Source of the DNA: Patescibacteria group bacterium
GTDB taxonomy: Bacteria > Patescibacteriota > Microgenomatia > Levybacterales > UBA12049
Reading direction: 5' to 3'
Assembly (NCBI GenBank): GCA_038061615.1
Contig: JBBTYY010000015.1
Location: forward strand, 1,298 to 65,297
DNA length: 64,000 nucleotides
This document shows positions 1 to 64,000 of the stretch, in pieces. The position numbers and the translations under genes are program-made. Each line of letters opens with the position of its first letter. Within the stretch, counting starts at the first letter, position 1. A model generated the notes under the pieces. That model saw nothing but the letters and a program-made list of their open reading frames with translations. It had not been told where the DNA came from and ran no database searches.

Positions 1-135
1 AAGATATATAAAATATTCATTTTTTTTGTCTATAATTGAAAGCGCAGTAAGAAGCTGAAAGCAAAATTCACTACTACCGACTCTGTTTGGCAAACCGGTT
101 TCTTTGTCGAATCCGAATCTGGGAACTGCCGCCTC
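1..135 (-). ncRNA. ssrA: Probable 5' portion of tmRNA (SsrA) on the minus strand; the rest would lie beyond the left window edge
   Basis: The reverse complement of ~60-135 reads GGCGGCAGUUCCCAGAUUCGGAUUCGACAAAGAAACCGGUUUGCC. This resembles the conserved tmRNA 5' end (E. coli GGGGCUGAUUCUGGAUUCGACGGGAUUUGCGAAACCC; B. subtilis ...GGAUUCGACAGGG), including the invariant GGAUUCGAC block. No long ORF covers 1-208. Confidence 0.4.
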
Positions 136-258
136 ATACCCATTTATTCCAATAACCATAGTTTATTAAAGTTATAATGTTATAAAGTAAGTATCAATTG
201 CAACTTTTATGGAGTTGTTGACAAAAATCATATTTTGTGATAAATTGATATTAACTTA

Positions 259-287
259 CCCGGCATGCATGCATGTCGGGTTTTTTT
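259..287 (+). terminator. Intrinsic-terminator-like hairpin followed by T7 (plus-strand sense)
   Basis: cccggcatgcatgcatgtcggg forms a ~9-10 bp GC-rich stem around a palindromic core and is followed directly by ttttttt. It overlaps the stop codon of the minus-strand NYN gene. The U-run is on the plus-strand side, so it is not a canonical terminator for the minus-strand genes. Confidence 0.35.
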
Positions 288-897
288 ATGCATTTCTTAC
301 CACATTCTCCGTAAGAATTTTTAATAAGATTAAGTTTTTAAAAATTCTTCTAAAAATTGGCTCATTCTTTAATACAAGAAGATATGTATTAAAATAAAAC
401 ATTCCCTGATACATAATTTTATTTTCAAGAAACACCAAGAATATCTTCTTTTTATTATGAAATTTTTTTATTGAAAAAAGCGCTTGAAGAAAATCAGCAT
501 CTCCTGTAATTAAATAAGCATTGTCATACTTATTTAAAAATGCGTAGGTTATTATATCTGCCGTTAATTTTACATCTACTTCTTTTTCTTTTCCGCTGGC
601 TTTTGACCTATAACCTGTAAAAAATATTACGTCCTTATTTAGTTTTGCAGATTTATAAAACAACGCCTCATTTTTTAAATATTTCTTTTCTTTTTTTGTA
701 GGATTTTTGGGATTTGGGGAGTAAGAAGCATAAAAATAAATTTTATCGAATTTGATTCCTAACTTTTGCTGTAGTTCTTTTATCAGAAGACTAAAATCCA
801 AATATTTTGCCGGTCCAAAAAGCTCATACTGACCGGCATACATATTCGTTCCGTCCACAAAAAGAAAATTTTTCTCATTTATTTTCTTATTTTTCAT
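286..897 (-). CDS. NYN-domain (LabA/DUF88-like) putative RNase
   Basis: 203 aa ORF with the motifs FVDGTNMY, DVKLTADII and LITGDADF, typical of NYN/LabA nuclease-fold proteins. Confidence 0.65.
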   Translation of the reverse strand: MKNKKINEKNFLFVDGTNMYAGQYELFGPAKYLDFSLLIKELQQKLGIKFDKIYFYASYSPNPKNPTKKEKKYLKNEALFYKSAKLNKDVIFFTGYRSKASGKEKEVDVKLTADIITYAFLNKYDNAYLITGDADFLQALFSIKKFHNKKKIFLVFLENKIMYQGMFYFNTYLLVLKNEPIFRRIFKNLILLKILTENVVRNA

Positions 898-907
898 ATT
901 TGTCTTA

Positions 908-1177
908 TCATTTCCAGATACTTCCAGCTGTATTGGTACAGTCGGTCTCTCTCATTTTTCCGTCTGGAGCCATCAATTTCAACTGTCGACAAATTGTCGA
1001 CAGTTCGATCCCATCCTCGCTTTTCACCCTGGTCCTCATTTTAAACCAATAATCACGGGGATTAGCGCTATCTGTAAGCGCTTCAATCACATCTACTACC
1101 GAAAACCACCATTCATTTTTATATATGGTTTTCCTGATATTTTTTCCTTTAAAAATTGAGATTCTCGTTTCAGTCAT
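908..1177 (-). pseudogene. Truncated DinD/Bro-N-like (antirepressor-like) gene fragment
   Basis: 89 aa ORF: KNEWWFSVVDVIEALTDSANPRDYWFKMRTRVKSEDGIELSTICRQLKLMAPDGKMRETDCTNTAG. It matches the conserved N-terminal region of the DinD/Bro-N-like family (full-length members are 170-280 aa). The ORF stops just after the TNT-G motif where homologues continue. Local GC (~45%) is above the ~30% background. Confidence 0.5.
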
Positions 1178-1264
1178 ACTCGTAATCTATAATTAACAAC
1201 TGCCGACGTCAATACTTCGATTATGCAGATTTAACATCTTCTTATTTCTTCATACCTAATACTT

Positions 1265-1858
1265 TTATATTCCAGGGTGTGAAACACTAAGTTTTTCACT
1301 GTCGATTCCTAAAATTTCCATAGCATCTTTTTTTGTTGCTTCTGAAATACAAAAAATTAAATCCGATTCTTTTTTGACCCAATGTAGTTTTCTTTTTTGG
1401 GTTTCTACTATCTTTTTGTCTGTTTCCTTAGGGTATTTATATACAGCTAGGTCATAAAGAATTGTCGCTTTTTTTGCTTTCTTGACAGGCGGCTCTGTCC
1501 AATCGGAAGTAATAAAGACATCAACATCACCAATAAACCATTCTATTGGTGCAATATGCAATCTATTCCATAAAAGATCGAGAAGTGTTAGTGGAAATTT
1601 AAAAGTTTTGATTTTGACATTTGGATTTGATTGAAAATTGCCCCTCGGTCCTGAGCTTGGGATCGAAGGAAAAATTGAAAATTGCCCGCCCCGCTTCGCT
1701 TGTCGAGGCCGGGGAAAATTTCTTCTCAGGCTTGAGAAAAACAATACGTATTCATTCCTGGAATCAATTTTTAAAAGGGCATTCAGCAGATTTTCAAGAT
1801 AATTCGCAACTCCCGTATCTTCAAACGCTAACTGACTTATGTCAATCCCAATTCTCAT
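1265..1858 (-). pseudogene. Truncated GT4 (group 1) glycosyltransferase, N-terminal Rossmann domain only, with internal GC-rich insertion
   Basis: 197 aa ORF starts MRIGIDISQLAFEDTGVANYLENLL (a GT4 N-terminal domain) but ends after ~195 aa with no C-terminal catalytic domain. It contains an atypical Pro/Arg/Gly-rich stretch (RRNFPRPRQAKRGGQFSIFPSIPSSGPRGNFQS) encoded by the GC-rich element at 1633-1722. Confidence 0.55.
1633..1722. repeat. About 90 bp GC-rich element with imperfect terminal inverted repeats, inserted in the GT4 fragment (MITE-like)
   Basis: gaaaattgcccc...gaaaattgcccgcccc...ggccggggaaaatttc. GC is >50% against a ~30% background. The ends are near-palindromic (GAAAATTGCCCC / GGGGAAAATTTC), and there is an internal direct repeat of ttgaaaattgccc. 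Confidence 0.3.
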
Positions 1859-1883
1859 ATATTAATTCTAAGCAAATTTAAGA

Positions 1884-2759
1884 TTATTTTCTAGTTGTAA
1901 GAAAAATCCCAAAAAGAGCAAGCACTCCTCCTATAAAAAGTCCTGAAGTAAGCCTTTCTCCCAGAAAAACAAATGCCGCTAGGAAGGCAAAAATTGGTAA
2001 AAGGTAAAAAGAAGTTGAGGCAAACACTGACCCGGCATGTTTGATAGTATATTGGTTAAGTAAATAATTGAGTATTGTTCCAAAAATAGACACATAACTT
2101 AAAGAAATTATGCCAGATAACGAAAGTTGACTCAGCCATTTACTGTCTCTAATAAATTCAAAGATAAAAAATGGAAACAGAATAAAAGTTGTAATAAAAA
2201 TAAATGCGCTATTTATCACAAAAGGAGAATGTTCTTTGCTAAGTTTTTTTGAAAAAACCATATATAATGACCAAGAAATAACACCTATCACTATTAAAAG
2301 ATTCCCTACTAAATTCCCGGAAAACTGTTTATTCTGCTCAATTATTGGAAGAAGAACAACAATTGCGACACCTATAAAACCGACAACAATACCTAAGATT
2401 TTTTTTGACGATAGCCTGTCACCAAAAACAAGAAATGTAATTACTCCTGTCAAAAAAGGTACTCCTGCGTATAGCAGCTGACCTATCGTTGCGGTTGTAA
2501 ATCTTATCCCAAGAATAAATAAAATTACATTTAAAGTAGCAAATAGAGTAAAGGGTAGAAGGTTCTTTATTTTTTTAACTGAAACATTTTTGTTTTTAAA
2601 TACAATTGGTAATAATACAATCGAGGCAATAAAAAATCTTAAAAAAGAAAAAGTAAGAGGAGGAATTTCAACTAATCCAACTTTAATAACCGTAGTTACT
2701 GCCCCGCCGAACAAAGAACCAAATAAAATTGCCAGAAATGCTTTATTTCTATCAGACAC
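1884..2759 (-). CDS. EamA/DMT-superfamily transporter (10 TM)
   Basis: 291 aa, highly hydrophobic, with two repeated 5-TM halves typical of EamA-domain proteins. Confidence 0.7.
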   Translation of the reverse strand: MSDRNKAFLAILFGSLFGGAVTTVIKVGLVEIPPLTFSFLRFFIASIVLLPIVFKNKNVSVKKIKNLLPFTLFATLNVILFILGIRFTTATIGQLLYAGVPFLTGVITFLVFGDRLSSKKILGIVVGFIGVAIVVLLPIIEQNKQFSGNLVGNLLIVIGVISWSLYMVFSKKLSKEHSPFVINSAFIFITTFILFPFFIFEFIRDSKWLSQLSLSGIISLSYVSIFGTILNYLLNQYTIKHAGSVFASTSFYLLPIFAFLAAFVFLGERLTSGLFIGGVLALFGIFLTTRK

Positions 2760-2760
2760 G

Positions 2761-2982
2761 CTACTTCCCTTTTCTTAAATTAATTAGATGGAAAATTACT
2801 GAAAGAAGAAAAAACGCCGCAGCGTACCAAGTAAGACGTTCTGCTGTAAAAAAAATCCAGAAAGAAAAAAGCGGGATGGATAAAATCAGTGAAATAATTC
2901 CTGCTCCCGTTGCTAATCTCGGATCTCTTTTAATTAGCAGACTGAGGAAGATAATAATAAAAACAATATCTTGAATTTTCAT
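2761..2982 (-). CDS. Small 2-TM membrane protein, hypothetical
   Basis: 73 aa with two hydrophobic helices, tightly packed between the EamA and GT2 genes. No family recognised. Confidence 0.35.
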   Translation of the reverse strand: MKIQDIVFIIIFLSLLIKRDPRLATGAGIISLILSIPLFSFWIFFTAERLTWYAAAFFLLSVIFHLINLRKGK

Positions 2983-2984
2983 TT

Positions 2985-3911
2985 CTAATCACTTGAGTAT
3001 TTAAGTGTTGCCTTATCTTCTTTTTCTTTACTGGAACTATGCAGTATAAGATCTGCTAAAAAACCTGTAAAGAAAACTTGAAGACCGCTTATGACAAGAA
3101 GCATTCCCAAAAATAAAAGAGGGCGTTTGCCTATAGAATAACCCTCAAGACGAAGAAGAGTGAGATATGCAAGGATTATTGTTCCCACAATAAAAATAAA
3201 TCCTCCTACGGGTGCAAAAAAATGAAGAGGCCTCCTGCTGTACCTTGAAAGAAATAGCATTGTAAACATATCCGGAATTTCCGTAAATACTTTAGAAAAA
3301 CCATACTTTGATTTTCCCAACTTTCTCTTATCATGAACGACAGGTACCTCTGCTACCAAAAATCCCTCCTGGTGAAGAATAAGGGGAATAAAACGGTGTG
3401 TCCCTCCGTATAAATTTAGCGATTTTGCAGCTTCCGCCCTGTAAAGCTTTAATCCGCAGTTTAAATCATTTACTTTCAAGCCCCAAAAGGAACTTGATAC
3501 TAAGTTAAAGATTTTTGATGATATATTTTTTGCAAAGGAATCTTTTCTGTTTTTTCTCCAACCCGATACCAGATCCCAACCATCCTTAGATTTTTTAATA
3601 AGTTTTTCTATCTGATCGGGTCTGTCCTGCAAATCCGAATCAATAGTAAGAATATATTCGCCTATGGCTTTTGTAAACCCAAGTGTTAGTGCCTCTGCTT
3701 TTCCCCGGTGCTTTCGAAAAGAGAAAATTCTGATGTTTTTATTCTCTTCTTCAAGTTTTTTTAAGATACTAAGCGATCCATCGGTTGACCCATCATCAAC
3801 GAAGATAACTTCAAAATCAACTTTGAGTTTTGATACCTGCAAAATAAGCTCTTTGTAAAAAGCACTTAAGCTTTCTTCCTCGTTAAAAACAGGCACAACA
3901 ACACTTAGCAT
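2985..3911 (-). CDS. GT2 polyprenyl-phosphate sugar transferase (ArnC/GtrB/DPM1-like)
   Basis: 308 aa with VVVPVFNEEESL, DDGSTDGS, DSDLQDRPDQI and RKNRKDSFAKN motifs plus two C-terminal TM helices. It is collinear with E. coli ArnC (Und-P-Ara4FN synthase) and GtrB. Confidence 0.85.
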   Translation of the reverse strand: MLSVVVPVFNEEESLSAFYKELILQVSKLKVDFEVIFVDDGSTDGSLSILKKLEEENKNIRIFSFRKHRGKAEALTLGFTKAIGEYILTIDSDLQDRPDQIEKLIKKSKDGWDLVSGWRKNRKDSFAKNISSKIFNLVSSSFWGLKVNDLNCGLKLYRAEAAKSLNLYGGTHRFIPLILHQEGFLVAEVPVVHDKRKLGKSKYGFSKVFTEIPDMFTMLFLSRYSRRPLHFFAPVGGFIFIVGTIILAYLTLLRLEGYSIGKRPLLFLGMLLVISGLQVFFTGFLADLILHSSSKEKEDKATLKYSSD

Positions 3912-3939
3912 GCTCGTATTTTACCATTTCCTAAAGGCT

Positions 3940-5001
3940 TTATGTCCAATTTTCTGTGCACCAACGTAGCGTTCTTTCTAATCCTTTCTCTATATCTATC
4001 TTCGGAAAGTATCCAAGCTCATTCTTAACTTTAGCCAGATCAGGACACCTGCGCTGAGATTCTCCCTGAGGGTAACCTTTTGGATATGGAACGTGCTCAA
4101 TCCTCAATTTATTGTTAAACATTTGGTTGAAGATTTTTGCTAAACGACTCATATCTATTTCATTTCGATCATTGCCAACATTATAGACCTCGCCATCTTT
4201 ACCACATAGTAAAGCGAGAAGAAAACCAGTCACTGCATCTGAAATATAACAAAATGTTCTTGTCTGTACTCCACTTGAGTACACTTGGATAGGTTTATCA
4301 TTTAACGCATTAAAAAGATAACTTGGGATGACTCTGTGATCATCCGGACGCATCCCTGGTCCAAATATATTGAATGGCCGTACGATTTTGCTAGGAGTCT
4401 TATAGAAATGTCTATACATCATGCATAGCGTTTCTCCTAATCTTTTTGATTCGTCGTAGTAAGACCGTGGGCCAATCGGGGACACATTCCCATTATATGT
4501 TTCCTTTGTAGGAATTACGTCTGGGGTTGGATCTCCGTATATCTCGCTTGAACTGAAGAAAAGAAAACTCTCAACTTTCTTTTTTTTTGCAATTTCCAGC
4601 ATATTTCTTGTACCAGTTACCGCTACATCGAGTGTCTCGAATGGATATTTACGATAGTAAAACGGGGAAGCAATTCCCGCTGCATGTATGATATAGTTAA
4701 TTTTACCCTCAAGATGCAAGGTACTTACAATATCTTGTTCGATATATTTGCAATGCTGCGTTTCATGTATGATTGATAAGCCCCCCTTAGGAGAGGTAAT
4801 ACGATTATCAATGACTATTATCTTACAGGGTTTTGGAAGGGTGTGCTCGTTAAGATAATTAATCGTACCCACGATGTATCTGCCTATAAACCCTAACCCA
4901 CCAGTTATTACAACGGTTTTCCCAGAGAGAGCAAACGCGCACTTACCAACAGCATTTACTATTTCCTTGAAATCCTCCTGCATAATATGATTAACGCTCA
5001 T
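3940..5001 (-). CDS. UDP-glucuronate decarboxylase-like SDR (UXS/ArnA C-domain family)
   Basis: 353 aa. GGLGFIGRYIV, IIHAAGIASPFYYRKYP, SSSEIYGDPTPDVIPTKETYNGNVSPIGPRSYYDESKRLGE and RPFNIFGPGMRPDDHRVIPSYLFNAL...YSSGVQTRTFCYISD match the UXS/ArnA-C signature blocks. Confidence 0.7.
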   Translation of the reverse strand: MSVNHIMQEDFKEIVNAVGKCAFALSGKTVVITGGLGFIGRYIVGTINYLNEHTLPKPCKIIVIDNRITSPKGGLSIIHETQHCKYIEQDIVSTLHLEGKINYIIHAAGIASPFYYRKYPFETLDVAVTGTRNMLEIAKKKKVESFLFFSSSEIYGDPTPDVIPTKETYNGNVSPIGPRSYYDESKRLGETLCMMYRHFYKTPSKIVRPFNIFGPGMRPDDHRVIPSYLFNALNDKPIQVYSSGVQTRTFCYISDAVTGFLLALLCGKDGEVYNVGNDRNEIDMSRLAKIFNQMFNNKLRIEHVPYPKGYPQGESQRRCPDLAKVKNELGYFPKIDIEKGLERTLRWCTENWT

Positions 5002-5004
5002 AAG

Positions 5005-6258
5005 TTATGACACTATTTTGGGAATGGGAACAGGAATAATAAATTTACCACCATTCTCTCTAAAACTTTGATACTTTACCATAATAGACTGAGCAAAGTT
5101 CCAAGCAAGTATCAAAATATAATCTGGCTTATACTTATCTAATATTTTAGGTGAAACTACAGGTATATGGGTACCAGGAGTATATAATCCTTGTTTTAAC
5201 GGACTATCATCGATTATATAATCTAATACCTCATTGCCAATTTTGAAATAATTTAATAAGGTATTTCCTTTTGCCGGAGCTCCGTAACCGATAATTTTTT
5301 TGTTTGAAAGTTTGATTTTTGTTAACAATGTCACAAGTTCCATTTTATTTTGTAATACACGTTTTCCAAAATCAATATAAGTGTCAACTTTATTAAGCCC
5401 CTTCTTTCTTTCCGATTCTACAAATTCCGAAACGGATTTTTCTATTTTAAAATTTCCCTCATTCTTTTTAATAAATACGCGTATTGATCCTCCATGCGAA
5501 TCTACCTTCTGAACATCAAAAATTGTCATATTAAATCTCTTGAAAAGCTTAACCAATGGTGATACTGCCCAGTAAGATAGGTGCTCATGGTATACAAGAT
5601 CAAAATATCTTTTCTCCAAAAAATCAACTAGATAGGGTGCTTCCATAATAAATATTCCATCTTTATCCAAAAGAATATCTAAGCCCCTTATTACCTCGTC
5701 CAAGTCGTCTATATGTGCGAACACATTCGTAGCAGTTGCTATTTTTACAATTCCATATTGACCTACAATTTTCTTCGCAAGTTGAGCACTAAAAAACTGA
5801 CTTATAGTTTCTACGCCCTCTTTTCGAGCTAGTTTTGCTATCTTAGAAGCAGGTTCTATGCCCAAAACTTTTGTTCCAAGATCTTTAAATGGCCTCAGAA
5901 GAATTCCGTCGTTACTCCCAATGTCCAAAACTAAAGATCCTTCTGTAAGTTTAAATCTTTTATAAATCTGTTTAGAAAATGTTTTAAAGTGATTTATAAA
6001 AACCTTAGAAGTTGAAGAAACATACACGTAGTCTTTAAAAAGTTCAACCGGAGAAACAACATGCCCAAGAGTTAGGAAATTGCAATTATTGCAAAAGTAT
6101 ATATCGAGAGGATAAAAATATTCCTCCCCATCAATCTTTTCTTTTGACAAAAATGCATTAGCAAGTGGAGTAGGACCAAAAGTAAGAACTTTTGTGAAAT
6201 CGTTGGCCTTACAAACCCTACAACTATTAATCTTTTTTATTAAAGGAAAATTTTTCAT
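5005..6258 (-). CDS. NDP-sugar C-methyltransferase (TylCIII/TcaB9-like: Zn-ribbon + SAM MTase + C-methyltransferase C-terminal domain)
   Basis: 417 aa. N-terminal CRVC...CNNC zinc-ribbon, a central LDIGSNDGILL SAM-binding motif, and a long C-terminal domain as in sugar C-3 methyltransferases. Confidence 0.65.
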   Translation of the reverse strand: MKNFPLIKKINSCRVCKANDFTKVLTFGPTPLANAFLSKEKIDGEEYFYPLDIYFCNNCNFLTLGHVVSPVELFKDYVYVSSTSKVFINHFKTFSKQIYKRFKLTEGSLVLDIGSNDGILLRPFKDLGTKVLGIEPASKIAKLARKEGVETISQFFSAQLAKKIVGQYGIVKIATATNVFAHIDDLDEVIRGLDILLDKDGIFIMEAPYLVDFLEKRYFDLVYHEHLSYWAVSPLVKLFKRFNMTIFDVQKVDSHGGSIRVFIKKNEGNFKIEKSVSEFVESERKKGLNKVDTYIDFGKRVLQNKMELVTLLTKIKLSNKKIIGYGAPAKGNTLLNYFKIGNEVLDYIIDDSPLKQGLYTPGTHIPVVSPKILDKYKPDYILILAWNFAQSIMVKYQSFRENGGKFIIPVPIPKIVS

Positions 6259-6261
6259 TGC

Positions 6262-6645
6262 TTAAACAAGTTTAACGCGAACAGTATCTTTCTCGTATTT
6301 TTTTCGATCACGCGATTCAGTGGTTAGAGCTATAAAAGATGAATCTTCCAAGAATCTCATTGCATGGATAGTCATTGGAGGACTTTCTACTATTTCCCCT
6401 TTTTTTACAATTATTTTATGCTTTTTTGCATTTTTGGCTTTAACGTCTTGATATGTATATTCCATTGAACCATTTACCATATAAGAATAATGCGTATCTT
6501 TTTTATGATAGTGATTAGCCCTAACTGCCCCTTTTTTACAAGTAATATATAAGACACTCGTAATATTGTTTGCATTATCAAGAAGATAACTCATTTCCCC
6601 TCTCTCATCGATAAAAAAAGGTTTTATTTTTTTAATGATTTTCAT
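6262..6645 (-). CDS. FdtA/WxcM-like cupin, putative NDP-4-keto-sugar 3,4-ketoisomerase
   Basis: 127 aa. IDERGEM and the HYHKKDTHY...VNGSMEY block parallel the FdtA RGFHAHK / LNGSCRV motifs. Predicted small cupin fold. Confidence 0.6.
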   Translation of the reverse strand: MKIIKKIKPFFIDERGEMSYLLDNANNITSVLYITCKKGAVRANHYHKKDTHYSYMVNGSMEYTYQDVKAKNAKKHKIIVKKGEIVESPPMTIHAMRFLEDSSFIALTTESRDRKKYEKDTVRVKLV

Positions 6646-7583
6646 TTTTGCTGCTGTAAAAGCTTCATTACTGTTTCGTAAATATCAACTATGCTAATCC
6701 CCAAGGTTTTTTTAACTGATGTAATTATTTCCGATGCATTAATTTCTTTACCTTCGTAATGAATATTTTTTATAATAATTGATCCATCTCCGGTCAAAAC
6801 TTCTACTCCATATTTTTTATGGACCACTGCAATTCTTCCTGGAATTCTTCCCTCGTAGACTCTGAGATTTTTAGCTATCTCACTATCCCAAACTATCATT
6901 TTTTTTCCTTCAAAGTATGTAAACGCGCCAGGGTAAGGTCTTGTTAATGCCCTTATCATATTAAAAATTTCTTGAGTACTTTTAGTCCAATCAATGTATC
7001 CATCTTCGGGAAGACGGGTGCAACAATAGGTTGGGAATCCTTTTTGCTTAAGCCCTCCATATCCTTTTAGAACTTTTTTAACTATTTCCGCCATATTTTC
7101 TTTAGTTAGTAAGTTAACTTTATCGTATATTGTTTTTACATTATCTTCTTGATTAATAGGTATCATGTACTGCGCATAAATGTCCCCTGCGTCAAGATCC
7201 GGTGTTGCTTCATGAAATGTTAGACCAATCTCTTTTCTTCCCAGAATTATGGCCCAATTAATATTCGCCCGTCCTCTCCATCTTGGCAAATCTCCATGAT
7301 GAACATTCATAAACTTTGTTAATTTAAGAATTCTGGCGGAAAGAATTTTATCGTAAGAAGATATAACAACAATATCAGGATGTGTATTTTTTACTAAGTT
7401 GAATATTTCTTCCTCCGAATTAACCTGAATTGTCTTTATCTTTAAACTGTTTGCCAAATCTTTAGCAGATGAGTTATCCCGAACAATGACCCATAGCAAA
7501 TCGAAATCTTTTATCAAAGTCTCCAAGGCAGATATACCCATTTCCCCGTAGGCAAAAAGCCCAACTCTATTTTTAGCTCTCAT
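6642..7583 (-). CDS. Sugar N-formyltransferase (ArnA N-domain / FdtF / WlaRD-like)
   Basis: 313 aa. NVHHGDLPRWRGRANINWAIILGRKEIGLTFHEATPDLDAGDI aligns with ArnA [32 protein letters not shown]...DAG. The C-terminal DWTKSTQEIFNMIRALTRPYPGAF matches ArnA [24 protein letters not shown]. Confidence 0.8.
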   Translation of the reverse strand: MRAKNRVGLFAYGEMGISALETLIKDFDLLWVIVRDNSSAKDLANSLKIKTIQVNSEEEIFNLVKNTHPDIVVISSYDKILSARILKLTKFMNVHHGDLPRWRGRANINWAIILGRKEIGLTFHEATPDLDAGDIYAQYMIPINQEDNVKTIYDKVNLLTKENMAEIVKKVLKGYGGLKQKGFPTYCCTRLPEDGYIDWTKSTQEIFNMIRALTRPYPGAFTYFEGKKMIVWDSEIAKNLRVYEGRIPGRIAVVHKKYGVEVLTGDGSIIIKNIHYEGKEINASEIITSVKKTLGISIVDIYETVMKLLQQQK

Positions 7584-7585
7584 AA

Positions 7586-8707
7586 CTATTTTTTAACTCC
7601 CTCAAAGTATTTACTTATTCTATCAACTACAAATTCTTGCATTTCTCGTGTCAATTCAGGGTAAATTGGCAAAGATAAAATTTCTGATGATATTTTTTCC
7701 GTTACTCTTAAGTCTCCCCTTTTATATCCTAAATAAGCATATGCCCTCTGTAAATGCAAGGGTATTGGATAATGAATTAACGACTGTATTTTGTTTTCTT
7801 TTAGATACTCCAATAATCCGTCTCTTTTTTTTGTCTTTATTACATAAAGGTGAAAAACATTCTTTCTGCCATTAAAAATTTTGGGAGTTTGGATAAATGG
7901 AACATATTTTTTTAGTAAATCTGAATAGTACTCCGATATCTTTATTCTTTTTTCATTCCACTTATCAAGATGCTTAAGTTTCACTCTTAAAACTGCAGCT
8001 TGAATACTATCCAGGCGGGAATTTACTCCTAAAATATCATGGTAGTATTTTTCTCTTTGTCCATATTCCCTCAACAACTTATATTTATTTGCTAATTCCT
8101 TGCTGTTTGTAACTATTGCGCCAGCATCTCCATACGCTCCTAAATTTTTTCCTGGATAAAAGGAAAAAGCAGAAAATATTCCGAATGTACCTACTTTTTT
8201 ACCTTGATATTCTGCTCCGTGTGCCTGTGATGCATCTTCTATAAAATGGATCTTTTTCCCTGTCTTTTTGATACTTTCTCTTATCTTTTCTATACTGTCC
8301 GGCTGTCCATACATATGAACCACTATTATTGCTTTGGTTCTATTGTTAATCTTCCTTTTTAAATCTTCCAGATTAATCTGGAAATCTTCGTTTATATCTA
8401 CAAAAACCGGCCTAAGGCCGTTCTCGGAAGCAGCTAAGGCTGTGGAAATATATGTATTTGCGGGTATTAGGATTTCATCTCCCTGTTCAAGCTCCAATGC
8501 CCTTACTCCCAATATCAAGGCATCGGTGCCCGAATTAACGCCAATGCAATAATTTGCTCCAAGATAATGAGCAAATTCCTCCTCAAATTTATTCACATCT
8601 TCGCCCTGGATAAATTTAGCGGATTGAATTACTTTGAATATAGCATTTTCTATTTCGGTTTGGATTTCTTCATATTGCAGCTTAAGATCAACAAAAGGAA
8701 TATTCAT
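7586..8707 (-). CDS. DegT/DnrJ/EryC1/ArnB-family PLP-dependent sugar aminotransferase
   Basis: 373 aa. GVNSGTDAL, FIEDASQAHGA and SFYPGKNLGAYGDAGAI; the catalytic Lys is present. Confidence 0.85.
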   Translation of the reverse strand: MNIPFVDLKLQYEEIQTEIENAIFKVIQSAKFIQGEDVNKFEEEFAHYLGANYCIGVNSGTDALILGVRALELEQGDEILIPANTYISTALAASENGLRPVFVDINEDFQINLEDLKRKINNRTKAIIVVHMYGQPDSIEKIRESIKKTGKKIHFIEDASQAHGAEYQGKKVGTFGIFSAFSFYPGKNLGAYGDAGAIVTNSKELANKYKLLREYGQREKYYHDILGVNSRLDSIQAAVLRVKLKHLDKWNEKRIKISEYYSDLLKKYVPFIQTPKIFNGRKNVFHLYVIKTKKRDGLLEYLKENKIQSLIHYPIPLHLQRAYAYLGYKRGDLRVTEKISSEILSLPIYPELTREMQEFVVDRISKYFEGVKK

Positions 8708-9711
8708 TTCTTAAATATCTTAATTAAATTATCTAAAATAAATTTTCTACCGTTATAATCTTTTAAAAACGCAAATAGAATAGTGTCGACCAGCAAAAAA
8801 GTAATAGGCGCTTCTAATAAATAGAGCCAGTTTTTGTATTTTACCATCTTATAGAGAGAAAAAAATAGTACAGGGAAAAAAAGGTTGGCAGATATGATAA
8901 GCAAAGAGAGCTTGAGAAAATCACGAAAATTGGTTAAATCAAACCACTTGTAGTGACCTCGCGTCTTTTCGTATCGAAGATAACTCCTCTCGACATTTCT
9001 AATTCTTTTGGCTAATAATTGACTTAAACTATCTGCATGAAAGTGATAATATCCAGCATCTGGAACGTATGCAAATTTGACGTATCCATTTTTTACCAGA
9101 AGTACAAGATTACCCATATCGTACCAAAGTTTTTTGCTACCCAAGAGCTCTCTCATAACACTCATTCGATAAAGACCATGCGATTGCGGTGGAATTTTAT
9201 CGATTCTGTATCTACAAATATAATACCCCTTCCTTCTTTCCTCTAAAACTTCCTCAATTCCTGGACTAAAAAATTGGTAGACAAGATCTCGCTGAAAAAC
9301 ATCAAGATTAAGGTATCGGGTTACAAGCGACTCTTTTGGATGGGAGTAGTACCGTGTAATTGAGGCTGCAATATCAGGATTTTCTATGAAAGGTTTTGCC
9401 ATTTTCAAAAACCAATCTCTCCCTCGAAAACGCATATCTGCCCCAATCGCGGTGAACAGGTCACCAGTTGCCGATCGAAATCCAATAGTCGCAGAAAGAT
9501 CACCATCTCGCTTACCATTTCGCAAGACCTTTACAGGAAAAGCTCTTGCGATAGTCACAGTATTATCTGTTGAATCATCATCTACGATGATCACTTCAAG
9601 TTTATCCTTTGGATAGTCTTGATTAAATATAGAAGTTAAACAATCTCTAATGTTTTCTTCTTCGTTATAAGTGAAAATGCAATAGCTAATCTTTGGTAAT
9701 GATGAAGGCAT
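8704..9711 (-). CDS. GT2 glycosyltransferase with C-terminal TM segments
   Basis: 335 aa. ISYCIFTYNEEENI, VIIVDDDSTDNT, and a C-terminal hydrophobic region. Confidence 0.7.
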   Translation of the reverse strand: MPSSLPKISYCIFTYNEEENIRDCLTSIFNQDYPKDKLEVIIVDDDSTDNTVTIARAFPVKVLRNGKRDGDLSATIGFRSATGDLFTAIGADMRFRGRDWFLKMAKPFIENPDIAASITRYYSHPKESLVTRYLNLDVFQRDLVYQFFSPGIEEVLEERRKGYYICRYRIDKIPPQSHGLYRMSVMRELLGSKKLWYDMGNLVLLVKNGYVKFAYVPDAGYYHFHADSLSQLLAKRIRNVERSYLRYEKTRGHYKWFDLTNFRDFLKLSLLIISANLFFPVLFFSLYKMVKYKNWLYLLEAPITFLLVDTILFAFLKDYNGRKFILDNLIKIFKK

Positions 9712-9715
9712 CTTA

Positions 9716-10693
9716 CTAACGCACTAAATGCTTAACTAAAAGTCCTTTCACAAAAAAAATTCCATAGGTAATATGAGTCATAATTATACCAAGACCAGCT
9801 ATAAGCGAAAGGATAAAGCCAACTTTATGATTATAAACAGAAAAAACAGCACATGAAAGAACAAATAAAAAAAGTGAAATAAATACCAATGCAACATATG
9901 GAGGACATAGCATAGAAAGAATAATACCTCCAATAAAACAAACCGTTAAGGTAGCAGGTAAAAGATAGATAATTCTTCTTGAGGTTTCTGGATACTTTAT
10001 AAAAAAATATCCTCTATGCAAACCGACACCTGCTATTTGTTTTAAGAAACTGATTGGAAACTTACGCCTATGATGATAGACAACAATATTTGAATCATAC
10101 ATAATTTTTCCATACTTAATTAGCTTCATGCAAAGCAATGTATCTTCCCCTCCATAAAAAGTTGATCCATAACCTCCCACTTTTTTTAAAATACTAGTGC
10201 GTACAAATAGGTTATATGCAGGATAATCATTTACAAATATTTTTGCTCCGGTTCGATAAAAACGGTATTGAATACCTCCACTGCAAAGATAGGATTCAAT
10301 AATGTATCCCCCAATTTTTTCCAAAAATGAATCATCCGGAGGCGTAATTCCAGGACCTACTACTGCAACTATGTGTGGATTTTCAAAATATTTTACTGCT
10401 TTTTGAAGCCAATCTTCGCTTGAATACGCATCATCATCAATAAAAGCACAAATTTCGCCTTTTGCTATTTTTATTGCCAAATCTCTTTTTTCTGCCGGCC
10501 CTGTATGCGCTTGATGAGTCAGGAGTAGTTTGACCTTCCTTTCTATGTTAGGTAGTGAAACGTTCTTGTCACAGACAACTATAATCTCAAAGTTATTGTA
10601 TTTTAGTTTTGAAAATTTCTGAAAATCTTTGAAAAAACGTTCAGAAATTACGTACAAAGGAATAATAATCGATACAAAGGGTTGTCGACGCAT
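9716..10693 (-). CDS. GT2 glycosyltransferase with C-terminal membrane domain
   Basis: 325 aa. VSIIIPLY, a DDD motif (AFIDDDAY), and four C-terminal TM helices. Confidence 0.75.
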   Translation of the reverse strand: MRRQPFVSIIIPLYVISERFFKDFQKFSKLKYNNFEIIVVCDKNVSLPNIERKVKLLLTHQAHTGPAEKRDLAIKIAKGEICAFIDDDAYSSEDWLQKAVKYFENPHIVAVVGPGITPPDDSFLEKIGGYIIESYLCSGGIQYRFYRTGAKIFVNDYPAYNLFVRTSILKKVGGYGSTFYGGEDTLLCMKLIKYGKIMYDSNIVVYHHRRKFPISFLKQIAGVGLHRGYFFIKYPETSRRIIYLLPATLTVCFIGGIILSMLCPPYVALVFISLFLFVLSCAVFSVYNHKVGFILSLIAGLGIIMTHITYGIFFVKGLLVKHLVR

Positions 10694-10875
10694 AGAAAAA
10701 TTTAAACTATTTTATCATAAACTTAAGTATTGAGTAATAGCAAATTGAGAGCAATCTGTGATAAAATTGATCCAAACATAAAACAAGAAAAATTCTTAAT
10801 TTCAGTCCGAAAACCTCAATTCAAAGCGCTGTTTGTGAAATTGTTGGAAAGGTTTACTTACACAATAAAATTTAG
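10694..10875. promoter_or_regulatory. Divergent intergenic region between the minus-strand block and the plus-strand trio
   Basis: 182 bp AT-rich non-coding spacer between divergently oriented genes. Divergent promoters are expected here; no confident -35/-10 assignment. Confidence 0.3.
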
Positions 10876-11451
10876 ATGATAAAAGCTTTTAGTTTGATCA
10901 ATGCCGACTGGAATAGATATTTAAAAGCCCACGCCAGTACAAATAAAAAATGGAGTATTCTTGAAAAGACTGCAATCTTTTTTCATAATCCGAATATGTT
11001 TTTTATCATGATGTATGGGGTAGAAAGCTACCTATTTACCCATGAAATTCCTATATTACGATATCTTGGTTATCTTTTGTATCCATTTTATTTCTACATA
11101 AATTATTTATTTTTAGATCTGCATATTCATCCAACTGTGAAAATTGATAAGGGTTTTTACCTCCATTACAAAGGTATTATTATTACCAAAACAGTTTCGG
11201 CTGGTGAGAATTTAACACTTATGGGCCCATTAACAATAGGAACTGACCTTGGAGAAGGACAAGGAGCGAAAATTGGAAAAAATGTTACAATATGTACTGG
11301 TGCACGAATTATTGGAGACTTAACCATAGGTGATAATGTGATAATAGGAGCAGGAAGTGTAGTCGTTAAGGATATTCCATCAAATGTAATTGTTGCCGGC
11401 GTTCCTGCTAAAATTATAAAGCAGTATAAGGAATACAAAGAAAAAAAATAA
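10876..11451 (+). CDS. Hexapeptide-repeat (LbH) acetyltransferase, CysE/WcaB-like
   Basis: 191 aa. The C-terminal half carries left-handed beta-helix hexapeptide repeats (IGKNVTICTGARIIGDLTIGDNVIIGAGSVVVKDIP) preceded by a SAT-like N-region. Confidence 0.7.
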   Translation: MIKAFSLINADWNRYLKAHASTNKKWSILEKTAIFFHNPNMFFIMMYGVESYLFTHEIPILRYLGYLLYPFYFYINYLFLDLHIHPTVKIDKGFYLHYKGIIITKTVSAGENLTLMGPLTIGTDLGEGQGAKIGKNVTICTGARIIGDLTIGDNVIIGAGSVVVKDIPSNVIVAGVPAKIIKQYKEYKEKK

Positions 11452-11454
11452 TAT

Positions 11455-12471
11455 ATGAAAAAAGGACAATTCATAAAAGACAAAAAAATTTTAGTTACAG
11501 GAGGAACGGGATCTTTTGGGACAATGTTTATAAGAGAGATATTGAAATTCGATCCGAGAGAAATCATCGTTTTCAGTCGAGATGAAGACAAGCAGGGTGC
11601 AATGAGGTTGTCCTATAAAGGTAATAGCAAGTTAAGATTCATTCTTGGGGATGTTAGAGACATACGAAGTGTCAAGGAAGCGGTAAGAGGCGTAGATATC
11701 ATTGTTCATGCTGCTGCGTTAAAGTGGATACCAGAAGTTGAGTTAAACGTATGGGAAGCAGTAAAAACAAATGTTATCGGCGCACAAAATATTATTGAAG
11801 CGGCAAGAGATGCGAATGTCGAAAAAGTTCTCGCGTTATCAACAGATAAGGCTGTTGAACCGGTGAATGCCTACGGCATGGCAAAGGCTTTGCAAGAAAG
11901 GCTTATGACAACTGCTAATCTCTACGATAATGGCGCTCGAACAATTTTTGTTTCTACACGATATGGAAACGTGCTGGGATCGAGAGGATCCGTAGTGCCA
12001 CTTTTCCGATCTCTCATCGAACAGGGAAAACCTCTCACCATTACCGATCCTTCGATGACAAGATTTCTTCTCACCCTTAAGGAAAGCGTTGAGCTTGTTT
12101 TGAAAGCATTAGAAGAAGGGGTCGGTGGAGAGGTATTCGTTCGTAAGATGCCAGCTCATACGATGGGAGATTTGGTGGATGTTATGCTGCAAGCTCTGCC
12201 ACGGGAAAAAAGAAAGGTTACATCAATCGGAGTACGGCCCGGAGAGAAGATCCACGAGTTGCTCGTGAACACAGCAGAATCTGCTCGAACTGTCAAGCTG
12301 GATGATTACTATGTAATCTTACCGCAGGTTCAGATTCCGGCAGTCGAAAAAAAATACAAACACGTGAAACGGCTTGGTGAATTTCGTTATGATTCGGATA
12401 CCACAAGGCGTATGAGTAAAAGCGAGCTAGCCAGGGTTCTTAAAGCAGAAGGTTGGATACAGCAACTTTGA
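11455..12471 (+). CDS. UDP-GlcNAc 4,6-dehydratase (PseB/CapE/FnlA family)
   Basis: 338 aa. ILVTGGTGSFG, IVFSRDEDKQ, GDVRD, HAAALKWIPEVE, LSTDKAVEPVNAYGMAKA, TRYGNVLGSRGSVVPLF and PLTITDPSMTRF are near-collinear with H. pylori PseB. GC (~42%) is higher than in neighbouring genes. Confidence 0.85.
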   Translation: MKKGQFIKDKKILVTGGTGSFGTMFIREILKFDPREIIVFSRDEDKQGAMRLSYKGNSKLRFILGDVRDIRSVKEAVRGVDIIVHAAALKWIPEVELNVWEAVKTNVIGAQNIIEAARDANVEKVLALSTDKAVEPVNAYGMAKALQERLMTTANLYDNGARTIFVSTRYGNVLGSRGSVVPLFRSLIEQGKPLTITDPSMTRFLLTLKESVELVLKALEEGVGGEVFVRKMPAHTMGDLVDVMLQALPREKRKVTSIGVRPGEKIHELLVNTAESARTVKLDDYYVILPQVQIPAVEKKYKHVKRLGEFRYDSDTTRRMSKSELARVLKAEGWIQQL

Positions 12472-13599
12472 ATGAAAAGAGTTTTATTGGTATCCCATTA
12501 TACAGGAACGCCTGGCGGACCGGTAGATAAGTTTTACGAGTTCTTAAAAAGAGAAAATACGGTTTATGATATTCGTCATCCCCTCTGGCTAAACAGCAAC
12601 TTACCCAGCATTATCAGCGATGGACACAAAGAAACTGCTTTTAGAATTTATTCCCCCATCCGATATCTGTTAGAAGGCCTCATTACTGTGTTCTTTTGGT
12701 ATCGGTTTTTTGGCAGATCAAAGAAAATAGATCTTGCAATTTGTTTTGATTCGCTCTCTTTTATTCATATATTCATGTTAAAATTTTTATTTCATGTAAG
12801 CAAAATTGTATTTTATAATATTGACTATTCTCGAGAACGTTTTAAAAACAGAGTAATGAATTTTATTTATCAAAAAATTAGCCTCTTCTCTTACAAAAAA
12901 TGCGACTACTTTTTTTCACTGTATGACACATTCATTAAAGAAATCGACCCGAAGGGAACATTTGCATACAAAAATTATTTAGTTAAAACTACAGTTAACA
13001 CACGCTCTATTAACACCCGGTTAAAAAAAAATAAAAACTCTCTAATCTACGCCGGTGTCTTGGACTATGGCTCTGTGAACTTTGACTCCCTTCTTGCTGC
13101 GCTAAAAAAACTAAAAGAAGACGGAGTTGAATTTCGGTTTGACATTTATGGAAAAGAAGGGCCAAACGGTGAATTGCGAAAAAAAATAGCAAAACTTCAT
13201 CTTGAGAAATTTGTGTTCTTAAAAGGTGTCGTAGAAAATAAGATACTAATCGAAGAGATCCTTCCGCGATATAAAATCGGGGTATGTCCATATGCTACGA
13301 AGAAAGACCGTTTGGCCCCGGATCATGTATTCCTAGGTTCCGATTTAACAGCCAAGCTTGTGGATTATATAGCAGCAGGCTTACCAGTTGTTACTACCGA
13401 AATTAACGATGCTTTTAATATGATAGAGGAAAATAAGTTCGGTTTTTTAGTCAACACAACGGAAGATTGGTATATAGCAATTAAAAAATTATTTATAAAT
13501 CAAACTCTCTATGCGGAATATAAAAATAATGCTTTAAAGTTTGCTAAAAATTATGACGAAAGAAAAGTCTTAAATCCAATTTTTAAAAAAATCCTTTGA
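12472..13599 (+). CDS. GT4-like (group 1) glycosyltransferase
   Basis: 375 aa. The C-terminal half has a GT4 Rossmann pattern (LIYAGVL..., DIYGKEGP, AAGLPVVTTE). Start codon is adjacent to the stop of the previous gene. Confidence 0.6.
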   Translation: MKRVLLVSHYTGTPGGPVDKFYEFLKRENTVYDIRHPLWLNSNLPSIISDGHKETAFRIYSPIRYLLEGLITVFFWYRFFGRSKKIDLAICFDSLSFIHIFMLKFLFHVSKIVFYNIDYSRERFKNRVMNFIYQKISLFSYKKCDYFFSLYDTFIKEIDPKGTFAYKNYLVKTTVNTRSINTRLKKNKNSLIYAGVLDYGSVNFDSLLAALKKLKEDGVEFRFDIYGKEGPNGELRKKIAKLHLEKFVFLKGVVENKILIEEILPRYKIGVCPYATKKDRLAPDHVFLGSDLTAKLVDYIAAGLPVVTTEINDAFNMIEENKFGFLVNTTEDWYIAIKKLFINQTLYAEYKNNALKFAKNYDERKVLNPIFKKIL

Positions 13600-13606
13600 A
13601 ACTACA

Positions 13607-15793
13607 TTAATTCTTAAATATGAAGTTACGTCTTATCCCTATTAAAAGTACAACTAGTACAATAACCGTAAAAAGAGATACTAATCTTCCATAATAAAAA
13701 TATTTTTCTTGGGTGTAATAGACCTTAACATTATATTTACCAACTTTATTAAGCACAAAACTATTTAAGCCATTTTTTGTTTTATTCGAAGTTACGTATT
13801 TCCCGTCGATTCGTGCAATCCAATACGGACTGAAGTTTTCTGAGAAAACAAGCTTAGTAGGCTGCGAAATTTCTATATCCAAATCGTATGCTGTAGGACT
13901 AAGTATCTCATAGATCACTTTTCCTTCTCCCTGTAGCCAAAAATGGTTCTTGTATGATTGGGTTTCGTAAACTGTAATTTTGCCGGTTTTTATCTTTTTT
14001 AACCAACCTATATTATCTAATTGTTTTTCGAGATTAACTCTTTGTTTCTCATCGTATTTTCTGTCCCTCATGAAGATCTCCCCTATTGAATCGTATGGGA
14101 TAATTACATATTTTACAGACAGTTCTTCTAGTAATCTTTTAGATTCTGGTCTCTGTAATTTAGAAACTGTCTGGGCAGAATTTGCTTGCAGTGAGCTTGC
14201 CGAATCTGTTGCTTTAAAAAGTGGTTGTACCTCAACTGCCGGATGAATATTTGACGCGAAGGTAAATCTTTGCTGTCTTGGAATCCAAAGAGTTCGGAAA
14301 AAATCTGGTTGATCATACAAGAAGTCTTTTAGCTTTATGTATTCGCTTGGTACTTCATGTTTTTCAAACGTCCCCCCAAGCTGACCAAGAAAAACCGGCC
14401 TAATCAATAGTATTAAGTATAAAGTGATAAGTATTAAAAATAAGTTTTGGAAATTAAAAATTTTGTTTTTTATTGAAAATTGAAAATTGAAAATTGAAAA
14501 TTTATTATGCAATTCTAGCGATTCATAAATTTTCCAAATGCTAAAAGGTATCAACACAGAGTAAGACAGGGCGATTAGTGAATAGAATTTAGTTGAGTCT
14601 CTAAACATATTCATTCCGGGAAAATTTTGAAATAACCAGGAGTTAATTTCGCTAAATGGCGGGCTTGCGCCTTTGGCTAGAAATGCGCCAACCAAACCAA
14701 GCAAGGCAAAGAATATAATTGCTCCATTGTTAAATTGCTTCATTGCTACATTATTGTCAAATTTTTGATTTTTAATTTGTATTTTTGATCTTTGATCTTT
14801 AATTTTTGATATAAAAAGCAAACTGCTATACGCAAGTATCGGCAATATTAAAAACTCCGGTTGCAAAAAGTATATTTTTCCAAATATGTTTTCCGGCCAG
14901 TTAGGATGAAGAAGGGAAATACTATTTGAAAAATTTGCAAAACTAAAAAACTCAAATCCGGACACGCTAACAAAACCTTCCGGTATTGGCAAATTCTTGG
15001 TAAACAACAAGGGAAAAATCCAATAACTGTGAAGCAAAACCGCAATCCCAATAGGAATAGCAAAAGTATAAAGTAGAAAGTATAAAGTAGAAAGTATTTT
15101 CTCCCTTAGCGTTTTTACACTTAATGCATAATACGTCGTACTTAATACTGCATAGATTGCAATAGCAATCATACTTAAGTAAGCGATTCTGGGATCAAAC
15201 ATGACTTGAAGCGACAAGACCAATCCAGCAATAATTTGTAATTTGTAATTTGTAATTTGTAATTTGTAATTTAATGCGGAGGAATTAATTAAATTAACGA
15301 GTTTTATAAACCTTGCAAGAACAAGCGGTGCGATGGAGTAAGCCAACGCTACCCCCATCTGTCCTCCTCCGACTACCATTAAAATATATGTATTTGCAGT
15401 AAAAATAAGCGCAGATAGTCCTATCTGCCAAAAGCGGCTTCTGGAAAAAATAGTTTTTAAAAGATAAATGCTTGAAGAAATTGATAGAGCAATAAAAAGT
15501 CCAAACCAAAACAATTTATATCCAATAGCCCATGGTATATGCAAAATGCTAGTAGAAAGGTAAGCGCTAAAATAAAGATATTGATCCAGATAGTATGTTA
15601 GGATTGTCCCGCCAAGCCCATTACCATGAACCAAGCTCCAGGCAGGCGGAAACAATGTAAATTCTTTTAAGGTCTCATTAAAAAAATAGGGCCAATCTCC
15701 CCCAATTATGTTTGCATTAACAAACCATGAATAATAGATATCCACAAGCAAAATAATAAAAATACTAGTAAATAACATGCTCAATTTGCTCAT
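13607..15793 (-). CDS. Large polytopic membrane protein, YfhO/AftD-like putative GT-C glycosyltransferase (paralogue family A)
   Basis: 728 aa. More than 12 predicted TM helices, a periplasmic domain, and a C-terminal FSENFSPYW...TM anchor shared with 15790..19476 and 20673..23120. Contains several heptanucleotide repeat tracts in frame. Confidence 0.75.
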   Translation of the reverse strand: MSKLSMLFTSIFIILLVDIYYSWFVNANIIGGDWPYFFNETLKEFTLFPPAWSLVHGNGLGGTILTYYLDQYLYFSAYLSTSILHIPWAIGYKLFWFGLFIALSISSSIYLLKTIFSRSRFWQIGLSALIFTANTYILMVVGGGQMGVALAYSIAPLVLARFIKLVNLINSSALNYKLQITNYKLQIIAGLVLSLQVMFDPRIAYLSMIAIAIYAVLSTTYYALSVKTLREKILSTLYFLLYTFAIPIGIAVLLHSYWIFPLLFTKNLPIPEGFVSVSGFEFFSFANFSNSISLLHPNWPENIFGKIYFLQPEFLILPILAYSSLLFISKIKDQRSKIQIKNQKFDNNVAMKQFNNGAIIFFALLGLVGAFLAKGASPPFSEINSWLFQNFPGMNMFRDSTKFYSLIALSYSVLIPFSIWKIYESLELHNKFSIFNFQFSIKNKIFNFQNLFLILITLYLILLIRPVFLGQLGGTFEKHEVPSEYIKLKDFLYDQPDFFRTLWIPRQQRFTFASNIHPAVEVQPLFKATDSASSLQANSAQTVSKLQRPESKRLLEELSVKYVIIPYDSIGEIFMRDRKYDEKQRVNLEKQLDNIGWLKKIKTGKITVYETQSYKNHFWLQGEGKVIYEILSPTAYDLDIEISQPTKLVFSENFSPYWIARIDGKYVTSNKTKNGLNSFVLNKVGKYNVKVYYTQEKYFYYGRLVSLFTVIVLVVLLIGIRRNFIFKN
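14472..14499. repeat. (ATTGAAA)x4 tandem heptamer inside a ~100 nt 7-nt-periodic stretch (14411-14508)
   Basis: Directly visible tandem copies. Flanking DNA continues with the same 7-nt period (tattaag tataaag tgataag tattaaa ...). Lies inside CDS 13607..15793 and encodes ...FNFQFSIFNFQ... Confidence 0.9.
15233..15274. repeat. (AATTTGT)x5 perfect tandem heptamer plus a degenerate sixth copy
   Basis: aatttgtaatttgtaatttgtaatttgtaatttgtaatttaa. Inside CDS 13607..15793 and encodes NYKLQITNYKLQI. A 14-mer x2 (agtataaagtagaa) lies nearby at 15065-15092. Confidence 0.95.
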
Positions 15794-18700
15794 TTTAAAA
15801 TGATTTTTTTTGCAAAGAAGATGATAACAGCAAGAAAGGAAGCTAAGGATAGAAAAAGAAACCCATAGAAAGATTTTTGCGATGACAGCTCTATAGTAAG
15901 TGTATAATTCTCTTCTCCTTTTATATCTTGCGGTCTTATGATCCAGCCGTTGGCATACCCATTTACCTCAAAATGTCCGCCTTCAGCAATAGACCTTTTC
16001 CCCCATGTTTCAAAAGTAGATGGCGCAAGAAAAGTATTTGTGTGCATACCTTCTTTAACCATACCATTTAAATAAACCTGCTGAATCATATCGTGTCTTA
16101 TATCATCTTTTACAAAGATACCAACTAAAAATCTTTCCATCACTCCGAACATCCTAGATATTGCTCCTCGAATTTTTTCTTCACTACTAATATCCTTATT
16201 AAATAACTTCCAATTGGTATTAAATGCTTCTGAGAAAACAAGAGCATAAGGATCTTTTGCTCCACTGACAGTGACTTTATATTTCGTTGGGTTAATTTTT
16301 GTAAATATAATTTGCGGGGCAGCATATTTTTTAGAGAGCATAACTTTCTTAAACAGAATTCTGGGATACGGTACTTCTTCAACTCTAAGATTTTTTATAA
16401 GGACTTTATTGTTTATTTTGCCAGAATTTGCCAAAATATGAATATACCCGCCCAATGAACCTGGGTCGGAAGTAAAAACAGACTGGTGTATTTTCCAACC
16501 CTTAGAATTGAGGCTTTTTTCAAAAAAACTATTAGCTTTAATGCCTTCTCTTCTTCTCTCGTAAAACTTAAAAATAAAATCATCTCCATACGTGAGGTAA
16601 TCAAAGGTTACTATATATTGTCTATTTGGCCTCCAATTGGTAATTTCCTTCACTAATCCTGTTTCTTTTGCATAATCGCCAGAAGAATTTCCTGAAATAC
16701 TATGAATTGCTAATTCCGTGGAACTGATTACATTTTTCGTTTCTCCTGAATTTATCCAAAGAGAATCCTGAACTAAGTTAACAGTAGGAAGATATACAGT
16801 AAAATTTATACTCTCTTTACCGTTTATCACTATATTTTCAAATTTGGTTATTGCACCATTAATATTGCTTCCGGTAGGTCTTAATTTTGCCCCTTCAATT
16901 TCGATATATGCATTAGATAATCTATCAGGAAAATTTTCATTTTTATACTCTATATATACTTCGTATTCACCTGTTTCATCAGAAAGGTTAACCAAGCTGG
17001 CGTTGATAAAAGATGGTTTGACAGTTTTAATGTTTAATACCGCAGTTACATCACCCAACATAGTATGAACTAAACCTAAGAGGTAACGTTTTTCATATAG
17101 TGAATAAGCTGACTCTTTTATATTTGTTTCAAGGGTAATCTGATGTTGAAATAATTGCTCTGCTATTTTTATTCTATTTGCCTCTTGCCAGATCTTAGAT
17201 TCCGTTGTGTTGTTTACCCATTGCATTAATCCCATCATCCCTTCCTTATATCTGGCAATACTCGATTCCCAACTGTTATAGTTTTTCCAGTTATAAAATT
17301 CCCATAGCTTTGGTTCCTTCCATTGTTTCTTAACAATTGGTAGGTCCCATTTTGATGCTTCGGATATTCGTTTAGTCAAGAGCAAAAAACTTCGATCCAT
17401 ATACTTTTTATGTTGATTTTTTATTCTCCAAAGATCGAATCTTTCTCGCAAAATAGCAAATGGATATTGTATATCGTCTGGCTTGAGGGATATAAATGGT
17501 TGATGTTTATGTAAATGAGAGTTATCCGTTATCTCCCGTAAGGGGTTATTATCGTTTGCCTCCAAAATAACAGCAGTAGTATTTTTCATTGCATTATTAA
17601 CTTTAAAAATGGCAAAGGGTAAAGAAGCATTAAGCTGAGGAACTGAAAGAAGTGTGAGTGAATTGTTAGCTTGAATAATGTTCGTAGTTGCATATATATG
17701 AGGAAAATAAATATCATCTTTTATTGTATAAAGGTGGAATTTTTCACCGATGTCTCTTTTTTTCTCAATTGGCAGTTTATTAATAAATTCTCTGTATAAA
17801 TTTTGAGTTTGGGGAAGAAATGCCCGTACGTATCCGTAGGGAAACCCTGGAAATGTATTATCAAAAATATAAGGATCTGAATTGTAAAAAATATAGCGAA
17901 TATTCAGAATCGAAAAAAGATTTTTGATAGACTCGAAATCGTTATTCCTTACAGCTTGTAAAAAAAATTCAGAGAATGGTAATAACCCTTCATAACCGCT
18001 AAAATCATTTTTCCCTGCAAGGTAGGAAAATGTAGAAGGTCCTACATATGCTCCTCCATTTTTTCCTGCTATAAGCTGATACCCCGGATCAGGAAATGGA
18101 AAAGATAAAATTTTACCGTCAACTGGAAGATTGCGGATATAGGTAAGTACTTTCTCATATTTAGGGTCCATTTGTATAATTGGTTTTACGTATTTTGTTT
18201 GGTGCAGGTCAAGGCGATAAAAGGATCCATTAATAAATGGCCATGCCGTAAGCAAGGACAGTCCAACCACCACAAAACTCAACAAATACGCATATTTCTT
18301 TTTAACCTTATTAAAAACCGTATCCATTGATAAACCAAGTAAAACAGAGTAAAAAAACAGGTATGTAAACCCCCATTGACCATAAAAGTTACGAAACATA
18401 GAAAAACCAGGAATACGGAATAACGCTTTGTAAAAATTAAATCCAAGATCGGTTATATTTGCTGTAGCAAAAAAAAGTGTAACAAGAAAAAACAGAGCCG
18501 TTAAAAAAATAGTCTTTGTTTTACTCCACCACAATGCAAGAAAAATTATCGCGGGGAAAATAATAAAACCTGTAGATATGGTGTCTATCCTATGCAACTG
18601 GAGAAGACCCATAAAACTTATGCTTGCCTTAACGCTTTGCGCAATAGCAATAAAATAATCCAAACCTCTTGAGGATATCGCTTTTTCAGAAAAAACCGCA

Positions 18701-19476
18701 TTGTTAATCCCAGAGTCAGGAGATAACAAGTTGAGCAACTGTGGCACTAAATGAAATGCATGCAATAGAAGAAAAGCTGCTGCTCCAAAGCATAGTCCTT
18801 TTATGGGAATTGGAATTTTCCTAATGTATTTTGTATATATTAACAAAAATAAAAATGATAATGGATAAAAAGAAAAAAAACCCGGGGCCGCGACATAGGT
18901 AAAGTTAGGAGAAAAAAGTAAGGTCATCAATATAATTCCAGCAAGATATATAAGATTTGCACTCAAAAAATACCGTAAAAGAAGAAAAAAAATCAAGGGA
19001 TTTAGGAATATTTGATAATGAGTAATAATAGCTCTATCCCATCCAAGAATTGCAAAAGGAGAGAATATATAAAAAAATCCTGCCAGTATTGCAGAAGATT
19101 CTAGCCAATTTGATTCTTTTGTACCATTTTTTCCTTTCGTCACCTCTCTTACTATGCAATAAACTGAAACAAATGCTGTGCTAAGACTTATTCCATTGAA
19201 AATAGAGATAAGAATTGTAGGCGAATTAAAGAGATATTTAAAAAATGCAAGAAGTAATAAGTGCGGTATAGCCCAATAACTTACGGCCTCACCTCCAATT
19301 CCTGTCGGAACAACCCCATAGAGAGCTTGGTTAGTTAAATAAGATAGTGGGTCGTAAAAGTAAAGCCTGCTATTATCCCCACCCAAATCCATCTCGCCCG
19401 GTTTTAGCCAGAAAAAGGGAATAATAAATAAGGCAAAACATACAATAGCTACTACTATAAAATTATTTTTTTTCAT
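15790..19476 (-). CDS. Very large polytopic membrane protein, YfhO/AftD-like putative GT-C glycosyltransferase with ~400 aa extra central soluble domain
   Basis: 1228 aa. N-terminal FIIPFFWLKPGEMDLGGDNSRLYFYDP motif and ~14 TM helices. C-terminal ...VNGYANGWIIRP... plus a final TM anchor. Paralogous to 20673..23120, with a large insertion. ATGA overlap with the downstream gene. Confidence 0.8.
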   Translation of the reverse strand: MKKNNFIVVAIVCFALFIIPFFWLKPGEMDLGGDNSRLYFYDPLSYLTNQALYGVVPTGIGGEAVSYWAIPHLLLLAFFKYLFNSPTILISIFNGISLSTAFVSVYCIVREVTKGKNGTKESNWLESSAILAGFFYIFSPFAILGWDRAIITHYQIFLNPLIFFLLLRYFLSANLIYLAGIILMTLLFSPNFTYVAAPGFFSFYPLSFLFLLIYTKYIRKIPIPIKGLCFGAAAFLLLHAFHLVPQLLNLLSPDSGINNAVFSEKAISSRGLDYFIAIAQSVKASISFMGLLQLHRIDTISTGFIIFPAIIFLALWWSKTKTIFLTALFFLVTLFFATANITDLGFNFYKALFRIPGFSMFRNFYGQWGFTYLFFYSVLLGLSMDTVFNKVKKKYAYLLSFVVVGLSLLTAWPFINGSFYRLDLHQTKYVKPIIQMDPKYEKVLTYIRNLPVDGKILSFPFPDPGYQLIAGKNGGAYVGPSTFSYLAGKNDFSGYEGLLPFSEFFLQAVRNNDFESIKNLFSILNIRYIFYNSDPYIFDNTFPGFPYGYVRAFLPQTQNLYREFINKLPIEKKRDIGEKFHLYTIKDDIYFPHIYATTNIIQANNSLTLLSVPQLNASLPFAIFKVNNAMKNTTAVILEANDNNPLREITDNSHLHKHQPFISLKPDDIQYPFAILRERFDLWRIKNQHKKYMDRSFLLLTKRISEASKWDLPIVKKQWKEPKLWEFYNWKNYNSWESSIARYKEGMMGLMQWVNNTTESKIWQEANRIKIAEQLFQHQITLETNIKESAYSLYEKRYLLGLVHTMLGDVTAVLNIKTVKPSFINASLVNLSDETGEYEVYIEYKNENFPDRLSNAYIEIEGAKLRPTGSNINGAITKFENIVINGKESINFTVYLPTVNLVQDSLWINSGETKNVISSTELAIHSISGNSSGDYAKETGLVKEITNWRPNRQYIVTFDYLTYGDDFIFKFYERRREGIKANSFFEKSLNSKGWKIHQSVFTSDPGSLGGYIHILANSGKINNKVLIKNLRVEEVPYPRILFKKVMLSKKYAAPQIIFTKINPTKYKVTVSGAKDPYALVFSEAFNTNWKLFNKDISSEEKIRGAISRMFGVMERFLVGIFVKDDIRHDMIQQVYLNGMVKEGMHTNTFLAPSTFETWGKRSIAEGGHFEVNGYANGWIIRPQDIKGEENYTLTIELSSQKSFYGFLFLSLASFLAVIIFFAKKIILK

Positions 19477-20095
19477 TTAGCGTTTTTACAGCTAGAAGTT
19501 GATAAGATAGGCTTGGAAAATAATACAAGAATGGTTCAGTAATAAAGGCAATAATACCCCATATTATCCAAGGCTTATATTTTATTGTCGCACACGCTCC
19601 TCTTATGAATTTAAAACTGCGCAATCCATATACTTTATAACCAAATTTCTCGAAATCTCTTTTATTCCACCCAGATTTATGATGCTGATACGGGTTCTGA
19701 TCATAATGATCTTGATGACAAAATTCATTTGGAGTAAGAATAATTATTTTTTTCCGCGCAACTCTCTCCATTGTCCTAAGCAGTTGAACACCATCTTTTT
19801 TTCTTAAATGCTCAATCACATCTAGGGCAATGATAGCATCAAAAGTTTTTGGCTTATAATACGTATCAATTTCTCTAATATCTCCTACAATGTATCTGTT
19901 ATGTATTTTTCTTTTTTCACTTTTGTCGATACTTGGTTTATGAATATCAATGCCTTCTGAATAAATATTTTTTAATAAGAGACGGAGAGGCGAATTTTGC
20001 CCGCACCCTACATCTAAGATTGACTTATAGCCATAAATACCTCTGCTTATAATTTTATAAAAAAATATATCTTTGAACTGATTTATTGATTTCAT
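19463..20095 (-). CDS. Class I SAM-dependent methyltransferase
   Basis: 210 aa. ILDVGCGQN (motif I) and AIIALDVIEHL (motif post-II). Confidence 0.7.
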   Translation of the reverse strand: MKSINQFKDIFFYKIISRGIYGYKSILDVGCGQNSPLRLLLKNIYSEGIDIHKPSIDKSEKRKIHNRYIVGDIREIDTYYKPKTFDAIIALDVIEHLRKKDGVQLLRTMERVARKKIIILTPNEFCHQDHYDQNPYQHHKSGWNKRDFEKFGYKVYGLRSFKFIRGACATIKYKPWIIWGIIAFITEPFLYYFPSLSYQLLAVKTLNEKK

Positions 20096-20319
20096 AAAAC
20101 TGATATCTTCTCCATTGTCAAAATATTAAAATGTGATTCATTCTTTCTTTGCAAATAATATTCCAATAGTGTTATTACCGTTAATTACACCAACCACGAA
20201 ATTATTTTTTATCAGGAACTTTTTCTAGCAATTAACCCAAAGTAATTAAGATAGAATGATATTCGTAAAAACTTTTTCATGTATATTTAATTGTTTTAGA
20301 AATTGTCTTAACTTTGAAC

Positions 20320-20676
20320 TTATTCTTCTTTCCACTGCTGTATAATACCGATTAATAAGAAGAAAAAAATCCAGACTGCTGCTTTTTCTGTAGCTGGCGA
20401 CGTCCCCGTAAAAAGAAACTCAATGTACATGATTCCCAAAAGTACTAGGCAAAACAAAAAAGCATATCTTCCAGCAAGTTTATATAACATTATACTTATA
20501 CCGTATAGTCCTAACGTTATAAATATTCTTATGTCTGAACTTTCTGGAATAAGTAAAATATCTGCTAATACCGCCAAAACGACGATCGTAAGTAAAACTG
20601 GTTTGTTTTTCAAAGCGATATTAAGAAAAAATAAAGTTTTCTTGTTCCCTTGAAGCAAAGTAAAAGGAGAAATCAT
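20320..20676 (-). CDS. Small 3-4 TM membrane protein, hypothetical
   Basis: 118 aa, hydrophobic, 4-nt overlap with the upstream large membrane protein gene. No family motif recognised. Confidence 0.45.
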   Translation of the reverse strand: MISPFTLLQGNKKTLFFLNIALKNKPVLLTIVVLAVLADILLIPESSDIRIFITLGLYGISIMLYKLAGRYAFLFCLVLLGIMYIEFLFTGTSPATEKAAVWIFFFLLIGIIQQWKEE

Positions 20677-23120
20677 AAAATTATATTTATTATACCAAAA
20701 AGTCTTTTCCTATAAAAGAGAAAAGCTCCCCACAGCATACAGAAAATAAAAACTTGTAACGATACAACCAAACCTGCATAGAATATTCTTTGATCTGTCA
20801 TCTCCACGACGAGAGAGTAACTATCTCTTCCACCTACATCCTCGGGCAAAACAACCCAAGCATTCGCATATCCATTTACCTGAAAATGTCTATAGCTTGC
20901 AATCGCTTTCTTTCCCCATGTAGAAAACGTGGACTCGTCCAGAAATGTATTACTGTGTACGCCTTCTGTTACTTTACCATCAAAATAATTCGATAGGGTC
21001 TTTTTTTGTTGAGGCTCTGTATAGGCAGGGAAAAGACTCCAATTCCTATGAAATGACTCAGAAAAAACAAGAACATATCGATCTTTTGCCCCATTTACTT
21101 TCAGCCTATATCTAGTTGGGTTTATTTTTTCGAATTGAATTTTTGGCAAATCACTCGGCCCAGAACTAAATTCCTTACTGCATATTCTTTTTTGAAAGTT
21201 TTTTTTACATATCTGTTCTTCTATGAATATAGAACGCGCCTCACTTGTTTTTTTGTATGGAAAAAAAGATGAAGCGCTTTCAAAATAGGGATGCAGCTTT
21301 GGATTGTTATCATAAGTAATTATAGTATTGGTTATATAAAAATGGGGCAGAAAGTTCTGCTCATCTGTCTCATACAATCCATACTGTCCTTTTTCATATA
21401 TCTTTTTTGTTGTTATTTTGTTCACAAAATCTTCATACCCTTTTTGAGTAGAAGGAAGAAAGGTACGAACATGCTGATATGGATAAGAAGGAAAAGTTGT
21501 ATCATAAACAAGCGGGTCTTTATTATAAAAAATGTATTTAACATTAAGAAGACTTAGCATACGTTTAATTGATGTATAATCTTTTTCCTTTGCCAATTTT
21601 AAAAAAATCTCACTAAATGGCGCAATATTTATGTATCCTGCAAAATCTTTTTTTCCGGCAAGATACCCTATGGTTGATACTCCTACATAGGCTCCGCTAT
21701 TTGTGCCGTGAATCACTTGATAATTGGGGTCTGTAAATGGCAAGGTTAATATTTTACTGTCGTCTGGTAACGAACGGATGAATGCGAGTGTTTCTTTATA
21801 CTTTGGATCCATGACCATCGCGATTTTAACATTGTTTGACTGAAAATGAGTCTTGTTTACAAGCGAGCCATTTATAAATGGCCACGCCCCTAATATCAGA
21901 ACAAGTCCTATGCCAAAATATAAAATTCCAGCATACATCTGCCTAAGCCTAGAAGACACCAAAAAGAGCGCCTGTCCAAATAAAATAGCGTAAAAAAAAG
22001 AAAATACAAAAAGCCATTGGCCGATAAAATTGCGAAACATCGAAAATCCGGGGATGTAAAAAAGTCTTTTATATATTTCAACCCCTAAATCGGTAATTTT
22101 AGCGCTTAGTAAAAAGAGAATTATTAAGAGAAATATTCCGGTTAAAAGCATTGTTTTGTTTCTGCCTCTATTTAATAAAAATCCAAGAATTACAACTAAA
22201 GGAACCATCACAGACGTAAAACCAAGCATATTAACAGGAGGCAAGGAAAGAATATTCAAACTAACCTTAGCAAAAGGCAAAACTCCAAAAAAATAGTCCA
22301 ACTGATGAACAATGTCCTCTCTGCTAAATACCCTTGTGTTTGTGTTGCTACCCGGATCAAACAAGCTTAAAACCGATGGTATAAGGTGAAAAGAGTGGAG
22401 CCCGACAAATAGTAAAATGCCGGCGAAAATTCCCTTCCAGGGAAGCTTTTTGCCTCGAATAAAGGTTACATAGAAAAAAAGAAACAATAAGCTTAGAGGA
22501 TAAAACGAAAAAATTAATGGAGCAGAAACCCATGAAAAGTTATGGGCAAAAATGAACGTTATTATAAGAATAAACCAAAGATACTTAATGTTACTGGTTA
22601 AGAGATACTTTAAAAGTAAATAGAAGACGAGCGGGTTTAAGAATACCTGGTCGTGATTAAGCAATGCTTTCTCCCAGTTTCCTATCATTCTGGGAGAAAG
22701 GATATAAAAGAAACCGGCAAGCACCGAAGAAATCTCGCGAAGCATCGAAAAATATTTATTATTGTACTTTTTATCAATGAGTTCTTTAACAATGCCGTAA
22801 ACAGCAAGAAAAGCAACAACTAATTTTATGGAATTGAATACTGAAATTAAAAGATAGGGAGATTGCAAAATTGATTTCATGCCAGAAAGAAGTATTACAA
22901 TTGGCAGGCTATAGAAATGAGGCTCTACTAAGCCCATTCCAAAAGGCAGAATATTATAGAGACTGTAATTATTAAGGTAATTTATCGGGTCATAGAAATA
23001 CAGCCTACTGCTGTCTCCACCTAAATCCATCTCACCCGGTTTTAACCAGAAAAAAGGAATAATAAAAAGAAGAAGAGAAATTATGAATAAATAAGTTTTC
23101 GAACTGAGTAGAAGCTTCAT
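20673..23120 (-). CDS. Large polytopic membrane protein, YfhO/AftD-like putative GT-C glycosyltransferase (paralogue of 15790..19476)
   Basis: ORF track gives 20673..23225 (850 aa). By alignment with its paralogue (MKK...LFIIPFFWLKPGEMDLGGD), the likely start is the internal Met at 23120 (MKLLLSSKTYLFIISLLLFIIPFFWLKPGEMDLGGDSSRLYFYDP). Shares the C-terminal ...QVNGYANAWVV... + TM block. Confidence 0.75.
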   Translation of the reverse strand: MKLLLSSKTYLFIISLLLFIIPFFWLKPGEMDLGGDSSRLYFYDPINYLNNYSLYNILPFGMGLVEPHFYSLPIVILLSGMKSILQSPYLLISVFNSIKLVVAFLAVYGIVKELIDKKYNNKYFSMLREISSVLAGFFYILSPRMIGNWEKALLNHDQVFLNPLVFYLLLKYLLTSNIKYLWFILIITFIFAHNFSWVSAPLIFSFYPLSLLFLFFYVTFIRGKKLPWKGIFAGILLFVGLHSFHLIPSVLSLFDPGSNTNTRVFSREDIVHQLDYFFGVLPFAKVSLNILSLPPVNMLGFTSVMVPLVVILGFLLNRGRNKTMLLTGIFLLIILFLLSAKITDLGVEIYKRLFYIPGFSMFRNFIGQWLFVFSFFYAILFGQALFLVSSRLRQMYAGILYFGIGLVLILGAWPFINGSLVNKTHFQSNNVKIAMVMDPKYKETLAFIRSLPDDSKILTLPFTDPNYQVIHGTNSGAYVGVSTIGYLAGKKDFAGYINIAPFSEIFLKLAKEKDYTSIKRMLSLLNVKYIFYNKDPLVYDTTFPSYPYQHVRTFLPSTQKGYEDFVNKITTKKIYEKGQYGLYETDEQNFLPHFYITNTIITYDNNPKLHPYFESASSFFPYKKTSEARSIFIEEQICKKNFQKRICSKEFSSGPSDLPKIQFEKINPTRYRLKVNGAKDRYVLVFSESFHRNWSLFPAYTEPQQKKTLSNYFDGKVTEGVHSNTFLDESTFSTWGKKAIASYRHFQVNGYANAWVVLPEDVGGRDSYSLVVEMTDQRIFYAGLVVSLQVFIFCMLWGAFLFYRKRLFGIINIIL

Positions 23121-23182
23121 CAATGTTGGTATTATATCATCTTGGTATTGATAAAAATAAGAGCAGAGAATATAATTTCCGT

Positions 23183-24400
23183 ATGGTAAAAAATGGAAAC
23201 AGTAATCTTCGGGTTCCTTACGCACTGGCCGTTCACGGAAACGAAGAAAAATTAAGGGTTATAAAAGTTTTGGATGAACATAGAACAAATTTAGGAAAAG
23301 AAACTATAGAATTTGAGAAAAATGTTGCAAAAGCGTTTGGCAAAAAATTCGGCGTAATGGTAAATTCAGGCTCATCTGCTAATTTTCTTGCCATTGAACT
23401 CTTAAATCTTCCACCAAAATCGGAGGTAATTACTCCCCTTCTTACATTCTCAACCACAGTTTCGCCACTTGTTCAGCATGGACTTATTCCAGTTTTTGCA
23501 GACGTTGATCCTGGAAAATATACAGTTAATGTTGATCAAATTGAAAAGCTTATAACAAAAAAGACAAAAGCTCTTATGATACCTCTCCTTCTAGGAAATG
23601 TCCCAGATATGGGAAGGTTAAAAGAAATTGCCAAAAAGCATAAATTATTTTTCGTTGAAGATTCATGCGATACATTAGGAGCTACTTTTAACGGCAAACC
23701 AACGGGAGCATATTCCGATATCACAATTACCAGTTTTTTTGGATCCCACATTATAACCGCAGGCGGCAACGGCGGAATGATTATGGTAAACCGAGCCGAC
23801 TGGAAAGACAAAGTAAATGTCTTAAGAGGATGGGGCAGATCGTCTGCACTTTTTGCCGAATCGGAAAATATCGAGAAGCGTTTTAAAACTAAATTGGGAA
23901 CTATTCCTTATGATGCAAAATTTTTATTTGACGAAATAGGATATAACTTTCTTCCAAATGAGATGGGTTCTGCTTTTGGAAATGCACAGCTTGAAAAACT
24001 TCCTAAATTTAGAAAAATAAGAGAGTACAATTTTAGATACTTAATTAATTTTTTCAAAAAATATGAGGAATTTTTCATCCTTCCTAAGCAGGATAAAAAA
24101 GTTTCTACTCAATGGCTCGCTTTTCCCTTAACCATAAGAGCGAGCGCTCCTTTCTCAAGACTTGAGTTGGTAAAATATCTTGAAGCAGAAAATATCCAGA
24201 CCCGTCCAATCTTTACAGGAAATATATTAAAACACCCGGGTTTTAAGAACATTTCACACAGGATAATCAGTGGCGGATGTCCAGTCACAGATGAGGTCAC
24301 GGAGAGGGGATTTGTGATTGGCTGCCACCATGGTCTTGAAGAAAAACACGTTGAAAAAATCAAACGAGTATTTGCTTCTTTCCCTAAGAAATATTTATAA
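23183..24400 (+). CDS. PMP-dependent NDP-4-keto-6-deoxyhexose 3-dehydratase-like (E1/RfbH/ColD-like DegT-family member with His replacing the catalytic Lys)
   Basis: DegT-family fold (NSGSSANFLAI, FVEDSCDTLGA). The Schiff-base Lys position reads SFFGSHIITAGGNGG, where aminotransferases have SF..K..TxGEGG. The His substitution is the hallmark of E1 and ColD dehydratases. Start is probably the second Met (23183) to avoid overlap with the divergent gene. Confidence 0.65.
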   Translation: MVKNGNSNLRVPYALAVHGNEEKLRVIKVLDEHRTNLGKETIEFEKNVAKAFGKKFGVMVNSGSSANFLAIELLNLPPKSEVITPLLTFSTTVSPLVQHGLIPVFADVDPGKYTVNVDQIEKLITKKTKALMIPLLLGNVPDMGRLKEIAKKHKLFFVEDSCDTLGATFNGKPTGAYSDITITSFFGSHIITAGGNGGMIMVNRADWKDKVNVLRGWGRSSALFAESENIEKRFKTKLGTIPYDAKFLFDEIGYNFLPNEMGSAFGNAQLEKLPKFRKIREYNFRYLINFFKKYEEFFILPKQDKKVSTQWLAFPLTIRASAPFSRLELVKYLEAENIQTRPIFTGNILKHPGFKNISHRIISGGCPVTDEVTERGFVIGCHHGLEEKHVEKIKRVFASFPKKYL

Positions 24401-25307
24401 ATTTTAGAATTGTTTCTGTTATTTGCTGAACAGAGAGCCCATTATATTCTAGTAAATATTGTACAGATCCAGTGATACTCGTAAATTTGTCGGGTACACC
24501 AAAACGGTAAAACTTTACCTGCCTTCCAGATTCGGCAATAATTTCGGCTACTGCGCTCCCTAATCCGCCAATAATATTATGCTCTTCTAGAGTAAAAATA
24601 TATCCTGTTTTCCTTGCTGCTTCTAAAATTATTTTTTTATTAATTGGTTTTATGACCGGAAGAGAGATTAATGTCCCCTCCGCGTTTTTTTTTGACAAAA
24701 CTTCTACAATGTCCAGAGCCATTGGTAATAAACTACCACTTACAAAAAGAGTGAATTTGCCACCATTTTTTATTTTTATTCCAGCTTCAGGATGAAACAA
24801 TTGTTGAGTTTTATGGATCACAGGACTCCCCGCCTTAGTTATTCGTATATATACTGGACCATTAATCTCGTATGCAGCTTTTGTTGCCCATTCTGCTTCA
24901 ATTGGATCTCCCGGAGTAAAAATAGTCATGTTAGGAAGTAATCTCATCAGTCCTACATCTTCTAAAGCAAAATGGCTTACTCCTAACTGATTAGAACTAA
25001 ATCCTGCAGCGACACCAATGATCTTTACGTTAACGTGATTATAGGCAACATCAAGTCGAATCTGTTCAAAACATCTCATTGTTGCAAAGGGAGCCTGGGC
25101 GTAAAAGAAAACTTTATAACCGCAGAGCGCGAGACCAGTTGCAATACCAATAGTACTTTGTTCTGTTACCCCAGTATTCAAAAAACGCTCTGGAAATTCT
25201 TTTTCTACATCTTCAAAAACTGAAAATCCCATATCAGCGGTTAGAGAAATAATATCTTCATTAACTCTCATCAAATCAACAAGAGTATTTAAAAAGGCAG
25301 TTCTCAT
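24384..25307 (-). CDS. Transketolase C-terminal-section subunit (split transketolase)
   Basis: 307 aa. Pyrimidine-binding and C-terminal domains (FLNTGVTEQSTIGIATGLALCGYKVFFYAQAPFA...). Confidence 0.8.
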   Translation of the reverse strand: MRTAFLNTLVDLMRVNEDIISLTADMGFSVFEDVEKEFPERFLNTGVTEQSTIGIATGLALCGYKVFFYAQAPFATMRCFEQIRLDVAYNHVNVKIIGVAAGFSSNQLGVSHFALEDVGLMRLLPNMTIFTPGDPIEAEWATKAAYEINGPVYIRITKAGSPVIHKTQQLFHPEAGIKIKNGGKFTLFVSGSLLPMALDIVEVLSKKNAEGTLISLPVIKPINKKIILEAARKTGYIFTLEEHNIIGGLGSAVAEIIAESGRQVKFYRFGVPDKFTSITGSVQYLLEYNGLSVQQITETILKFINIS

Positions 25308-26128
25308 AGCCCTAACTCGCTTTCAGCAATCTTAATTTCTTTTTCTGTTGGAGTTCTATAATGCCATTCATTTCTATCCTCTAATACCGAAACCCCTTTA
25401 CCTTTAATAGTATGAGCAATAACAATACTTGGCTTACCTTTTTCGAATGGAAGCCTTGAAAAAACTTGCGAAATTTCCTCAAAACTATGACCATCAATTT
25501 CTTTTACAGACCATTTAAATGCTTCCCATTTCTTAACAAAAGGCTCTAAATCCAAAACATCTGCAACCCGACCAAAGCTCTGCCATTTGTTGTAATCGAC
25601 AATAACAACAAGATTATCGAGCTTGTGATGGCCAGCTTGTAAAATTGCTTCCCATGTTGATCCTTCATCACATTCACCATCGCTTGTCATAACAAATACT
25701 CTATATTCTCTTTTTTGCAGTTTTCCAGCCAAAGCCATACCAACTCCAATTGGAAGACCATGTCCCATTGATCCGGTTGTTGCTTCTATACCAGGAGTTC
25801 CATTTCTTGTTGCAATGCCAATCATCTTACTACCATCTTGACAATACGTATCAAGCAGTTTTTTTTCAAAAAACCCTTTTCTTGCTAAGATTGTATATAA
25901 TGTTGATATCCCCCATCCTTTACTCAAAATGAAACGATCGCGATTTGGATCTTGAGGATTTTTTGGATCAATCTTAAGAATCTTCTCATACAAATATACT
26001 ATTAATTCAACAATAGAATATGATGAGGCGATATGAGATGCGTGAGCAGCAACTATTATCGATAATACAGTTTGTCTGATTTCCCTTGCATACTTTTTAA
26101 GCGACTCAAATTCTTTTTTATCAAGCAT
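25304..26128 (-). CDS. Transketolase N-terminal-section subunit (ThDP-binding)
   Basis: 274 aa. GSMGHGLPIGVGMALAGK and VMTSDGECDEGSTWEA are ThDP-binding motifs. 4-nt overlap with the C-terminal subunit gene. Confidence 0.8.
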   Translation of the reverse strand: MLDKKEFESLKKYAREIRQTVLSIIVAAHASHIASSYSIVELIVYLYEKILKIDPKNPQDPNRDRFILSKGWGISTLYTILARKGFFEKKLLDTYCQDGSKMIGIATRNGTPGIEATTGSMGHGLPIGVGMALAGKLQKREYRVFVMTSDGECDEGSTWEAILQAGHHKLDNLVVIVDYNKWQSFGRVADVLDLEPFVKKWEAFKWSVKEIDGHSFEEISQVFSRLPFEKGKPSIVIAHTIKGKGVSVLEDRNEWHYRTPTEKEIKIAESELGL

Positions 26129-27062
26129 AAAGGCTAGAATATTGCTTAAACCATTCTATTGTCTTTTTTAGACCCGTATGTAATTCATACTTTGACTGCC
26201 ATTTTAAGATTTTCTGAGCTTTTGATATATCTGCTTCCCATTTCTTAGGTTCTATCTGTCTTGTCTGCTTTTTGGCCTTGCCCCATACAATTTTTGAATT
26301 GCTATTTGTTATTTGCAGAATTAGGCTGACAACATCTGATATTTGATGCTGCTCTCCACTACTAATATTATATATCTCACCCGGATTGCTTTCACTATCT
26401 ATAGCTTTTATGTATGCATCCACTACATCTTCGATAAATATAAAATCTCTTACGTTATTTGGCGAAGATAATTCTATTGATTGGTTTTTAAGAGCGCTAG
26501 CTATAACCAAAGGAATTAATCTGCTTTTATCCTCAAAATAACCATATGGTGAAAATAAACGAAATGTAATTATTGGAAGATTATTGCGTATTGCCTCTTT
26601 CTGACAAAATAGGGTGGCAGCTGCTTTTGTTATACCATAATCATTGACAGGAGTAATCATATCAGATTCTTTCATTTTTTCACTTTTGATTCCGTATTCG
26701 GAAGAACTTCCCGCATTAATAAAAAGTTTGAATCTATGTTTTTTGCTTGCATTTACAAGATTTATCGTTCCTTTGATATTTACATCAACCATTTGGGTTA
26801 TGATATTTTCAGAAGGAAGAGAACCATAGGAAGCAAGATGGAAGATATAGGTAGGCATAATTCTTGCAATTACCGCATCCAATGATTTACCTAGAAGATC
26901 ACATTCGTAAATATCTAATTTTGAAGCGATATCGTACAGTCTCCAATTTAATCTTTTATCCCGAACAATAACACTAACGTGTTTTTTTTGACGAACTAGT
27001 TCTCTCGTCAAGCAAGCACCAATAAAACCAGTAGCTCCGGTTATTAAATAAATATCCTGCAT
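26121..27062 (-). CDS. NAD(P)-dependent SDR epimerase/reductase (possible CDP-4-keto-sugar reductase, RfbJ/RfbS-like)
   Basis: 313 aa. ITGATGFIGACL Rossmann motif and a YxxxK-type extended SDR. Located in the CDP-sugar module. Confidence 0.7.
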   Translation of the reverse strand: MQDIYLITGATGFIGACLTRELVRQKKHVSVIVRDKRLNWRLYDIASKLDIYECDLLGKSLDAVIARIMPTYIFHLASYGSLPSENIITQMVDVNIKGTINLVNASKKHRFKLFINAGSSSEYGIKSEKMKESDMITPVNDYGITKAAATLFCQKEAIRNNLPIITFRLFSPYGYFEDKSRLIPLVIASALKNQSIELSSPNNVRDFIFIEDVVDAYIKAIDSESNPGEIYNISSGEQHQISDVVSLILQITNSNSKIVWGKAKKQTRQIEPKKWEADISKAQKILKWQSKYELHTGLKKTIEWFKQYSSLYA

Positions 27063-27063
27063 A

Positions 27064-28029
27064 CTAATTATTCTCCTTTGTTAAGACATTTTTATACCAA
27101 GCAAAAACTGTTTTTAGGCTATTTTCTAAATTATAGCTAGGCTTCCAGCCAAGCTTTCTGATTTTAGCATCATTTAAATGCTGATAAGGAATTTCATTTT
27201 TTGCAGTATTCAATATTTTGTATTGAATTTTAATTTTTAATATTTCTTCTGCCTTTTTTATTAAATCCAGAACAGAAAGCGTATCGCTTGATGAGAAATT
27301 AAAAACTTCACCTTTTATTTTATCAAAGTTATCCAACAGAAATAGATAACCATCAATAACATCTTTTATATATAAATAGTCTCTTACGTATGTCCCATTG
27401 CTCCGTATCCTAAGGACTTTCTTCTTAATTATAGCTTCACAAATATCGGGAACAATCCTGCCAAAATGTAAGTCTCCCTCTCCGTATACGTTCCCAAAGC
27501 GAGTAATTACCACCGGAAGGTCGTAGGTTTTAAAGTATGCTTGTGAAATAAGGTCAGCAGATGCTTTCGAAACATCGTATGGATGATCTGCTCTAAGGGG
27601 GGAATCTTCGGTATATGCTTTCTTTGTTTTTCCATATGCCTTGTCCGAAGATGCAATAATTATCCCTTTTATAAATTTTGATGCCCTTGCGGCCTCCAAT
27701 ATATTAACCGTTCCCATAATGTTTGTTTCAAATGCTTTGTGGGGATCAGTATATGCTTCCTGAACGATTGGCTCTGCAGCAAGATGGAAAATGTAGTCGG
27801 GTTTAAATTTCTTAAAGAAGCCGAACACCTTTTCCTTATCTCTAATATCAATAAGCTTTAACAACACCTTATTCTTGAGATTATTAAGAGCAAATGTAGA
27901 TTTAGGATGAACTTTTATATCTATAACGGCTACCTTCGCACCGCTTGCAACAAGCTCTCCAACTAAATGACCGCCTATAAACCCCGTTCCGCCAGTTACT
28001 AAAATTTTCGAATTCTTAATACTTATCAC
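27064..28029 (-). CDS. rfbG: CDP-glucose 4,6-dehydratase (RfbG/DdhB-like)
   Basis: 321 aa. TNIMGTVNILEA, ASSDKAYG, HPYDVSKASADL and RFGNVYGEGDLHFGRIVPDICEAI parallel RfbG TNVMGTVYLLEA / ITSDKCY / YDPYSNSKGCAEL / RAGNVIGGGDWALDRIVPDILRA. Confidence 0.8.
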   Translation of the reverse strand: MISIKNSKILVTGGTGFIGGHLVGELVASGAKVAVIDIKVHPKSTFALNNLKNKVLLKLIDIRDKEKVFGFFKKFKPDYIFHLAAEPIVQEAYTDPHKAFETNIMGTVNILEAARASKFIKGIIIASSDKAYGKTKKAYTEDSPLRADHPYDVSKASADLISQAYFKTYDLPVVITRFGNVYGEGDLHFGRIVPDICEAIIKKKVLRIRSNGTYVRDYLYIKDVIDGYLFLLDNFDKIKGEVFNFSSSDTLSVLDLIKKAEEILKIKIQYKILNTAKNEIPYQHLNDAKIRKLGWKPSYNLENSLKTVFAWYKNVLTKENN

Positions 28030-28061
28030 GATCTACATACCTAATACTTAATATCTAGTTA

Positions 28062-28772
28062 TCATTTCCACACCTTCCATTTAGGATCTTCCCGCCAAAA
28101 TTTATTAAGATTATCTACATCCGGATATGTATCCATAGAGTGCCAAAAATCGTCATGGAGATATAGAGAAAGCTGTCTCTTTTTAACAAGCCGTTTTAAA
28201 GCTTGATGCTCCATTTCTCCTTTTTTTAAAAAATCAAAAAAACCTCTTTTAAAAACCATGAATCCTCCGTTTACCCATTCTTTGAGAACAGGTTTTTCGA
28301 TAAATGAGGTGATTATTTTGTTTTTGTCGGTGGCTAGGAGCCCATATTTACTGCGCGGATGAACGCCTGTCACGGTTCCAATCGTTCCCTGTTTTTTATG
28401 AAATTTTACAAGCTCCTTAATGTTAATATCCGATACTCCGTCTCCATAAGTAACCATAAAATTTTCATCTTCTTTTGGAATATAATCTTTCACTCTTAAG
28501 ATTCTTTCTCCCGGCAACGTCTCTTCGCCCGTATCAACGAGGGTGATCTTAAAATCATGGGTCATATGCTTTTGATTTAGAAAATATTGTTTAATATAGT
28601 CCCCCTTATAGCCCAAGGCGATAATAAATTCATTAAAGCCATAATAAGAATATATTTTCATTATGTGCCAGAGAATTGGTTTTCCTCCGATATTTACCAT
28701 TGGCTTTGGCTTAAACTCTGTTTCTTCTTTTAGTCGGTAACCAATTCCCCCACAAAGAATTATTGTTTTCAT
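28062..28772 (-). CDS. rfbF: Glucose-1-phosphate cytidylyltransferase (RfbF/DdhA-like)
   Basis: 236 aa. [45 protein letters not shown] is near-identical in pattern to RfbF [42 protein letters not shown]. Also TLVDTG and [11 protein letters not shown]. Confidence 0.85.
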   Translation of the reverse strand: [236 protein letters not shown]

Positions 28773-28779
28773 ATCAAGA

Positions 28780-29814
28780 TTATACCTTTCTTTTTACAAA
28801 TGAGAAAGCCTGAATCATCCAGAATGTTTCATAGTAAACCAAAAAAATATCGATAAATGGTAAAAAAATAATTCGGGGATTTAATAAGGTAGATAAAGTT
28901 GTATATATTTTTTTTGAATTAACAAAGGCATAGATAATTAATAATACTATCCCAAACAAATGCAGGTTTGGTATAAATGGCAAAATTGCTAATCCCGGCT
29001 TAATCAAAAAATTCAAAACTCCTAGCGGAATGAGTAATCCTTTTCCATAAGTTTTAAGCGGAAGAGATTTTCCTTGAAATCTTATAAGCCTGCCATAAGT
29101 TCTGGCCAGTAGTTTTCTATTTTTTATCCAATCAGACAAAGAGTAATTGTTGCCTAAGTAATGCAGATGAATTACTTTAGCCTTACTTAGAATAAGCTTT
29201 CCTTTATTTTCCAAGCGTAAATATAAATCTGCATCTTCACCTCCAACACTTACATCTCCACCAAACGATATCTCATTAAATCCTCCCACTCGTACAAATG
29301 CCTTTTTTTTCACACAATCAAATTTACCATTAAAACCGGCACTTTCTTTATCAACTGATCTTGAAAAAAGACATTTCTGCCAAAAATTATAAGTATCCCA
29401 TACATTTTTCGGCAATATCACTTTTGGATATGACGCAACAACTTTTAAGTCCTTTCCGAAAGGCTCAACTAATTTTTCAATTTCATGGTCAGAAGGAAGC
29501 GAACTGTCCGAATGCATAAATATTACATGAGATGAAATAGCTTTCTTTACACCAAAATTATAACTTGCGCCAACACCCTTATTTTCCTTTCGTCTAATGA
29601 TATGTACGGGAATTATAGATTTTTTTGCAAATTCTAAAGCTAATTCAACAGAATTGTCAGTTGAAACATTATCAACTATTATTATTTCCTTTATTGGATA
29701 ACTCTGTCTTACAACGCTTTTTAGTGTATGCAAAATTGTCGTCGCAGAATTTTTCATGGGAATAATGACGCTTACCAGAAAAGGTGCAATTCTCTCCAAT
29801 TGATGTTGTTTCAT
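28780..29814 (-). CDS. GT2 glycosyltransferase with C-terminal TM segments
   Basis: 344 aa. VSVIIPMKN, IIIVDNVSTDNS, and a C-terminal hydrophobic region. Confidence 0.7.
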   Translation of the reverse strand: MKQHQLERIAPFLVSVIIPMKNSATTILHTLKSVVRQSYPIKEIIIVDNVSTDNSVELALEFAKKSIIPVHIIRRKENKGVGASYNFGVKKAISSHVIFMHSDSSLPSDHEIEKLVEPFGKDLKVVASYPKVILPKNVWDTYNFWQKCLFSRSVDKESAGFNGKFDCVKKKAFVRVGGFNEISFGGDVSVGGEDADLYLRLENKGKLILSKAKVIHLHYLGNNYSLSDWIKNRKLLARTYGRLIRFQGKSLPLKTYGKGLLIPLGVLNFLIKPGLAILPFIPNLHLFGIVLLIIYAFVNSKKIYTTLSTLLNPRIIFLPFIDIFLVYYETFWMIQAFSFVKRKV

Positions 29815-29815
29815 A

Positions 29816-30925
29816 TTAACAGTCTTCTAAAAAATTGAATTTTTGAGCGTAATAGTTTTCGTAGTAAAAATAATTGTTAAACCTTTTTAACCCTTCCAAA
29901 TAGACATCACAGCTCTTTCTTATTTTTTCAATCGCAATACGAAGTGATTCTATGTCCCGGTTAATAACTTCTCCTGCATTAAATTTCTTGACATAGGGAG
30001 CTATGATTGATGTATTTGACATAATAATTGGCAGTCCAAGCTCTGCGTATTCTTTTATCTTACCCGGATCAACATAATAAGTCCCATGTATACTGCCCGT
30101 AAGATAAGGAGCCACTCCGACGAAACATTTCTTTGAGATTGCCTCAAGTTCTTCCTTCGGAATAAATTTATTAGGAAAGTAAACTCGGTTTGTAATCCTA
30201 TATTGAGTAAGAAGTTTTTTATATTTCTTATATAGTTTGCCATCGCAAACTCCAATAATACTAAACTTGTACTCTTTATTTTCTTTCAAAAAGGAGAAAA
30301 TAAGATCCAGTCCCTGAGATTCTTTTATAACGCCTACAAAAAGCATTGTAAGTGAGCCTTGAGGAATACCTTTTCGTATAATTCTTGGTCTTACTCCCCA
30401 CAAAATAGTTTTTCTTTTTTTTGTGTTAATAATTTTTCCGTTCATTAATTTATTGACTCTATCTCCAAAATAGGCTGTAAAATTAACCCTCTTGTGATAA
30501 AAGTTCTTAAGATCATCAAATAATCGTAGTGTTAGATTGGCTCTTGGAAAATATTCAATCCAAAAGACAAATCTGATATTTTTTAACAATCTTTGAGCAA
30601 ACATACCAAAAAAAGAAATTGGGTGAAAGGTAATAACAACTGCTTTATCTTCCCTTGTAAAATATTTAAAAATAAACTTAATATAACTTACGTACCATAA
30701 AAAATAATATAGAAAAATATTTTTAGATAACTCAATTTCTTTCTGTTCTATTATTGATCCCTCGTTATAAACACGCACTATATTGCCTTTATTTTTTATC
30801 CTTGGCTGGACAATAAATACGACAAGCTTCTGTGTATTTTTAGCAAAATATTCCTCTATATTGCCGCAAAACTGTAGACTTGCATACAAAAAAATATTTT
30901 TATATCTGAATCTTTTACTTATCAT
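29816..30925 (-). CDS. GT4-like glycosyltransferase
   Basis: 369 aa. C-terminal GT4-like block (FVGVAPYL..., EYAELGLPIIMSN). Confidence 0.6.
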   Translation of the reverse strand: MISKRFRYKNIFLYASLQFCGNIEEYFAKNTQKLVVFIVQPRIKNKGNIVRVYNEGSIIEQKEIELSKNIFLYYFLWYVSYIKFIFKYFTREDKAVVITFHPISFFGMFAQRLLKNIRFVFWIEYFPRANLTLRLFDDLKNFYHKRVNFTAYFGDRVNKLMNGKIINTKKRKTILWGVRPRIIRKGIPQGSLTMLFVGVIKESQGLDLIFSFLKENKEYKFSIIGVCDGKLYKKYKKLLTQYRITNRVYFPNKFIPKEELEAISKKCFVGVAPYLTGSIHGTYYVDPGKIKEYAELGLPIIMSNTSIIAPYVKKFNAGEVINRDIESLRIAIEKIRKSCDVYLEGLKRFNNYFYYENYYAQKFNFLEDC

Positions 30926-31655
30926 TTTGAAAAATTACAGAAATATTATTAGCTCCATACTGAATATCTTGCTTTTTTCTGTCTTGTTTTTCTAAAAACT
31001 CATCGAATCTATGAATCCCTATCGACTCCGAAAATATAACCCCAAACACTTTGAGAAGATGTCCTGTATAAAATACTTTTAAGACTTTTAACCGAAACTT
31101 CTCTTTGAGACTATTTAAATCGTATCTTCTTAAATGACCCAGACGCTTGTCGTAGAGAATATTTATTAACCATAGAAACGGCCAGACATACTTCAAAGAA
31201 AGCGGCACTGTAATAAGCATTTTCCCTTCTTTTCTTAATACCTTCCTCCATTTGTAAATTGCTTTCTTTTCATTGGGAATGTGTTCCAATAGTGCGTTGG
31301 CAACAATATAGTCAACTGAATTATCCGCAAGCGGTATATCTTCCGCCTTACATACGAGAAACTTTAAGTTGCTCAGCGAAAGCTGACTTTTATATTTTTT
31401 TAAATTCTCTATTGCTTGTTCACTCATATCACACGCTATTACATTTATTCCATACTTTGCCAATTCCACTGCCACATAACCAGAACCCGCTCCAATATCA
31501 AGAAGGGTTTTGTTTTTAAAATCGTTATCTAGGAGATATTCTTTTATTCTCTGAATATAACTTTTTTGCCAAGCAGCCAACTTGTATTGTGAAATACCAG
31601 AAAACTCTTTTTCAAAATAGCTAAGCTGTTTTTTGTAATGAGCCTTCTTATTCAT
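30915..31655 (-). CDS. Class I SAM-dependent methyltransferase
   Basis: 246 aa. LLDIGAGSGYVAVELAKYGINVIACD (motif I). Confidence 0.7.
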   Translation of the reverse strand: MNKKAHYKKQLSYFEKEFSGISQYKLAAWQKSYIQRIKEYLLDNDFKNKTLLDIGAGSGYVAVELAKYGINVIACDMSEQAIENLKKYKSQLSLSNLKFLVCKAEDIPLADNSVDYIVANALLEHIPNEKKAIYKWRKVLRKEGKMLITVPLSLKYVWPFLWLINILYDKRLGHLRRYDLNSLKEKFRLKVLKVFYTGHLLKVFGVIFSESIGIHRFDEFLEKQDRKKQDIQYGANNISVIFQNDK

Positions 31656-31664
31656 TGAGAAGTT

Positions 31665-32936
31665 TTATAGCCTAGTTTCTCCGTTTTTATCTATAACGTA
31701 TGGGTAGGGCATTATAAAAAGTAGTTTTCCGCCCTTTCTGATATACTCCCTTTCTCTCTCCAGAATTTCCTCTTTAAAATTCCATGGAATGACAAACATA
31801 CAATCCGGCTTAAGCTTTCTTGCCTCTTCCTCCGAAATTAATATCATATCTGTACCTAATGTTCGCAGTCCAATCTTGAAAGGATTCCTTTCGCTAATAT
31901 AAGGAAGCATTTTCTTGTTTATTCCGCAAAGCTGGAGCATAACATTGCCCTTAGTTGATGCCCCCAAACCGATAACCAATCCTTTTTGATTTGCAATGTA
32001 CTTTTTAACCTTTTTAGTATTTATTTCTATTAATTTTGAAAAGGCGTCGTATGTTTGCGGGCTCTCAAGCTGGAGCACTTTTTCTTTGAGAAGCAAATAC
32101 TCCAAATTTGCCGATTTCGGTCTTTTTGCTTCCTTATGCGCCGCCATTATCCTTAAGCTCCCTCCATTTACAAAATTAGTCGATGCGTCAAAAACTTCCA
32201 TTCCATTTTTTTCCATTAGGTAACTTAGCGTTTTTAGAGAAAAATACTCTAGATGTTCGTGACAAATATCATAAAAATTCATATCTTTGATCGTGTCGTA
32301 TAAATAACTTACTTGGATACAAAGAACACCATCTTTACCCAAAATTCTCTTAAGCTGCTTTACTCCTTCATTTGGATTATCTAAATCGTAGAACATAGCC
32401 GTTGAGGTAATAATTTTGAATTTTTTTCCCTCTAATTGTGGGCTTGGAAAATAATCATTAATTATTTTAATTGATTTATCAAGATGACTCCAATCAATAT
32501 TTTTTGCCGGATCAATGCCATATCTGTTTAGTTTTTTAGAGTAAAATGTAAGCATTAGTCCATCATTACATCCCACATCCAGCACATTATCACCATCCTT
32601 TAAAACTACACTACCTGTTACATCGGCTACTACGTCTCTTAAATCTCTATTCATCGTATTTGAGACATTTGAACGATAAAAGTAATTTGAATATAAGAGA
32701 TCCGGATTGACCGTCTCGAGTAATTGAACTAGGCCACACTTTTTACAAAGAAGTAAGGTCATGGGAATCTTAATTTTAGATTTCGGGTTGTTTAAATTCG
32801 TTTCTACAAAAGTGGATGCGATATATTGAGGTTTTATTTTAACGACAGCGATCAGGCTGATTGAGTGACAAGTCCTACACTTCTTAACGAGTCTAAAATT
32901 TTCCATTAAAGCATATTTTACCCTATTATTGAGCAA
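31665..32936 (-). CDS. Second NDP-sugar C-methyltransferase (Zn-ribbon + SAM MTase + C-MT C-terminal domain), paralogue of 5005..6258
   Basis: 423 aa. CRTC...CKKC zinc-ribbon, VLDVGCNDGLML, and a long conserved C-terminal domain. Confidence 0.65.
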   Translation of the reverse strand: MLNNRVKYALMENFRLVKKCRTCHSISLIAVVKIKPQYIASTFVETNLNNPKSKIKIPMTLLLCKKCGLVQLLETVNPDLLYSNYFYRSNVSNTMNRDLRDVVADVTGSVVLKDGDNVLDVGCNDGLMLTFYSKKLNRYGIDPAKNIDWSHLDKSIKIINDYFPSPQLEGKKFKIITSTAMFYDLDNPNEGVKQLKRILGKDGVLCIQVSYLYDTIKDMNFYDICHEHLEYFSLKTLSYLMEKNGMEVFDASTNFVNGGSLRIMAAHKEAKRPKSANLEYLLLKEKVLQLESPQTYDAFSKLIEINTKKVKKYIANQKGLVIGLGASTKGNVMLQLCGINKKMLPYISERNPFKIGLRTLGTDMILISEEEARKLKPDCMFVIPWNFKEEILEREREYIRKGGKLLFIMPYPYVIDKNGETRL

Positions 32937-32955
32937 GAATACAAGAAGAAATTAG

Positions 32956-33933
32956 CTATCGATGATAGCTTGTATACCACTCAATTGTTCGTCTTAATCC
33001 TTTATCGAGAGTAATCTTTGGCTGAAATCCAAGCTTTTCTTTAGCCTTTTTGTTGTCGCTGTTTCTTCTTGGGCTTCCGTCCGGTTTTGAAGTATCGAAT
33101 TCTATTTTTGTTTTTACACCGCTTATCTTAATAATTTTTTCAACAAGCCGGGTAATCGTGACTTCCTCGTCAGTTCCTATATTTACAGGATCAGCCACCG
33201 GATACTTTTCTATAGTCAGTATCAAGCCTTCAGCAAAGTCTTCAACATATAAAAATGCTCTTGTCTGTCTTCCACTTCCCCAAACCGTAAGCGGATTTTC
33301 CCCATTAAAAACGCGCTTAATAAGAGCGGCGATAACATGGGAATATTGCGGATCGAAATGATCACGAGGTCCATAACAATTATAAGGCCTGGCTATTCCT
33401 ACCTTCATTCCAAATTCTTCTGCGTAATATATTCCTAGTTTCTCAGCCATTCTTTTTGCCCAACCATAACCTCCGTTGGTTGGCTCGGGTTCATCTAAAA
33501 AGCCCTCGGATTCGGGAGTAGGAATCAAACAGTTACGAGGATAGACACAAGCTGAAGAAACAACCAAAAACCGCTCGACGCCTGCTTTCCTTGCAGCTTC
33601 AATCATGTTAGTGCCGATAAGAAGGTTGTCTAACATCATCGTCGCCTGATGCGTCCTGTTGTATTCTATTCCGCCAACTCTTGCAGCCAAGTTCATGACA
33701 ATATTTTGGTTTTTGCACGCATTCAATGCAACTTCCGGATCTTGACAATTTCCATTTATTAGTTTTACATTATTTTTAACAGATTTTAAATTTATTTCTC
33801 TTCCATTTTGAAGATTATCTAAAACCGAAACCCTAGCATTTCTTTTTACCAACTTCTCCACGAGATGACTTCCAACAAATCCTGCTCCTCCGGTGACTAA
33901 TACCCTCTTATTTTTCCAAAAATTGTTAATCAT
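32956..33933 (-). CDS. GDP-L-fucose synthase-like SDR (Fcl/ColC-like 3,5-epimerase/4-reductase)
   Basis: 325 aa. VLVTGGAGFVGSHL, SSACVYP, PTNGGYGWAKR, YSHVIAALI, WGSGRQTRAFLYVED and DTSKPDGSPRR match the Fcl family. Confidence 0.7.
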   Translation of the reverse strand: MINNFWKNKRVLVTGGAGFVGSHLVEKLVKRNARVSVLDNLQNGREINLKSVKNNVKLINGNCQDPEVALNACKNQNIVMNLAARVGGIEYNRTHQATMMLDNLLIGTNMIEAARKAGVERFLVVSSACVYPRNCLIPTPESEGFLDEPEPTNGGYGWAKRMAEKLGIYYAEEFGMKVGIARPYNCYGPRDHFDPQYSHVIAALIKRVFNGENPLTVWGSGRQTRAFLYVEDFAEGLILTIEKYPVADPVNIGTDEEVTITRLVEKIIKISGVKTKIEFDTSKPDGSPRRNSDNKKAKEKLGFQPKITLDKGLRRTIEWYTSYHR

Positions 33934-35102
33934 TTGTAAATATTTTAATAATCTCTAACATTTCTTTTTTTGTTAAATCTGGGTTATTCCCAAAATACAA
34001 GCCCTGCTTATGAACCACATTAGCGTTTGAGTTCTTAATAACATGCATAAAATAAGGCATATATTTACTAAAGAAAGGCTGAGCCGTCATGTCCCCTCCT
34101 ACGATTGGCCTAATTTCTACCTTATCTTTGCACTTATCTACCAACTTATTTCTTGTCTCTTGAGTTTTACAAATTATTGGAACCGCAAAATTTGAAAGAA
34201 AATCAATATGATCATATTTTATGGGATAGTATCGGTCTGTTCGCTCGTAAATCGGCTTTGCCATTGTAAAAAAATTATCTCTGCGTTTGCGTATTATTTC
34301 ATCTATATAGCCAAGCTGAGTATTTCCGATAAAACCATTTATTTCTGTAGTTCTTAAATTATAGCCTAAATCGTAAAATGTATAACGGGAGTAAAATGTC
34401 GAATTAACATTATGTTCCAGTCTTATCTTTAGCTGTTTTTTTTCTGTTAAATTCCTGTCCCATCCATGAGCCCGGACAAGCTGAAGCATAGTTTCAAGTT
34501 CTTCATCGTCTGTACAGATTGCTCCACCCTCAATTGTCGAAAGATGATGACCAACATAGAAAGAGAATGTAGAAGCTACTCCAAAGTTACCAAGTTTTTT
34601 ACCTTTATAGACTGTCCCTAAAGATTCACAGTTATCCTCAATCAGTATTATTCTTTTCTCATCGCAAATTCTTTTAATTTCATCAATATCGTCACAAAAC
34701 CCAAGTAAATTTGTAAGGAATAGTATCTTAATTGGATATTTCTTGATTACATCAAGCAATTTTTTGCTTGAAACGTTTAGCGTATCGAGTTCAATATCGA
34801 TAGGAACAGTTTTTAGTCCGAGTTGAATAATAGGCATTACATTTGTAGACCAGGTAAGCGCAGAAAAACCTACGCTATCCCCTTTTTTTATTTTATCCAA
34901 GTTTAGAAGAGCTTGTATTAAAGCAAGGTTGGCAGAGCTTCCGCTATTAACAAATACGCAATATTTTCTACCTTGGTATAAGGCAAAATTTTTTTCGAAT
35001 TTCTTACACTGCTCTCCAATGCTAAGCTTCTCCGAAGACATTATAAATTTACTCAATTTTTCCTTTGTATCTGACTCTTTGTAAAATGTTGATTTAATAA
35101 GC

Positions 35103-35110
<8 letters not shown>
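33926..35110 (-). CDS. ColD/E1-like PMP-dependent sugar 3-dehydratase (DegT family with His-His at the catalytic Lys position)
   Basis: 394 aa. VNSGSSANLALI, IEDNCESLG and FSFYVGHHLSTIEGGAI. The HH replacing xK is characteristic of ColD (GDP-4-keto-6-deoxymannose 3-dehydratase) and E1. Confidence 0.65.
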
Positions 35111-37191
<2,081 letters not shown>

Positions 37192-38253
37192 TCAATCTTT
37201 ATAATACTTTAGTCCCTTAAATAAGTAAAGATAATAGGATAGACGAGGACTTTTACTGACCTTTGATAAAAAAATTGAATCTTTTACTTTTCTTATCTTT
37301 TTTTGCACTATATTTCTCTTCCCTAAAGTCCTAGATAAATTTGCTAAATTCCAAAGCATTGCCTTTTGAATAGCAAGAAATAACCTTAGTCTTCCTGTAA
37401 AAAAGTAAATAACAGCAATTGCTTGACAAATGAGCAAATGCAGGGGCAAAATCCAAATCAAGGTTCTTACTTCAAAATTTTTTAAATAGCTTGATATTCT
37501 ATTTTTAAAAGAGTGAAAAAAAATTTTCTCATTACCAAATTTTCTTGCAGAAACTCCTCCTTTATGATAAATCGATGATTCCGGTGTGTAAATGATTTTG
37601 TATCCTGCAAGGTGAACGCGTAAACAAAAATCTGTTTCTTCGAAATAAAGGAAGAAATCTGAATCAAAAAGTCCAATTTTATCTATCAATTTTTTCCTGA
37701 CAAGCATACACGCGCCATAAGCTGAAAATATTTCATTTTCCTTGTTATATGTAAAAAGATTGGATTTTTTCCCATAACCAGGATAGTAAAGAAATCCTGT
37801 TGGAGTAAAAAATGCGCCAATTGAGTTAATTGTATTATCGTTATAGGATGGATTTCCCTTGTAGAGAATTTTTGGTTGGACGATACCAATATCTTTATCT
37901 TTCTCTAAAAATGCGACCAAATGTTTAAGAAAATTTTTTGTGACGATGGTATCATTGTTGAGAAGGAGTACATACTCTCCTTTTGCTTTTGCACATGCAA
38001 TATTATTGCCTTGAGCAAATCCTAAATTCCTATCGCTCTCTATAAGTTCCACTTTCTTGAAATCCTTGATTATCTCCTTTGATTTATCGGTAGAGTTATT
38101 ATCTAAAACAATTACTTGAATATTTCTATAATTTTGAGTAAATAAGGAGGACAGACATTCCTGCAGAATATCTTCTCCATTCCAATTTATTATAACAACC
38201 GAAACAAGAGGCTTATTCATGGAGATTTTTAAAATATTGCCTATGCCAATCAA
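37192..38253 (-). CDS. GT2 glycosyltransferase (rhamnosyltransferase/WbbL-like)
   Basis: 353 aa. VSVVIINWNGEDIL, VIVLDNNSTDKS and LLLNNDTIV. The true start may be the internal Met at 38220, which would reduce overlap with the upstream gene. Confidence 0.75.
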   Translation of the reverse strand: MIGIGNILKISMNKPLVSVVIINWNGEDILQECLSSLFTQNYRNIQVIVLDNNSTDKSKEIIKDFKKVELIESDRNLGFAQGNNIACAKAKGEYVLLLNNDTIVTKNFLKHLVAFLEKDKDIGIVQPKILYKGNPSYNDNTINSIGAFFTPTGFLYYPGYGKKSNLFTYNKENEIFSAYGACMLVRKKLIDKIGLFDSDFFLYFEETDFCLRVHLAGYKIIYTPESSIYHKGGVSARKFGNEKIFFHSFKNRISSYLKNFEVRTLIWILPLHLLICQAIAVIYFFTGRLRLFLAIQKAMLWNLANLSRTLGKRNIVQKKIRKVKDSIFLSKVSKSPRLSYYLYLFKGLKYYKD

Positions 38254-39157
38254 TTGTTTTTCTTAAACCTTCATCAAGGTTAATTTTTGGTTTCCACTCA
38301 AGTAACTTTGTTGCTTTATCAAAAGAAACGTATTGCGATTCTATTTCTCCTTCTCTTTTATCGCTTACTTTTTTTATTTCGATTTTTTTACCGGAAACAT
38401 TGATAATTTTTTTAATTAAATCTTCAACGCTAATTATACTGTTTCCTCCAAAATTAAAAACCCCATTTTCGTCAACTTTTTTTATTTCTGTCTTGGCAAG
38501 CAGTAAGTATGCGTCAATCGCATCATCAATAAATAGATAATCTCTAATAGCCTCTCCTCCCCACATCCTGGGAGGTAAGTCCTCAAGAACACTTTTAATT
38601 GTCTTGGGAATAAGCCTTTGAAAATGCAAATCTCCCGGGCCGTAGATATTTACGAATCTTGGTATCAAAATAAAAAGATTAAGGCTCTTTGCATAGGATT
38701 GCGCAATAAGATCTGCACAGGCCTTGGAAGTTTCATATGGTCTTGTCGGTCTTGGCATATAGCTTTCAATATACGGAACCTTGTTTTTGCCGTAAACATG
38801 AGACGTAGAAGCAATTATCACCTTTTCCAATTTATTTTTTCTTGCGCTCTCTAGAATATTTAAGGTTCCCCCTATGTTTACTTTGAAAGTCTCATATGGA
38901 TTAAGCTGACCTTCTTCAACTAAAGATTCTGACGCTAAATGAAAACATATTTGTATCTTTGAATCCTTTATAAATTTATTAACAGCCGTATAATCAAGTA
39001 CATTTGAATTAAGAACTTGCTTATTGAAACTTTCTGACTTAGAAATTCCAAAAACTATAGCTCCTAATGAAGTTAAACGATCTCTTAAAGCTTTACCTAT
39101 AAATCCATTTATACCTGTTATTAGTATTCTTTTATTTTTTAAACTACTATCTTTCAT
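38213..39157 (-). CDS. NDP-hexose 4,6-dehydratase/epimerase SDR (RfbG-like second copy)
   Basis: 314 aa. ILITGINGFIG, ASTSHVYG, YETSKACADL and RFVNIYGPGDLHFQRLIPKTI parallel the RfbG-like gene at 27064..28029. Confidence 0.7.
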   Translation of the reverse strand: MKDSSLKNKRILITGINGFIGKALRDRLTSLGAIVFGISKSESFNKQVLNSNVLDYTAVNKFIKDSKIQICFHLASESLVEEGQLNPYETFKVNIGGTLNILESARKNKLEKVIIASTSHVYGKNKVPYIESYMPRPTRPYETSKACADLIAQSYAKSLNLFILIPRFVNIYGPGDLHFQRLIPKTIKSVLEDLPPRMWGGEAIRDYLFIDDAIDAYLLLAKTEIKKVDENGVFNFGGNSIISVEDLIKKIINVSGKKIEIKKVSDKREGEIESQYVSFDKATKLLEWKPKINLDEGLRKTIDWHRQYFKNLHE

Positions 39158-39159
39158 AG

Positions 39160-39987
39160 TTATTCTCTTCGGAACGCTAATCCTAAAAAGCCCGCCATAA
39201 CCTCAGCGCCTCTCAAAAGTATTATACCAGCTGTTGTAATAGGATTTTTTACAAATATTTTCCAATGTTTTATGTATGCTTTTTTGAAAGGGAAAAATTG
39301 TTTAATCGCAATATTGGGATATCGTTTCAGATATTTTCTAAAGGCTATACTATAATAATATTTCTTTTTTACCCTACTAAAGAACTTCGTTCTTCCTTCA
39401 TCGTGATAAATATAGCTTTTTATCTTTCCTATCTTACCTTTTGCCTGCATTTTATAGTGAAAATCGGAATCTTCAACTCCTACAATGGTGGTATCATAAC
39501 ATCCGATCTTTATGGCATCATTTTTTCTAAAAAATCTACAGCATTCGTTCATGCCTTCTTCGAGAACCGTGCTAACATATCTCTCCATTGCTACGCATTT
39601 GGTCCAAAACCCCTCTCCTATTGAAATTTCAGGTATGGTAAGCGCAATATAATTTTTGCTTATTAATGTATCGTAGCAATCTTTAACGACTTCTTTTGCT
39701 AAATACATATCCTGATCTATAATTAATATGTACTCTCCCTTAGCTTCTTTCATTCCTCTGTTTCTTTGAATGCTTCTTTCCGGTCCATCCTGGAAGTATC
39801 TTGCATATTTTTCGATTATCTTTTTACACCTATCTTGTTTTTCTTTGTCATAATACAAGCTATCCACTACAACAATATCTATATTTGGGTATGTCTGTTT
39901 TTTAATTGATAAAAGACACTTCTCAATAGTTTTTTCAGAATCGTAAGTTGGTATAACTACGGTTACCATAGGAAACTGTTTTTTCAT
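39160..39987 (-). CDS. GT2 glycosyltransferase
   Basis: 275 aa. VTVVIPTYDSEKTI, IVVVDS and ILIIDQDM (DxD). Confidence 0.7.
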   Translation of the reverse strand: MKKQFPMVTVVIPTYDSEKTIEKCLLSIKKQTYPNIDIVVVDSLYYDKEKQDRCKKIIEKYARYFQDGPERSIQRNRGMKEAKGEYILIIDQDMYLAKEVVKDCYDTLISKNYIALTIPEISIGEGFWTKCVAMERYVSTVLEEGMNECCRFFRKNDAIKIGCYDTTIVGVEDSDFHYKMQAKGKIGKIKSYIYHDEGRTKFFSRVKKKYYYSIAFRKYLKRYPNIAIKQFFPFKKAYIKHWKIFVKNPITTAGIILLRGAEVMAGFLGLAFRRE

Positions 39988-41120
39988 AAATCCTTTTTAT
40001 TTTTTCCCACCATTTCTATTATTTTTAAACTTTGCTTAGCTGCTTTATCCCAGGTTAAACTTTTCGCCCAGATTAAAGCATTCTTCTGAAAATCTTCATA
40101 CCTTTTTTTATTATTAAGTAGAAGCACTGATTGATTTGCCATTTCTTTAGCATTATTTTCCTTTAAAACTATTCCTGTTTTGCCATCTTTAACAGAATCT
40201 CTAAGCCCTGCAACATCATAAACAATCGAAGGAGTACTCTGACTGGCTGCTTCTATTACAACTAACCCCCAACCCTCTTTTACAGATGTGTGTAAAAGAA
40301 GATGAGCTCTCCTCATGAGCTCAAACTTTTTCTCCTGAGATACAAATCCCCAAAAAGTTATTCTGTCGGAAACGTCAAGTTTTCTTGCCATTTTTTTAAG
40401 ATAATCTATATACTTCCTATCTCCATCTCCAATGATCCATAATCTTGCCTTAGCAGCTGTGGTCAAAATGTTCTTAAACGCCATTATTGCGTCTTCTATG
40501 CCTTTTGATTTAGTTATTCTTCCGACAAAAATTAAAGTAGGGTCTTTCTCTTTTTCTACTTTTTTAATTTTTTTTGGAATTGTTAAGCCCATTGGCAATA
40601 CAGTTATACTTTTAGATTTAACGCCTTCTCTTATAAGCTCTTCCCTTGTGGAATTTGAGATGGTCAAATAAGGAATGTTTTTATAAATAAATCGAAGATA
40701 AAGACGTTCCGTTAGTCTTCCAAATAGTCCAAAAAATGGTCCGAACATTTTTACCCAAAGATTTCCAGCTACTTCGCAAATAAGAACAACTTTTTCTTCT
40801 CTTACATACCAAGGCGTAAAAAACGGTAGTCCGTGGATTTCATCAACAACAACATCAAACTTTCCAACATTATCTTTGTAATATTTGAAAGCCAGAAAAT
40901 GAGCGGAGGAAAATAGAAAACGAGCATCGGGATGACCTCTGCGAATAATTTTTACTCCATTAACTTTTTCTTCTGCGAGACAGTTAGGAAAACTACTTGA
41001 AAATTGAGCAACCTGATGCCCCCATCTTACCCAGCGTTTTGCAATTTCATGTGTAAGAATCTCCGCCCCACCAGAAGAGGGATTTTTTATATCGCGCCAA
41101 TTGAGGATTAATATATTCAT
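39984..41120 (-). CDS. GT4 (group 1) glycosyltransferase
   Basis: 378 aa. LIFVGRITKSKGIED, LLHTSVKEGWGLVVIEAASQSTPSIVYDVAG. Confidence 0.75.
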   Translation of the reverse strand: MNILILNWRDIKNPSSGGAEILTHEIAKRWVRWGHQVAQFSSSFPNCLAEEKVNGVKIIRRGHPDARFLFSSAHFLAFKYYKDNVGKFDVVVDEIHGLPFFTPWYVREEKVVLICEVAGNLWVKMFGPFFGLFGRLTERLYLRFIYKNIPYLTISNSTREELIREGVKSKSITVLPMGLTIPKKIKKVEKEKDPTLIFVGRITKSKGIEDAIMAFKNILTTAAKARLWIIGDGDRKYIDYLKKMARKLDVSDRITFWGFVSQEKKFELMRRAHLLLHTSVKEGWGLVVIEAASQSTPSIVYDVAGLRDSVKDGKTGIVLKENNAKEMANQSVLLLNNKKRYEDFQKNALIWAKSLTWDKAAKQSLKIIEMVGKNKKDL

Positions 41121-41158
41121 ACTTCAATAATCAATAAACATACGACAATAAGCAATAA

Positions 41159-41527
41159 TCATTTGCTAAGACGCAGCGTTTTAATCTTGCTCCATAAAAG
41201 ACGACTTATTTCATCTCCCAGATCTAACAGGCTTTCTTTACCTCTTTCTTGAATTAATTCTTGTTCATAAGAAAAGTAAATCAAATATTTTGTTTCTTTT
41301 GTGGAGCCTAATGCAATTTCTAGAAATCTTCTATGGTCTTGCTTGCTTATTCTTGCATAACCTTCTACTAAATTAAGCGGAATAGATAAAGCTGCCCTTC
41401 TTAATTGAGAAGTAATTCTAAATAATTCTTCTTTAGGGAAAGTTTTTGTTATTCTATAAACTTCCTTTGCTAGTTTATCTGCTTTTATTAGTATAATGTC
41501 GTTTTCCGAACCGACTCTTTTGTCCAT
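41159..41527 (-). CDS. Four-helix-bundle protein (TIGR02436 / '23S rRNA intervening-sequence protein' family)
   Basis: 122 aa. YRITKTFPKEELFRITSQLRRAALSIPLNLVEGYAR is the family signature. Flanked on both sides by non-coding spacers containing caataatca direct repeats. Confidence 0.7.
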   Translation of the reverse strand: MDKRVGSENDIILIKADKLAKEVYRITKTFPKEELFRITSQLRRAALSIPLNLVEGYARISKQDHRRFLEIALGSTKETKYLIYFSYEQELIQERGKESLLDLGDEISRLLWSKIKTLRLSK

Positions 41528-41595
41528 ATTTTAATATATGACTATAATCAAAGATCAATAATCATGGGTAGAAAAAATTATTCCTTGTTTTTTGT

Positions 41596-42345
41596 TTATT
41601 GTTTTTTGTCCTTGTCATAGTAATGTAGAATTTTTAACCTATAAAAAACTGCGGCGGTGTCCCACAACATCCAAAAAATAACTCTCCAAAAACTAGTCGA
41701 AGTTATGCTTCCTGATCCTCTAAAATTTAGTTTTATGGGAGCTTCGTAGATTCTTGTATATCCAAGCTTGTACGCTACAGCTAAAGTCTCGACGTCAAAA
41801 GCAAATTGTTTCACTAATAACCTTGGGAATACATCCCTAACTACTCTTTTTTTAAAAAACTTTAGCCCAACCTGTGTATCTCTTACATCGAATCCAAAAA
41901 GCAAATGAGTAAAAGTTCTGTATCCCCATGACAAAATTTTTCTTTGTATTGGATAGCTAACTATGGAATCCGGATGAAGTTTACTTCCTATAATAATATC
42001 TGCGTCATGCAATTTTATAAAATCAAGGAGAATCGAGATAGAAGAACTCTCTATGTCCATTCCGGCATCCATAAATCCAATTACATCTCCCTTTGCTTCT
42101 AGCATTCCCAGCCGCACAGCGTTGCCTTTACCTAGGTTTACTTTATAACCCAAGACCCTTACGTTATTATTTTTTACTTTTTTGGCTTTTTCATAGGTTT
42201 TATCCAAAAAACCGTCAACAACCACGATAATCTCATACTTGCAATCAAGCTTTGAAAGAGTTTCTGCAAGACTTTCAATATTTAAAACAATTGTTTTTTC
42301 TTGTTTATAAGCAGGGACAACTAAAGATAAAGTTTTAATGTTCAT
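41596..42345 (-). CDS. GT2 polyprenyl-phosphate sugar synthase-like (DPM1/GtrB-like catalytic domain, no TM)
   Basis: 249 aa. LSLVVPAYKQEKTI, IIVVVDGFLDKT, GKGNAVRLGM and FMDAGMDI. Confidence 0.7.
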   Translation of the reverse strand: MNIKTLSLVVPAYKQEKTIVLNIESLAETLSKLDCKYEIIVVVDGFLDKTYEKAKKVKNNNVRVLGYKVNLGKGNAVRLGMLEAKGDVIGFMDAGMDIESSSISILLDFIKLHDADIIIGSKLHPDSIVSYPIQRKILSWGYRTFTHLLFGFDVRDTQVGLKFFKKRVVRDVFPRLLVKQFAFDVETLAVAYKLGYTRIYEAPIKLNFRGSGSITSTSFWRVIFWMLWDTAAVFYRLKILHYYDKDKKQ

Positions 42346-42420
42346 ACTTTATGAATTGATTGATTTAAGATTTAAGATTTATGACTTATGACATTTTTCT
42401 TAAGCCTTACTGCATGCATC

Positions 42421-43038
42421 TTATATCTTAACGATTAAATCTTGAGGCAGGTTTCTTCGGACAAAGTCCCACGAGAACGGTGTGCCGTCAGGCATTTTTG
42501 CTTGAGCTTCTGAGTAAGGAACTCTACCTTCTTCTTCGGTATTGTATAGAGCTGTTGGAAAATTCAATAATACTGCGGGTGTTTTTGAAACTACCATAAA
42601 ACCGTGAAGAGTTTTTTTAGGAATAAGTAAAATATAAGGATCTCGATCCGCCTGCATGTGAAAAAGATTTAAAAGACCAAACGTTTCGGAATTTTCCCTG
42701 CTATCTGCAACTGCCGTAATAATTTCTCCATATGCAACTACAAACCTATCTTCCTGATTTGGGTGATAATGCCAAACGTCCTCATCGCGGGCAACGCCTG
42801 AATCAGTAACCGAAAAGTATTGCATGACAAATTCGCGATCCTGTCCATAAATTTCCAGCCAATCATTTCTTAGTGTCTCAACTAAAACGCCGGAATCATC
42901 TCTATTTATCTTAAGGGGATAAGCAATAACATCTTTAATAAGTTTTACGTGATGTTTATTTTTCAAATCTATAAATTCAATCACTGATAAATGATACCAA
43001 AATAAGGGGCGCTCTAACAAGAGCCTTGTTAAGAGCAA
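42421..43038 (-). CDS. RmlC-like cupin (NDP-4-keto-6-deoxy-sugar 3,5-epimerase family)
   Basis: 205 aa. DSGVLVETLRNDW..., HYHPNQEDRFVVAYGEIITAVADSRENSETFG and LHGFMVVS follow the RmlC pattern (RGLH..., Q.KLV.V..G, D.R..SPTFG, HGF). Confidence 0.6.
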   Translation of the reverse strand: MLLTRLLLERPLFWYHLSVIEFIDLKNKHHVKLIKDVIAYPLKINRDDSGVLVETLRNDWLEIYGQDREFVMQYFSVTDSGVARDEDVWHYHPNQEDRFVVAYGEIITAVADSRENSETFGLLNLFHMQADRDPYILLIPKKTLHGFMVVSKTPAVLLNFPTALYNTEEEGRVPYSEAQAKMPDGTPFSWDFVRRNLPQDLIVKI

Positions 43039-44351
43039 GATATGAAAGGAATAATGCTTTTTATTTTTTTAAAACTTCCATATTCTTTTATATATAAGAT
43101 AAAGAGAACAATAAGAACAACTAATGATGCCGAAAGAGAAACATTAATTACCTGAAAGAAAGTTTTGTGAAAAAGCGATATTAGAATCATCTGAGCCAAC
43201 GCACCTGCTCCTACTACGAAAGCTATCTTAGTTTTTTTAATTGACAGGAAAAAATTTACAAATACATTTAATATATTAAAAACCATAATAAAAAGTCCGT
43301 ATGTTCCTAAATACGGAGAAACTTTTGCGTATTCTCGTCCCCCTAAGAAAAAATTTATACTAATAAGCGGAAAAACGTAATAGAATGCAACTATAAAAAT
43401 AGAAGGAATAGTTACTAAAAAAAGAGCCAAATAAAAAAGGGAATTAAAATTCTGTCCCGTACTGTGTCTTTTAATAAGAAGGGGGAACATAACAGAAGAA
43501 ATTGGGCCTGTAAAATAAAATATTACCTTACCAACGAGAGAGAGTCCTCCGTACAAACCAGCATCTTGAGCACTAAAGAAATGTTTTACTAGAATAATAT
43601 CTGTTGAAATTAATGAATTTAAAGATAAAATAGCAATTGAGGCAGGCAAGGCATACTTTATCATATCTCTTAGGGGGAAGTCGATATTCCTAGAGCGTTT
43701 TCTCGCAATTAAAAAACGCAAAGGCAGAAAAGATATTAAAAAAGATACTAAGAATGCAAAAAAAACTGCCCATAAGGCACCAAATACCCTAAGCCCCAAT
43801 ATTACCAATGCTATTCCTATTGTGATCCTTAGAATCGATCCTAAAATTGAAGAAAAGGAAATGAATGGAAATTTGAGGAGGCTTTGCAGAAAGGCTGAAT
43901 TTACCACCGATAGATAAGCTAAGCTTACAATAAGACCAACTTGAATAATATACCAAACATTATCAAGATGTAAAAATTCTTTTAGAAAGATTGAGGAAGC
44001 TGTAAATCCAATAAAAATAAGTAGCGAAAAAACAAACATTAATCGCAGCAATTTAGCATATAAGTCTTTTGCTTCATTTAGTTTATTTTTTGCAAAAAAT
44101 TCTGTCGCAAATCTAATTATTATAGTGATAAGTGATTGCGCCGGAATTACAGCAAGAGTAAAAAGCGATAAAAGACTGGCGTATATTCCATAATCGGCAG
44201 CGGTAAAACTTCTTACTAGGAATAAATTTAAAATAAAAGAAAGAAAACTTGAAACTATTACGCCAATAAAAACAAATATGCTTCCGCTAATCAGCTCATG
44301 CTTGATAAGTTTTTTACCTAATCCAAATATTTTTTTATTCATATTATGCAA
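43029..44351 (-). CDS. Wzx-like oligosaccharide flippase (MOP superfamily polysaccharide biosynthesis protein)
   Basis: 440 aa with 12-14 TM helices and the typical length and hydropathy of PST-family flippases. Confidence 0.65.
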   Translation of the reverse strand: MHNMNKKIFGLGKKLIKHELISGSIFVFIGVIVSSFLSFILNLFLVRSFTAADYGIYASLLSLFTLAVIPAQSLITIIIRFATEFFAKNKLNEAKDLYAKLLRLMFVFSLLIFIGFTASSIFLKEFLHLDNVWYIIQVGLIVSLAYLSVVNSAFLQSLLKFPFISFSSILGSILRITIGIALVILGLRVFGALWAVFFAFLVSFLISFLPLRFLIARKRSRNIDFPLRDMIKYALPASIAILSLNSLISTDIILVKHFFSAQDAGLYGGLSLVGKVIFYFTGPISSVMFPLLIKRHSTGQNFNSLFYLALFLVTIPSIFIVAFYYVFPLISINFFLGGREYAKVSPYLGTYGLFIMVFNILNVFVNFFLSIKKTKIAFVVGAGALAQMILISLFHKTFFQVINVSLSASLVVLIVLFILYIKEYGSFKKIKSIIPFISCS

Positions 44352-45468
44352 TAAAATACCCTCTTAGAAAATAAGAAGTCAGAACAGCTAAAAACACCAA
44401 GGATAAAATTAGTAAGGAAACCTTAAGCAAATTGCTTTTTAGGTCACCCAAGATTATAAAAACCGGAAAAATAATCAAAAGATAGCGAGGAATAGAAGCT
44501 AATGTACCGGAAAGACTTGGTATCATAATAGCTAAAATACCAAAAATCAGATAGGATAATCTAATTTTCTTTATATTAAATACTAAAATAAAAAGAAAAA
44601 TAAAAAATAAACCGAACTCAAGTAGAGCAATAAGAGCATTATGAGTAAAAAAAGGAACTGTTGCAAAAATTTTCAGGTATCTGAAAATAACTTGAGGAAG
44701 GAGAATAACTTCTCCCCCTGATCTTCCCACTCCAAAGGCAGACAGGGAATGAATGAAAAGCAGTGGATCCCCAAACATCTTCCAAAGGTAAAATATATAA
44801 AGTAAAAGACCAGATGAAGAAAATATAATTATAGATATAAGAATTGATGCCGGAAAATTATCGCGGTCTAATTTTCTTTTCTTGTATTTCTGGCAGAATT
44901 CAATAATTATTGAGGGGAGTAAAAGAATTCCTACAAATCGTGTTGCCGAAGAAATTCCACCAAGAAAACTTCCAAGTAGAAAATTAGATTTCCTTACAAA
45001 ATAAAAAGAGACCATAATAGACGCTAGTGATAAAGATTCGGTATAAACGGATGCAAAAAAGAAACTGGTCGGAAAAAATATTAAAAATAGAACCGACCAA
45101 TTTGCTGTTTTCTCACTGTAATCTAGTTTTACAAGTTTATAAAAAAAATATAAGGCAATAAAAAAACTTAGATGTGTTATTATAAGTCCTGATATTAAAT
45201 AATTATTAAAAGAAACAAAAGATAAAAATTTAATAATTAATGGGAAAAAAGGGAAAAAAGCCTGTTGATAAATACCATATCCGTTTTCCGCAATACTCAA
45301 ATAATGCACTCCATCAAGATTTGCCCATGGCACTGGGCCAAGATAGCCTCTATTCAATGGTATTATCTTGGATAAAAACTCTATCAAAAAGAGAAATAAT
45401 CTCCAAGCTGTAAATGCTTTAAAAATAAAAAAAATTACATTTTTATCCTTTTTCCAAAACTTTTTCAT
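44344..45468 (-). CDS. Polytopic membrane protein, PIG-V/GT76-like or related GT-C mannosyltransferase-like
   Basis: 374 aa, ~10 TM. WANLDGVHYLSIAENGY...AFFPFFP resembles the PIG-V family W-D-HY-IA-GY / FFP signature. Confidence 0.45.
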   Translation of the reverse strand: MKKFWKKDKNVIFFIFKAFTAWRLFLFLIEFLSKIIPLNRGYLGPVPWANLDGVHYLSIAENGYGIYQQAFFPFFPLIIKFLSFVSFNNYLISGLIITHLSFFIALYFFYKLVKLDYSEKTANWSVLFLIFFPTSFFFASVYTESLSLASIMVSFYFVRKSNFLLGSFLGGISSATRFVGILLLPSIIIEFCQKYKKRKLDRDNFPASILISIIIFSSSGLLLYIFYLWKMFGDPLLFIHSLSAFGVGRSGGEVILLPQVIFRYLKIFATVPFFTHNALIALLEFGLFFIFLFILVFNIKKIRLSYLIFGILAIMIPSLSGTLASIPRYLLIIFPVFIILGDLKSNLLKVSLLILSLVFLAVLTSYFLRGYFIA

Positions 45469-46510
45469 AAGCCCTAACTGTTTGTTCTGCTGTTTTTTTC
45501 CAGGAAAATTTACCCGATTGCTTAAATCCCGCAGCAGAAAATTCTTTTCTTAATTTTTCATCTTCAAAAACTTCTGTTATGTCTTTTGCTATTTTATCTG
45601 AATCATATGCATCTGTATAAAAAGCCGCATCTCCCGCTACTTCAGGGATTGATCCTTCTTTAGTTGTTATAACGGGACAGCCACATGCCATTGCTTCTAA
45701 GATAGGCAGGCCGAATCCCTCATACAAACTTGGCATTATAAACACGGTTGCCAAATTATATAATACTACTAAGTCTTCTGTTTCAACAAAACCGACCCGC
45801 AAAATATTTTTATTCCCTTCAACTAATTTCTGAACTTCCAATAAATCTTGATTCCAAGGGTTGTTTTTATCAAAGTCGGATGAAACTAGAGTTTTTCCCA
45901 CCATAACCAGTGGAATCCTTGATTTTCTTGCAGCTTCCACTAATCTTGGAAGATTCTTGTTCCATGTAACATCCCCTACATACAAAGCAAACTTTTCCGG
46001 CAAATTATACTTCTCTCGAATTTTCTTAAGTCTTAAGTCATCGGTCTTAAATCTTTTAAATTCTTCTCCTGCGGCCAGATAGATAACTTCAATTTTTTTC
46101 TCACTTACGCCCGTAAATTTAATTATGTCTCTTTTTGAAGATAGTGAATCTGCAATTATTAAATTTGCTTTCCTCAGAGAGGCTTTTTGAATAAGCCACT
46201 TAAAGCCCCCCCTTACTCCTTTTGGGAAATATTTAGGAAAAACCAGAGGCGTTAAGTCATGAACAGTAACTATAGTTTTACATCGATTGAATAGCGGTAA
46301 CGTAATAAAAAATGGCTCGAAGTAAGGATAATGGATTAAATCTGTATCTTTGGATAAATTTTCTCCTCGAACAAAAAAAGTATACTTATTTTTGGGAAAA
46401 TACTTAACCAACGATCTTTTCAGATTGTTAATATAAAAACCAACCCCTCTTACTCTATGCTGAATTAAACCTTTTTTCTCGATTGGTGAAACATCAATAG
46501 CTATTTTCAT
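45443..46510 (-). CDS. GT4 (group 1) glycosyltransferase
   Basis: 355 aa. [33 protein letters not shown] (EX7E motif region). Confidence 0.75.
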
Positions 46511-48156
46511 TTTCTCATTATACCAATTATACTTTTTCTTCCAAGAAATGCTAACAGTAATACCGATATAAAAAAATAGGTATAAGAGGCTATTCTAACG
46601 GAAGTGTCGAAAAAAATTAATTCAACTTCATGCATCCCGCTTGGTATTCTAATAAGTATTCTTCCGTTGTAATTATCGACTTCCTTCTTTTTACCATCAA
46701 TAAAAGATATCCAACCCGGGAAATATGCAGTGTTAATAATAATCTGACTATTTTCTTTCGCATTGATCATTAATTTATAAGACTGAGGCTTAATATTACC
46801 TATTTTAATAGAGCCCGATCCTCTAAGAAATTCAAATTTATCTTTTCTTTTTTGAGGAATTGCAACCAACCATTTTGTATTAAAAGAATTTCCGGGGCTG
46901 TTGGTTCCATCGATAAAATTTGATCTCGTTAAGTAATAAGTATCTACTCTTTTGTGGTAAAAAGGAGCCTTTGCATATCCTAAACCTAATAATATTGGAG
47001 ATAGTATGAAAATAAAAGCAAAAAGATTTTTCATCCATCCTTTTGAGACAGCATTAACGATACTTCCTCCCAAAAATGAGATAATTAAAATTGTAAGACT
47101 TAAAAATCTCCATGGAAATTGGAAATAATTAAAAAAGGGAATATTATCCCAAAACCAAGATGAATAAGGAGTCATTAAGAAGATAGCTGCAAGAAACCAA
47201 ACAAGAAAAAAAGTTAATAAAATACGATTTTTTTTATATCTAATAAGTACTAGAAATGACAGTAAAACAACTAAAATATTCACCACTCCAATTTGAAATG
47301 ACATTTGGTTTTGAATTTCCTTACCCGAAAATCCATATCCCCAGGACGGAATTACAAGCTGATAAATTTCAGGAAAGTGTTGTTTTAGATCAAATATCTG
47401 AAGGCCTGTTGCATATTTACTTTCGAAAAGTGCAGGTAACCAAAATGGAGAAGATAATCCTAAGCCAATAAACAATATTAAAATTAAATTTTTAAAATAT
47501 TCTATTTTATTTTTTTGACGGATTGATAAGAAAAGACAGTACGAAATAAAAAAAATAAAAAATAATAGAGCTAAAATATTATGAGAGAGAACAAGAAGAG
47601 AGAGAATAACCGATGAAACCACAAAAAAAATCCGGCTCTGTCTATTTGAAAACTCTGTAAAGCTCCATAAAAGTCCCGGAAATAATGCAAGACTCCATAC
47701 CTCTCCTACAGATCCTCTTACATAGATATCTACGAAATGATAAGGAGAAAAAGTATATAGAATGGAGGATATAATCGCTCCAAGATCCTTCCAAAATAAT
47801 CTTGCCCATAGATAGAAAAAAATTGCACCCACAAAACTTGCAAAAATCATGTTTAGTTTAAAAGAGTCGATAAAACTAAAGCCCAGGAAATGAAAAAATG
47901 AAGCAATATAGTTTGGGAGAGGATAAACGTAATTGAAAAGTGGTATGCCAAAACCATTATTAAAATCGGGCGCCCAGCGGGGATACAGAATTCCGCTTTC
48001 TAAAACTTTATAGAATTGTTGGAATCTTACTGTGTGATATTCTCCATCATGCGTTGGAGGAAGACCCGAGGAAAAAAGCGAAATGGAGGCAATCAATGCT
48101 CCTGCGATCACGACAAGTAGGGAAAAGTTCTTTTTTAATAAATCTATATTTTTCAT
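46507..48156 (-). CDS. PTPS-related (PF10131-like) polytopic membrane protein, putative GT-C-like glycosyltransferase
   Basis: 549 aa. N-terminal SGLPPTHDGEYHTVRFQQF...YPRWAPDFNNGFGIPLFNYVYPLP, then ~10 TM helices and a C-terminal periplasmic beta-rich domain. Paralogue of 52027..53679. Confidence 0.65.
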   Translation of the reverse strand: MKNIDLLKKNFSLLVVIAGALIASISLFSSGLPPTHDGEYHTVRFQQFYKVLESGILYPRWAPDFNNGFGIPLFNYVYPLPNYIASFFHFLGFSFIDSFKLNMIFASFVGAIFFYLWARLFWKDLGAIISSILYTFSPYHFVDIYVRGSVGEVWSLALFPGLLWSFTEFSNRQSRIFFVVSSVILSLLVLSHNILALLFFIFFISYCLFLSIRQKNKIEYFKNLILILFIGLGLSSPFWLPALFESKYATGLQIFDLKQHFPEIYQLVIPSWGYGFSGKEIQNQMSFQIGVVNILVVLLSFLVLIRYKKNRILLTFFLVWFLAAIFLMTPYSSWFWDNIPFFNYFQFPWRFLSLTILIISFLGGSIVNAVSKGWMKNLFAFIFILSPILLGLGYAKAPFYHKRVDTYYLTRSNFIDGTNSPGNSFNTKWLVAIPQKRKDKFEFLRGSGSIKIGNIKPQSYKLMINAKENSQIIINTAYFPGWISFIDGKKKEVDNYNGRILIRIPSGMHEVELIFFDTSVRIASYTYFFISVLLLAFLGRKSIIGIMRK

Positions 48157-49289
48157 GAAATCTTGATTGTTCCAAGCTTTTTGCTAAATTTAAATTTCCT
48201 ATCAACCGCTAGGTACAAATACAAACAAAGAACTGGAAGGAAGATTAATATAATTTTTAATAATGGAGTTGATCCAGAATATGTTCCGGAAAACATAAAG
48301 GGAGCATAGCTTAAGAGTAAACCAAACGAAATTGCATTTGAGAGATACAGGAGATTCCTTCTTTGAGGTATTAGATATGAAAATACCAAAAACCAAATTG
48401 CATACCATGGATATATCTCTTCTCTAAGGAATGACAAGAAAAAGATCAGCATCATAGATAAGGCGGAAATAAAAAAAACTCTCTCCCAATTTATACTTTC
48501 TTTTCTAATTGTTTTTAGAATTATATAAATAAAAACAGGGAAAAGAAAAATCGTAGAATATTTTATTAATATAGAGGCTATGATAAAAATTAAACTCAAG
48601 AAAATTCTTTTTTTAATTAGAAAATAGAAGGATAAAAGTGCGAAAAACATCATAACGATATCATTATGGGAACTTACTAATGTTTCCATAATAATTAATG
48701 GGCTTAATGCAAATAAGAAAACAGATTTCATATTTTTTGAAATCTTCGAAACTAAAAAGATAGTACCTAGGTAGAATAAAATGACTAGCAGTTTAAAATT
48801 AAATAGAGTAAGAACATAATTATCAAATCCCAATATAAAACTGATACCAGTGATTTTTATCCAAACGGGACCATACAATGCAACTTTATTCACCGCCCTC
48901 GTAAAAATCAAAAGAGGATCGCCTACGAACTCGATGGGCATAAGTATGTATGGATTTTCTCTATAAAAGAACAAAACTTTTGAGGTTGCGATGTAATTAA
49001 ATATATCATAGGAGAGTATTGCAGGGTACGCTAGAAATAAGATACCGGAAGTTACTAGTATTATTTTTTTAATGTTTATACTTTTTTGATATTTTAGAAT
49101 GAGATAATAAAAAACAAAAAATAATAAAACAAAAATAACATACGTCATCGTTGCAATTGTTCTGCTATTTGCTGCAAGCCCGGTGTAAATGTTATGGAGA
49201 TACGATAAGTTTTGATCGGTAAATAGGTAAGAAAAGATTACAAATAAGAAAAGGGTAAAAAAATATACTGGGAGAAATAGCTTCTTCAT
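48153..49289 (-). CDS. DUF2029/GT87-like polytopic membrane glycosyltransferase
   Basis: 378 aa, ~10 TM. SYDIFNYIATSKVLFFYRENPY resembles the GT87 SDDVYRY-WDG...NPY signature loop. Confidence 0.5.
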   Translation of the reverse strand: MKKLFLPVYFFTLFLFVIFSYLFTDQNLSYLHNIYTGLAANSRTIATMTYVIFVLLFFVFYYLILKYQKSINIKKIILVTSGILFLAYPAILSYDIFNYIATSKVLFFYRENPYILMPIEFVGDPLLIFTRAVNKVALYGPVWIKITGISFILGFDNYVLTLFNFKLLVILFYLGTIFLVSKISKNMKSVFLFALSPLIIMETLVSSHNDIVMMFFALLSFYFLIKKRIFLSLIFIIASILIKYSTIFLFPVFIYIILKTIRKESINWERVFFISALSMMLIFFLSFLREEIYPWYAIWFLVFSYLIPQRRNLLYLSNAISFGLLLSYAPFMFSGTYSGSTPLLKIILIFLPVLCLYLYLAVDRKFKFSKKLGTIKIS

Positions 49290-49813
49290 AACGTTTTACT
49301 TCTTATAGCTATAGACGTATCGATAGTTGTCCAAAGATTTAGATTGGTTGGGGTATCTTTCTCCGGCGTCCATTTAAATTTATCAGGAACATTATTTTTT
49401 AATTTTTCAAACTCTTCAATGTGTTTCCTTGAAGCTTCTTTTAAAATTTTCTGTTTTTCGGATGTATTTTTTCCTTCTTTTTTTGCGGAAAGCAAATAAG
49501 GATAAATTTTCTCAAAGTATTGATTGGACTTAAGAAGAGATTTATATGCGAGGAGATATTGTTTATATTCAAATAGGGTTTTTGCTTGCACTAAATATTT
49601 ATCCGAAAGTCTTTGATAATAGTATGACTTACCGAAATTCCCAAAATACCAAAAGTAAGATACTTTTTCTATAACTTGATTAATTGTGTAAAACTTATTT
49701 CCGGGCATTTGTGAAGGATACGGAAGAACATAAGTTGACCCTGCATAAGCAGAAGTCGATAAGTACAAGAAAAAAACGAGGAGAAGTAATGTTTTCCATA
49801 GGCAACTTCTCAT
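49286..49813 (-). CDS. Secreted hypothetical protein (signal peptide)
   Basis: 175 aa. N-terminal MRSCLWKTLLLLVFFLYLSTSAYA signal peptide, Tyr/Lys-rich mature part, no recognisable domain. Confidence 0.45.
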   Translation of the reverse strand: MRSCLWKTLLLLVFFLYLSTSAYAGSTYVLPYPSQMPGNKFYTINQVIEKVSYFWYFGNFGKSYYYQRLSDKYLVQAKTLFEYKQYLLAYKSLLKSNQYFEKIYPYLLSAKKEGKNTSEKQKILKEASRKHIEEFEKLKNNVPDKFKWTPEKDTPTNLNLWTTIDTSIAIRSKTL

Positions 49814-50805
49814 TTTGAATTTTGAATTTTGAATTTTGAATTATTGTTATGCCACTCCCAAGCGGTTTTAACTATTGTCTCTAAGCTTGAATATTTTGGC
49901 TCAAAATTAAGTTCTCGTTTAATTTTTGCAGGATCTGCTATTAAAACTTCTGCGTCCCCTGGTCTTTTATCGGCAATTTTTACTTTAAAATCTATTTCTG
50001 ATACTTTTTTTACCATCTCTAAAACCTCTTTATTAGAATATCCCTTACCGGTTCCGACATTATAGAAAAATCCTCCGTTATCTCTCCCAAGCTTATCCAA
50101 AACAAGAAGGTGAGACTCAACTAAATCTATCACATGAATATAATCGCGAATGCATGTTCCATCCTTCGTATTATAATCATTGCCGTAGAGACTAAGCTCT
50201 GAACCTTCTAAAGCTGCCTTAACAGCAAGAGGAATTATGTGTGTTTCGGGATTATGCTTTTCGCCAAGTCGCGCGTCCAAAGATGCGCCTGCCGCATTAA
50301 AATATCTAAGACTTGCAAAATTTAATCCATAGATCCTGTTATACCATGATAAAATTTTCTCAACCATCAGCTTGCTTTCTCCGTATGGATTTGTGGGATT
50401 TGTCACATGATCCTCGGGAATTGGAATTTTCATTGGATTTCCATAAACACCTGCGGTTGAAGAAAATATAAAAGATCCAACTTTATTTTTTACTGCATTC
50501 TCAATCAGCCTCAATGCCCCAAAAACATTATTCTTAAAGTATATGCTTGGGTTTTCCATTGATTCTGCCATAGAGATGCAACCTGCAAAATGTAGAATTG
50601 AATCAAATTTGTTTTCTTTAAATAAGCTATCGATAAAACTTTCATCTGAAACATCTCCTTCTACTAATCTTGCTCTCGAATCAACAGCTTCTTTGTGTCC
50701 TCGGGACAAGTTATCTAAAACAGTTACCTCATCTCCTCTCTCAAGGAATCTTCTAACCATAAAGCTTCCAATATATCCGGCACCGCCAGTAACAAGTATT
50801 TTCAT
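49810..50805 (-). CDS. galE: UDP-glucose 4-epimerase (GalE-like)
   Basis: 331 aa. MKILVTGGAGYIGS, HFAG, SSTAGVYG, YGESKL and the overall GalE pattern. Confidence 0.8.
   Translation of the reverse strand: MKILVTGGAGYIGSFMVRRFLERGDEVTVLDNLSRGHKEAVDSRARLVEGDVSDESFIDSLFKENKFDSILHFAGCISMAESMENPSIYFKNNVFGALRLIENAVKNKVGSFIFSSTAGVYGNPMKIPIPEDHVTNPTNPYGESKLMVEKILSWYNRIYGLNFASLRYFNAAGASLDARLGEKHNPETHIIPLAVKAALEGSELSLYGNDYNTKDGTCIRDYIHVIDLVESHLLVLDKLGRDNGGFFYNVGTGKGYSNKEVLEMVKKVSEIDFKVKIADKRPGDAEVLIADPAKIKRELNFEPKYSSLETIVKTAWEWHNNNSKFKIQNSK
49812..49839. repeat. (ATTTTGA)x4 tandem heptamer at a gene junction
   Basis: Directly visible. Encodes the C-terminal NSKFKIQNSK of the GalE-like gene and overlaps the start of the downstream gene. 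Confidence 0.9.
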
Positions 50806-50813
50806 AGTTTGTA

Positions 50814-50841
50814 AGCCTTAAAGACTTAAGACTTAAGACTT
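50814..50841. repeat. (AGACTTA)x3 + AGACCTA tandem heptamer filling the intergenic spacer
   Basis: Directly visible between the galE start codon and the stop of the four-helix-bundle gene. The same TAAGACN/AAGTCTT heptad family recurs at 42363-42397, 51208-51235, 51682-51716, 59957-60023 and 61662-61749. Confidence 0.9.
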
Positions 50842-51202
50842 AAGACCTAAGTTTCCAATATTTTATCAAGGAATTTACCATTTTGCTAATTTCTTCTGCA
50901 TCCATCTGTAAATTATCGTAGGTAGATTTCGAAATATAGCCTAAATCCATGGAAAGGATAAGATAGTATTTAACCTCTTCTAGAGATCCGTTTGAAATAT
51001 ACAAAAACTGAATAAATTCTTTCTTATGGTTTCTAGCATTTCCTTCTATAATATTTGCAACAATCGAAACACTAGCTCTTCTGATTTGACTTATTAATCC
51101 AAATGTCTCGTGTTGAGGAAACGTTTTAGTGATTTTATAAATTTTAATTACGAATTGATGAGCTTTTTTATAAACTTTTAAACTTTCGAATTTGTTTGCC
51201 AT
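50840..51202 (-). CDS. Four-helix-bundle protein (TIGR02436 / '23S rRNA IVS protein' family), second copy
   Basis: 120 aa. YKITKTFPQHETFGLISQIRRASVSIVANIIEGNAR. Bracketed on both sides by TAAGACN-type heptamer tracts. Confidence 0.7.
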   Translation of the reverse strand: MANKFESLKVYKKAHQFVIKIYKITKTFPQHETFGLISQIRRASVSIVANIIEGNARNHKKEFIQFLYISNGSLEEVKYYLILSMDLGYISKSTYDNLQMDAEEISKMVNSLIKYWKLRS

Positions 51203-51216
51203 AATGCTCTTACTTC

Positions 51217-52014
51217 TTAAGTCTTACGTCTTAAATACTTTACATACGCTACGGGAAATCGAAGGGAAGAAAAAAGAGAAAACACAAATCCCGGCCAGAG
51301 ATCCATAAAACCTTTATGTCTGAAATAAGTAATCAAAAACCAATGCGGAGGTTTTAAGAACACAAGTCCCAACCCATACAAAATTTTTTGAAATCTGTTC
51401 TTATTTTTAAGTTTATCTTTGGTTTGGCTTGAGATAAGACCTGTATATCTGCTCCATTTCAATATATATTCAGAAAAATCTTTGTAAGGATAATGCAATA
51501 ACGCTTCATCTAAATATCCCACTTCGCCATCTACCTCCGCCTGCTCATGAACATCTTTTTGCGGAAGTCTTCCTCTGCCTCTTTTATAGAGTCTTAAGGT
51601 GTAATCCGGATATTGCCCTCCTTTTAATAAAAACCGTCCCAAAAACCAATTTTTTCTGGGAATCCAATAACCGTTGATATCAGACTTAGGACTTAAGACA
51701 TAAGACTTATGAGATAAAATTTCTTTAATTTCATTTGCAAGTTCAGGTGTAACTCTTTCGTCTGCATCAAGCTGAAGTATCCAATCACAAGTTGCCATAT
51801 CAATTGCCATCTGTTTATTAATATGAAAAACGGGTTTGTTTGTTGTTATTTTTATCCTTGCCCCAAATTTTTTGGCAATTTCAACAGTTTTGTCTTTTGA
51901 TGAACCATCTACCACAACTATCTCATCGGCAATATCTTTTATACTGTTAAGACATGCGGAAAGATTATTTTCTTCATTATATGTTGCCAAAACCACGGAA
52001 AGAGTTTTTCCCAT
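51217..52014 (-). CDS. GT2 glycosyltransferase
   Basis: 265 aa. LSVVLATYNEENNL, IVVVDGSSKDKT and QLDADE (DxD). Confidence 0.75.
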   Translation of the reverse strand: MGKTLSVVLATYNEENNLSACLNSIKDIADEIVVVDGSSKDKTVEIAKKFGARIKITTNKPVFHINKQMAIDMATCDWILQLDADERVTPELANEIKEILSHKSYVLSPKSDINGYWIPRKNWFLGRFLLKGGQYPDYTLRLYKRGRGRLPQKDVHEQAEVDGEVGYLDEALLHYPYKDFSEYILKWSRYTGLISSQTKDKLKNKNRFQKILYGLGLVFLKPPHWFLITYFRHKGFMDLWPGFVFSLFSSLRFPVAYVKYLRRKT

Positions 52015-52026
52015 GTAATGATGATA

Positions 52027-53679
52027 CTAAGAAAGCCTCATTTTTACAAACTTAAACAATAAGAAACCTATTATATTGAGGCTAACTACTATAGATATGG
52101 CATCGGATAGCGCTCTGATCTTTGTTTCTTTATAGTATACCTCCACAAGGTAGCTACCCTTGTCTAATCTAAATGTCATGATTCCACGATAATGAGGATC
52201 TTGAAATTCCATATCCACAGATTTTTTGTTTGCAAAAATATTCCAGCCGGGAAAATATAAAGTATTTTCCGCAAATAATGTCTTTCCTAAAACATCAACG
52301 TTATATAAATGATATGTTGAAATTCTTTTTAATTCTTTTACAGTCGCTTTACCGTCTAAAACTTCCAGATGAGTCTTCGGTCTTTTTTCCATAAACCGTA
52401 CAGACCAAATTGGTGCGCTTTCTCCTGTATCTGTAGTACTGTTGTAAATACCCGTAAAAAATTCATCTGGATTTTGCAGATATCCGTTTGCCCTTACATA
52501 GTCTTTACTTTGAAACAAAATAATTAGAAGAAGCAAAACAAAAATTATTTTTTTAAATTTACTTGGAACCGCAGAAATAAAATATGCTCCCAAAACTGAA
52601 GTCGTAAAAACTATTACTGCTAAAAAACGCCAGGGAAATTGGAAGTTTTGAAGAAGAATAAATTTTGACCAAATAAAATTAGATTCCTTAAACATTAAAA
52701 ACAAAGCAAAAAAGGAGATTATAATTAATACTGAAATCAGAGTGTAATTTTTATTTTTCTTTCGATAATAATGAAATAATGCAAAAGGTGAGAAGAGCAA
52801 ACTCAACCATGAACCTATACCAAACTGAACGGTAAATTGCCCCGAGCCTCCATAGCTCCAAGAACTGTAAAGCAGATCTTTTAAATTAACAAACCGGGTT
52901 ATGTAACTACCTTTAGTAACAATATTTCTTAAAGTATATTTCCCTTCCATAAGACCAGGAATCCAAAAAAACGCAGAAAGCGAAAAACCGATCAGTATTA
53001 AGAATAAGGTATTAAGTATTAAGTATTTATTAAATTTCGATAACCAAATAAGATAGAAACAATAAGCGAGAATAAATGGTACTAACATTAAGCTTATTGC
53101 GTTGTGGGATAAAATTAGAAGAGCCAAGGATATAGCTCCAAAGATAGAATATTTATATTTTTGATCCTTATATAACTTATATAAAAAGTAGAGAGTGAGC
53201 GGGATAAATGCAAAAGCTAAATTCTCTCCAATATCTCCTCTGACGTACAAGTCAACAAATCTATAGGGAGCATAAGTGTATAAAATAGCGCCTAAAACCG
53301 CAGGAATTTCTCCCAAAAAAGAAGAAAGCCATAAATACATAAAAGCCAAAGACAAAATCATCCCTAAGCCAAAAACAATTTTTACAGAATCAACCAAGGA
53401 AAAACCTACAAAGTGAAAAAATGAAGCGATGTAAGACGGCAGGGGGTACAAAAACTCCAAGATCGGATGCCCGTAGCCCCAATTTAAATTCCCTGCCCAT
53501 CTTGGAATAATGTTTCCTTCCGAAAGATTTTGATAAAAATTGGCAATTCTTGCAACATGATCCTGCCCATCATGCGTAATCGGAAGACCGGCAGAGAGCA
53601 ATGATACTACAGGCAGGATAGCAAGAACAATGAGAGCTATAAAGATTGCTTTATTTTTTATTAGTTCCATAAACTTCAA
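52027..53679 (-). CDS. PTPS-related (PF10131-like) polytopic membrane protein, paralogue of 46507..48156
   Basis: 550 aa. AGLPITHDGQDHVARIANF...IPRWAGNLNWGYGHPILEFLYPLP, ~10 TM, and a C-terminal periplasmic domain. Includes a heptad tract at 52994-53028. Confidence 0.65.
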   Translation of the reverse strand: MKFMELIKNKAIFIALIVLAILPVVSLLSAGLPITHDGQDHVARIANFYQNLSEGNIIPRWAGNLNWGYGHPILEFLYPLPSYIASFFHFVGFSLVDSVKIVFGLGMILSLAFMYLWLSSFLGEIPAVLGAILYTYAPYRFVDLYVRGDIGENLAFAFIPLTLYFLYKLYKDQKYKYSIFGAISLALLILSHNAISLMLVPFILAYCFYLIWLSKFNKYLILNTLFLILIGFSLSAFFWIPGLMEGKYTLRNIVTKGSYITRFVNLKDLLYSSWSYGGSGQFTVQFGIGSWLSLLFSPFALFHYYRKKNKNYTLISVLIIISFFALFLMFKESNFIWSKFILLQNFQFPWRFLAVIVFTTSVLGAYFISAVPSKFKKIIFVLLLLIILFQSKDYVRANGYLQNPDEFFTGIYNSTTDTGESAPIWSVRFMEKRPKTHLEVLDGKATVKELKRISTYHLYNVDVLGKTLFAENTLYFPGWNIFANKKSVDMEFQDPHYRGIMTFRLDKGSYLVEVYYKETKIRALSDAISIVVSLNIIGFLLFKFVKMRLS

Positions 53680-54946
53680 TCCCTTTTTTTCTCATTAAAT
53701 AATAATATACATAAGATTCAGGTACTCCGGCCTGGAATCCTATTTCTCTTCCTTCACGAATTGCTTTTTTTACTGTTTTTTCTCTATCATATAAACCAAC
53801 GTCCTTATAGGAAATAATAGTATTTAATCCGTTTATGGAATAACCTAGAATAAAAATTATAATAACTATTTTACCTAGCAAAAACTTTGTAGTAAAGACA
53901 AGATTTATAAAGTAAACAATAATAAGTAGCGCAATAAATCTATTTACTGCAAAGTAGTAATCACTTATCTCCCCACTATACAATGAAAAAATTACCCATG
54001 GTACTAAAAACCACAGAGCGATAAGGTAACAGATTTTTTTTGCTTCTAAGCTTGTATTCTTCTTAAGATATATCAGAAAAAAAAGAGGAACTAATATAAT
54101 TTTTAAAGGCTTGAGCCTCTCAAGTAAAATATAGGGATCAAATTGTATTAGAGCATCTCCAATCAATTGGGACATTCTTCTTAAATGAAATCCATGATAA
54201 GCATCAGAGAAATAAGCTGTGTTGGAAATATAGTTCTTGCTAGCAATTAAATAAATTATATTTGGTGTAATACTTGCTATCAAAATTGAAATTGCAATAA
54301 ATCCGTATTTTAATGTCTCCCTGGTCCTTGGAAACAAGGGTAATGAAAATAAAATTATCAGAGAAAAGAATATTGAAGTGAAATGGAGACTAAAAGAGAA
54401 ACCTACTGCAATAGATAATGGAATTATTTTTTTTACATCCCCCAAGGTTATCTTATAAAGAAGGTGGAAGATTAATAACGATACCGTTGGTAAAAGCTGC
54501 ACTGGCCATTGAACCCTATCAAACATAATCGCATTAAAACTAAAAGAATTTAACAACAGTGCGATAATTGCTGCCTCAAGGGACAAAAGTTTTTTAAAGA
54601 TAATAAATATCATCCAAAATGTAAAAATACCAGAAAATACTGCAATTGCCTGAGATGCAATAGGGTTTAAATTAAAAATGAAGTAAAAAAAAGACACAAT
54701 GTAATAGTATAGAGGTCCTACATATACTCCGCTATTTGCCTTTGCAACCATACCAACCAATGGAAATTTATGATTGACAATTATATTCATAGCTGCCCAA
54801 GCATTATCCACCTGATCATATCCGAAAGGATTTTTTATATCGAGCTGATATGTTCTTGTAAAAAGATTAAGCAGAAATATAGCAGAAATTACTAAAATAA
54901 TTTTATTATTTTTCAATAACTTCAAGTATTTTTTAATTTTTTTCAT
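53651..54946 (-). CDS. ArnT/GT83-like GT-C membrane glycosyltransferase (tandem paralogue 1, shortest)
   Basis: 431 aa. FGYDQVDNAWAAMNIIVNHKFPLVG...GPLYYYI at the N-terminus parallels the FGFDQGRDY...HKLTLIG...GPFYYY of its neighbours. ~11 TM. Lacks most of the C-terminal soluble domain. Confidence 0.55.
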   Translation of the reverse strand: MKKIKKYLKLLKNNKIILVISAIFLLNLFTRTYQLDIKNPFGYDQVDNAWAAMNIIVNHKFPLVGMVAKANSGVYVGPLYYYIVSFFYFIFNLNPIASQAIAVFSGIFTFWMIFIIFKKLLSLEAAIIALLLNSFSFNAIMFDRVQWPVQLLPTVSLLIFHLLYKITLGDVKKIIPLSIAVGFSFSLHFTSIFFSLIILFSLPLFPRTRETLKYGFIAISILIASITPNIIYLIASKNYISNTAYFSDAYHGFHLRRMSQLIGDALIQFDPYILLERLKPLKIILVPLFFLIYLKKNTSLEAKKICYLIALWFLVPWVIFSLYSGEISDYYFAVNRFIALLIIVYFINLVFTTKFLLGKIVIIIFILGYSINGLNTIISYKDVGLYDREKTVKKAIREGREIGFQAGVPESYVYYYLMRKKGIEVYGTNKK

Positions 54947-56456
54947 CTTCTTCTATCCGCTTTTGAATTATAAATCCGCTCGGTAAAGTTTTTGTATAAA
55001 CAACATCACCGGTTTTGATAACAGTCTCGAGCCAGCCTTCATAAGTCCATGGCTTATGAGGATCGGGCTCGATCAAAAGATAAAATACTCCTTTTTTTTC
55101 ATTATGAGGAATATAACCATATTTTTTTTGCCCATGCCACCAAAGTAAATAATCATAAGGATAAGTATATATTGGAGGAGTAAAAATTAGAAGTTCAAAC
55201 TTTTCTCCCTTGGCATCTTTATAAATGTAATCTATTGCATCAATTTTTCCTTTTACTTTCGCAGTGCCTCCATAATCAAAATAGTCTCTTGTATAGACAT
55301 TTACTGTATAAGAAAAATATACTGCAAAAAAATAAAAAATTATTACAAAAAAGGTTATCTTACCCAGAAGATGTTTTCTAAAAAAATAGATAAGAATAAT
55401 TCCTATAAGAAAACAATAAAATATGTATAACTGTAAAGCCCACCATGTCCACATGTGATCTTTATAAATCATGAAAATAGCAAAAAGTAAAAATGGATTT
55501 GAAACAAGGTAAAAAACAAAAGCTTTTTTTTCAAATACTTGATTTTTGTCTTTTATAAATAAGATGCTACCCAGCACCAAAATTAAAGCAATAATTTGCC
55601 AAAACTCACCAATAAAGGGAAACATTGATGAAAAGCTTGATGAGAAAATTGCGAAATGATTCATGAAGATACTCTCCGCAAGCTTGTTTGCTGTCGGGGA
55701 ATTAAGTGAAGGGAATAATAAATTCATTATTCCTTTTGTATTTAGAAATTCATGTCTCAAGTCAAAAATTATAAGCGGCAGGAGGGGTAAGAGAAAGCCA
55801 ATGATAAATCTGAGTAAAGACCTTCCTGTTATAATTTTTTTCCAAATTAGAAAAGGCACAAATAAAATTGATTGAAAAAGAAGACTTCCGCTAGTTGCGA
55901 TTTCAAAATGAGATATAAGACCAATGGTAAGACCTAAGAATCCCAAGTATTCTTTTTTACCCTGCAGTATTTTATAAATGAAATACAGAAAGAATACTGA
56001 TAAAAGAGATATAGGAAATGGAGGCCATATAAACCTAGACTGAGCAATTATATTTGGAGAAACCGCAATTAAAAATCCTATTATAACTCCTTCCTGCCAG
56101 CTAAATATTTTCTTAGTGAGGAGTATTGCGGAAACAACCGTAGCAATACCAATAATTAACATCAAAACCATCCCCCCATACGGATCTCCCCCAAAAATAA
56201 TAAAGGGAATTGCAAGTAGGTAATACCAACCCGCTCCTTGAAAAAATCCTCCGATCCCGCCCACTTGAGTTCCAATTAAAGTTAATTTATGATCAACAAC
56301 AATTTTTTTGACATCATTGTAGAATTGTCCTTGATCAAATCCAAATAAATAATTCCCGCTTAAAACTTCAACGGATCTTGGAATTAAGGCAAGTACTAGA
56401 ATAAAAATGCTAATTAATAAAAATTTTCTTTTAATTATTTTTTTAATTATTTTCAT
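54933..56456 (-). CDS. ArnT/GT83-like GT-C membrane glycosyltransferase (tandem paralogue 2)
   Basis: 507 aa. FGFDQGQFYNDVKKIVVDHKLTLIG, GDPYGGMVLM, ~11 TM. C-terminal periplasmic domain DAIDYIYKDAKGEKFELLIFTPPIYTYPYDYLLWWHG is shared with paralogues 3 and 4. Confidence 0.7.
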   Translation of the reverse strand: MKIIKKIIKRKFLLISIFILVLALIPRSVEVLSGNYLFGFDQGQFYNDVKKIVVDHKLTLIGTQVGGIGGFFQGAGWYYLLAIPFIIFGGDPYGGMVLMLIIGIATVVSAILLTKKIFSWQEGVIIGFLIAVSPNIIAQSRFIWPPFPISLLSVFFLYFIYKILQGKKEYLGFLGLTIGLISHFEIATSGSLLFQSILFVPFLIWKKIITGRSLLRFIIGFLLPLLPLIIFDLRHEFLNTKGIMNLLFPSLNSPTANKLAESIFMNHFAIFSSSFSSMFPFIGEFWQIIALILVLGSILFIKDKNQVFEKKAFVFYLVSNPFLLFAIFMIYKDHMWTWWALQLYIFYCFLIGIILIYFFRKHLLGKITFFVIIFYFFAVYFSYTVNVYTRDYFDYGGTAKVKGKIDAIDYIYKDAKGEKFELLIFTPPIYTYPYDYLLWWHGQKKYGYIPHNEKKGVFYLLIEPDPHKPWTYEGWLETVIKTGDVVYTKTLPSGFIIQKRIEEDEKN

Positions 56457-56459
56457 AAA

Positions 56460-57956
56460 TTAGTGCGTTCTCGTTTGAACTACAATTCCCCCTTTTACTG
56501 TTTTTTCTTTTTGTATTATTCCATCGTCTTCTCTATCTCTTAACCAATCTTTTAATCTAAATGGCAGATCGTAGTCGGGCTCCAGTATTACATAGAGTAA
56601 TCCAGTGTTTTTTTGGGAAGAGATATAGCTATATTTCTTTTTTCCATACCATGAAAACAAGTATCTATAAGGATAATCGTGTACGGCTGGTGTATAAACA
56701 ATATATTTAAAATCTCTTCCCTTTGCATCATTGTAAACGTAATCAATAACAGCAACTTGATTACGATATACTGCGGCATTTCCCTCCCATAAAGGATCTA
56801 TAATATTGTCTAAAACCCGCATGGGATTTAGATTAATCCAAAATAAAACAAACAACATAAGGAAAATAACCCAAGATTTTCTTAAGACAATCCTTGTTGT
56901 ATTAATAGCTATGCTTACAAGAAGGATATAGAAAACCGGAACACCAACAAGATAATGGGGCCAAATAGCTTGATTAAAGAAAATAAAGCTTATCAAAAAA
57001 ATTATAACTATGATAGCTATAGTTTGTATGAATTGTTTCTGCGTATTTTCCATCTTTTTATAAAAAAACAACAAGCTTAAGAAAACGAATGTTATCAAAA
57101 TAAAACCAACCATACTACTTTGTCCTGCTAATGTAGCACTCCATGTGTTAAATAAAGGACTTAGCCTGCTAAAGAGTTCATCAAAAATAGAAAAATGCTT
57201 AGGTAGCATGAATCCGTTGCTAAAAGCGCTAATAAATGTCTTTGTCATCAAAAAATCATGCCGAACCTCAAAAATAATCCGCGGAGAAAAAATAAATAAT
57301 AATCCTAAGACAAAAAAAGGTATTTCTTTTATTCTCAATCTTTTTCTAAAAACAAGAATTAAAGACATGCAGGTACCCAAAAAAAATAGGATTCCAAATA
57401 CTATTTCCAGATCTATGATAATCCCTAAGAACAAACCAAGTAGTAAAAAATATTTTGCTTTAGAAGTTTTAGGTTTACTATCAAAAGAGAACGCATAAAG
57501 CATCAGGAAGACAAGCAAAACAAAAAAAGGTATTAGATTTGGATTCCATATTTGCGAAGAAGACAGAACCATTATGGAAGAAATACTAATAAAAGCAGAA
57601 AAAATTATTCCTAAAAAAACTCCGCCTATCTTTTTTCCAACAATATAACTTAGTAGAATAGTGATAATTCCCATAAACCCCATGAAAAATGCAATTCCCT
57701 GTGGATTACCGGAAAAGATAAAAAATGGAATACTTAATATATAGTACCACCAAGGCCCATAGAAAATACCTTCTATCCCTGTTGTTTGTCCAATAAGGGG
57801 AATTCTATGATTTACTACTATATTTTCAACAGCAATCATGTCTCGTCCGACATCGTAAGTAAATGCAAAAGAATTATCTATAATTCCGCTTAATCTAAGC
57901 CAAGATCCAATTATTAATATAATCAGGAGCCCTAAAACAACAAACGTTTTTTTCAT
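56460..57956 (-). CDS. ArnT/GT83-like GT-C membrane glycosyltransferase (tandem paralogue 3)
   Basis: 498 aa. FAFTYDVGRDMIAVENIVVNHRIPLIG and a C-terminal VIDYVYNDAKGRDFKYIVYTPAVHDYPYRYLFSWYG domain. Confidence 0.7.
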   Translation of the reverse strand: MKKTFVVLGLLIILIIGSWLRLSGIIDNSFAFTYDVGRDMIAVENIVVNHRIPLIGQTTGIEGIFYGPWWYYILSIPFFIFSGNPQGIAFFMGFMGIITILLSYIVGKKIGGVFLGIIFSAFISISSIMVLSSSQIWNPNLIPFFVLLVFLMLYAFSFDSKPKTSKAKYFLLLGLFLGIIIDLEIVFGILFFLGTCMSLILVFRKRLRIKEIPFFVLGLLFIFSPRIIFEVRHDFLMTKTFISAFSNGFMLPKHFSIFDELFSRLSPLFNTWSATLAGQSSMVGFILITFVFLSLLFFYKKMENTQKQFIQTIAIIVIIFLISFIFFNQAIWPHYLVGVPVFYILLVSIAINTTRIVLRKSWVIFLMLFVLFWINLNPMRVLDNIIDPLWEGNAAVYRNQVAVIDYVYNDAKGRDFKYIVYTPAVHDYPYRYLFSWYGKKKYSYISSQKNTGLLYVILEPDYDLPFRLKDWLRDREDDGIIQKEKTVKGGIVVQTRTH

Positions 57957-57972
57957 AGATTTGGATTTCTCT

Positions 57973-59508
57973 TTATTCTTTAAATAAACGTTTCTGAATA
58001 ATAAAACCGCTTGTAAGTTGTTCTGTATTTATAACATCACCATCTTTTATCACAGTTTCAAGCCATCCCTGATAGCTCCATGGTTTTGACGTATCTTTTT
58101 CAATAAGAAGATACACAAGTCCTTTTTTCTCCTGATGTGGAGCATAGCCATATTTTTTCTTTCCATACCAAGAAACAAGATAATCATAGGGATAAGTATA
58201 TATAGGAGGACTAAATACCAGTAATCCAAATCGTTCTCCATCAGCGTTTCTATAAATATGATCTATCGCATCGATTTTTCCTCTAATTTTATGGGTTCCG
58301 CCATAGTCAACGATATCATAATAAAACGTTTTAATATTAGAAAAAATACTAGATAACAATACGATTGCTATAAATATAATGATAAACCCATCTACTATCT
58401 TATGTCGCGTTTTAAAAATAGATGCAATGGCGAAAACGACTAAAAATATATAGGCAAGATTAAGATGAATGAGATAATAATTGTATACAAAGTTTCTCAA
58501 AAATCCTAAAACAATAAATGTAACGGGTATAAGAAGCAAAAGATACAAAATAAATTTCTTTCTTTCTTTATCTTTCTCTTTTATAACAAAATAAAAAATG
58601 ATAGGAATAATCGTAATAATTGCTATTGAAGGAATAATGATTTGCGAAGGGAATGTAGACAAAAAATTATTAAAGAACACCAGTAGATGATCACGTAAAA
58701 GCAACACCCAAAATGCTTGCGTCGTTGCAGTCTCTGGATGGTTGAAAATATAAATCGAAAGTCCTTTTATCGCTTGGAATCCATGACGAATTTCGAAAAA
58801 AAACATAGGTGAAAAAGCCAGAATCGTTCCAAGAAATAATACTCCATACTGCTTAATGTGTTTAAGCTTGAGTACCAATACGCAATATATGAAGAGAGTA
58901 AGAAATAAGGGAATTGCTATCGCCAATTGAAAATTGTATACAAAACTTGAGAAAAAGGAAGCCCAAAAAAGGTATTTTGTTCTTCCTTTTTTAGTAAAGA
59001 GGAATACGAAATAAAATCCAAGCAAGATAAATAATGGCGCGGGATTAGAATTCCAAATAAACCTTGAGTACGAGATAAAAGGCGGGGAAACTGCAATTAT
59101 GGTTGCTATTAACAATCCAACTTTTGCTCCAAAGAGCCTCCTTCCGATAATATAGCAAAAAAAAATCGTTGCAATTCCTAATATAAACATCAATACCATT
59201 CCCCCATAAGGATCTCCCCTAAAAATTATGAAAGGCAATGCAAGTAAATAATAATAAAAAGGTCCATGGAAAATACCCCTAAATCCAGCAACACCCGCTC
59301 CTATTTCTGACCCAATGAGAGTTAACTTATGATCTACTACGATATTTTTTACCGCAAGATAATCTCTTCCCTGATCAAATCCAAAAAGAAAATTTCTATT
59401 TACAACCTCCACCGACCTTAAAGCTATACCTGAAACAAGTACGAAAAAAAATAATATATAAATAAAGGACTTAAAATTTACAAACTTATAAAATATATTT
59501 TTCTTCAT
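57973..59508 (-). CDS. ArnT/GT83-like GT-C membrane glycosyltransferase (tandem paralogue 4)
   Basis: 511 aa. FGFDQGRDYLAVKNIVVDHKLTLIG, GDPYGGMVLMF and a C-terminal AIDHIYRNADGERFGLLVFSPPIYTYPYDYLVSWYG domain. Confidence 0.7.
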   Translation of the reverse strand: MKKNIFYKFVNFKSFIYILFFFVLVSGIALRSVEVVNRNFLFGFDQGRDYLAVKNIVVDHKLTLIGSEIGAGVAGFRGIFHGPFYYYLLALPFIIFRGDPYGGMVLMFILGIATIFFCYIIGRRLFGAKVGLLIATIIAVSPPFISYSRFIWNSNPAPLFILLGFYFVFLFTKKGRTKYLFWASFFSSFVYNFQLAIAIPLFLTLFIYCVLVLKLKHIKQYGVLFLGTILAFSPMFFFEIRHGFQAIKGLSIYIFNHPETATTQAFWVLLLRDHLLVFFNNFLSTFPSQIIIPSIAIITIIPIIFYFVIKEKDKERKKFILYLLLLIPVTFIVLGFLRNFVYNYYLIHLNLAYIFLVVFAIASIFKTRHKIVDGFIIIFIAIVLLSSIFSNIKTFYYDIVDYGGTHKIRGKIDAIDHIYRNADGERFGLLVFSPPIYTYPYDYLVSWYGKKKYGYAPHQEKKGLVYLLIEKDTSKPWSYQGWLETVIKDGDVINTEQLTSGFIIQKRLFKE

Positions 59509-59530
59509 GCCTATTAGTAGATTAATTATA

Positions 59531-61255
59531 TTATTTATCGACCACTCTTATTGCTGAAGATTTATCGGGATAGTCAATCCTTGTGATGGTATGGAATTCT
59601 TCAGCAAAATCATCTTGACCTCCAACTAGTAATATATTATTTTCTTTTTCAGTGTAGTAATTAAAGGATCTAAATTCAAAAATATCAAATTTATTGCCAC
59701 CTTCTTTAAATCCTCCTGATCTTGTACCACCTTGACTTAAATATTTATATGGATCATATTTTGAATAAAATAGAAAAAACATATATGACTGATCCATTAT
59801 CCCCACATTCGAGACGATTATCTTATTGTAATTTTTATGAATAGGCGCAATAAAATCTACTATTTCCTTGTATCCATATTGCCAATACTTCGCATGAAAA
59901 TAATTTTGCTGAACAAAGTACTGATTAAGATAGTAAACAAAGTTTACTACAGTAAATAAGACGTAAGACGTAAGACCTAAGATTAATAAATATTTTCTTA
60001 AGTCATAAATCTTAAGTCTTAAATACGAAGCTCTGACGGAATAAAGAATTTGAATTATTCCTATTGCAGTAAACACCTGAAAAGTAGGAAGAAAGTTTAA
60101 GGTGCGAACCGCATGAGGGACTCCGCTTGTGATTGAAGCCGGAATTGGAGCAATCAAAAACCAGGAGAATATAAATAATTTTGTTTTTTTATCAAATTTG
60201 CCAAAAATCAAACCATAGATGCCTATAAAAAAGAAAGGAAATTCAAATAAGTACAAAAGTCCCATATTTGGCGCGTGATGCCTTGATATGTCTCCTGTAA
60301 TGAATAGCCAATTTAAATCTAAATGAGATAGATAGCCTCCGGCTACATATTTTGCGAATTCTATTCTACGATTATCTAAGACTAATCCCAAGATGTCGTT
60401 ATTTGCTTTATCTCTTGCAATTTTTTCTGTATTTGCCTCAATTATTGAAGCGTTCGAAAAAATACTAACTCCCTTAGCCCTAGAAAGCGCATCCTTATTT
60501 GTTAAGGTAAAAAGAATCAATGGCAGACAAATAATTGTAAAGATTATGAGTGATATGTATATATATTTTTTTCTTATTGAAAAAAACTCTTTTCTAAAAG
60601 AGGATACAAGAATAGCTATCAGAAGAGGAACGAAAACTTTCTCGCTTTGATATACATGAAGACTCAATCCCAACATCAAAGCACTTAATAATAAAAACCA
60701 TGGTTTTTTAAAGGCTTTTAGGAAAAACAATATTCCAAAAACATTTAGAGCCACACCAACGTTTGCCTCAAATGCAACTCGGGAAAATTGAATATGCCAT
60801 GGAGAAATTGCAAGAAGGAAGGCTGATAGCAGCGCTATCATCTCAGTATTTAGTATTTTGTATTTAGTATTTTGTATTTGTTTAGGATTTAGAATTTCGG
60901 ATTTTGGATTTGTTTTGAACAACTCTTTAACCAAAAAGTAAGTAGCAATTACAGCAAGCACGCCAAAAACTGCCGAAGGAAGCCTTACAGCAAATGTATT
61001 TAAGCCAAATAATGCAACTGCAGGAATAGAAAAATATGCGTAAAGAGCAGGTTTGTAGTCATCAAAAGACCTAAGAACAATCGGCAGAAACTTACCGTAC
61101 TCGTCTCTTCCTGTATGCAAAAGAGAGTAGGCATTGTAACCTAAGGCAACTTCGTCCCAGTCAGGAGAAATTGGAACTTTTCCAAAATCCCAAAGTCGAA
61201 GAATTGCCGCTGTGAACAAAATTAAGCCCAAGATTATCAAAACTTTCTTATTCAT
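59531..61255 (-). CDS. PMT/ArnT-type (GT39/GT83-like) GT-C membrane glycosyltransferase (second-family paralogue 1)
   Basis: 574 aa. The N-terminal loop WDFGKVPISPDWDEVALGYNAYSLLHTGRDEYGKFLP carries a DE motif and a ~45 aa first periplasmic loop as in ArnT/PMT. ~12 TM and a C-terminal soluble domain. Contains heptad tracts at 59957-60023 and 60845-60914. Confidence 0.75.
   Translation of the reverse strand: MNKKVLIILGLILFTAAILRLWDFGKVPISPDWDEVALGYNAYSLLHTGRDEYGKFLPIVLRSFDDYKPALYAYFSIPAVALFGLNTFAVRLPSAVFGVLAVIATYFLVKELFKTNPKSEILNPKQIQNTKYKILNTEMIALLSAFLLAISPWHIQFSRVAFEANVGVALNVFGILFFLKAFKKPWFLLLSALMLGLSLHVYQSEKVFVPLLIAILVSSFRKEFFSIRKKYIYISLIIFTIICLPLILFTLTNKDALSRAKGVSIFSNASIIEANTEKIARDKANNDILGLVLDNRRIEFAKYVAGGYLSHLDLNWLFITGDISRHHAPNMGLLYLFEFPFFFIGIYGLIFGKFDKKTKLFIFSWFLIAPIPASITSGVPHAVRTLNFLPTFQVFTAIGIIQILYSVRASYLRLKIYDLRKYLLILGLTSYVLFTVVNFVYYLNQYFVQQNYFHAKYWQYGYKEIVDFIAPIHKNYNKIIVSNVGIMDQSYMFFLFYSKYDPYKYLSQGGTRSGGFKEGGNKFDIFEFRSFNYYTEKENNILLVGGQDDFAEEFHTITRIDYPDKSSAIRVVDK
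60845..60914. repeat. Ten consecutive 7-nt-periodic units (agtattt agtattt tgtattt agtattt tgtattt gtttagg atttaga atttcgg attttgg atttgtt)
   Basis: Directly visible. Lies inside CDS 59531..61255 and encodes NPKSEILNPKQIQNTKYKILNTE in the first periplasmic region. Confidence 0.85.
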
Positions 61256-62979
61256 AATTCATAGGCAACAAGAGTTGGCTCTCCGTTTAAAAGATAAAAC
61301 GTTTTTAAAATTTTTGCGTTATTAGGTGTATTTTGTGCAGAATTTACGTAAAGAACTTTTTTATTTGATACATCTTTTAAATCTTTTAAGAAACGGTATT
61401 TGCCATATCCTTTCACATTTACAAAACCAAAAACTTCTCTTTCAACCTTTGCGGTTTTTTTAAATTCTCCGGGGGGGGTTTTTGTATAAAATAAATAATA
61501 AATATAAGGCCTGCCCAGCTCGGTAGTAATATTTATTTGGTCATAATTGCCATAAACACTTGATACATAATTGATAGATTCTTTATATCCATATTGCCAT
61601 TCACCCGAATATATTCTTTTGTAGTGAACTAAATAGTCATGATAGAAGTATAAAAAGTTTATAAGAAGTAAGACGTAAGATATAAAACTAATTGTTATAA
61701 ATAATTTCCCTTTTAGAAAATTCTTAAGTCTTAAGTCATAAGTCTTAAGTCCTGAAATGAAATGATAGAATCCATAAGCTGTGAGGATCTGAAATGTTGG
61801 TAAGACAGTCTCAATTCTTAAAGCATGGGGCGTTTCTCTCGCTGTTGCTGCCGGAATAATGCCGACAATAAGCCAGATAGGAATTATCCACCATAAACCC
61901 TCTCTTTTTCTAATTAAGAATAAAATGCCTGCTATGAAAAAAGGAAGATCCCATAAAAACATTTCTCCGACTGTTTGAGTGGAAAATTTAGGATTACCAT
62001 CGCCCCTTATGAACAAAAAGTTGGGGCTTAGGTTATCGAAATAATGTTTTATATATTCAACCCCATAAACAAGTCTTCTGTTGTGAATTAGTTTTGACCA
62101 AAAAGCGTTATTATCATTTGCAATTTCTTGGTTTGATGTTTTAATTACGTTTATATCCGAAAAAATATTTACCTCTTTAAAACGGAGACTCGCTTGCGGA
62201 GTCAAGATAAATTGCGCAAGGGGTATAATCATAATTAAGCCGATCAGGGAAGCTATAACAACTTCTTTCTTTCTATCAAAAAGTTCTTTCCTAAAACCTA
62301 TTGCCAAACCCAAAATAAGAAGCGGTGCCACAACTCTTGCGGTATTGAATGTATACATTGACAAAATAAAAGAAATTACAGAAAGAGAAAGCAATAATAA
62401 AAACCTTAACCCTAGGGCGTCAATAGGTTTCCACCCCCGGGGTGGAAACGAGGCTGCACCTTGGGATTTTACAGAATTTACTGCGGTTAGAAACAAAAAA
62501 ACACCCAAGACAATAAAAAATGTGGCAACATTTGCTTCGAATGCGGCGCGGGAAAGCATAATATGCCAAGGAGATATCGCAAGTATTAATGCTGACATTA
62601 GGGCATAAAATTCTTTTAATTTTGATTTCCAAAAAATTCTTTTGACTAAAAAATAAGTTGCAATAACCGTTAATACTCCAAACAGAGCAGAGGGAAATCT
62701 AACCGCAAATTCATTAAGTCCGAATATTTTAACAGGTAATACATCTAAATAAGCATAAACCGGAGGCTTGAAGTCTCCAAAAGATTCAAGGTAATCAAGA
62801 GGTAAAAATCTTCCGAATTCATCTCTACCATCAATCCCTATTGAGTAAGCATTATATCCCCAAGCCGCCTCATCCCACGTGAGAGAAGGAGGATTATTGC
62901 CTAGCTGATAAAATCGCAGGAAAAAAGCTAAAAAAATAATTCCAGCAAGAATAATAAATGTTTTGCTTCTAATACTCAT
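61252..62979 (-). CDS. PMT/ArnT-type GT-C membrane glycosyltransferase (second-family paralogue 2)
   Basis: 575 aa. YQLGNNPPSLTWDEAAWGYNAYSIGIDGRDEFGRFLP. Same architecture as 59531..61255, with an ATGA overlap. Confidence 0.75.
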   Translation of the reverse strand: MSIRSKTFIILAGIIFLAFFLRFYQLGNNPPSLTWDEAAWGYNAYSIGIDGRDEFGRFLPLDYLESFGDFKPPVYAYLDVLPVKIFGLNEFAVRFPSALFGVLTVIATYFLVKRIFWKSKLKEFYALMSALILAISPWHIMLSRAAFEANVATFFIVLGVFLFLTAVNSVKSQGAASFPPRGWKPIDALGLRFLLLLSLSVISFILSMYTFNTARVVAPLLILGLAIGFRKELFDRKKEVVIASLIGLIMIIPLAQFILTPQASLRFKEVNIFSDINVIKTSNQEIANDNNAFWSKLIHNRRLVYGVEYIKHYFDNLSPNFLFIRGDGNPKFSTQTVGEMFLWDLPFFIAGILFLIRKREGLWWIIPIWLIVGIIPAATARETPHALRIETVLPTFQILTAYGFYHFISGLKTYDLRLKNFLKGKLFITISFISYVLLLINFLYFYHDYLVHYKRIYSGEWQYGYKESINYVSSVYGNYDQINITTELGRPYIYYLFYTKTPPGEFKKTAKVEREVFGFVNVKGYGKYRFLKDLKDVSNKKVLYVNSAQNTPNNAKILKTFYLLNGEPTLVAYEL

Positions 62980-63000
62980 GCAATCTCTTTTTTTGTTTAA

Positions 63001-64000
63001 TTAATTTTTATAAATCTTCCAAACGGTATGCAGGGGCTCTCCTACTTGAATTATTGACTTTATCGGCTCGGTTGTGGTTTCTTTGTAACAGTCACCAGGA
63101 ATCACATACAAAGTATTTGGAGGCAGGTAAATTCTTGGGTCAAATGGTTTATTGTATGTTTTTATACAATTGCCGATAAAATAAATATTTTCCAGTCTTT
63201 TACTTCTATATGCGGCCTGAACTATATTTGGATCTTCACGATTAAAAAGCGCATACTGCATAAGCAATCCTCCTTCATTAGCGATATAAACTTGTTTATA
63301 GTTGTCTTTCTCTTGCGCAATGTATTCACTGACATCTCTTGAACCTCTCAACCATGCCTCTGCGCCATAAATACTATATCGATAATGATATTGATAGAGA
63401 TATCCTGTTATTAAAAATGCGTATAGTAAAATAAAGGCGCTTGTGAAAATGGCTGAATAAATTTTTTCTATCTTCCTAAGCCTTGCAAACATTTCATATA
63501 TTCCACATCCTACAATAATAGATAGGAATGGCAACATCATTATGCTTCGCAATCCATATGATTTATCAATGGTAATTGTTGATGGAATGGGAGCGATTAG
63601 AAGACCAAGAATGAGAAAATTTCTTATTTTTTTTGTACGCAAAACATAAGCAATACCAAAGAACAATAAAGGAAGCTCAATAATATACATTATTCCCCTA
63701 TTGCTAATACCAAAAACCTCTTTACTATCCCCAATCTCGCCATATAAAAAAAGATACTGTGGTGAAAATGCCTCAAGATAATTTTCTCGTATTATACGTA
63801 GAAAGGCTAAAGGCTTATTGCTAAATATATTGCGTAAAATAAGAGGAGCAGTGTTGTAAGTTCGTTCTGTATTGATTAAATTTGTAATCTCGCTAGTATT
63901 TTTTGTAAGAAGAACTTTTTGTCTATTTACATTCTGTGCATAAAAAACATATAAAAAAGATGAAGCTATTAAAATTATCCCTGCTATAAAAATAAACATT
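63001..64000 (-). CDS. C-terminal part of a third PMT/ArnT-type GT-C paralogue (N-terminus beyond the window end)
   Basis: Its 332 aa visible portion aligns with the C-terminal halves of the two preceding proteins (PIPSTIT, LRSIMMLPFLSIIVGCGIYE, and a C-terminal soluble domain). The Met at the window edge is probably internal. Confidence 0.65.
   Translation of the reverse strand, partial: MFIFIAGIILIASSFLYVFYAQNVNRQKVLLTKNTSEITNLINTERTYNTAPLILRNIFSNKPLAFLRIIRENYLEAFSPQYLFLYGEIGDSKEVFGISNRGIMYIIELPLLFFGIAYVLRTKKIRNFLILGLLIAPIPSTITIDKSYGLRSIMMLPFLSIIVGCGIYEMFARLRKIEKIYSAIFTSAFILLYAFLITGYLYQYHYRYSIYGAEAWLRGSRDVSEYIAQEKDNYKQVYIANEGGLLMQYALFNREDPNIVQAAYRSKRLENIYFIGNCIKTYNKPFDPRIYLPPNTLYVIPGDCYKETTTEPIKSIIQVGEPLHTVWKIYKN

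Follow-up and report, generated by a model that had tools for sequence, protein, structure and literature searches.

Eight consecutive genes for polytopic GT-C glycosyltransferases occupy positions 52027-64000 on the minus strand of the window, as we call the whole 64-kb stretch of DNA analysed, which derives from a Candidatus Levybacteria MAG from Hainich groundwater (Microgenomates, candidate phyla radiation). The row consists of three old paralogous families, famB (three copies), famA (four) and famC (one), and 11 GT-C candidates lie within 20 kb. Block content and gene order are kept across Microgenomates. This lineage-wide retention suggests an unstudied cell-surface sugar coat; the superfamily of the array enzymes is well known.

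Layout of the array and its three families

The sequence-only reading had described seven paralogues of two families. The tandem row is real and the seven ORFs lie where that reading placed them (Table 1), yet the row comprises eight genes and three families once famC-1 is added. All copies are intact ORFs, with intergenic gaps or overlaps of at most 34 nt. All genes between 64000 and 42421 are on one strand, and neighbours are spaced by -29 to +34 nt (ORF coordinates). The array region makes up the upstream half of this long block of co-directional genes, which, judged from the spacing, is probably a single operon. Based on blastp searches, paralogy within the array is far beyond chance, at identities of only 25-42% among paralogues inside the window.

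The famA pairs show 30-42% identity across about 490-510 aa (E 3e-53 to 2e-117, blastp). The N-terminal motifs quoted earlier are present in all four genes: FGFDQGRDY (aa 42, famA-1), FGFDQGQFY (aa 38, famA-3), FTYDVGRDM (aa 32, famA-2) and FGYDQVDNA (aa 41, famA-short), with HKLTLIG (famA-1 and famA-3), HRIPLIG (famA-2) or HKFPLVG (famA-short) as second motif. Likewise, the block ID[YH][IV]Y..A.G..F...[FY][ST]P....YPY.YL..W.G was found C-terminally in three of them and is missing from the 431-aa gene. The family-specific alpha/beta C-terminal domain, at about aa 400-511 of famA-1, has no Pfam model and was found solely at the end of famA proteins. famA-2, which has an orthologue of 73% identity in locus L005, retains the invariant residues of a famA alignment (A1) that includes famA-3. 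The short gene is 27-32% identical to the famA N-termini over 131-190 aa (E 1e-12 to 1e-14, blastp); its orthologues, 402-458 aa long, occur in 29 loci, and it is a stable subfamily of its own.

Within famB, famB-1 ends in a beta-rich soluble domain (about aa 460-575) and is 38% identical to famB-2 (E 1e-100, blastp). A premature stop was seen in the famB-2 orthologue of one assembly. famB-3 is complete on a longer contig, L001 (136-1770, 544 aa, with a PMT_2 assignment); at full length it shares 28-29% identity with famB-1 and famB-2 across about 500 aa (E 1e-47 to 1e-49, blastp) and carries the motifs N-D-E and SPWH..SR..YD. Of the DE motif once credited to three second-family genes, two instances are seen here, the N-D-E of famB-3 falling beyond the window end. 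famC-1 and famC-2 are 33.5% identical (E 4e-83).

Table 1. Genes of the GT-C array and neighbouring genes of the glycan island
Gene	Position	Strand	Product	Features and matches
famB-3	63001..64000	-	C-terminal 332 aa of 544-aa GT-C glycosyltransferase	First array gene in transcription order; cut by window end
famB-1 (g61252)	61252..62979	-	GT-C glycosyltransferase, 575 aa	W35-D36-E37 first-loop motif
famB-2 (g59531)	59531..61255	-	famB-1 paralogue, 574 aa	D-W-D-E first-loop motif; PMT_2 43.0 bits
famA-1 (g57973)	57973..59508	-	GT-C glycosyltransferase, 511 aa	FGFDQGRDY loop, invariant D45; PMT_2 38.7 bits
famA-2	56460..57956	-	famA protein, 498 aa	FTYDVGRDM loop, C-terminal domain; 30% identical to g57973, E 3e-74
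famA-3	54933..56456	-	famA protein, 507 aa	FGFDQGQFY loop, C-terminal domain; 41.7% identical to g57973, E 2e-117
famA-short	53651..54946	-	GT-C core without C-terminal domain, 431 aa	FGYDQVDNA, HKFPLVG; PMT_2 24.0 bits
famC-1	52027..53679	-	Eighth consecutive GT-C, 550 aa (547 aa from gene-caller ATG)	T-H-D-G first-loop motif; PTPS_related 41.5 bits, PMT_2 31.5 bits
GT2x	51217..52014	-	Soluble GT-A (family 2) glycosyltransferase, 265 aa	Pfam Glycos_transf_2 73 bits
	49810..50805	-	NAD-dependent sugar epimerase/dehydratase	Pfam Epimerase 196 bits; conserved in cluster
	49286..49813	-	DUF5667 protein, 175 aa, conserved between GT-C genes	Pfam DUF5667 33.6 bits; orthologues in L005 and L006
	48153..49289	-	MptA/B-like polytopic GT-C candidate, 378 aa	Orthologues bear PF26314 MptA_B_family
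famC-2	46507..48156	-	famC-1 paralogue, 549 aa	Pfam PTPS_related 63.7 bits
	44344..45468	-	Polytopic membrane protein, 374 aa, PIG-V-like GT-C candidate	Mannosyl_trans2 21.5 bits (cut-off 22.4); ten hydrophobic segments
	43029..44351	-	Wzx-type polysaccharide flippase candidate, 440 aa	Pfam Polysacc_synt_3 38.1 bits, Polysacc_synt 35.1 bits
g2985	2985..3911	-	ArnC/GtrB-type polyprenyl-phosphate glycosyltransferase, 308 aa	NCBIfam ArnC E 3e-43 over 8-291 of 316; PgfS 7e-36
	1884..2759	-	EamA/DMT transporter, 291 aa, adjoins ArnC-like gene	Pfam EamA 141.6 bits, two repeats

Conservation across Microgenomates

We surveyed 40 species-level loci, each of at least 20 kb. At least five GT-C genes were present in 34 and at least seven in 27, with a median of eight per roughly 21 kb. 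The comparison revealed a recurrent order of two to four famB, one to four famA or famA-short, famC, GT2x, the MptA/B-like gene and famC; an adjacent famB pair together with adjacent famC and GT2x genes ('famB famB ... famC GT2x') was found in 24 of the 40. GT2x comes after famC in most related loci, the MptA/B-like gene is likewise found in most, and the epimerase has an orthologue of 66% identity at the same position in L005. Orthologues at least 45% identical to each array copy, famB-3 excepted, occur in 10-45 other loci (45 for famB-2, 34 for famC-1). Core order and orthologues are shared across family-level lineages, and the copy numbers of famA (1-4) and famB (2-4) differ between genomes. 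Every paralogue is matched by a separate orthologue in other Microgenomates, in conserved order. The array duplications are old and the three families anciently diverged; the idea of the row as a recent local diversification has to be abandoned.

GT-C identity and nearest known systems

Pfam PMT_2/PMT matches, AlphaFold models and a first outer loop with invariant acidic residues place the array proteins in the PMT_2/ArnT/PMT clan, as membrane glycosyltransferases with the GT-C fold. Each has a polytopic membrane core and a first loop after TM1 with an acidic residue, and most have a soluble C-terminal domain besides. The invariant first-loop residue is Asp in famA and famC and Asp-Glu in famB. 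As the sequence-only reading had proposed, the motif is conserved: D45 is invariant in 35 aligned famA sequences and W35-D36-E37 in 32 of famB, and all window copies retain these acidic residues. Three of the four famA genes score below the PMT_2 cut-off of 26.1 bits (24.0, 21.2 and 17.5 bits), and their assignment follows from homology to famA-1 and from the predicted fold. Pfam PMT was passed by famB-1 only, with its N-terminal part alone. In hhalign, famA and famB matched across the core with a probability of 96.4% (E 1e-9). The AF2 models reached pLDDT 90 and 78, the latter being the moderately confident famB model, and the best full-length Foldseek match was ArnT (TM 0.57), in keeping with the likeness first suggested. 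A reading of the proteins as transporters was rejected: no profile assigned them to an unrelated transporter family, MFS transporters gave a TM of about 0.1 and the fold matches were catalytic GT-Cs only.

Strict membership in ArnT (GT83) or bacterial Pmt (GT39) was rejected, with 19 bits against a cut-off of 567 for the NCBIfam ArnT equivalog model and no PMT_4TMC or MIR domains found in the array proteins by profile searches. The nearest solved enzymes show identities of only 9-16%, so that homology gives neither donor nor acceptor. At NCBI the proteins are already annotated as 'glycosyltransferase family 39' or 'phospholipid carrier-dependent glycosyltransferase', and database and literature searches found no characterised homologue or paper on such GT-C arrays. 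The undescribed surface glycosylation system proposed earlier remains putative.

ArnT (undecaprenyl-phosphate-L-Ara4N:lipid A transferase; PDB 5EZM/5F15) is 10-13% identical to the array proteins. It is a single gene in the arn operon, whereas here there is a multi-paralogue array, and the famA C-terminal domain has no sequence relatives detected beyond famA. To our knowledge, no lipid A acceptor is expected in a bacterium of the candidate phyla radiation. Concerning GT39 (yeast Pmt1/2/4, actinobacterial Pmt), its MIR and PMT_4TMC domains are lacking here, the DE pair is missing from famA and famC, which have a single Asp, and the soluble domain of the array proteins is C-terminal, not in loop 5.

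The mycobacterial GT-C set (EmbA/B/C, AftA-D, MptA/B, PimE) uses decaprenyl-P-Araf and polyprenyl-P-Man to make arabinogalactan and LM/LAM. The likeness proposed here is that many GT-Cs draw on few lipid-linked monosaccharide donors to make a polymer outside the membrane. Fold matches of the array proteins include AftA, AftB, AftD, EmbA and PimE, and an MptA/B-family member lies inside the conserved block. However, the similarity is at fold level only (8-12% identity), with no orthology to array genes, and the genes here stand in one operon-like block of a genome of about 0.8 Mb (762,565 bp in the complete relative CP066685.1). The 64-kb window revealed no DprE or UbiA-type genes of a decaprenyl-P-arabinose pathway.

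Three-component systems (GtrA/GtrB/Gtr-type GT-C; CsbB/GtcA/YfhO; GT136) share the logic of a GT2 polyprenyl-P-sugar synthase, a flippase and a GT-C, for which PMC11127046 and PMC8035078 offer general precedent. This locus and its relatives contain a full-length GtrB/ArnC homologue and proteins of YfhO-like or PTPS_related type. Here, in contrast, a row of 8-11 GT-Cs lacks dedicated GT2/flippase partners, and the block is conserved across a class-level lineage and is not a mobile or serotype-specific module.

Possible donor supply and roles of the array

Many nucleotide-sugar enzymes, many Leloir GTs and unusual-sugar pathways (e.g. formamido, amino and C-methyl sugars) are encoded in the window, and the block also includes GT2, GT4 and sugar-modifying enzymes. 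The single clear polyprenyl-phosphate glycosyltransferase, g2985, has full-length matches to ArnC (9hwj, E 1e-39) and GtrB (5eke, E 4e-27) and could be a source of lipid-linked monosaccharide donor for the GT-C enzymes. The adjoining EamA protein, perhaps akin to ArnE/F-type flippases, is a possible flippase for lipid-linked sugars. Among the downstream GT-C candidates, the MptA/B-like protein matched the model for alpha-(1->6)-mannopyranosyltransferase A (TIGR03459, E 6e-8) far under the cut-off, and the product of 44344-45468 is tentatively PIG-V-like. With the Wzx-like flippase and the GT2, GT4 and sugar-modifying enzymes, these two give the block a polymer-type context.

We consider it moderately probable that the GT-C set is an extracytoplasmic line that assembles and branches an envelope glycopolymer or lipoglycan specific to the lineage. 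Cytoplasmic GT2 enzymes would attach single sugars to polyprenyl phosphate and the lipid-linked sugars would be flipped through the membrane; at the outer face, the first-loop carboxylate of each paralogue would then serve to add one sugar, in one particular linkage, onto the growing acceptor, which the soluble C-terminal domains may position. Many GT-Cs would thus draw on few donors, as in mycobacterial arabinogalactan and lipoarabinomannan synthesis, and we favour such a line over eight redundant copies of one activity. Counting against polymer assembly, the ArnC/GtrB-type gene lies about 50 kb off and not beside the array.

It is possible, if rather doubtful, that the paralogues are instead protein O-glycosyltransferases (PMT/TMTC/PgfM-like), each of which, or each heteromeric pair (cf. 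Pmt1-Pmt2), would use a polyprenyl-phosphate donor to modify Ser/Thr in its own group of proteins, secreted or at the surface (for example S-layer proteins, pilins or adhesins), with no polysaccharide built. The Pfam PMT pass and the PMT-type DE motif of famB also fit this explanation, and since GT2x is nearer to the protein/peptide glycosyltransferases GmaR (6e-12) and SunS (7e-10), its best solved relatives, than to ArnC/GtrB, a protein acceptor fits as well as a polymer. The ArnC/GtrB-like GT2, the candidate flippases (EamA, Wzx-like), the many Leloir GTs, the unusual-sugar pathways and the variable famA and famB copy numbers would, with PMC11127046 as precedent, agree with Gtr-type decoration, in which cytoplasmic GT2/GT4 enzymes make a backbone, a Wzx-like flippase exports it and each GT-C adds a different side-branch sugar, so that the array reflects decoration diversity. 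Yet in known three-component systems a GT-C has a GT2 and a flippase to itself, whereas the 8-11 GT-Cs of this locus stand with no more than one or two candidate lipid-sugar synthases, and the core order and orthologues kept across family-level lineages are unlike variable serotype-converting modules; we regard decoration as unlikely.

It seems very improbable to us that some or all copies are not glycosyltransferases but transporters, scaffolds, Agl23-like proteins associated with a flippase, or duplicates in decay. The three sub-threshold famA copies and the premature stop in the famB-2 orthologue could be read in this way, but the ORFs of the array are all intact, with first-loop acidic residues kept and conserved orthologues of each copy in many species, and the folds resemble catalytic GT-Cs and not transporters. 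NCBIfam matches to 'flippase activity-associated protein Agl23' were weak (E 1e-6 to 3e-5, 23-28 bits against a cut-off of 126), and as Agl23 is a member of this GT-C-like clan too, these matches are compatible with a GT-C fold.

An array of eight GT-C genes

From about 24 kb to the end of the window all genes lie on the minus strand, and this stretch ends in a row of GT-C membrane glycosyltransferase genes whose intergenic spacing is -29 to +22 nt. Genes are named by their start coordinate in the window (g57973, for example), and the paralogues fall into three families that we call famA (with a shorter variant, famA-short), famB and famC. The sequence-only reading had described seven paralogues in a row. 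The row is real, and its paralogy has strong statistical support, with 30-42% identity between famA pairs (lowest E value 2e-117) and 38% within the famB pair (E 1e-100). It consists of eight consecutive GT-C genes rather than seven, however, and the third famB gene is cut by the window edge. The sequence motifs quoted in that reading were all found in the array proteins. Since tight spacing on the same strand continues down to position 42421 (up to +34 nt), the region from 64000 to 42421 is likely to be one long transcription unit, judging from spacing alone. The counts in a promoter and terminator scan equalled the shuffled expectation (83 against 87; 12 against 11.7) and said nothing on operon boundaries, and no tRNA genes were found in the 64-kb window. 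A GTG-started ORF of 117 aa (57145-57498, plus strand) lies antisense inside the second famA gene, g56460; in AT-rich sequence such an ORF is almost certainly due to chance.

Genes of the GT-C array, in order of transcription, and two GT2 genes of the window
Gene	Position	Strand	Remarks
famB (first transcribed)	63001-window end	-	332 aa visible; 544 aa on the longer contig L001
famB, g61252	61252-62979	-	575 aa
famB, g59531	59531-61255	-	574 aa
famA, g57973	57973-59508	-	511 aa
famA, g56460	56460-57956	-	498 aa
famA, g54933	54933-56456	-	507 aa
famA-short, g53651	53651-54946	-	431 aa
famC, g52027	52027-53679	-	550 aa
GT2x, conserved GT2	51217-52014	-	without membrane segment; best solved relatives GmaR (6e-12) and SunS (7e-10)
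ArnC/GtrB-type GT2, g2985	2985-3911	-	full-length ArnC (E 1e-39) and GtrB (E 4e-27); NCBIfam ArnC 3e-43

The array proteins show a polytopic membrane core with a conserved N-terminal helical module and structural likeness to solved GT-C enzymes. The Pfam PMT_2 threshold (PF13231, 26.1 bits) is passed by g57973 (38.7 bits), g59531 (43.0), g61252 (44.9) and g52027 (31.5), and a precomputed PMT_2 match exists for the full-length third famB gene. The scores of g53651 (24.0), g54933 (21.2) and g56460 (17.5) are below threshold, yet all three proteins are plainly homologous to g57973 (E 3e-12 to 2e-117). Pfam PMT (PF02366) is matched above its cut-off by g61252 alone (51.8 bits, model positions 4-155 of 245); g59531 reaches 17.2 bits, under the cut-off of 22.7, and famA and famC gave no match to this model. 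Neither PMT_4TMC nor MIR domains were detected with Pfam in the eight array proteins at E <= 0.1; in the models of g57973 and g61252 the C-terminus is a soluble domain instead. NCBIfam matches were weak and all sub-threshold (Agl23, archaeal STT3 and ArnT). These scores speak against two familiar identities: a true ArnT is rejected because the best score against the ArnT equivalog PRK13279 was 19.3 bits (g61252; the other array proteins had no match) versus a cut-off of 567, and a true bacterial Pmt is unsupported because the PMT match is partial, confined to g61252 and not accompanied by PMT_4TMC. To our knowledge, candidate-phyla-radiation (CPR) bacteria have no LPS.

Profile-profile comparison linked the core helices of famA and famB with a probability of 96.4% (E 1e-9). 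AlphaFold2 models were obtained for g57973 (pLDDT 90.3, pTM 0.89) and g61252 (pLDDT 78.1, pTM 0.81), and a Foldseek search with full-length famA ranked ArnT first (E 5e-7, TM 0.57). When solved structures were searched by sequence, famB matched ArnT alone (E 0.008), famA gave nothing meaningful (a spurious designed-repeat match), and no match was found for famC or for a 1228-aa neighbour. Residue D45 of the first loop is invariant in the famA alignment (35 sequences), as are W35-D36-E37 in that of famB (32 sequences); every window copy retains these residues, and famC shows T-H-D-G. The acidic first-loop motif predicted from the sequence therefore held up, and assignment to a transporter or other unrelated family is ruled out, as there was no such profile match and MFS transporters gave a TM of about 0.1 with probabilities of at most 0.1. 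From the Lys/Arg-rich N-termini and the fold superposition, the acidic loop is predicted to be extracytoplasmic.

In GT-C enzymes the first-loop Asp or Glu acts on the acceptor or the donor, and enzymes such as ArnT, PMT, ALG and Emb/Aft move a polyprenyl-phosphate-linked sugar to an acceptor on the non-cytoplasmic face. Such transfer is also covered in PMC11127046. By analogy, the array proteins would use a lipid-phosphate-linked sugar as donor and would work like GT-Cs of the ArnT, PMT and Aft types while failing strict ArnT membership. A non-catalytic role for proteins that keep these loop residues is very unlikely. On account of its private C-terminal domain and its sub-threshold Pfam scores, famA is best regarded as a GT-C family that is uncharacterised and confined to Microgenomates.

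This C-terminal domain (residues about 400-511 of g57973) is compact and alpha/beta in the AlphaFold2 model and bears the block IDYIY...YTYPYDYL..W.G with several invariant aromatic residues; Pfam holds no match for it. When 1.84 billion representative proteins were searched exhaustively with HMMER, 434 clusters matched at E <= 1e-3. In all full-length matches the domain was C-terminal in proteins of about 470-525 aa belonging to the same famA family, so that by sequence the domain appears private to the family; the remaining matches were shorter proteins, probably fragments. Since the domain occupies the place of the periplasmic domain of ArnT, it could plausibly position the acceptor. famA-short consistently does without it, its orthologues measuring 402-458 aa in 29 loci.

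Distribution and age of the gene block

Contigs (39-79 kb) from the 0.1 and 0.2 um filter fractions of Hainich groundwater, well H52, encode identical proteins, as does the NCBI assembly GCA_964366505.1, and close homologues carry the names Candidatus Levybacteria or Levyibacteriota. A famA profile scan over one genome per GTDB species gave 77 loci, which belong to Levybacteria, Gottesmanbacteria, Roizmanbacteria, Daviesbacteria and other Patescibacteria. Many TPA MAGs with the block (L009, L010, L018-L021 and others) are titled "uncultured Gammaproteobacteria bacterium", evidently a placeholder or mislabel. ORFs were called in all loci and classed with HMMs built from our own alignments. Of the loci that span 20 kb or more (40 in all), 34 have at least 5 GT-C genes and 27 at least 7, in about 21 kb (median 8 and maximum 11 GT-C genes per locus). 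The recurrent order is two to four famB, one to four famA or famA-short, famC, GT2x, in some cases a further famA, an MptA/B-like gene and a second famC; in the window this last famC is g46507. An adjacent famB pair and an adjacent famC-GT2x pair occur together in 24 loci.

Orthologues of at least 45% identity were found in 10-45 loci for each window paralogue save the third famB gene. In the related-genome locus L005, six of seven paralogues have orthologues 50-77% identical, well above the 25-42% between the copies within the window, and the third famB gene lacks a close counterpart there. Because each copy is nearer to its own orthologue than to its neighbours and the order is conserved, a recent tandem duplication or a hypervariable locus is ruled out, and the comparison identifies the array as an old, retained, lineage-wide block that has undergone no recent local amplification. 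The four independent assemblies with this locus (L001-L004) all break off within some 0.6-1.8 kb upstream of g61252, in the third famB gene or shortly past it; these shared breakpoints suggest a repeat or strain-variable region. In related genomes further GT2 or GT-C genes often stand at this position. In L004 (2326-4050, from H52_02um_R1) the g59531 orthologue was called as two ORFs (331 and 208 aa). The DNA there nevertheless matches the window at 99.97% identity and without an indel, suggesting either a nonsense SNP carried by some of the population or an error in sequencing.

Genome reduction is drastic in CPR bacteria, most of which are believed to live on the surface of host cells. In the complete Levybacteria chromosome CP066685.1 (762,565 bp) the ten GT-C ORFs of the block take up about 16 kb, or about 2% of the genome; this share of the DNA, together with the similar order across Microgenomates, implies that the product plays a central part in the envelope or in cell-cell contact. 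We know of no account of the envelope glycans of the Microgenomates lineage. Automated annotation already sees the proteins as GT39-like (NCBI product names are "glycosyltransferase family 39 protein" and "phospholipid carrier-dependent glycosyltransferase"), and GT-C genes as such are known; the novelty lies in the conserved multi-GT-C block and its implication for the envelope. A literature search of incomplete coverage found no GT-C arrays described for CPR, Patescibacteria, Microgenomates or Levybacteria, which is absence of evidence only, and a paper on CPR bacteria of the Hainich groundwater does not mention glycosyltransferases. The understanding of GT-C enzymology is unchanged, as the fold, catalytic loop and donor logic are conventional. 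The block nonetheless forms a defined, testable gene set, comprising three GT-C families (one with a domain lacking a Pfam model), a conserved GT2 and an MptA/B-like enzyme, and could be used for heterologous expression, for glycan analysis of enriched biomass and as a lineage marker.

A candidate donor supply and the probable acceptor

The entire 64 kb is a glycan island. It contains GT2 and GT4 Leloir transferases, at least eight NAD-dependent epimerases/dehydratases, three DegT-type aminotransferases, a sugar formyltransferase, a cupin isomerase/epimerase, an RmlC-like protein, two C-methyltransferases and other methyltransferases, a nucleotidyltransferase, a split transketolase and a Wzx-like flippase. 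ArnC and GtrB load a sugar onto undecaprenyl phosphate, and g2985, about 50 kb from the array and adjoining an EamA transporter gene, has the characters of such a polyprenyl-phosphate sugar synthase; its presence in the island is indirect evidence that the GT-Cs use lipid-linked donors. It belongs to a compact minus-strand module (1884-8707) that also encodes EamA, a dehydratase/epimerase, a C-methyltransferase, a cupin protein, a sugar formyltransferase and a DegT aminotransferase and that looks like a pathway for a formamido, possibly C-methyl-branched deoxy-sugar passed to the lipid carrier. None of the 8-11 GT-Cs has an individually paired GT2 or flippase in the window. GT2x is unsupported as a lipid-sugar synthase, as it lacks any membrane segment and matches GmaR and SunS better than ArnC, GtrB or DPMS. 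The MptA/B-like candidate (48153-49289) has orthologues in the related-genome loci L005 and L006 with a precomputed PF26314 MptA_B_family match; it has itself no Pfam match at E <= 0.001 and scores 31.9 bits with TIGR03459 (cut-off 439).

With moderate confidence, we favour a glycopolymer or lipoglycan as what the GT-Cs would glycosylate, because of the MptA/B-like member, the Wzx-like flippase, the large set of Leloir transferases and the lack of PMT-specific domains. Protein O-glycosylation by the array enzymes is a serious, if somewhat unlikely, rival; it has in its favour the DE motif of famB, the Pfam PMT match of that family and the GmaR/SunS-like GT2 in the array. GmaR is a flagellin O-GlcNAc transferase and SunS a peptide S-glycosyltransferase, and the likeness of GT2x to both hints that protein or peptide may be one substrate. 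Side-chain decoration of the Gtr type seems distinctly improbable; no GtrA-family match was found among the approximately 56 window proteins scanned, where the EamA protein beside g2985 and the Wzx-like protein (43029-44351) are the only flippase candidates.

If the acceptor is indeed a glycopolymer or lipoglycan, the eight to eleven GT-Cs, non-redundant and individually conserved, would each form a linkage of its own on one shared envelope glycoconjugate. Such a many-GT-C, few-donor logic would resemble that of mycobacterial arabinogalactan and LAM. We tentatively propose that Levybacteria, Gottesmanbacteria and related Microgenomates could build a major, hitherto unseen envelope heteropolysaccharide or lipoglycan largely outside the membrane with about ten GT-Cs of one conserved operon, so that ultra-small bacteria whose genomes are below 1 Mb would have an analogue of mycobacterial arabinogalactan/LAM synthesis that arose independently, and that the famA C-terminal domain could be a new acceptor-binding module.

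Several neighbouring genes deserve mention. Three very large membrane proteins of 728, 1228 and 850 aa are encoded at 13607-23225 (minus strand) and gave no sequence match in Pfam, NCBIfam or PDB. Two of them (g15790 and g20673) are 47% identical, a G-G-D motif follows TM1 in their N-termini, and g13607 and g20673 share a short C-terminal similarity with famC (g46507). These large proteins are possibly further GT-C-like enzymes. Two genes for bAvd-like four-helix-bundle proteins ("23S rRNA-intervening sequence protein"; 50840-51202 and 41159-41527, minus strand; 143 and 109 bits) sit within the run of co-directional glycan genes, one of them immediately behind the in-array GT2. The transketolase is split into two genes (24384-26128, minus strand), an N-terminal TPP-binding half and a pyrimidine/C-terminal half, within a sugar-modification cluster, and may have a role in the synthesis of branched-chain or higher-carbon sugars. 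At the far end of the island (286-897, minus strand) lies a gene for an NYN-domain protein, a predicted RNase unrelated to glycan synthesis.
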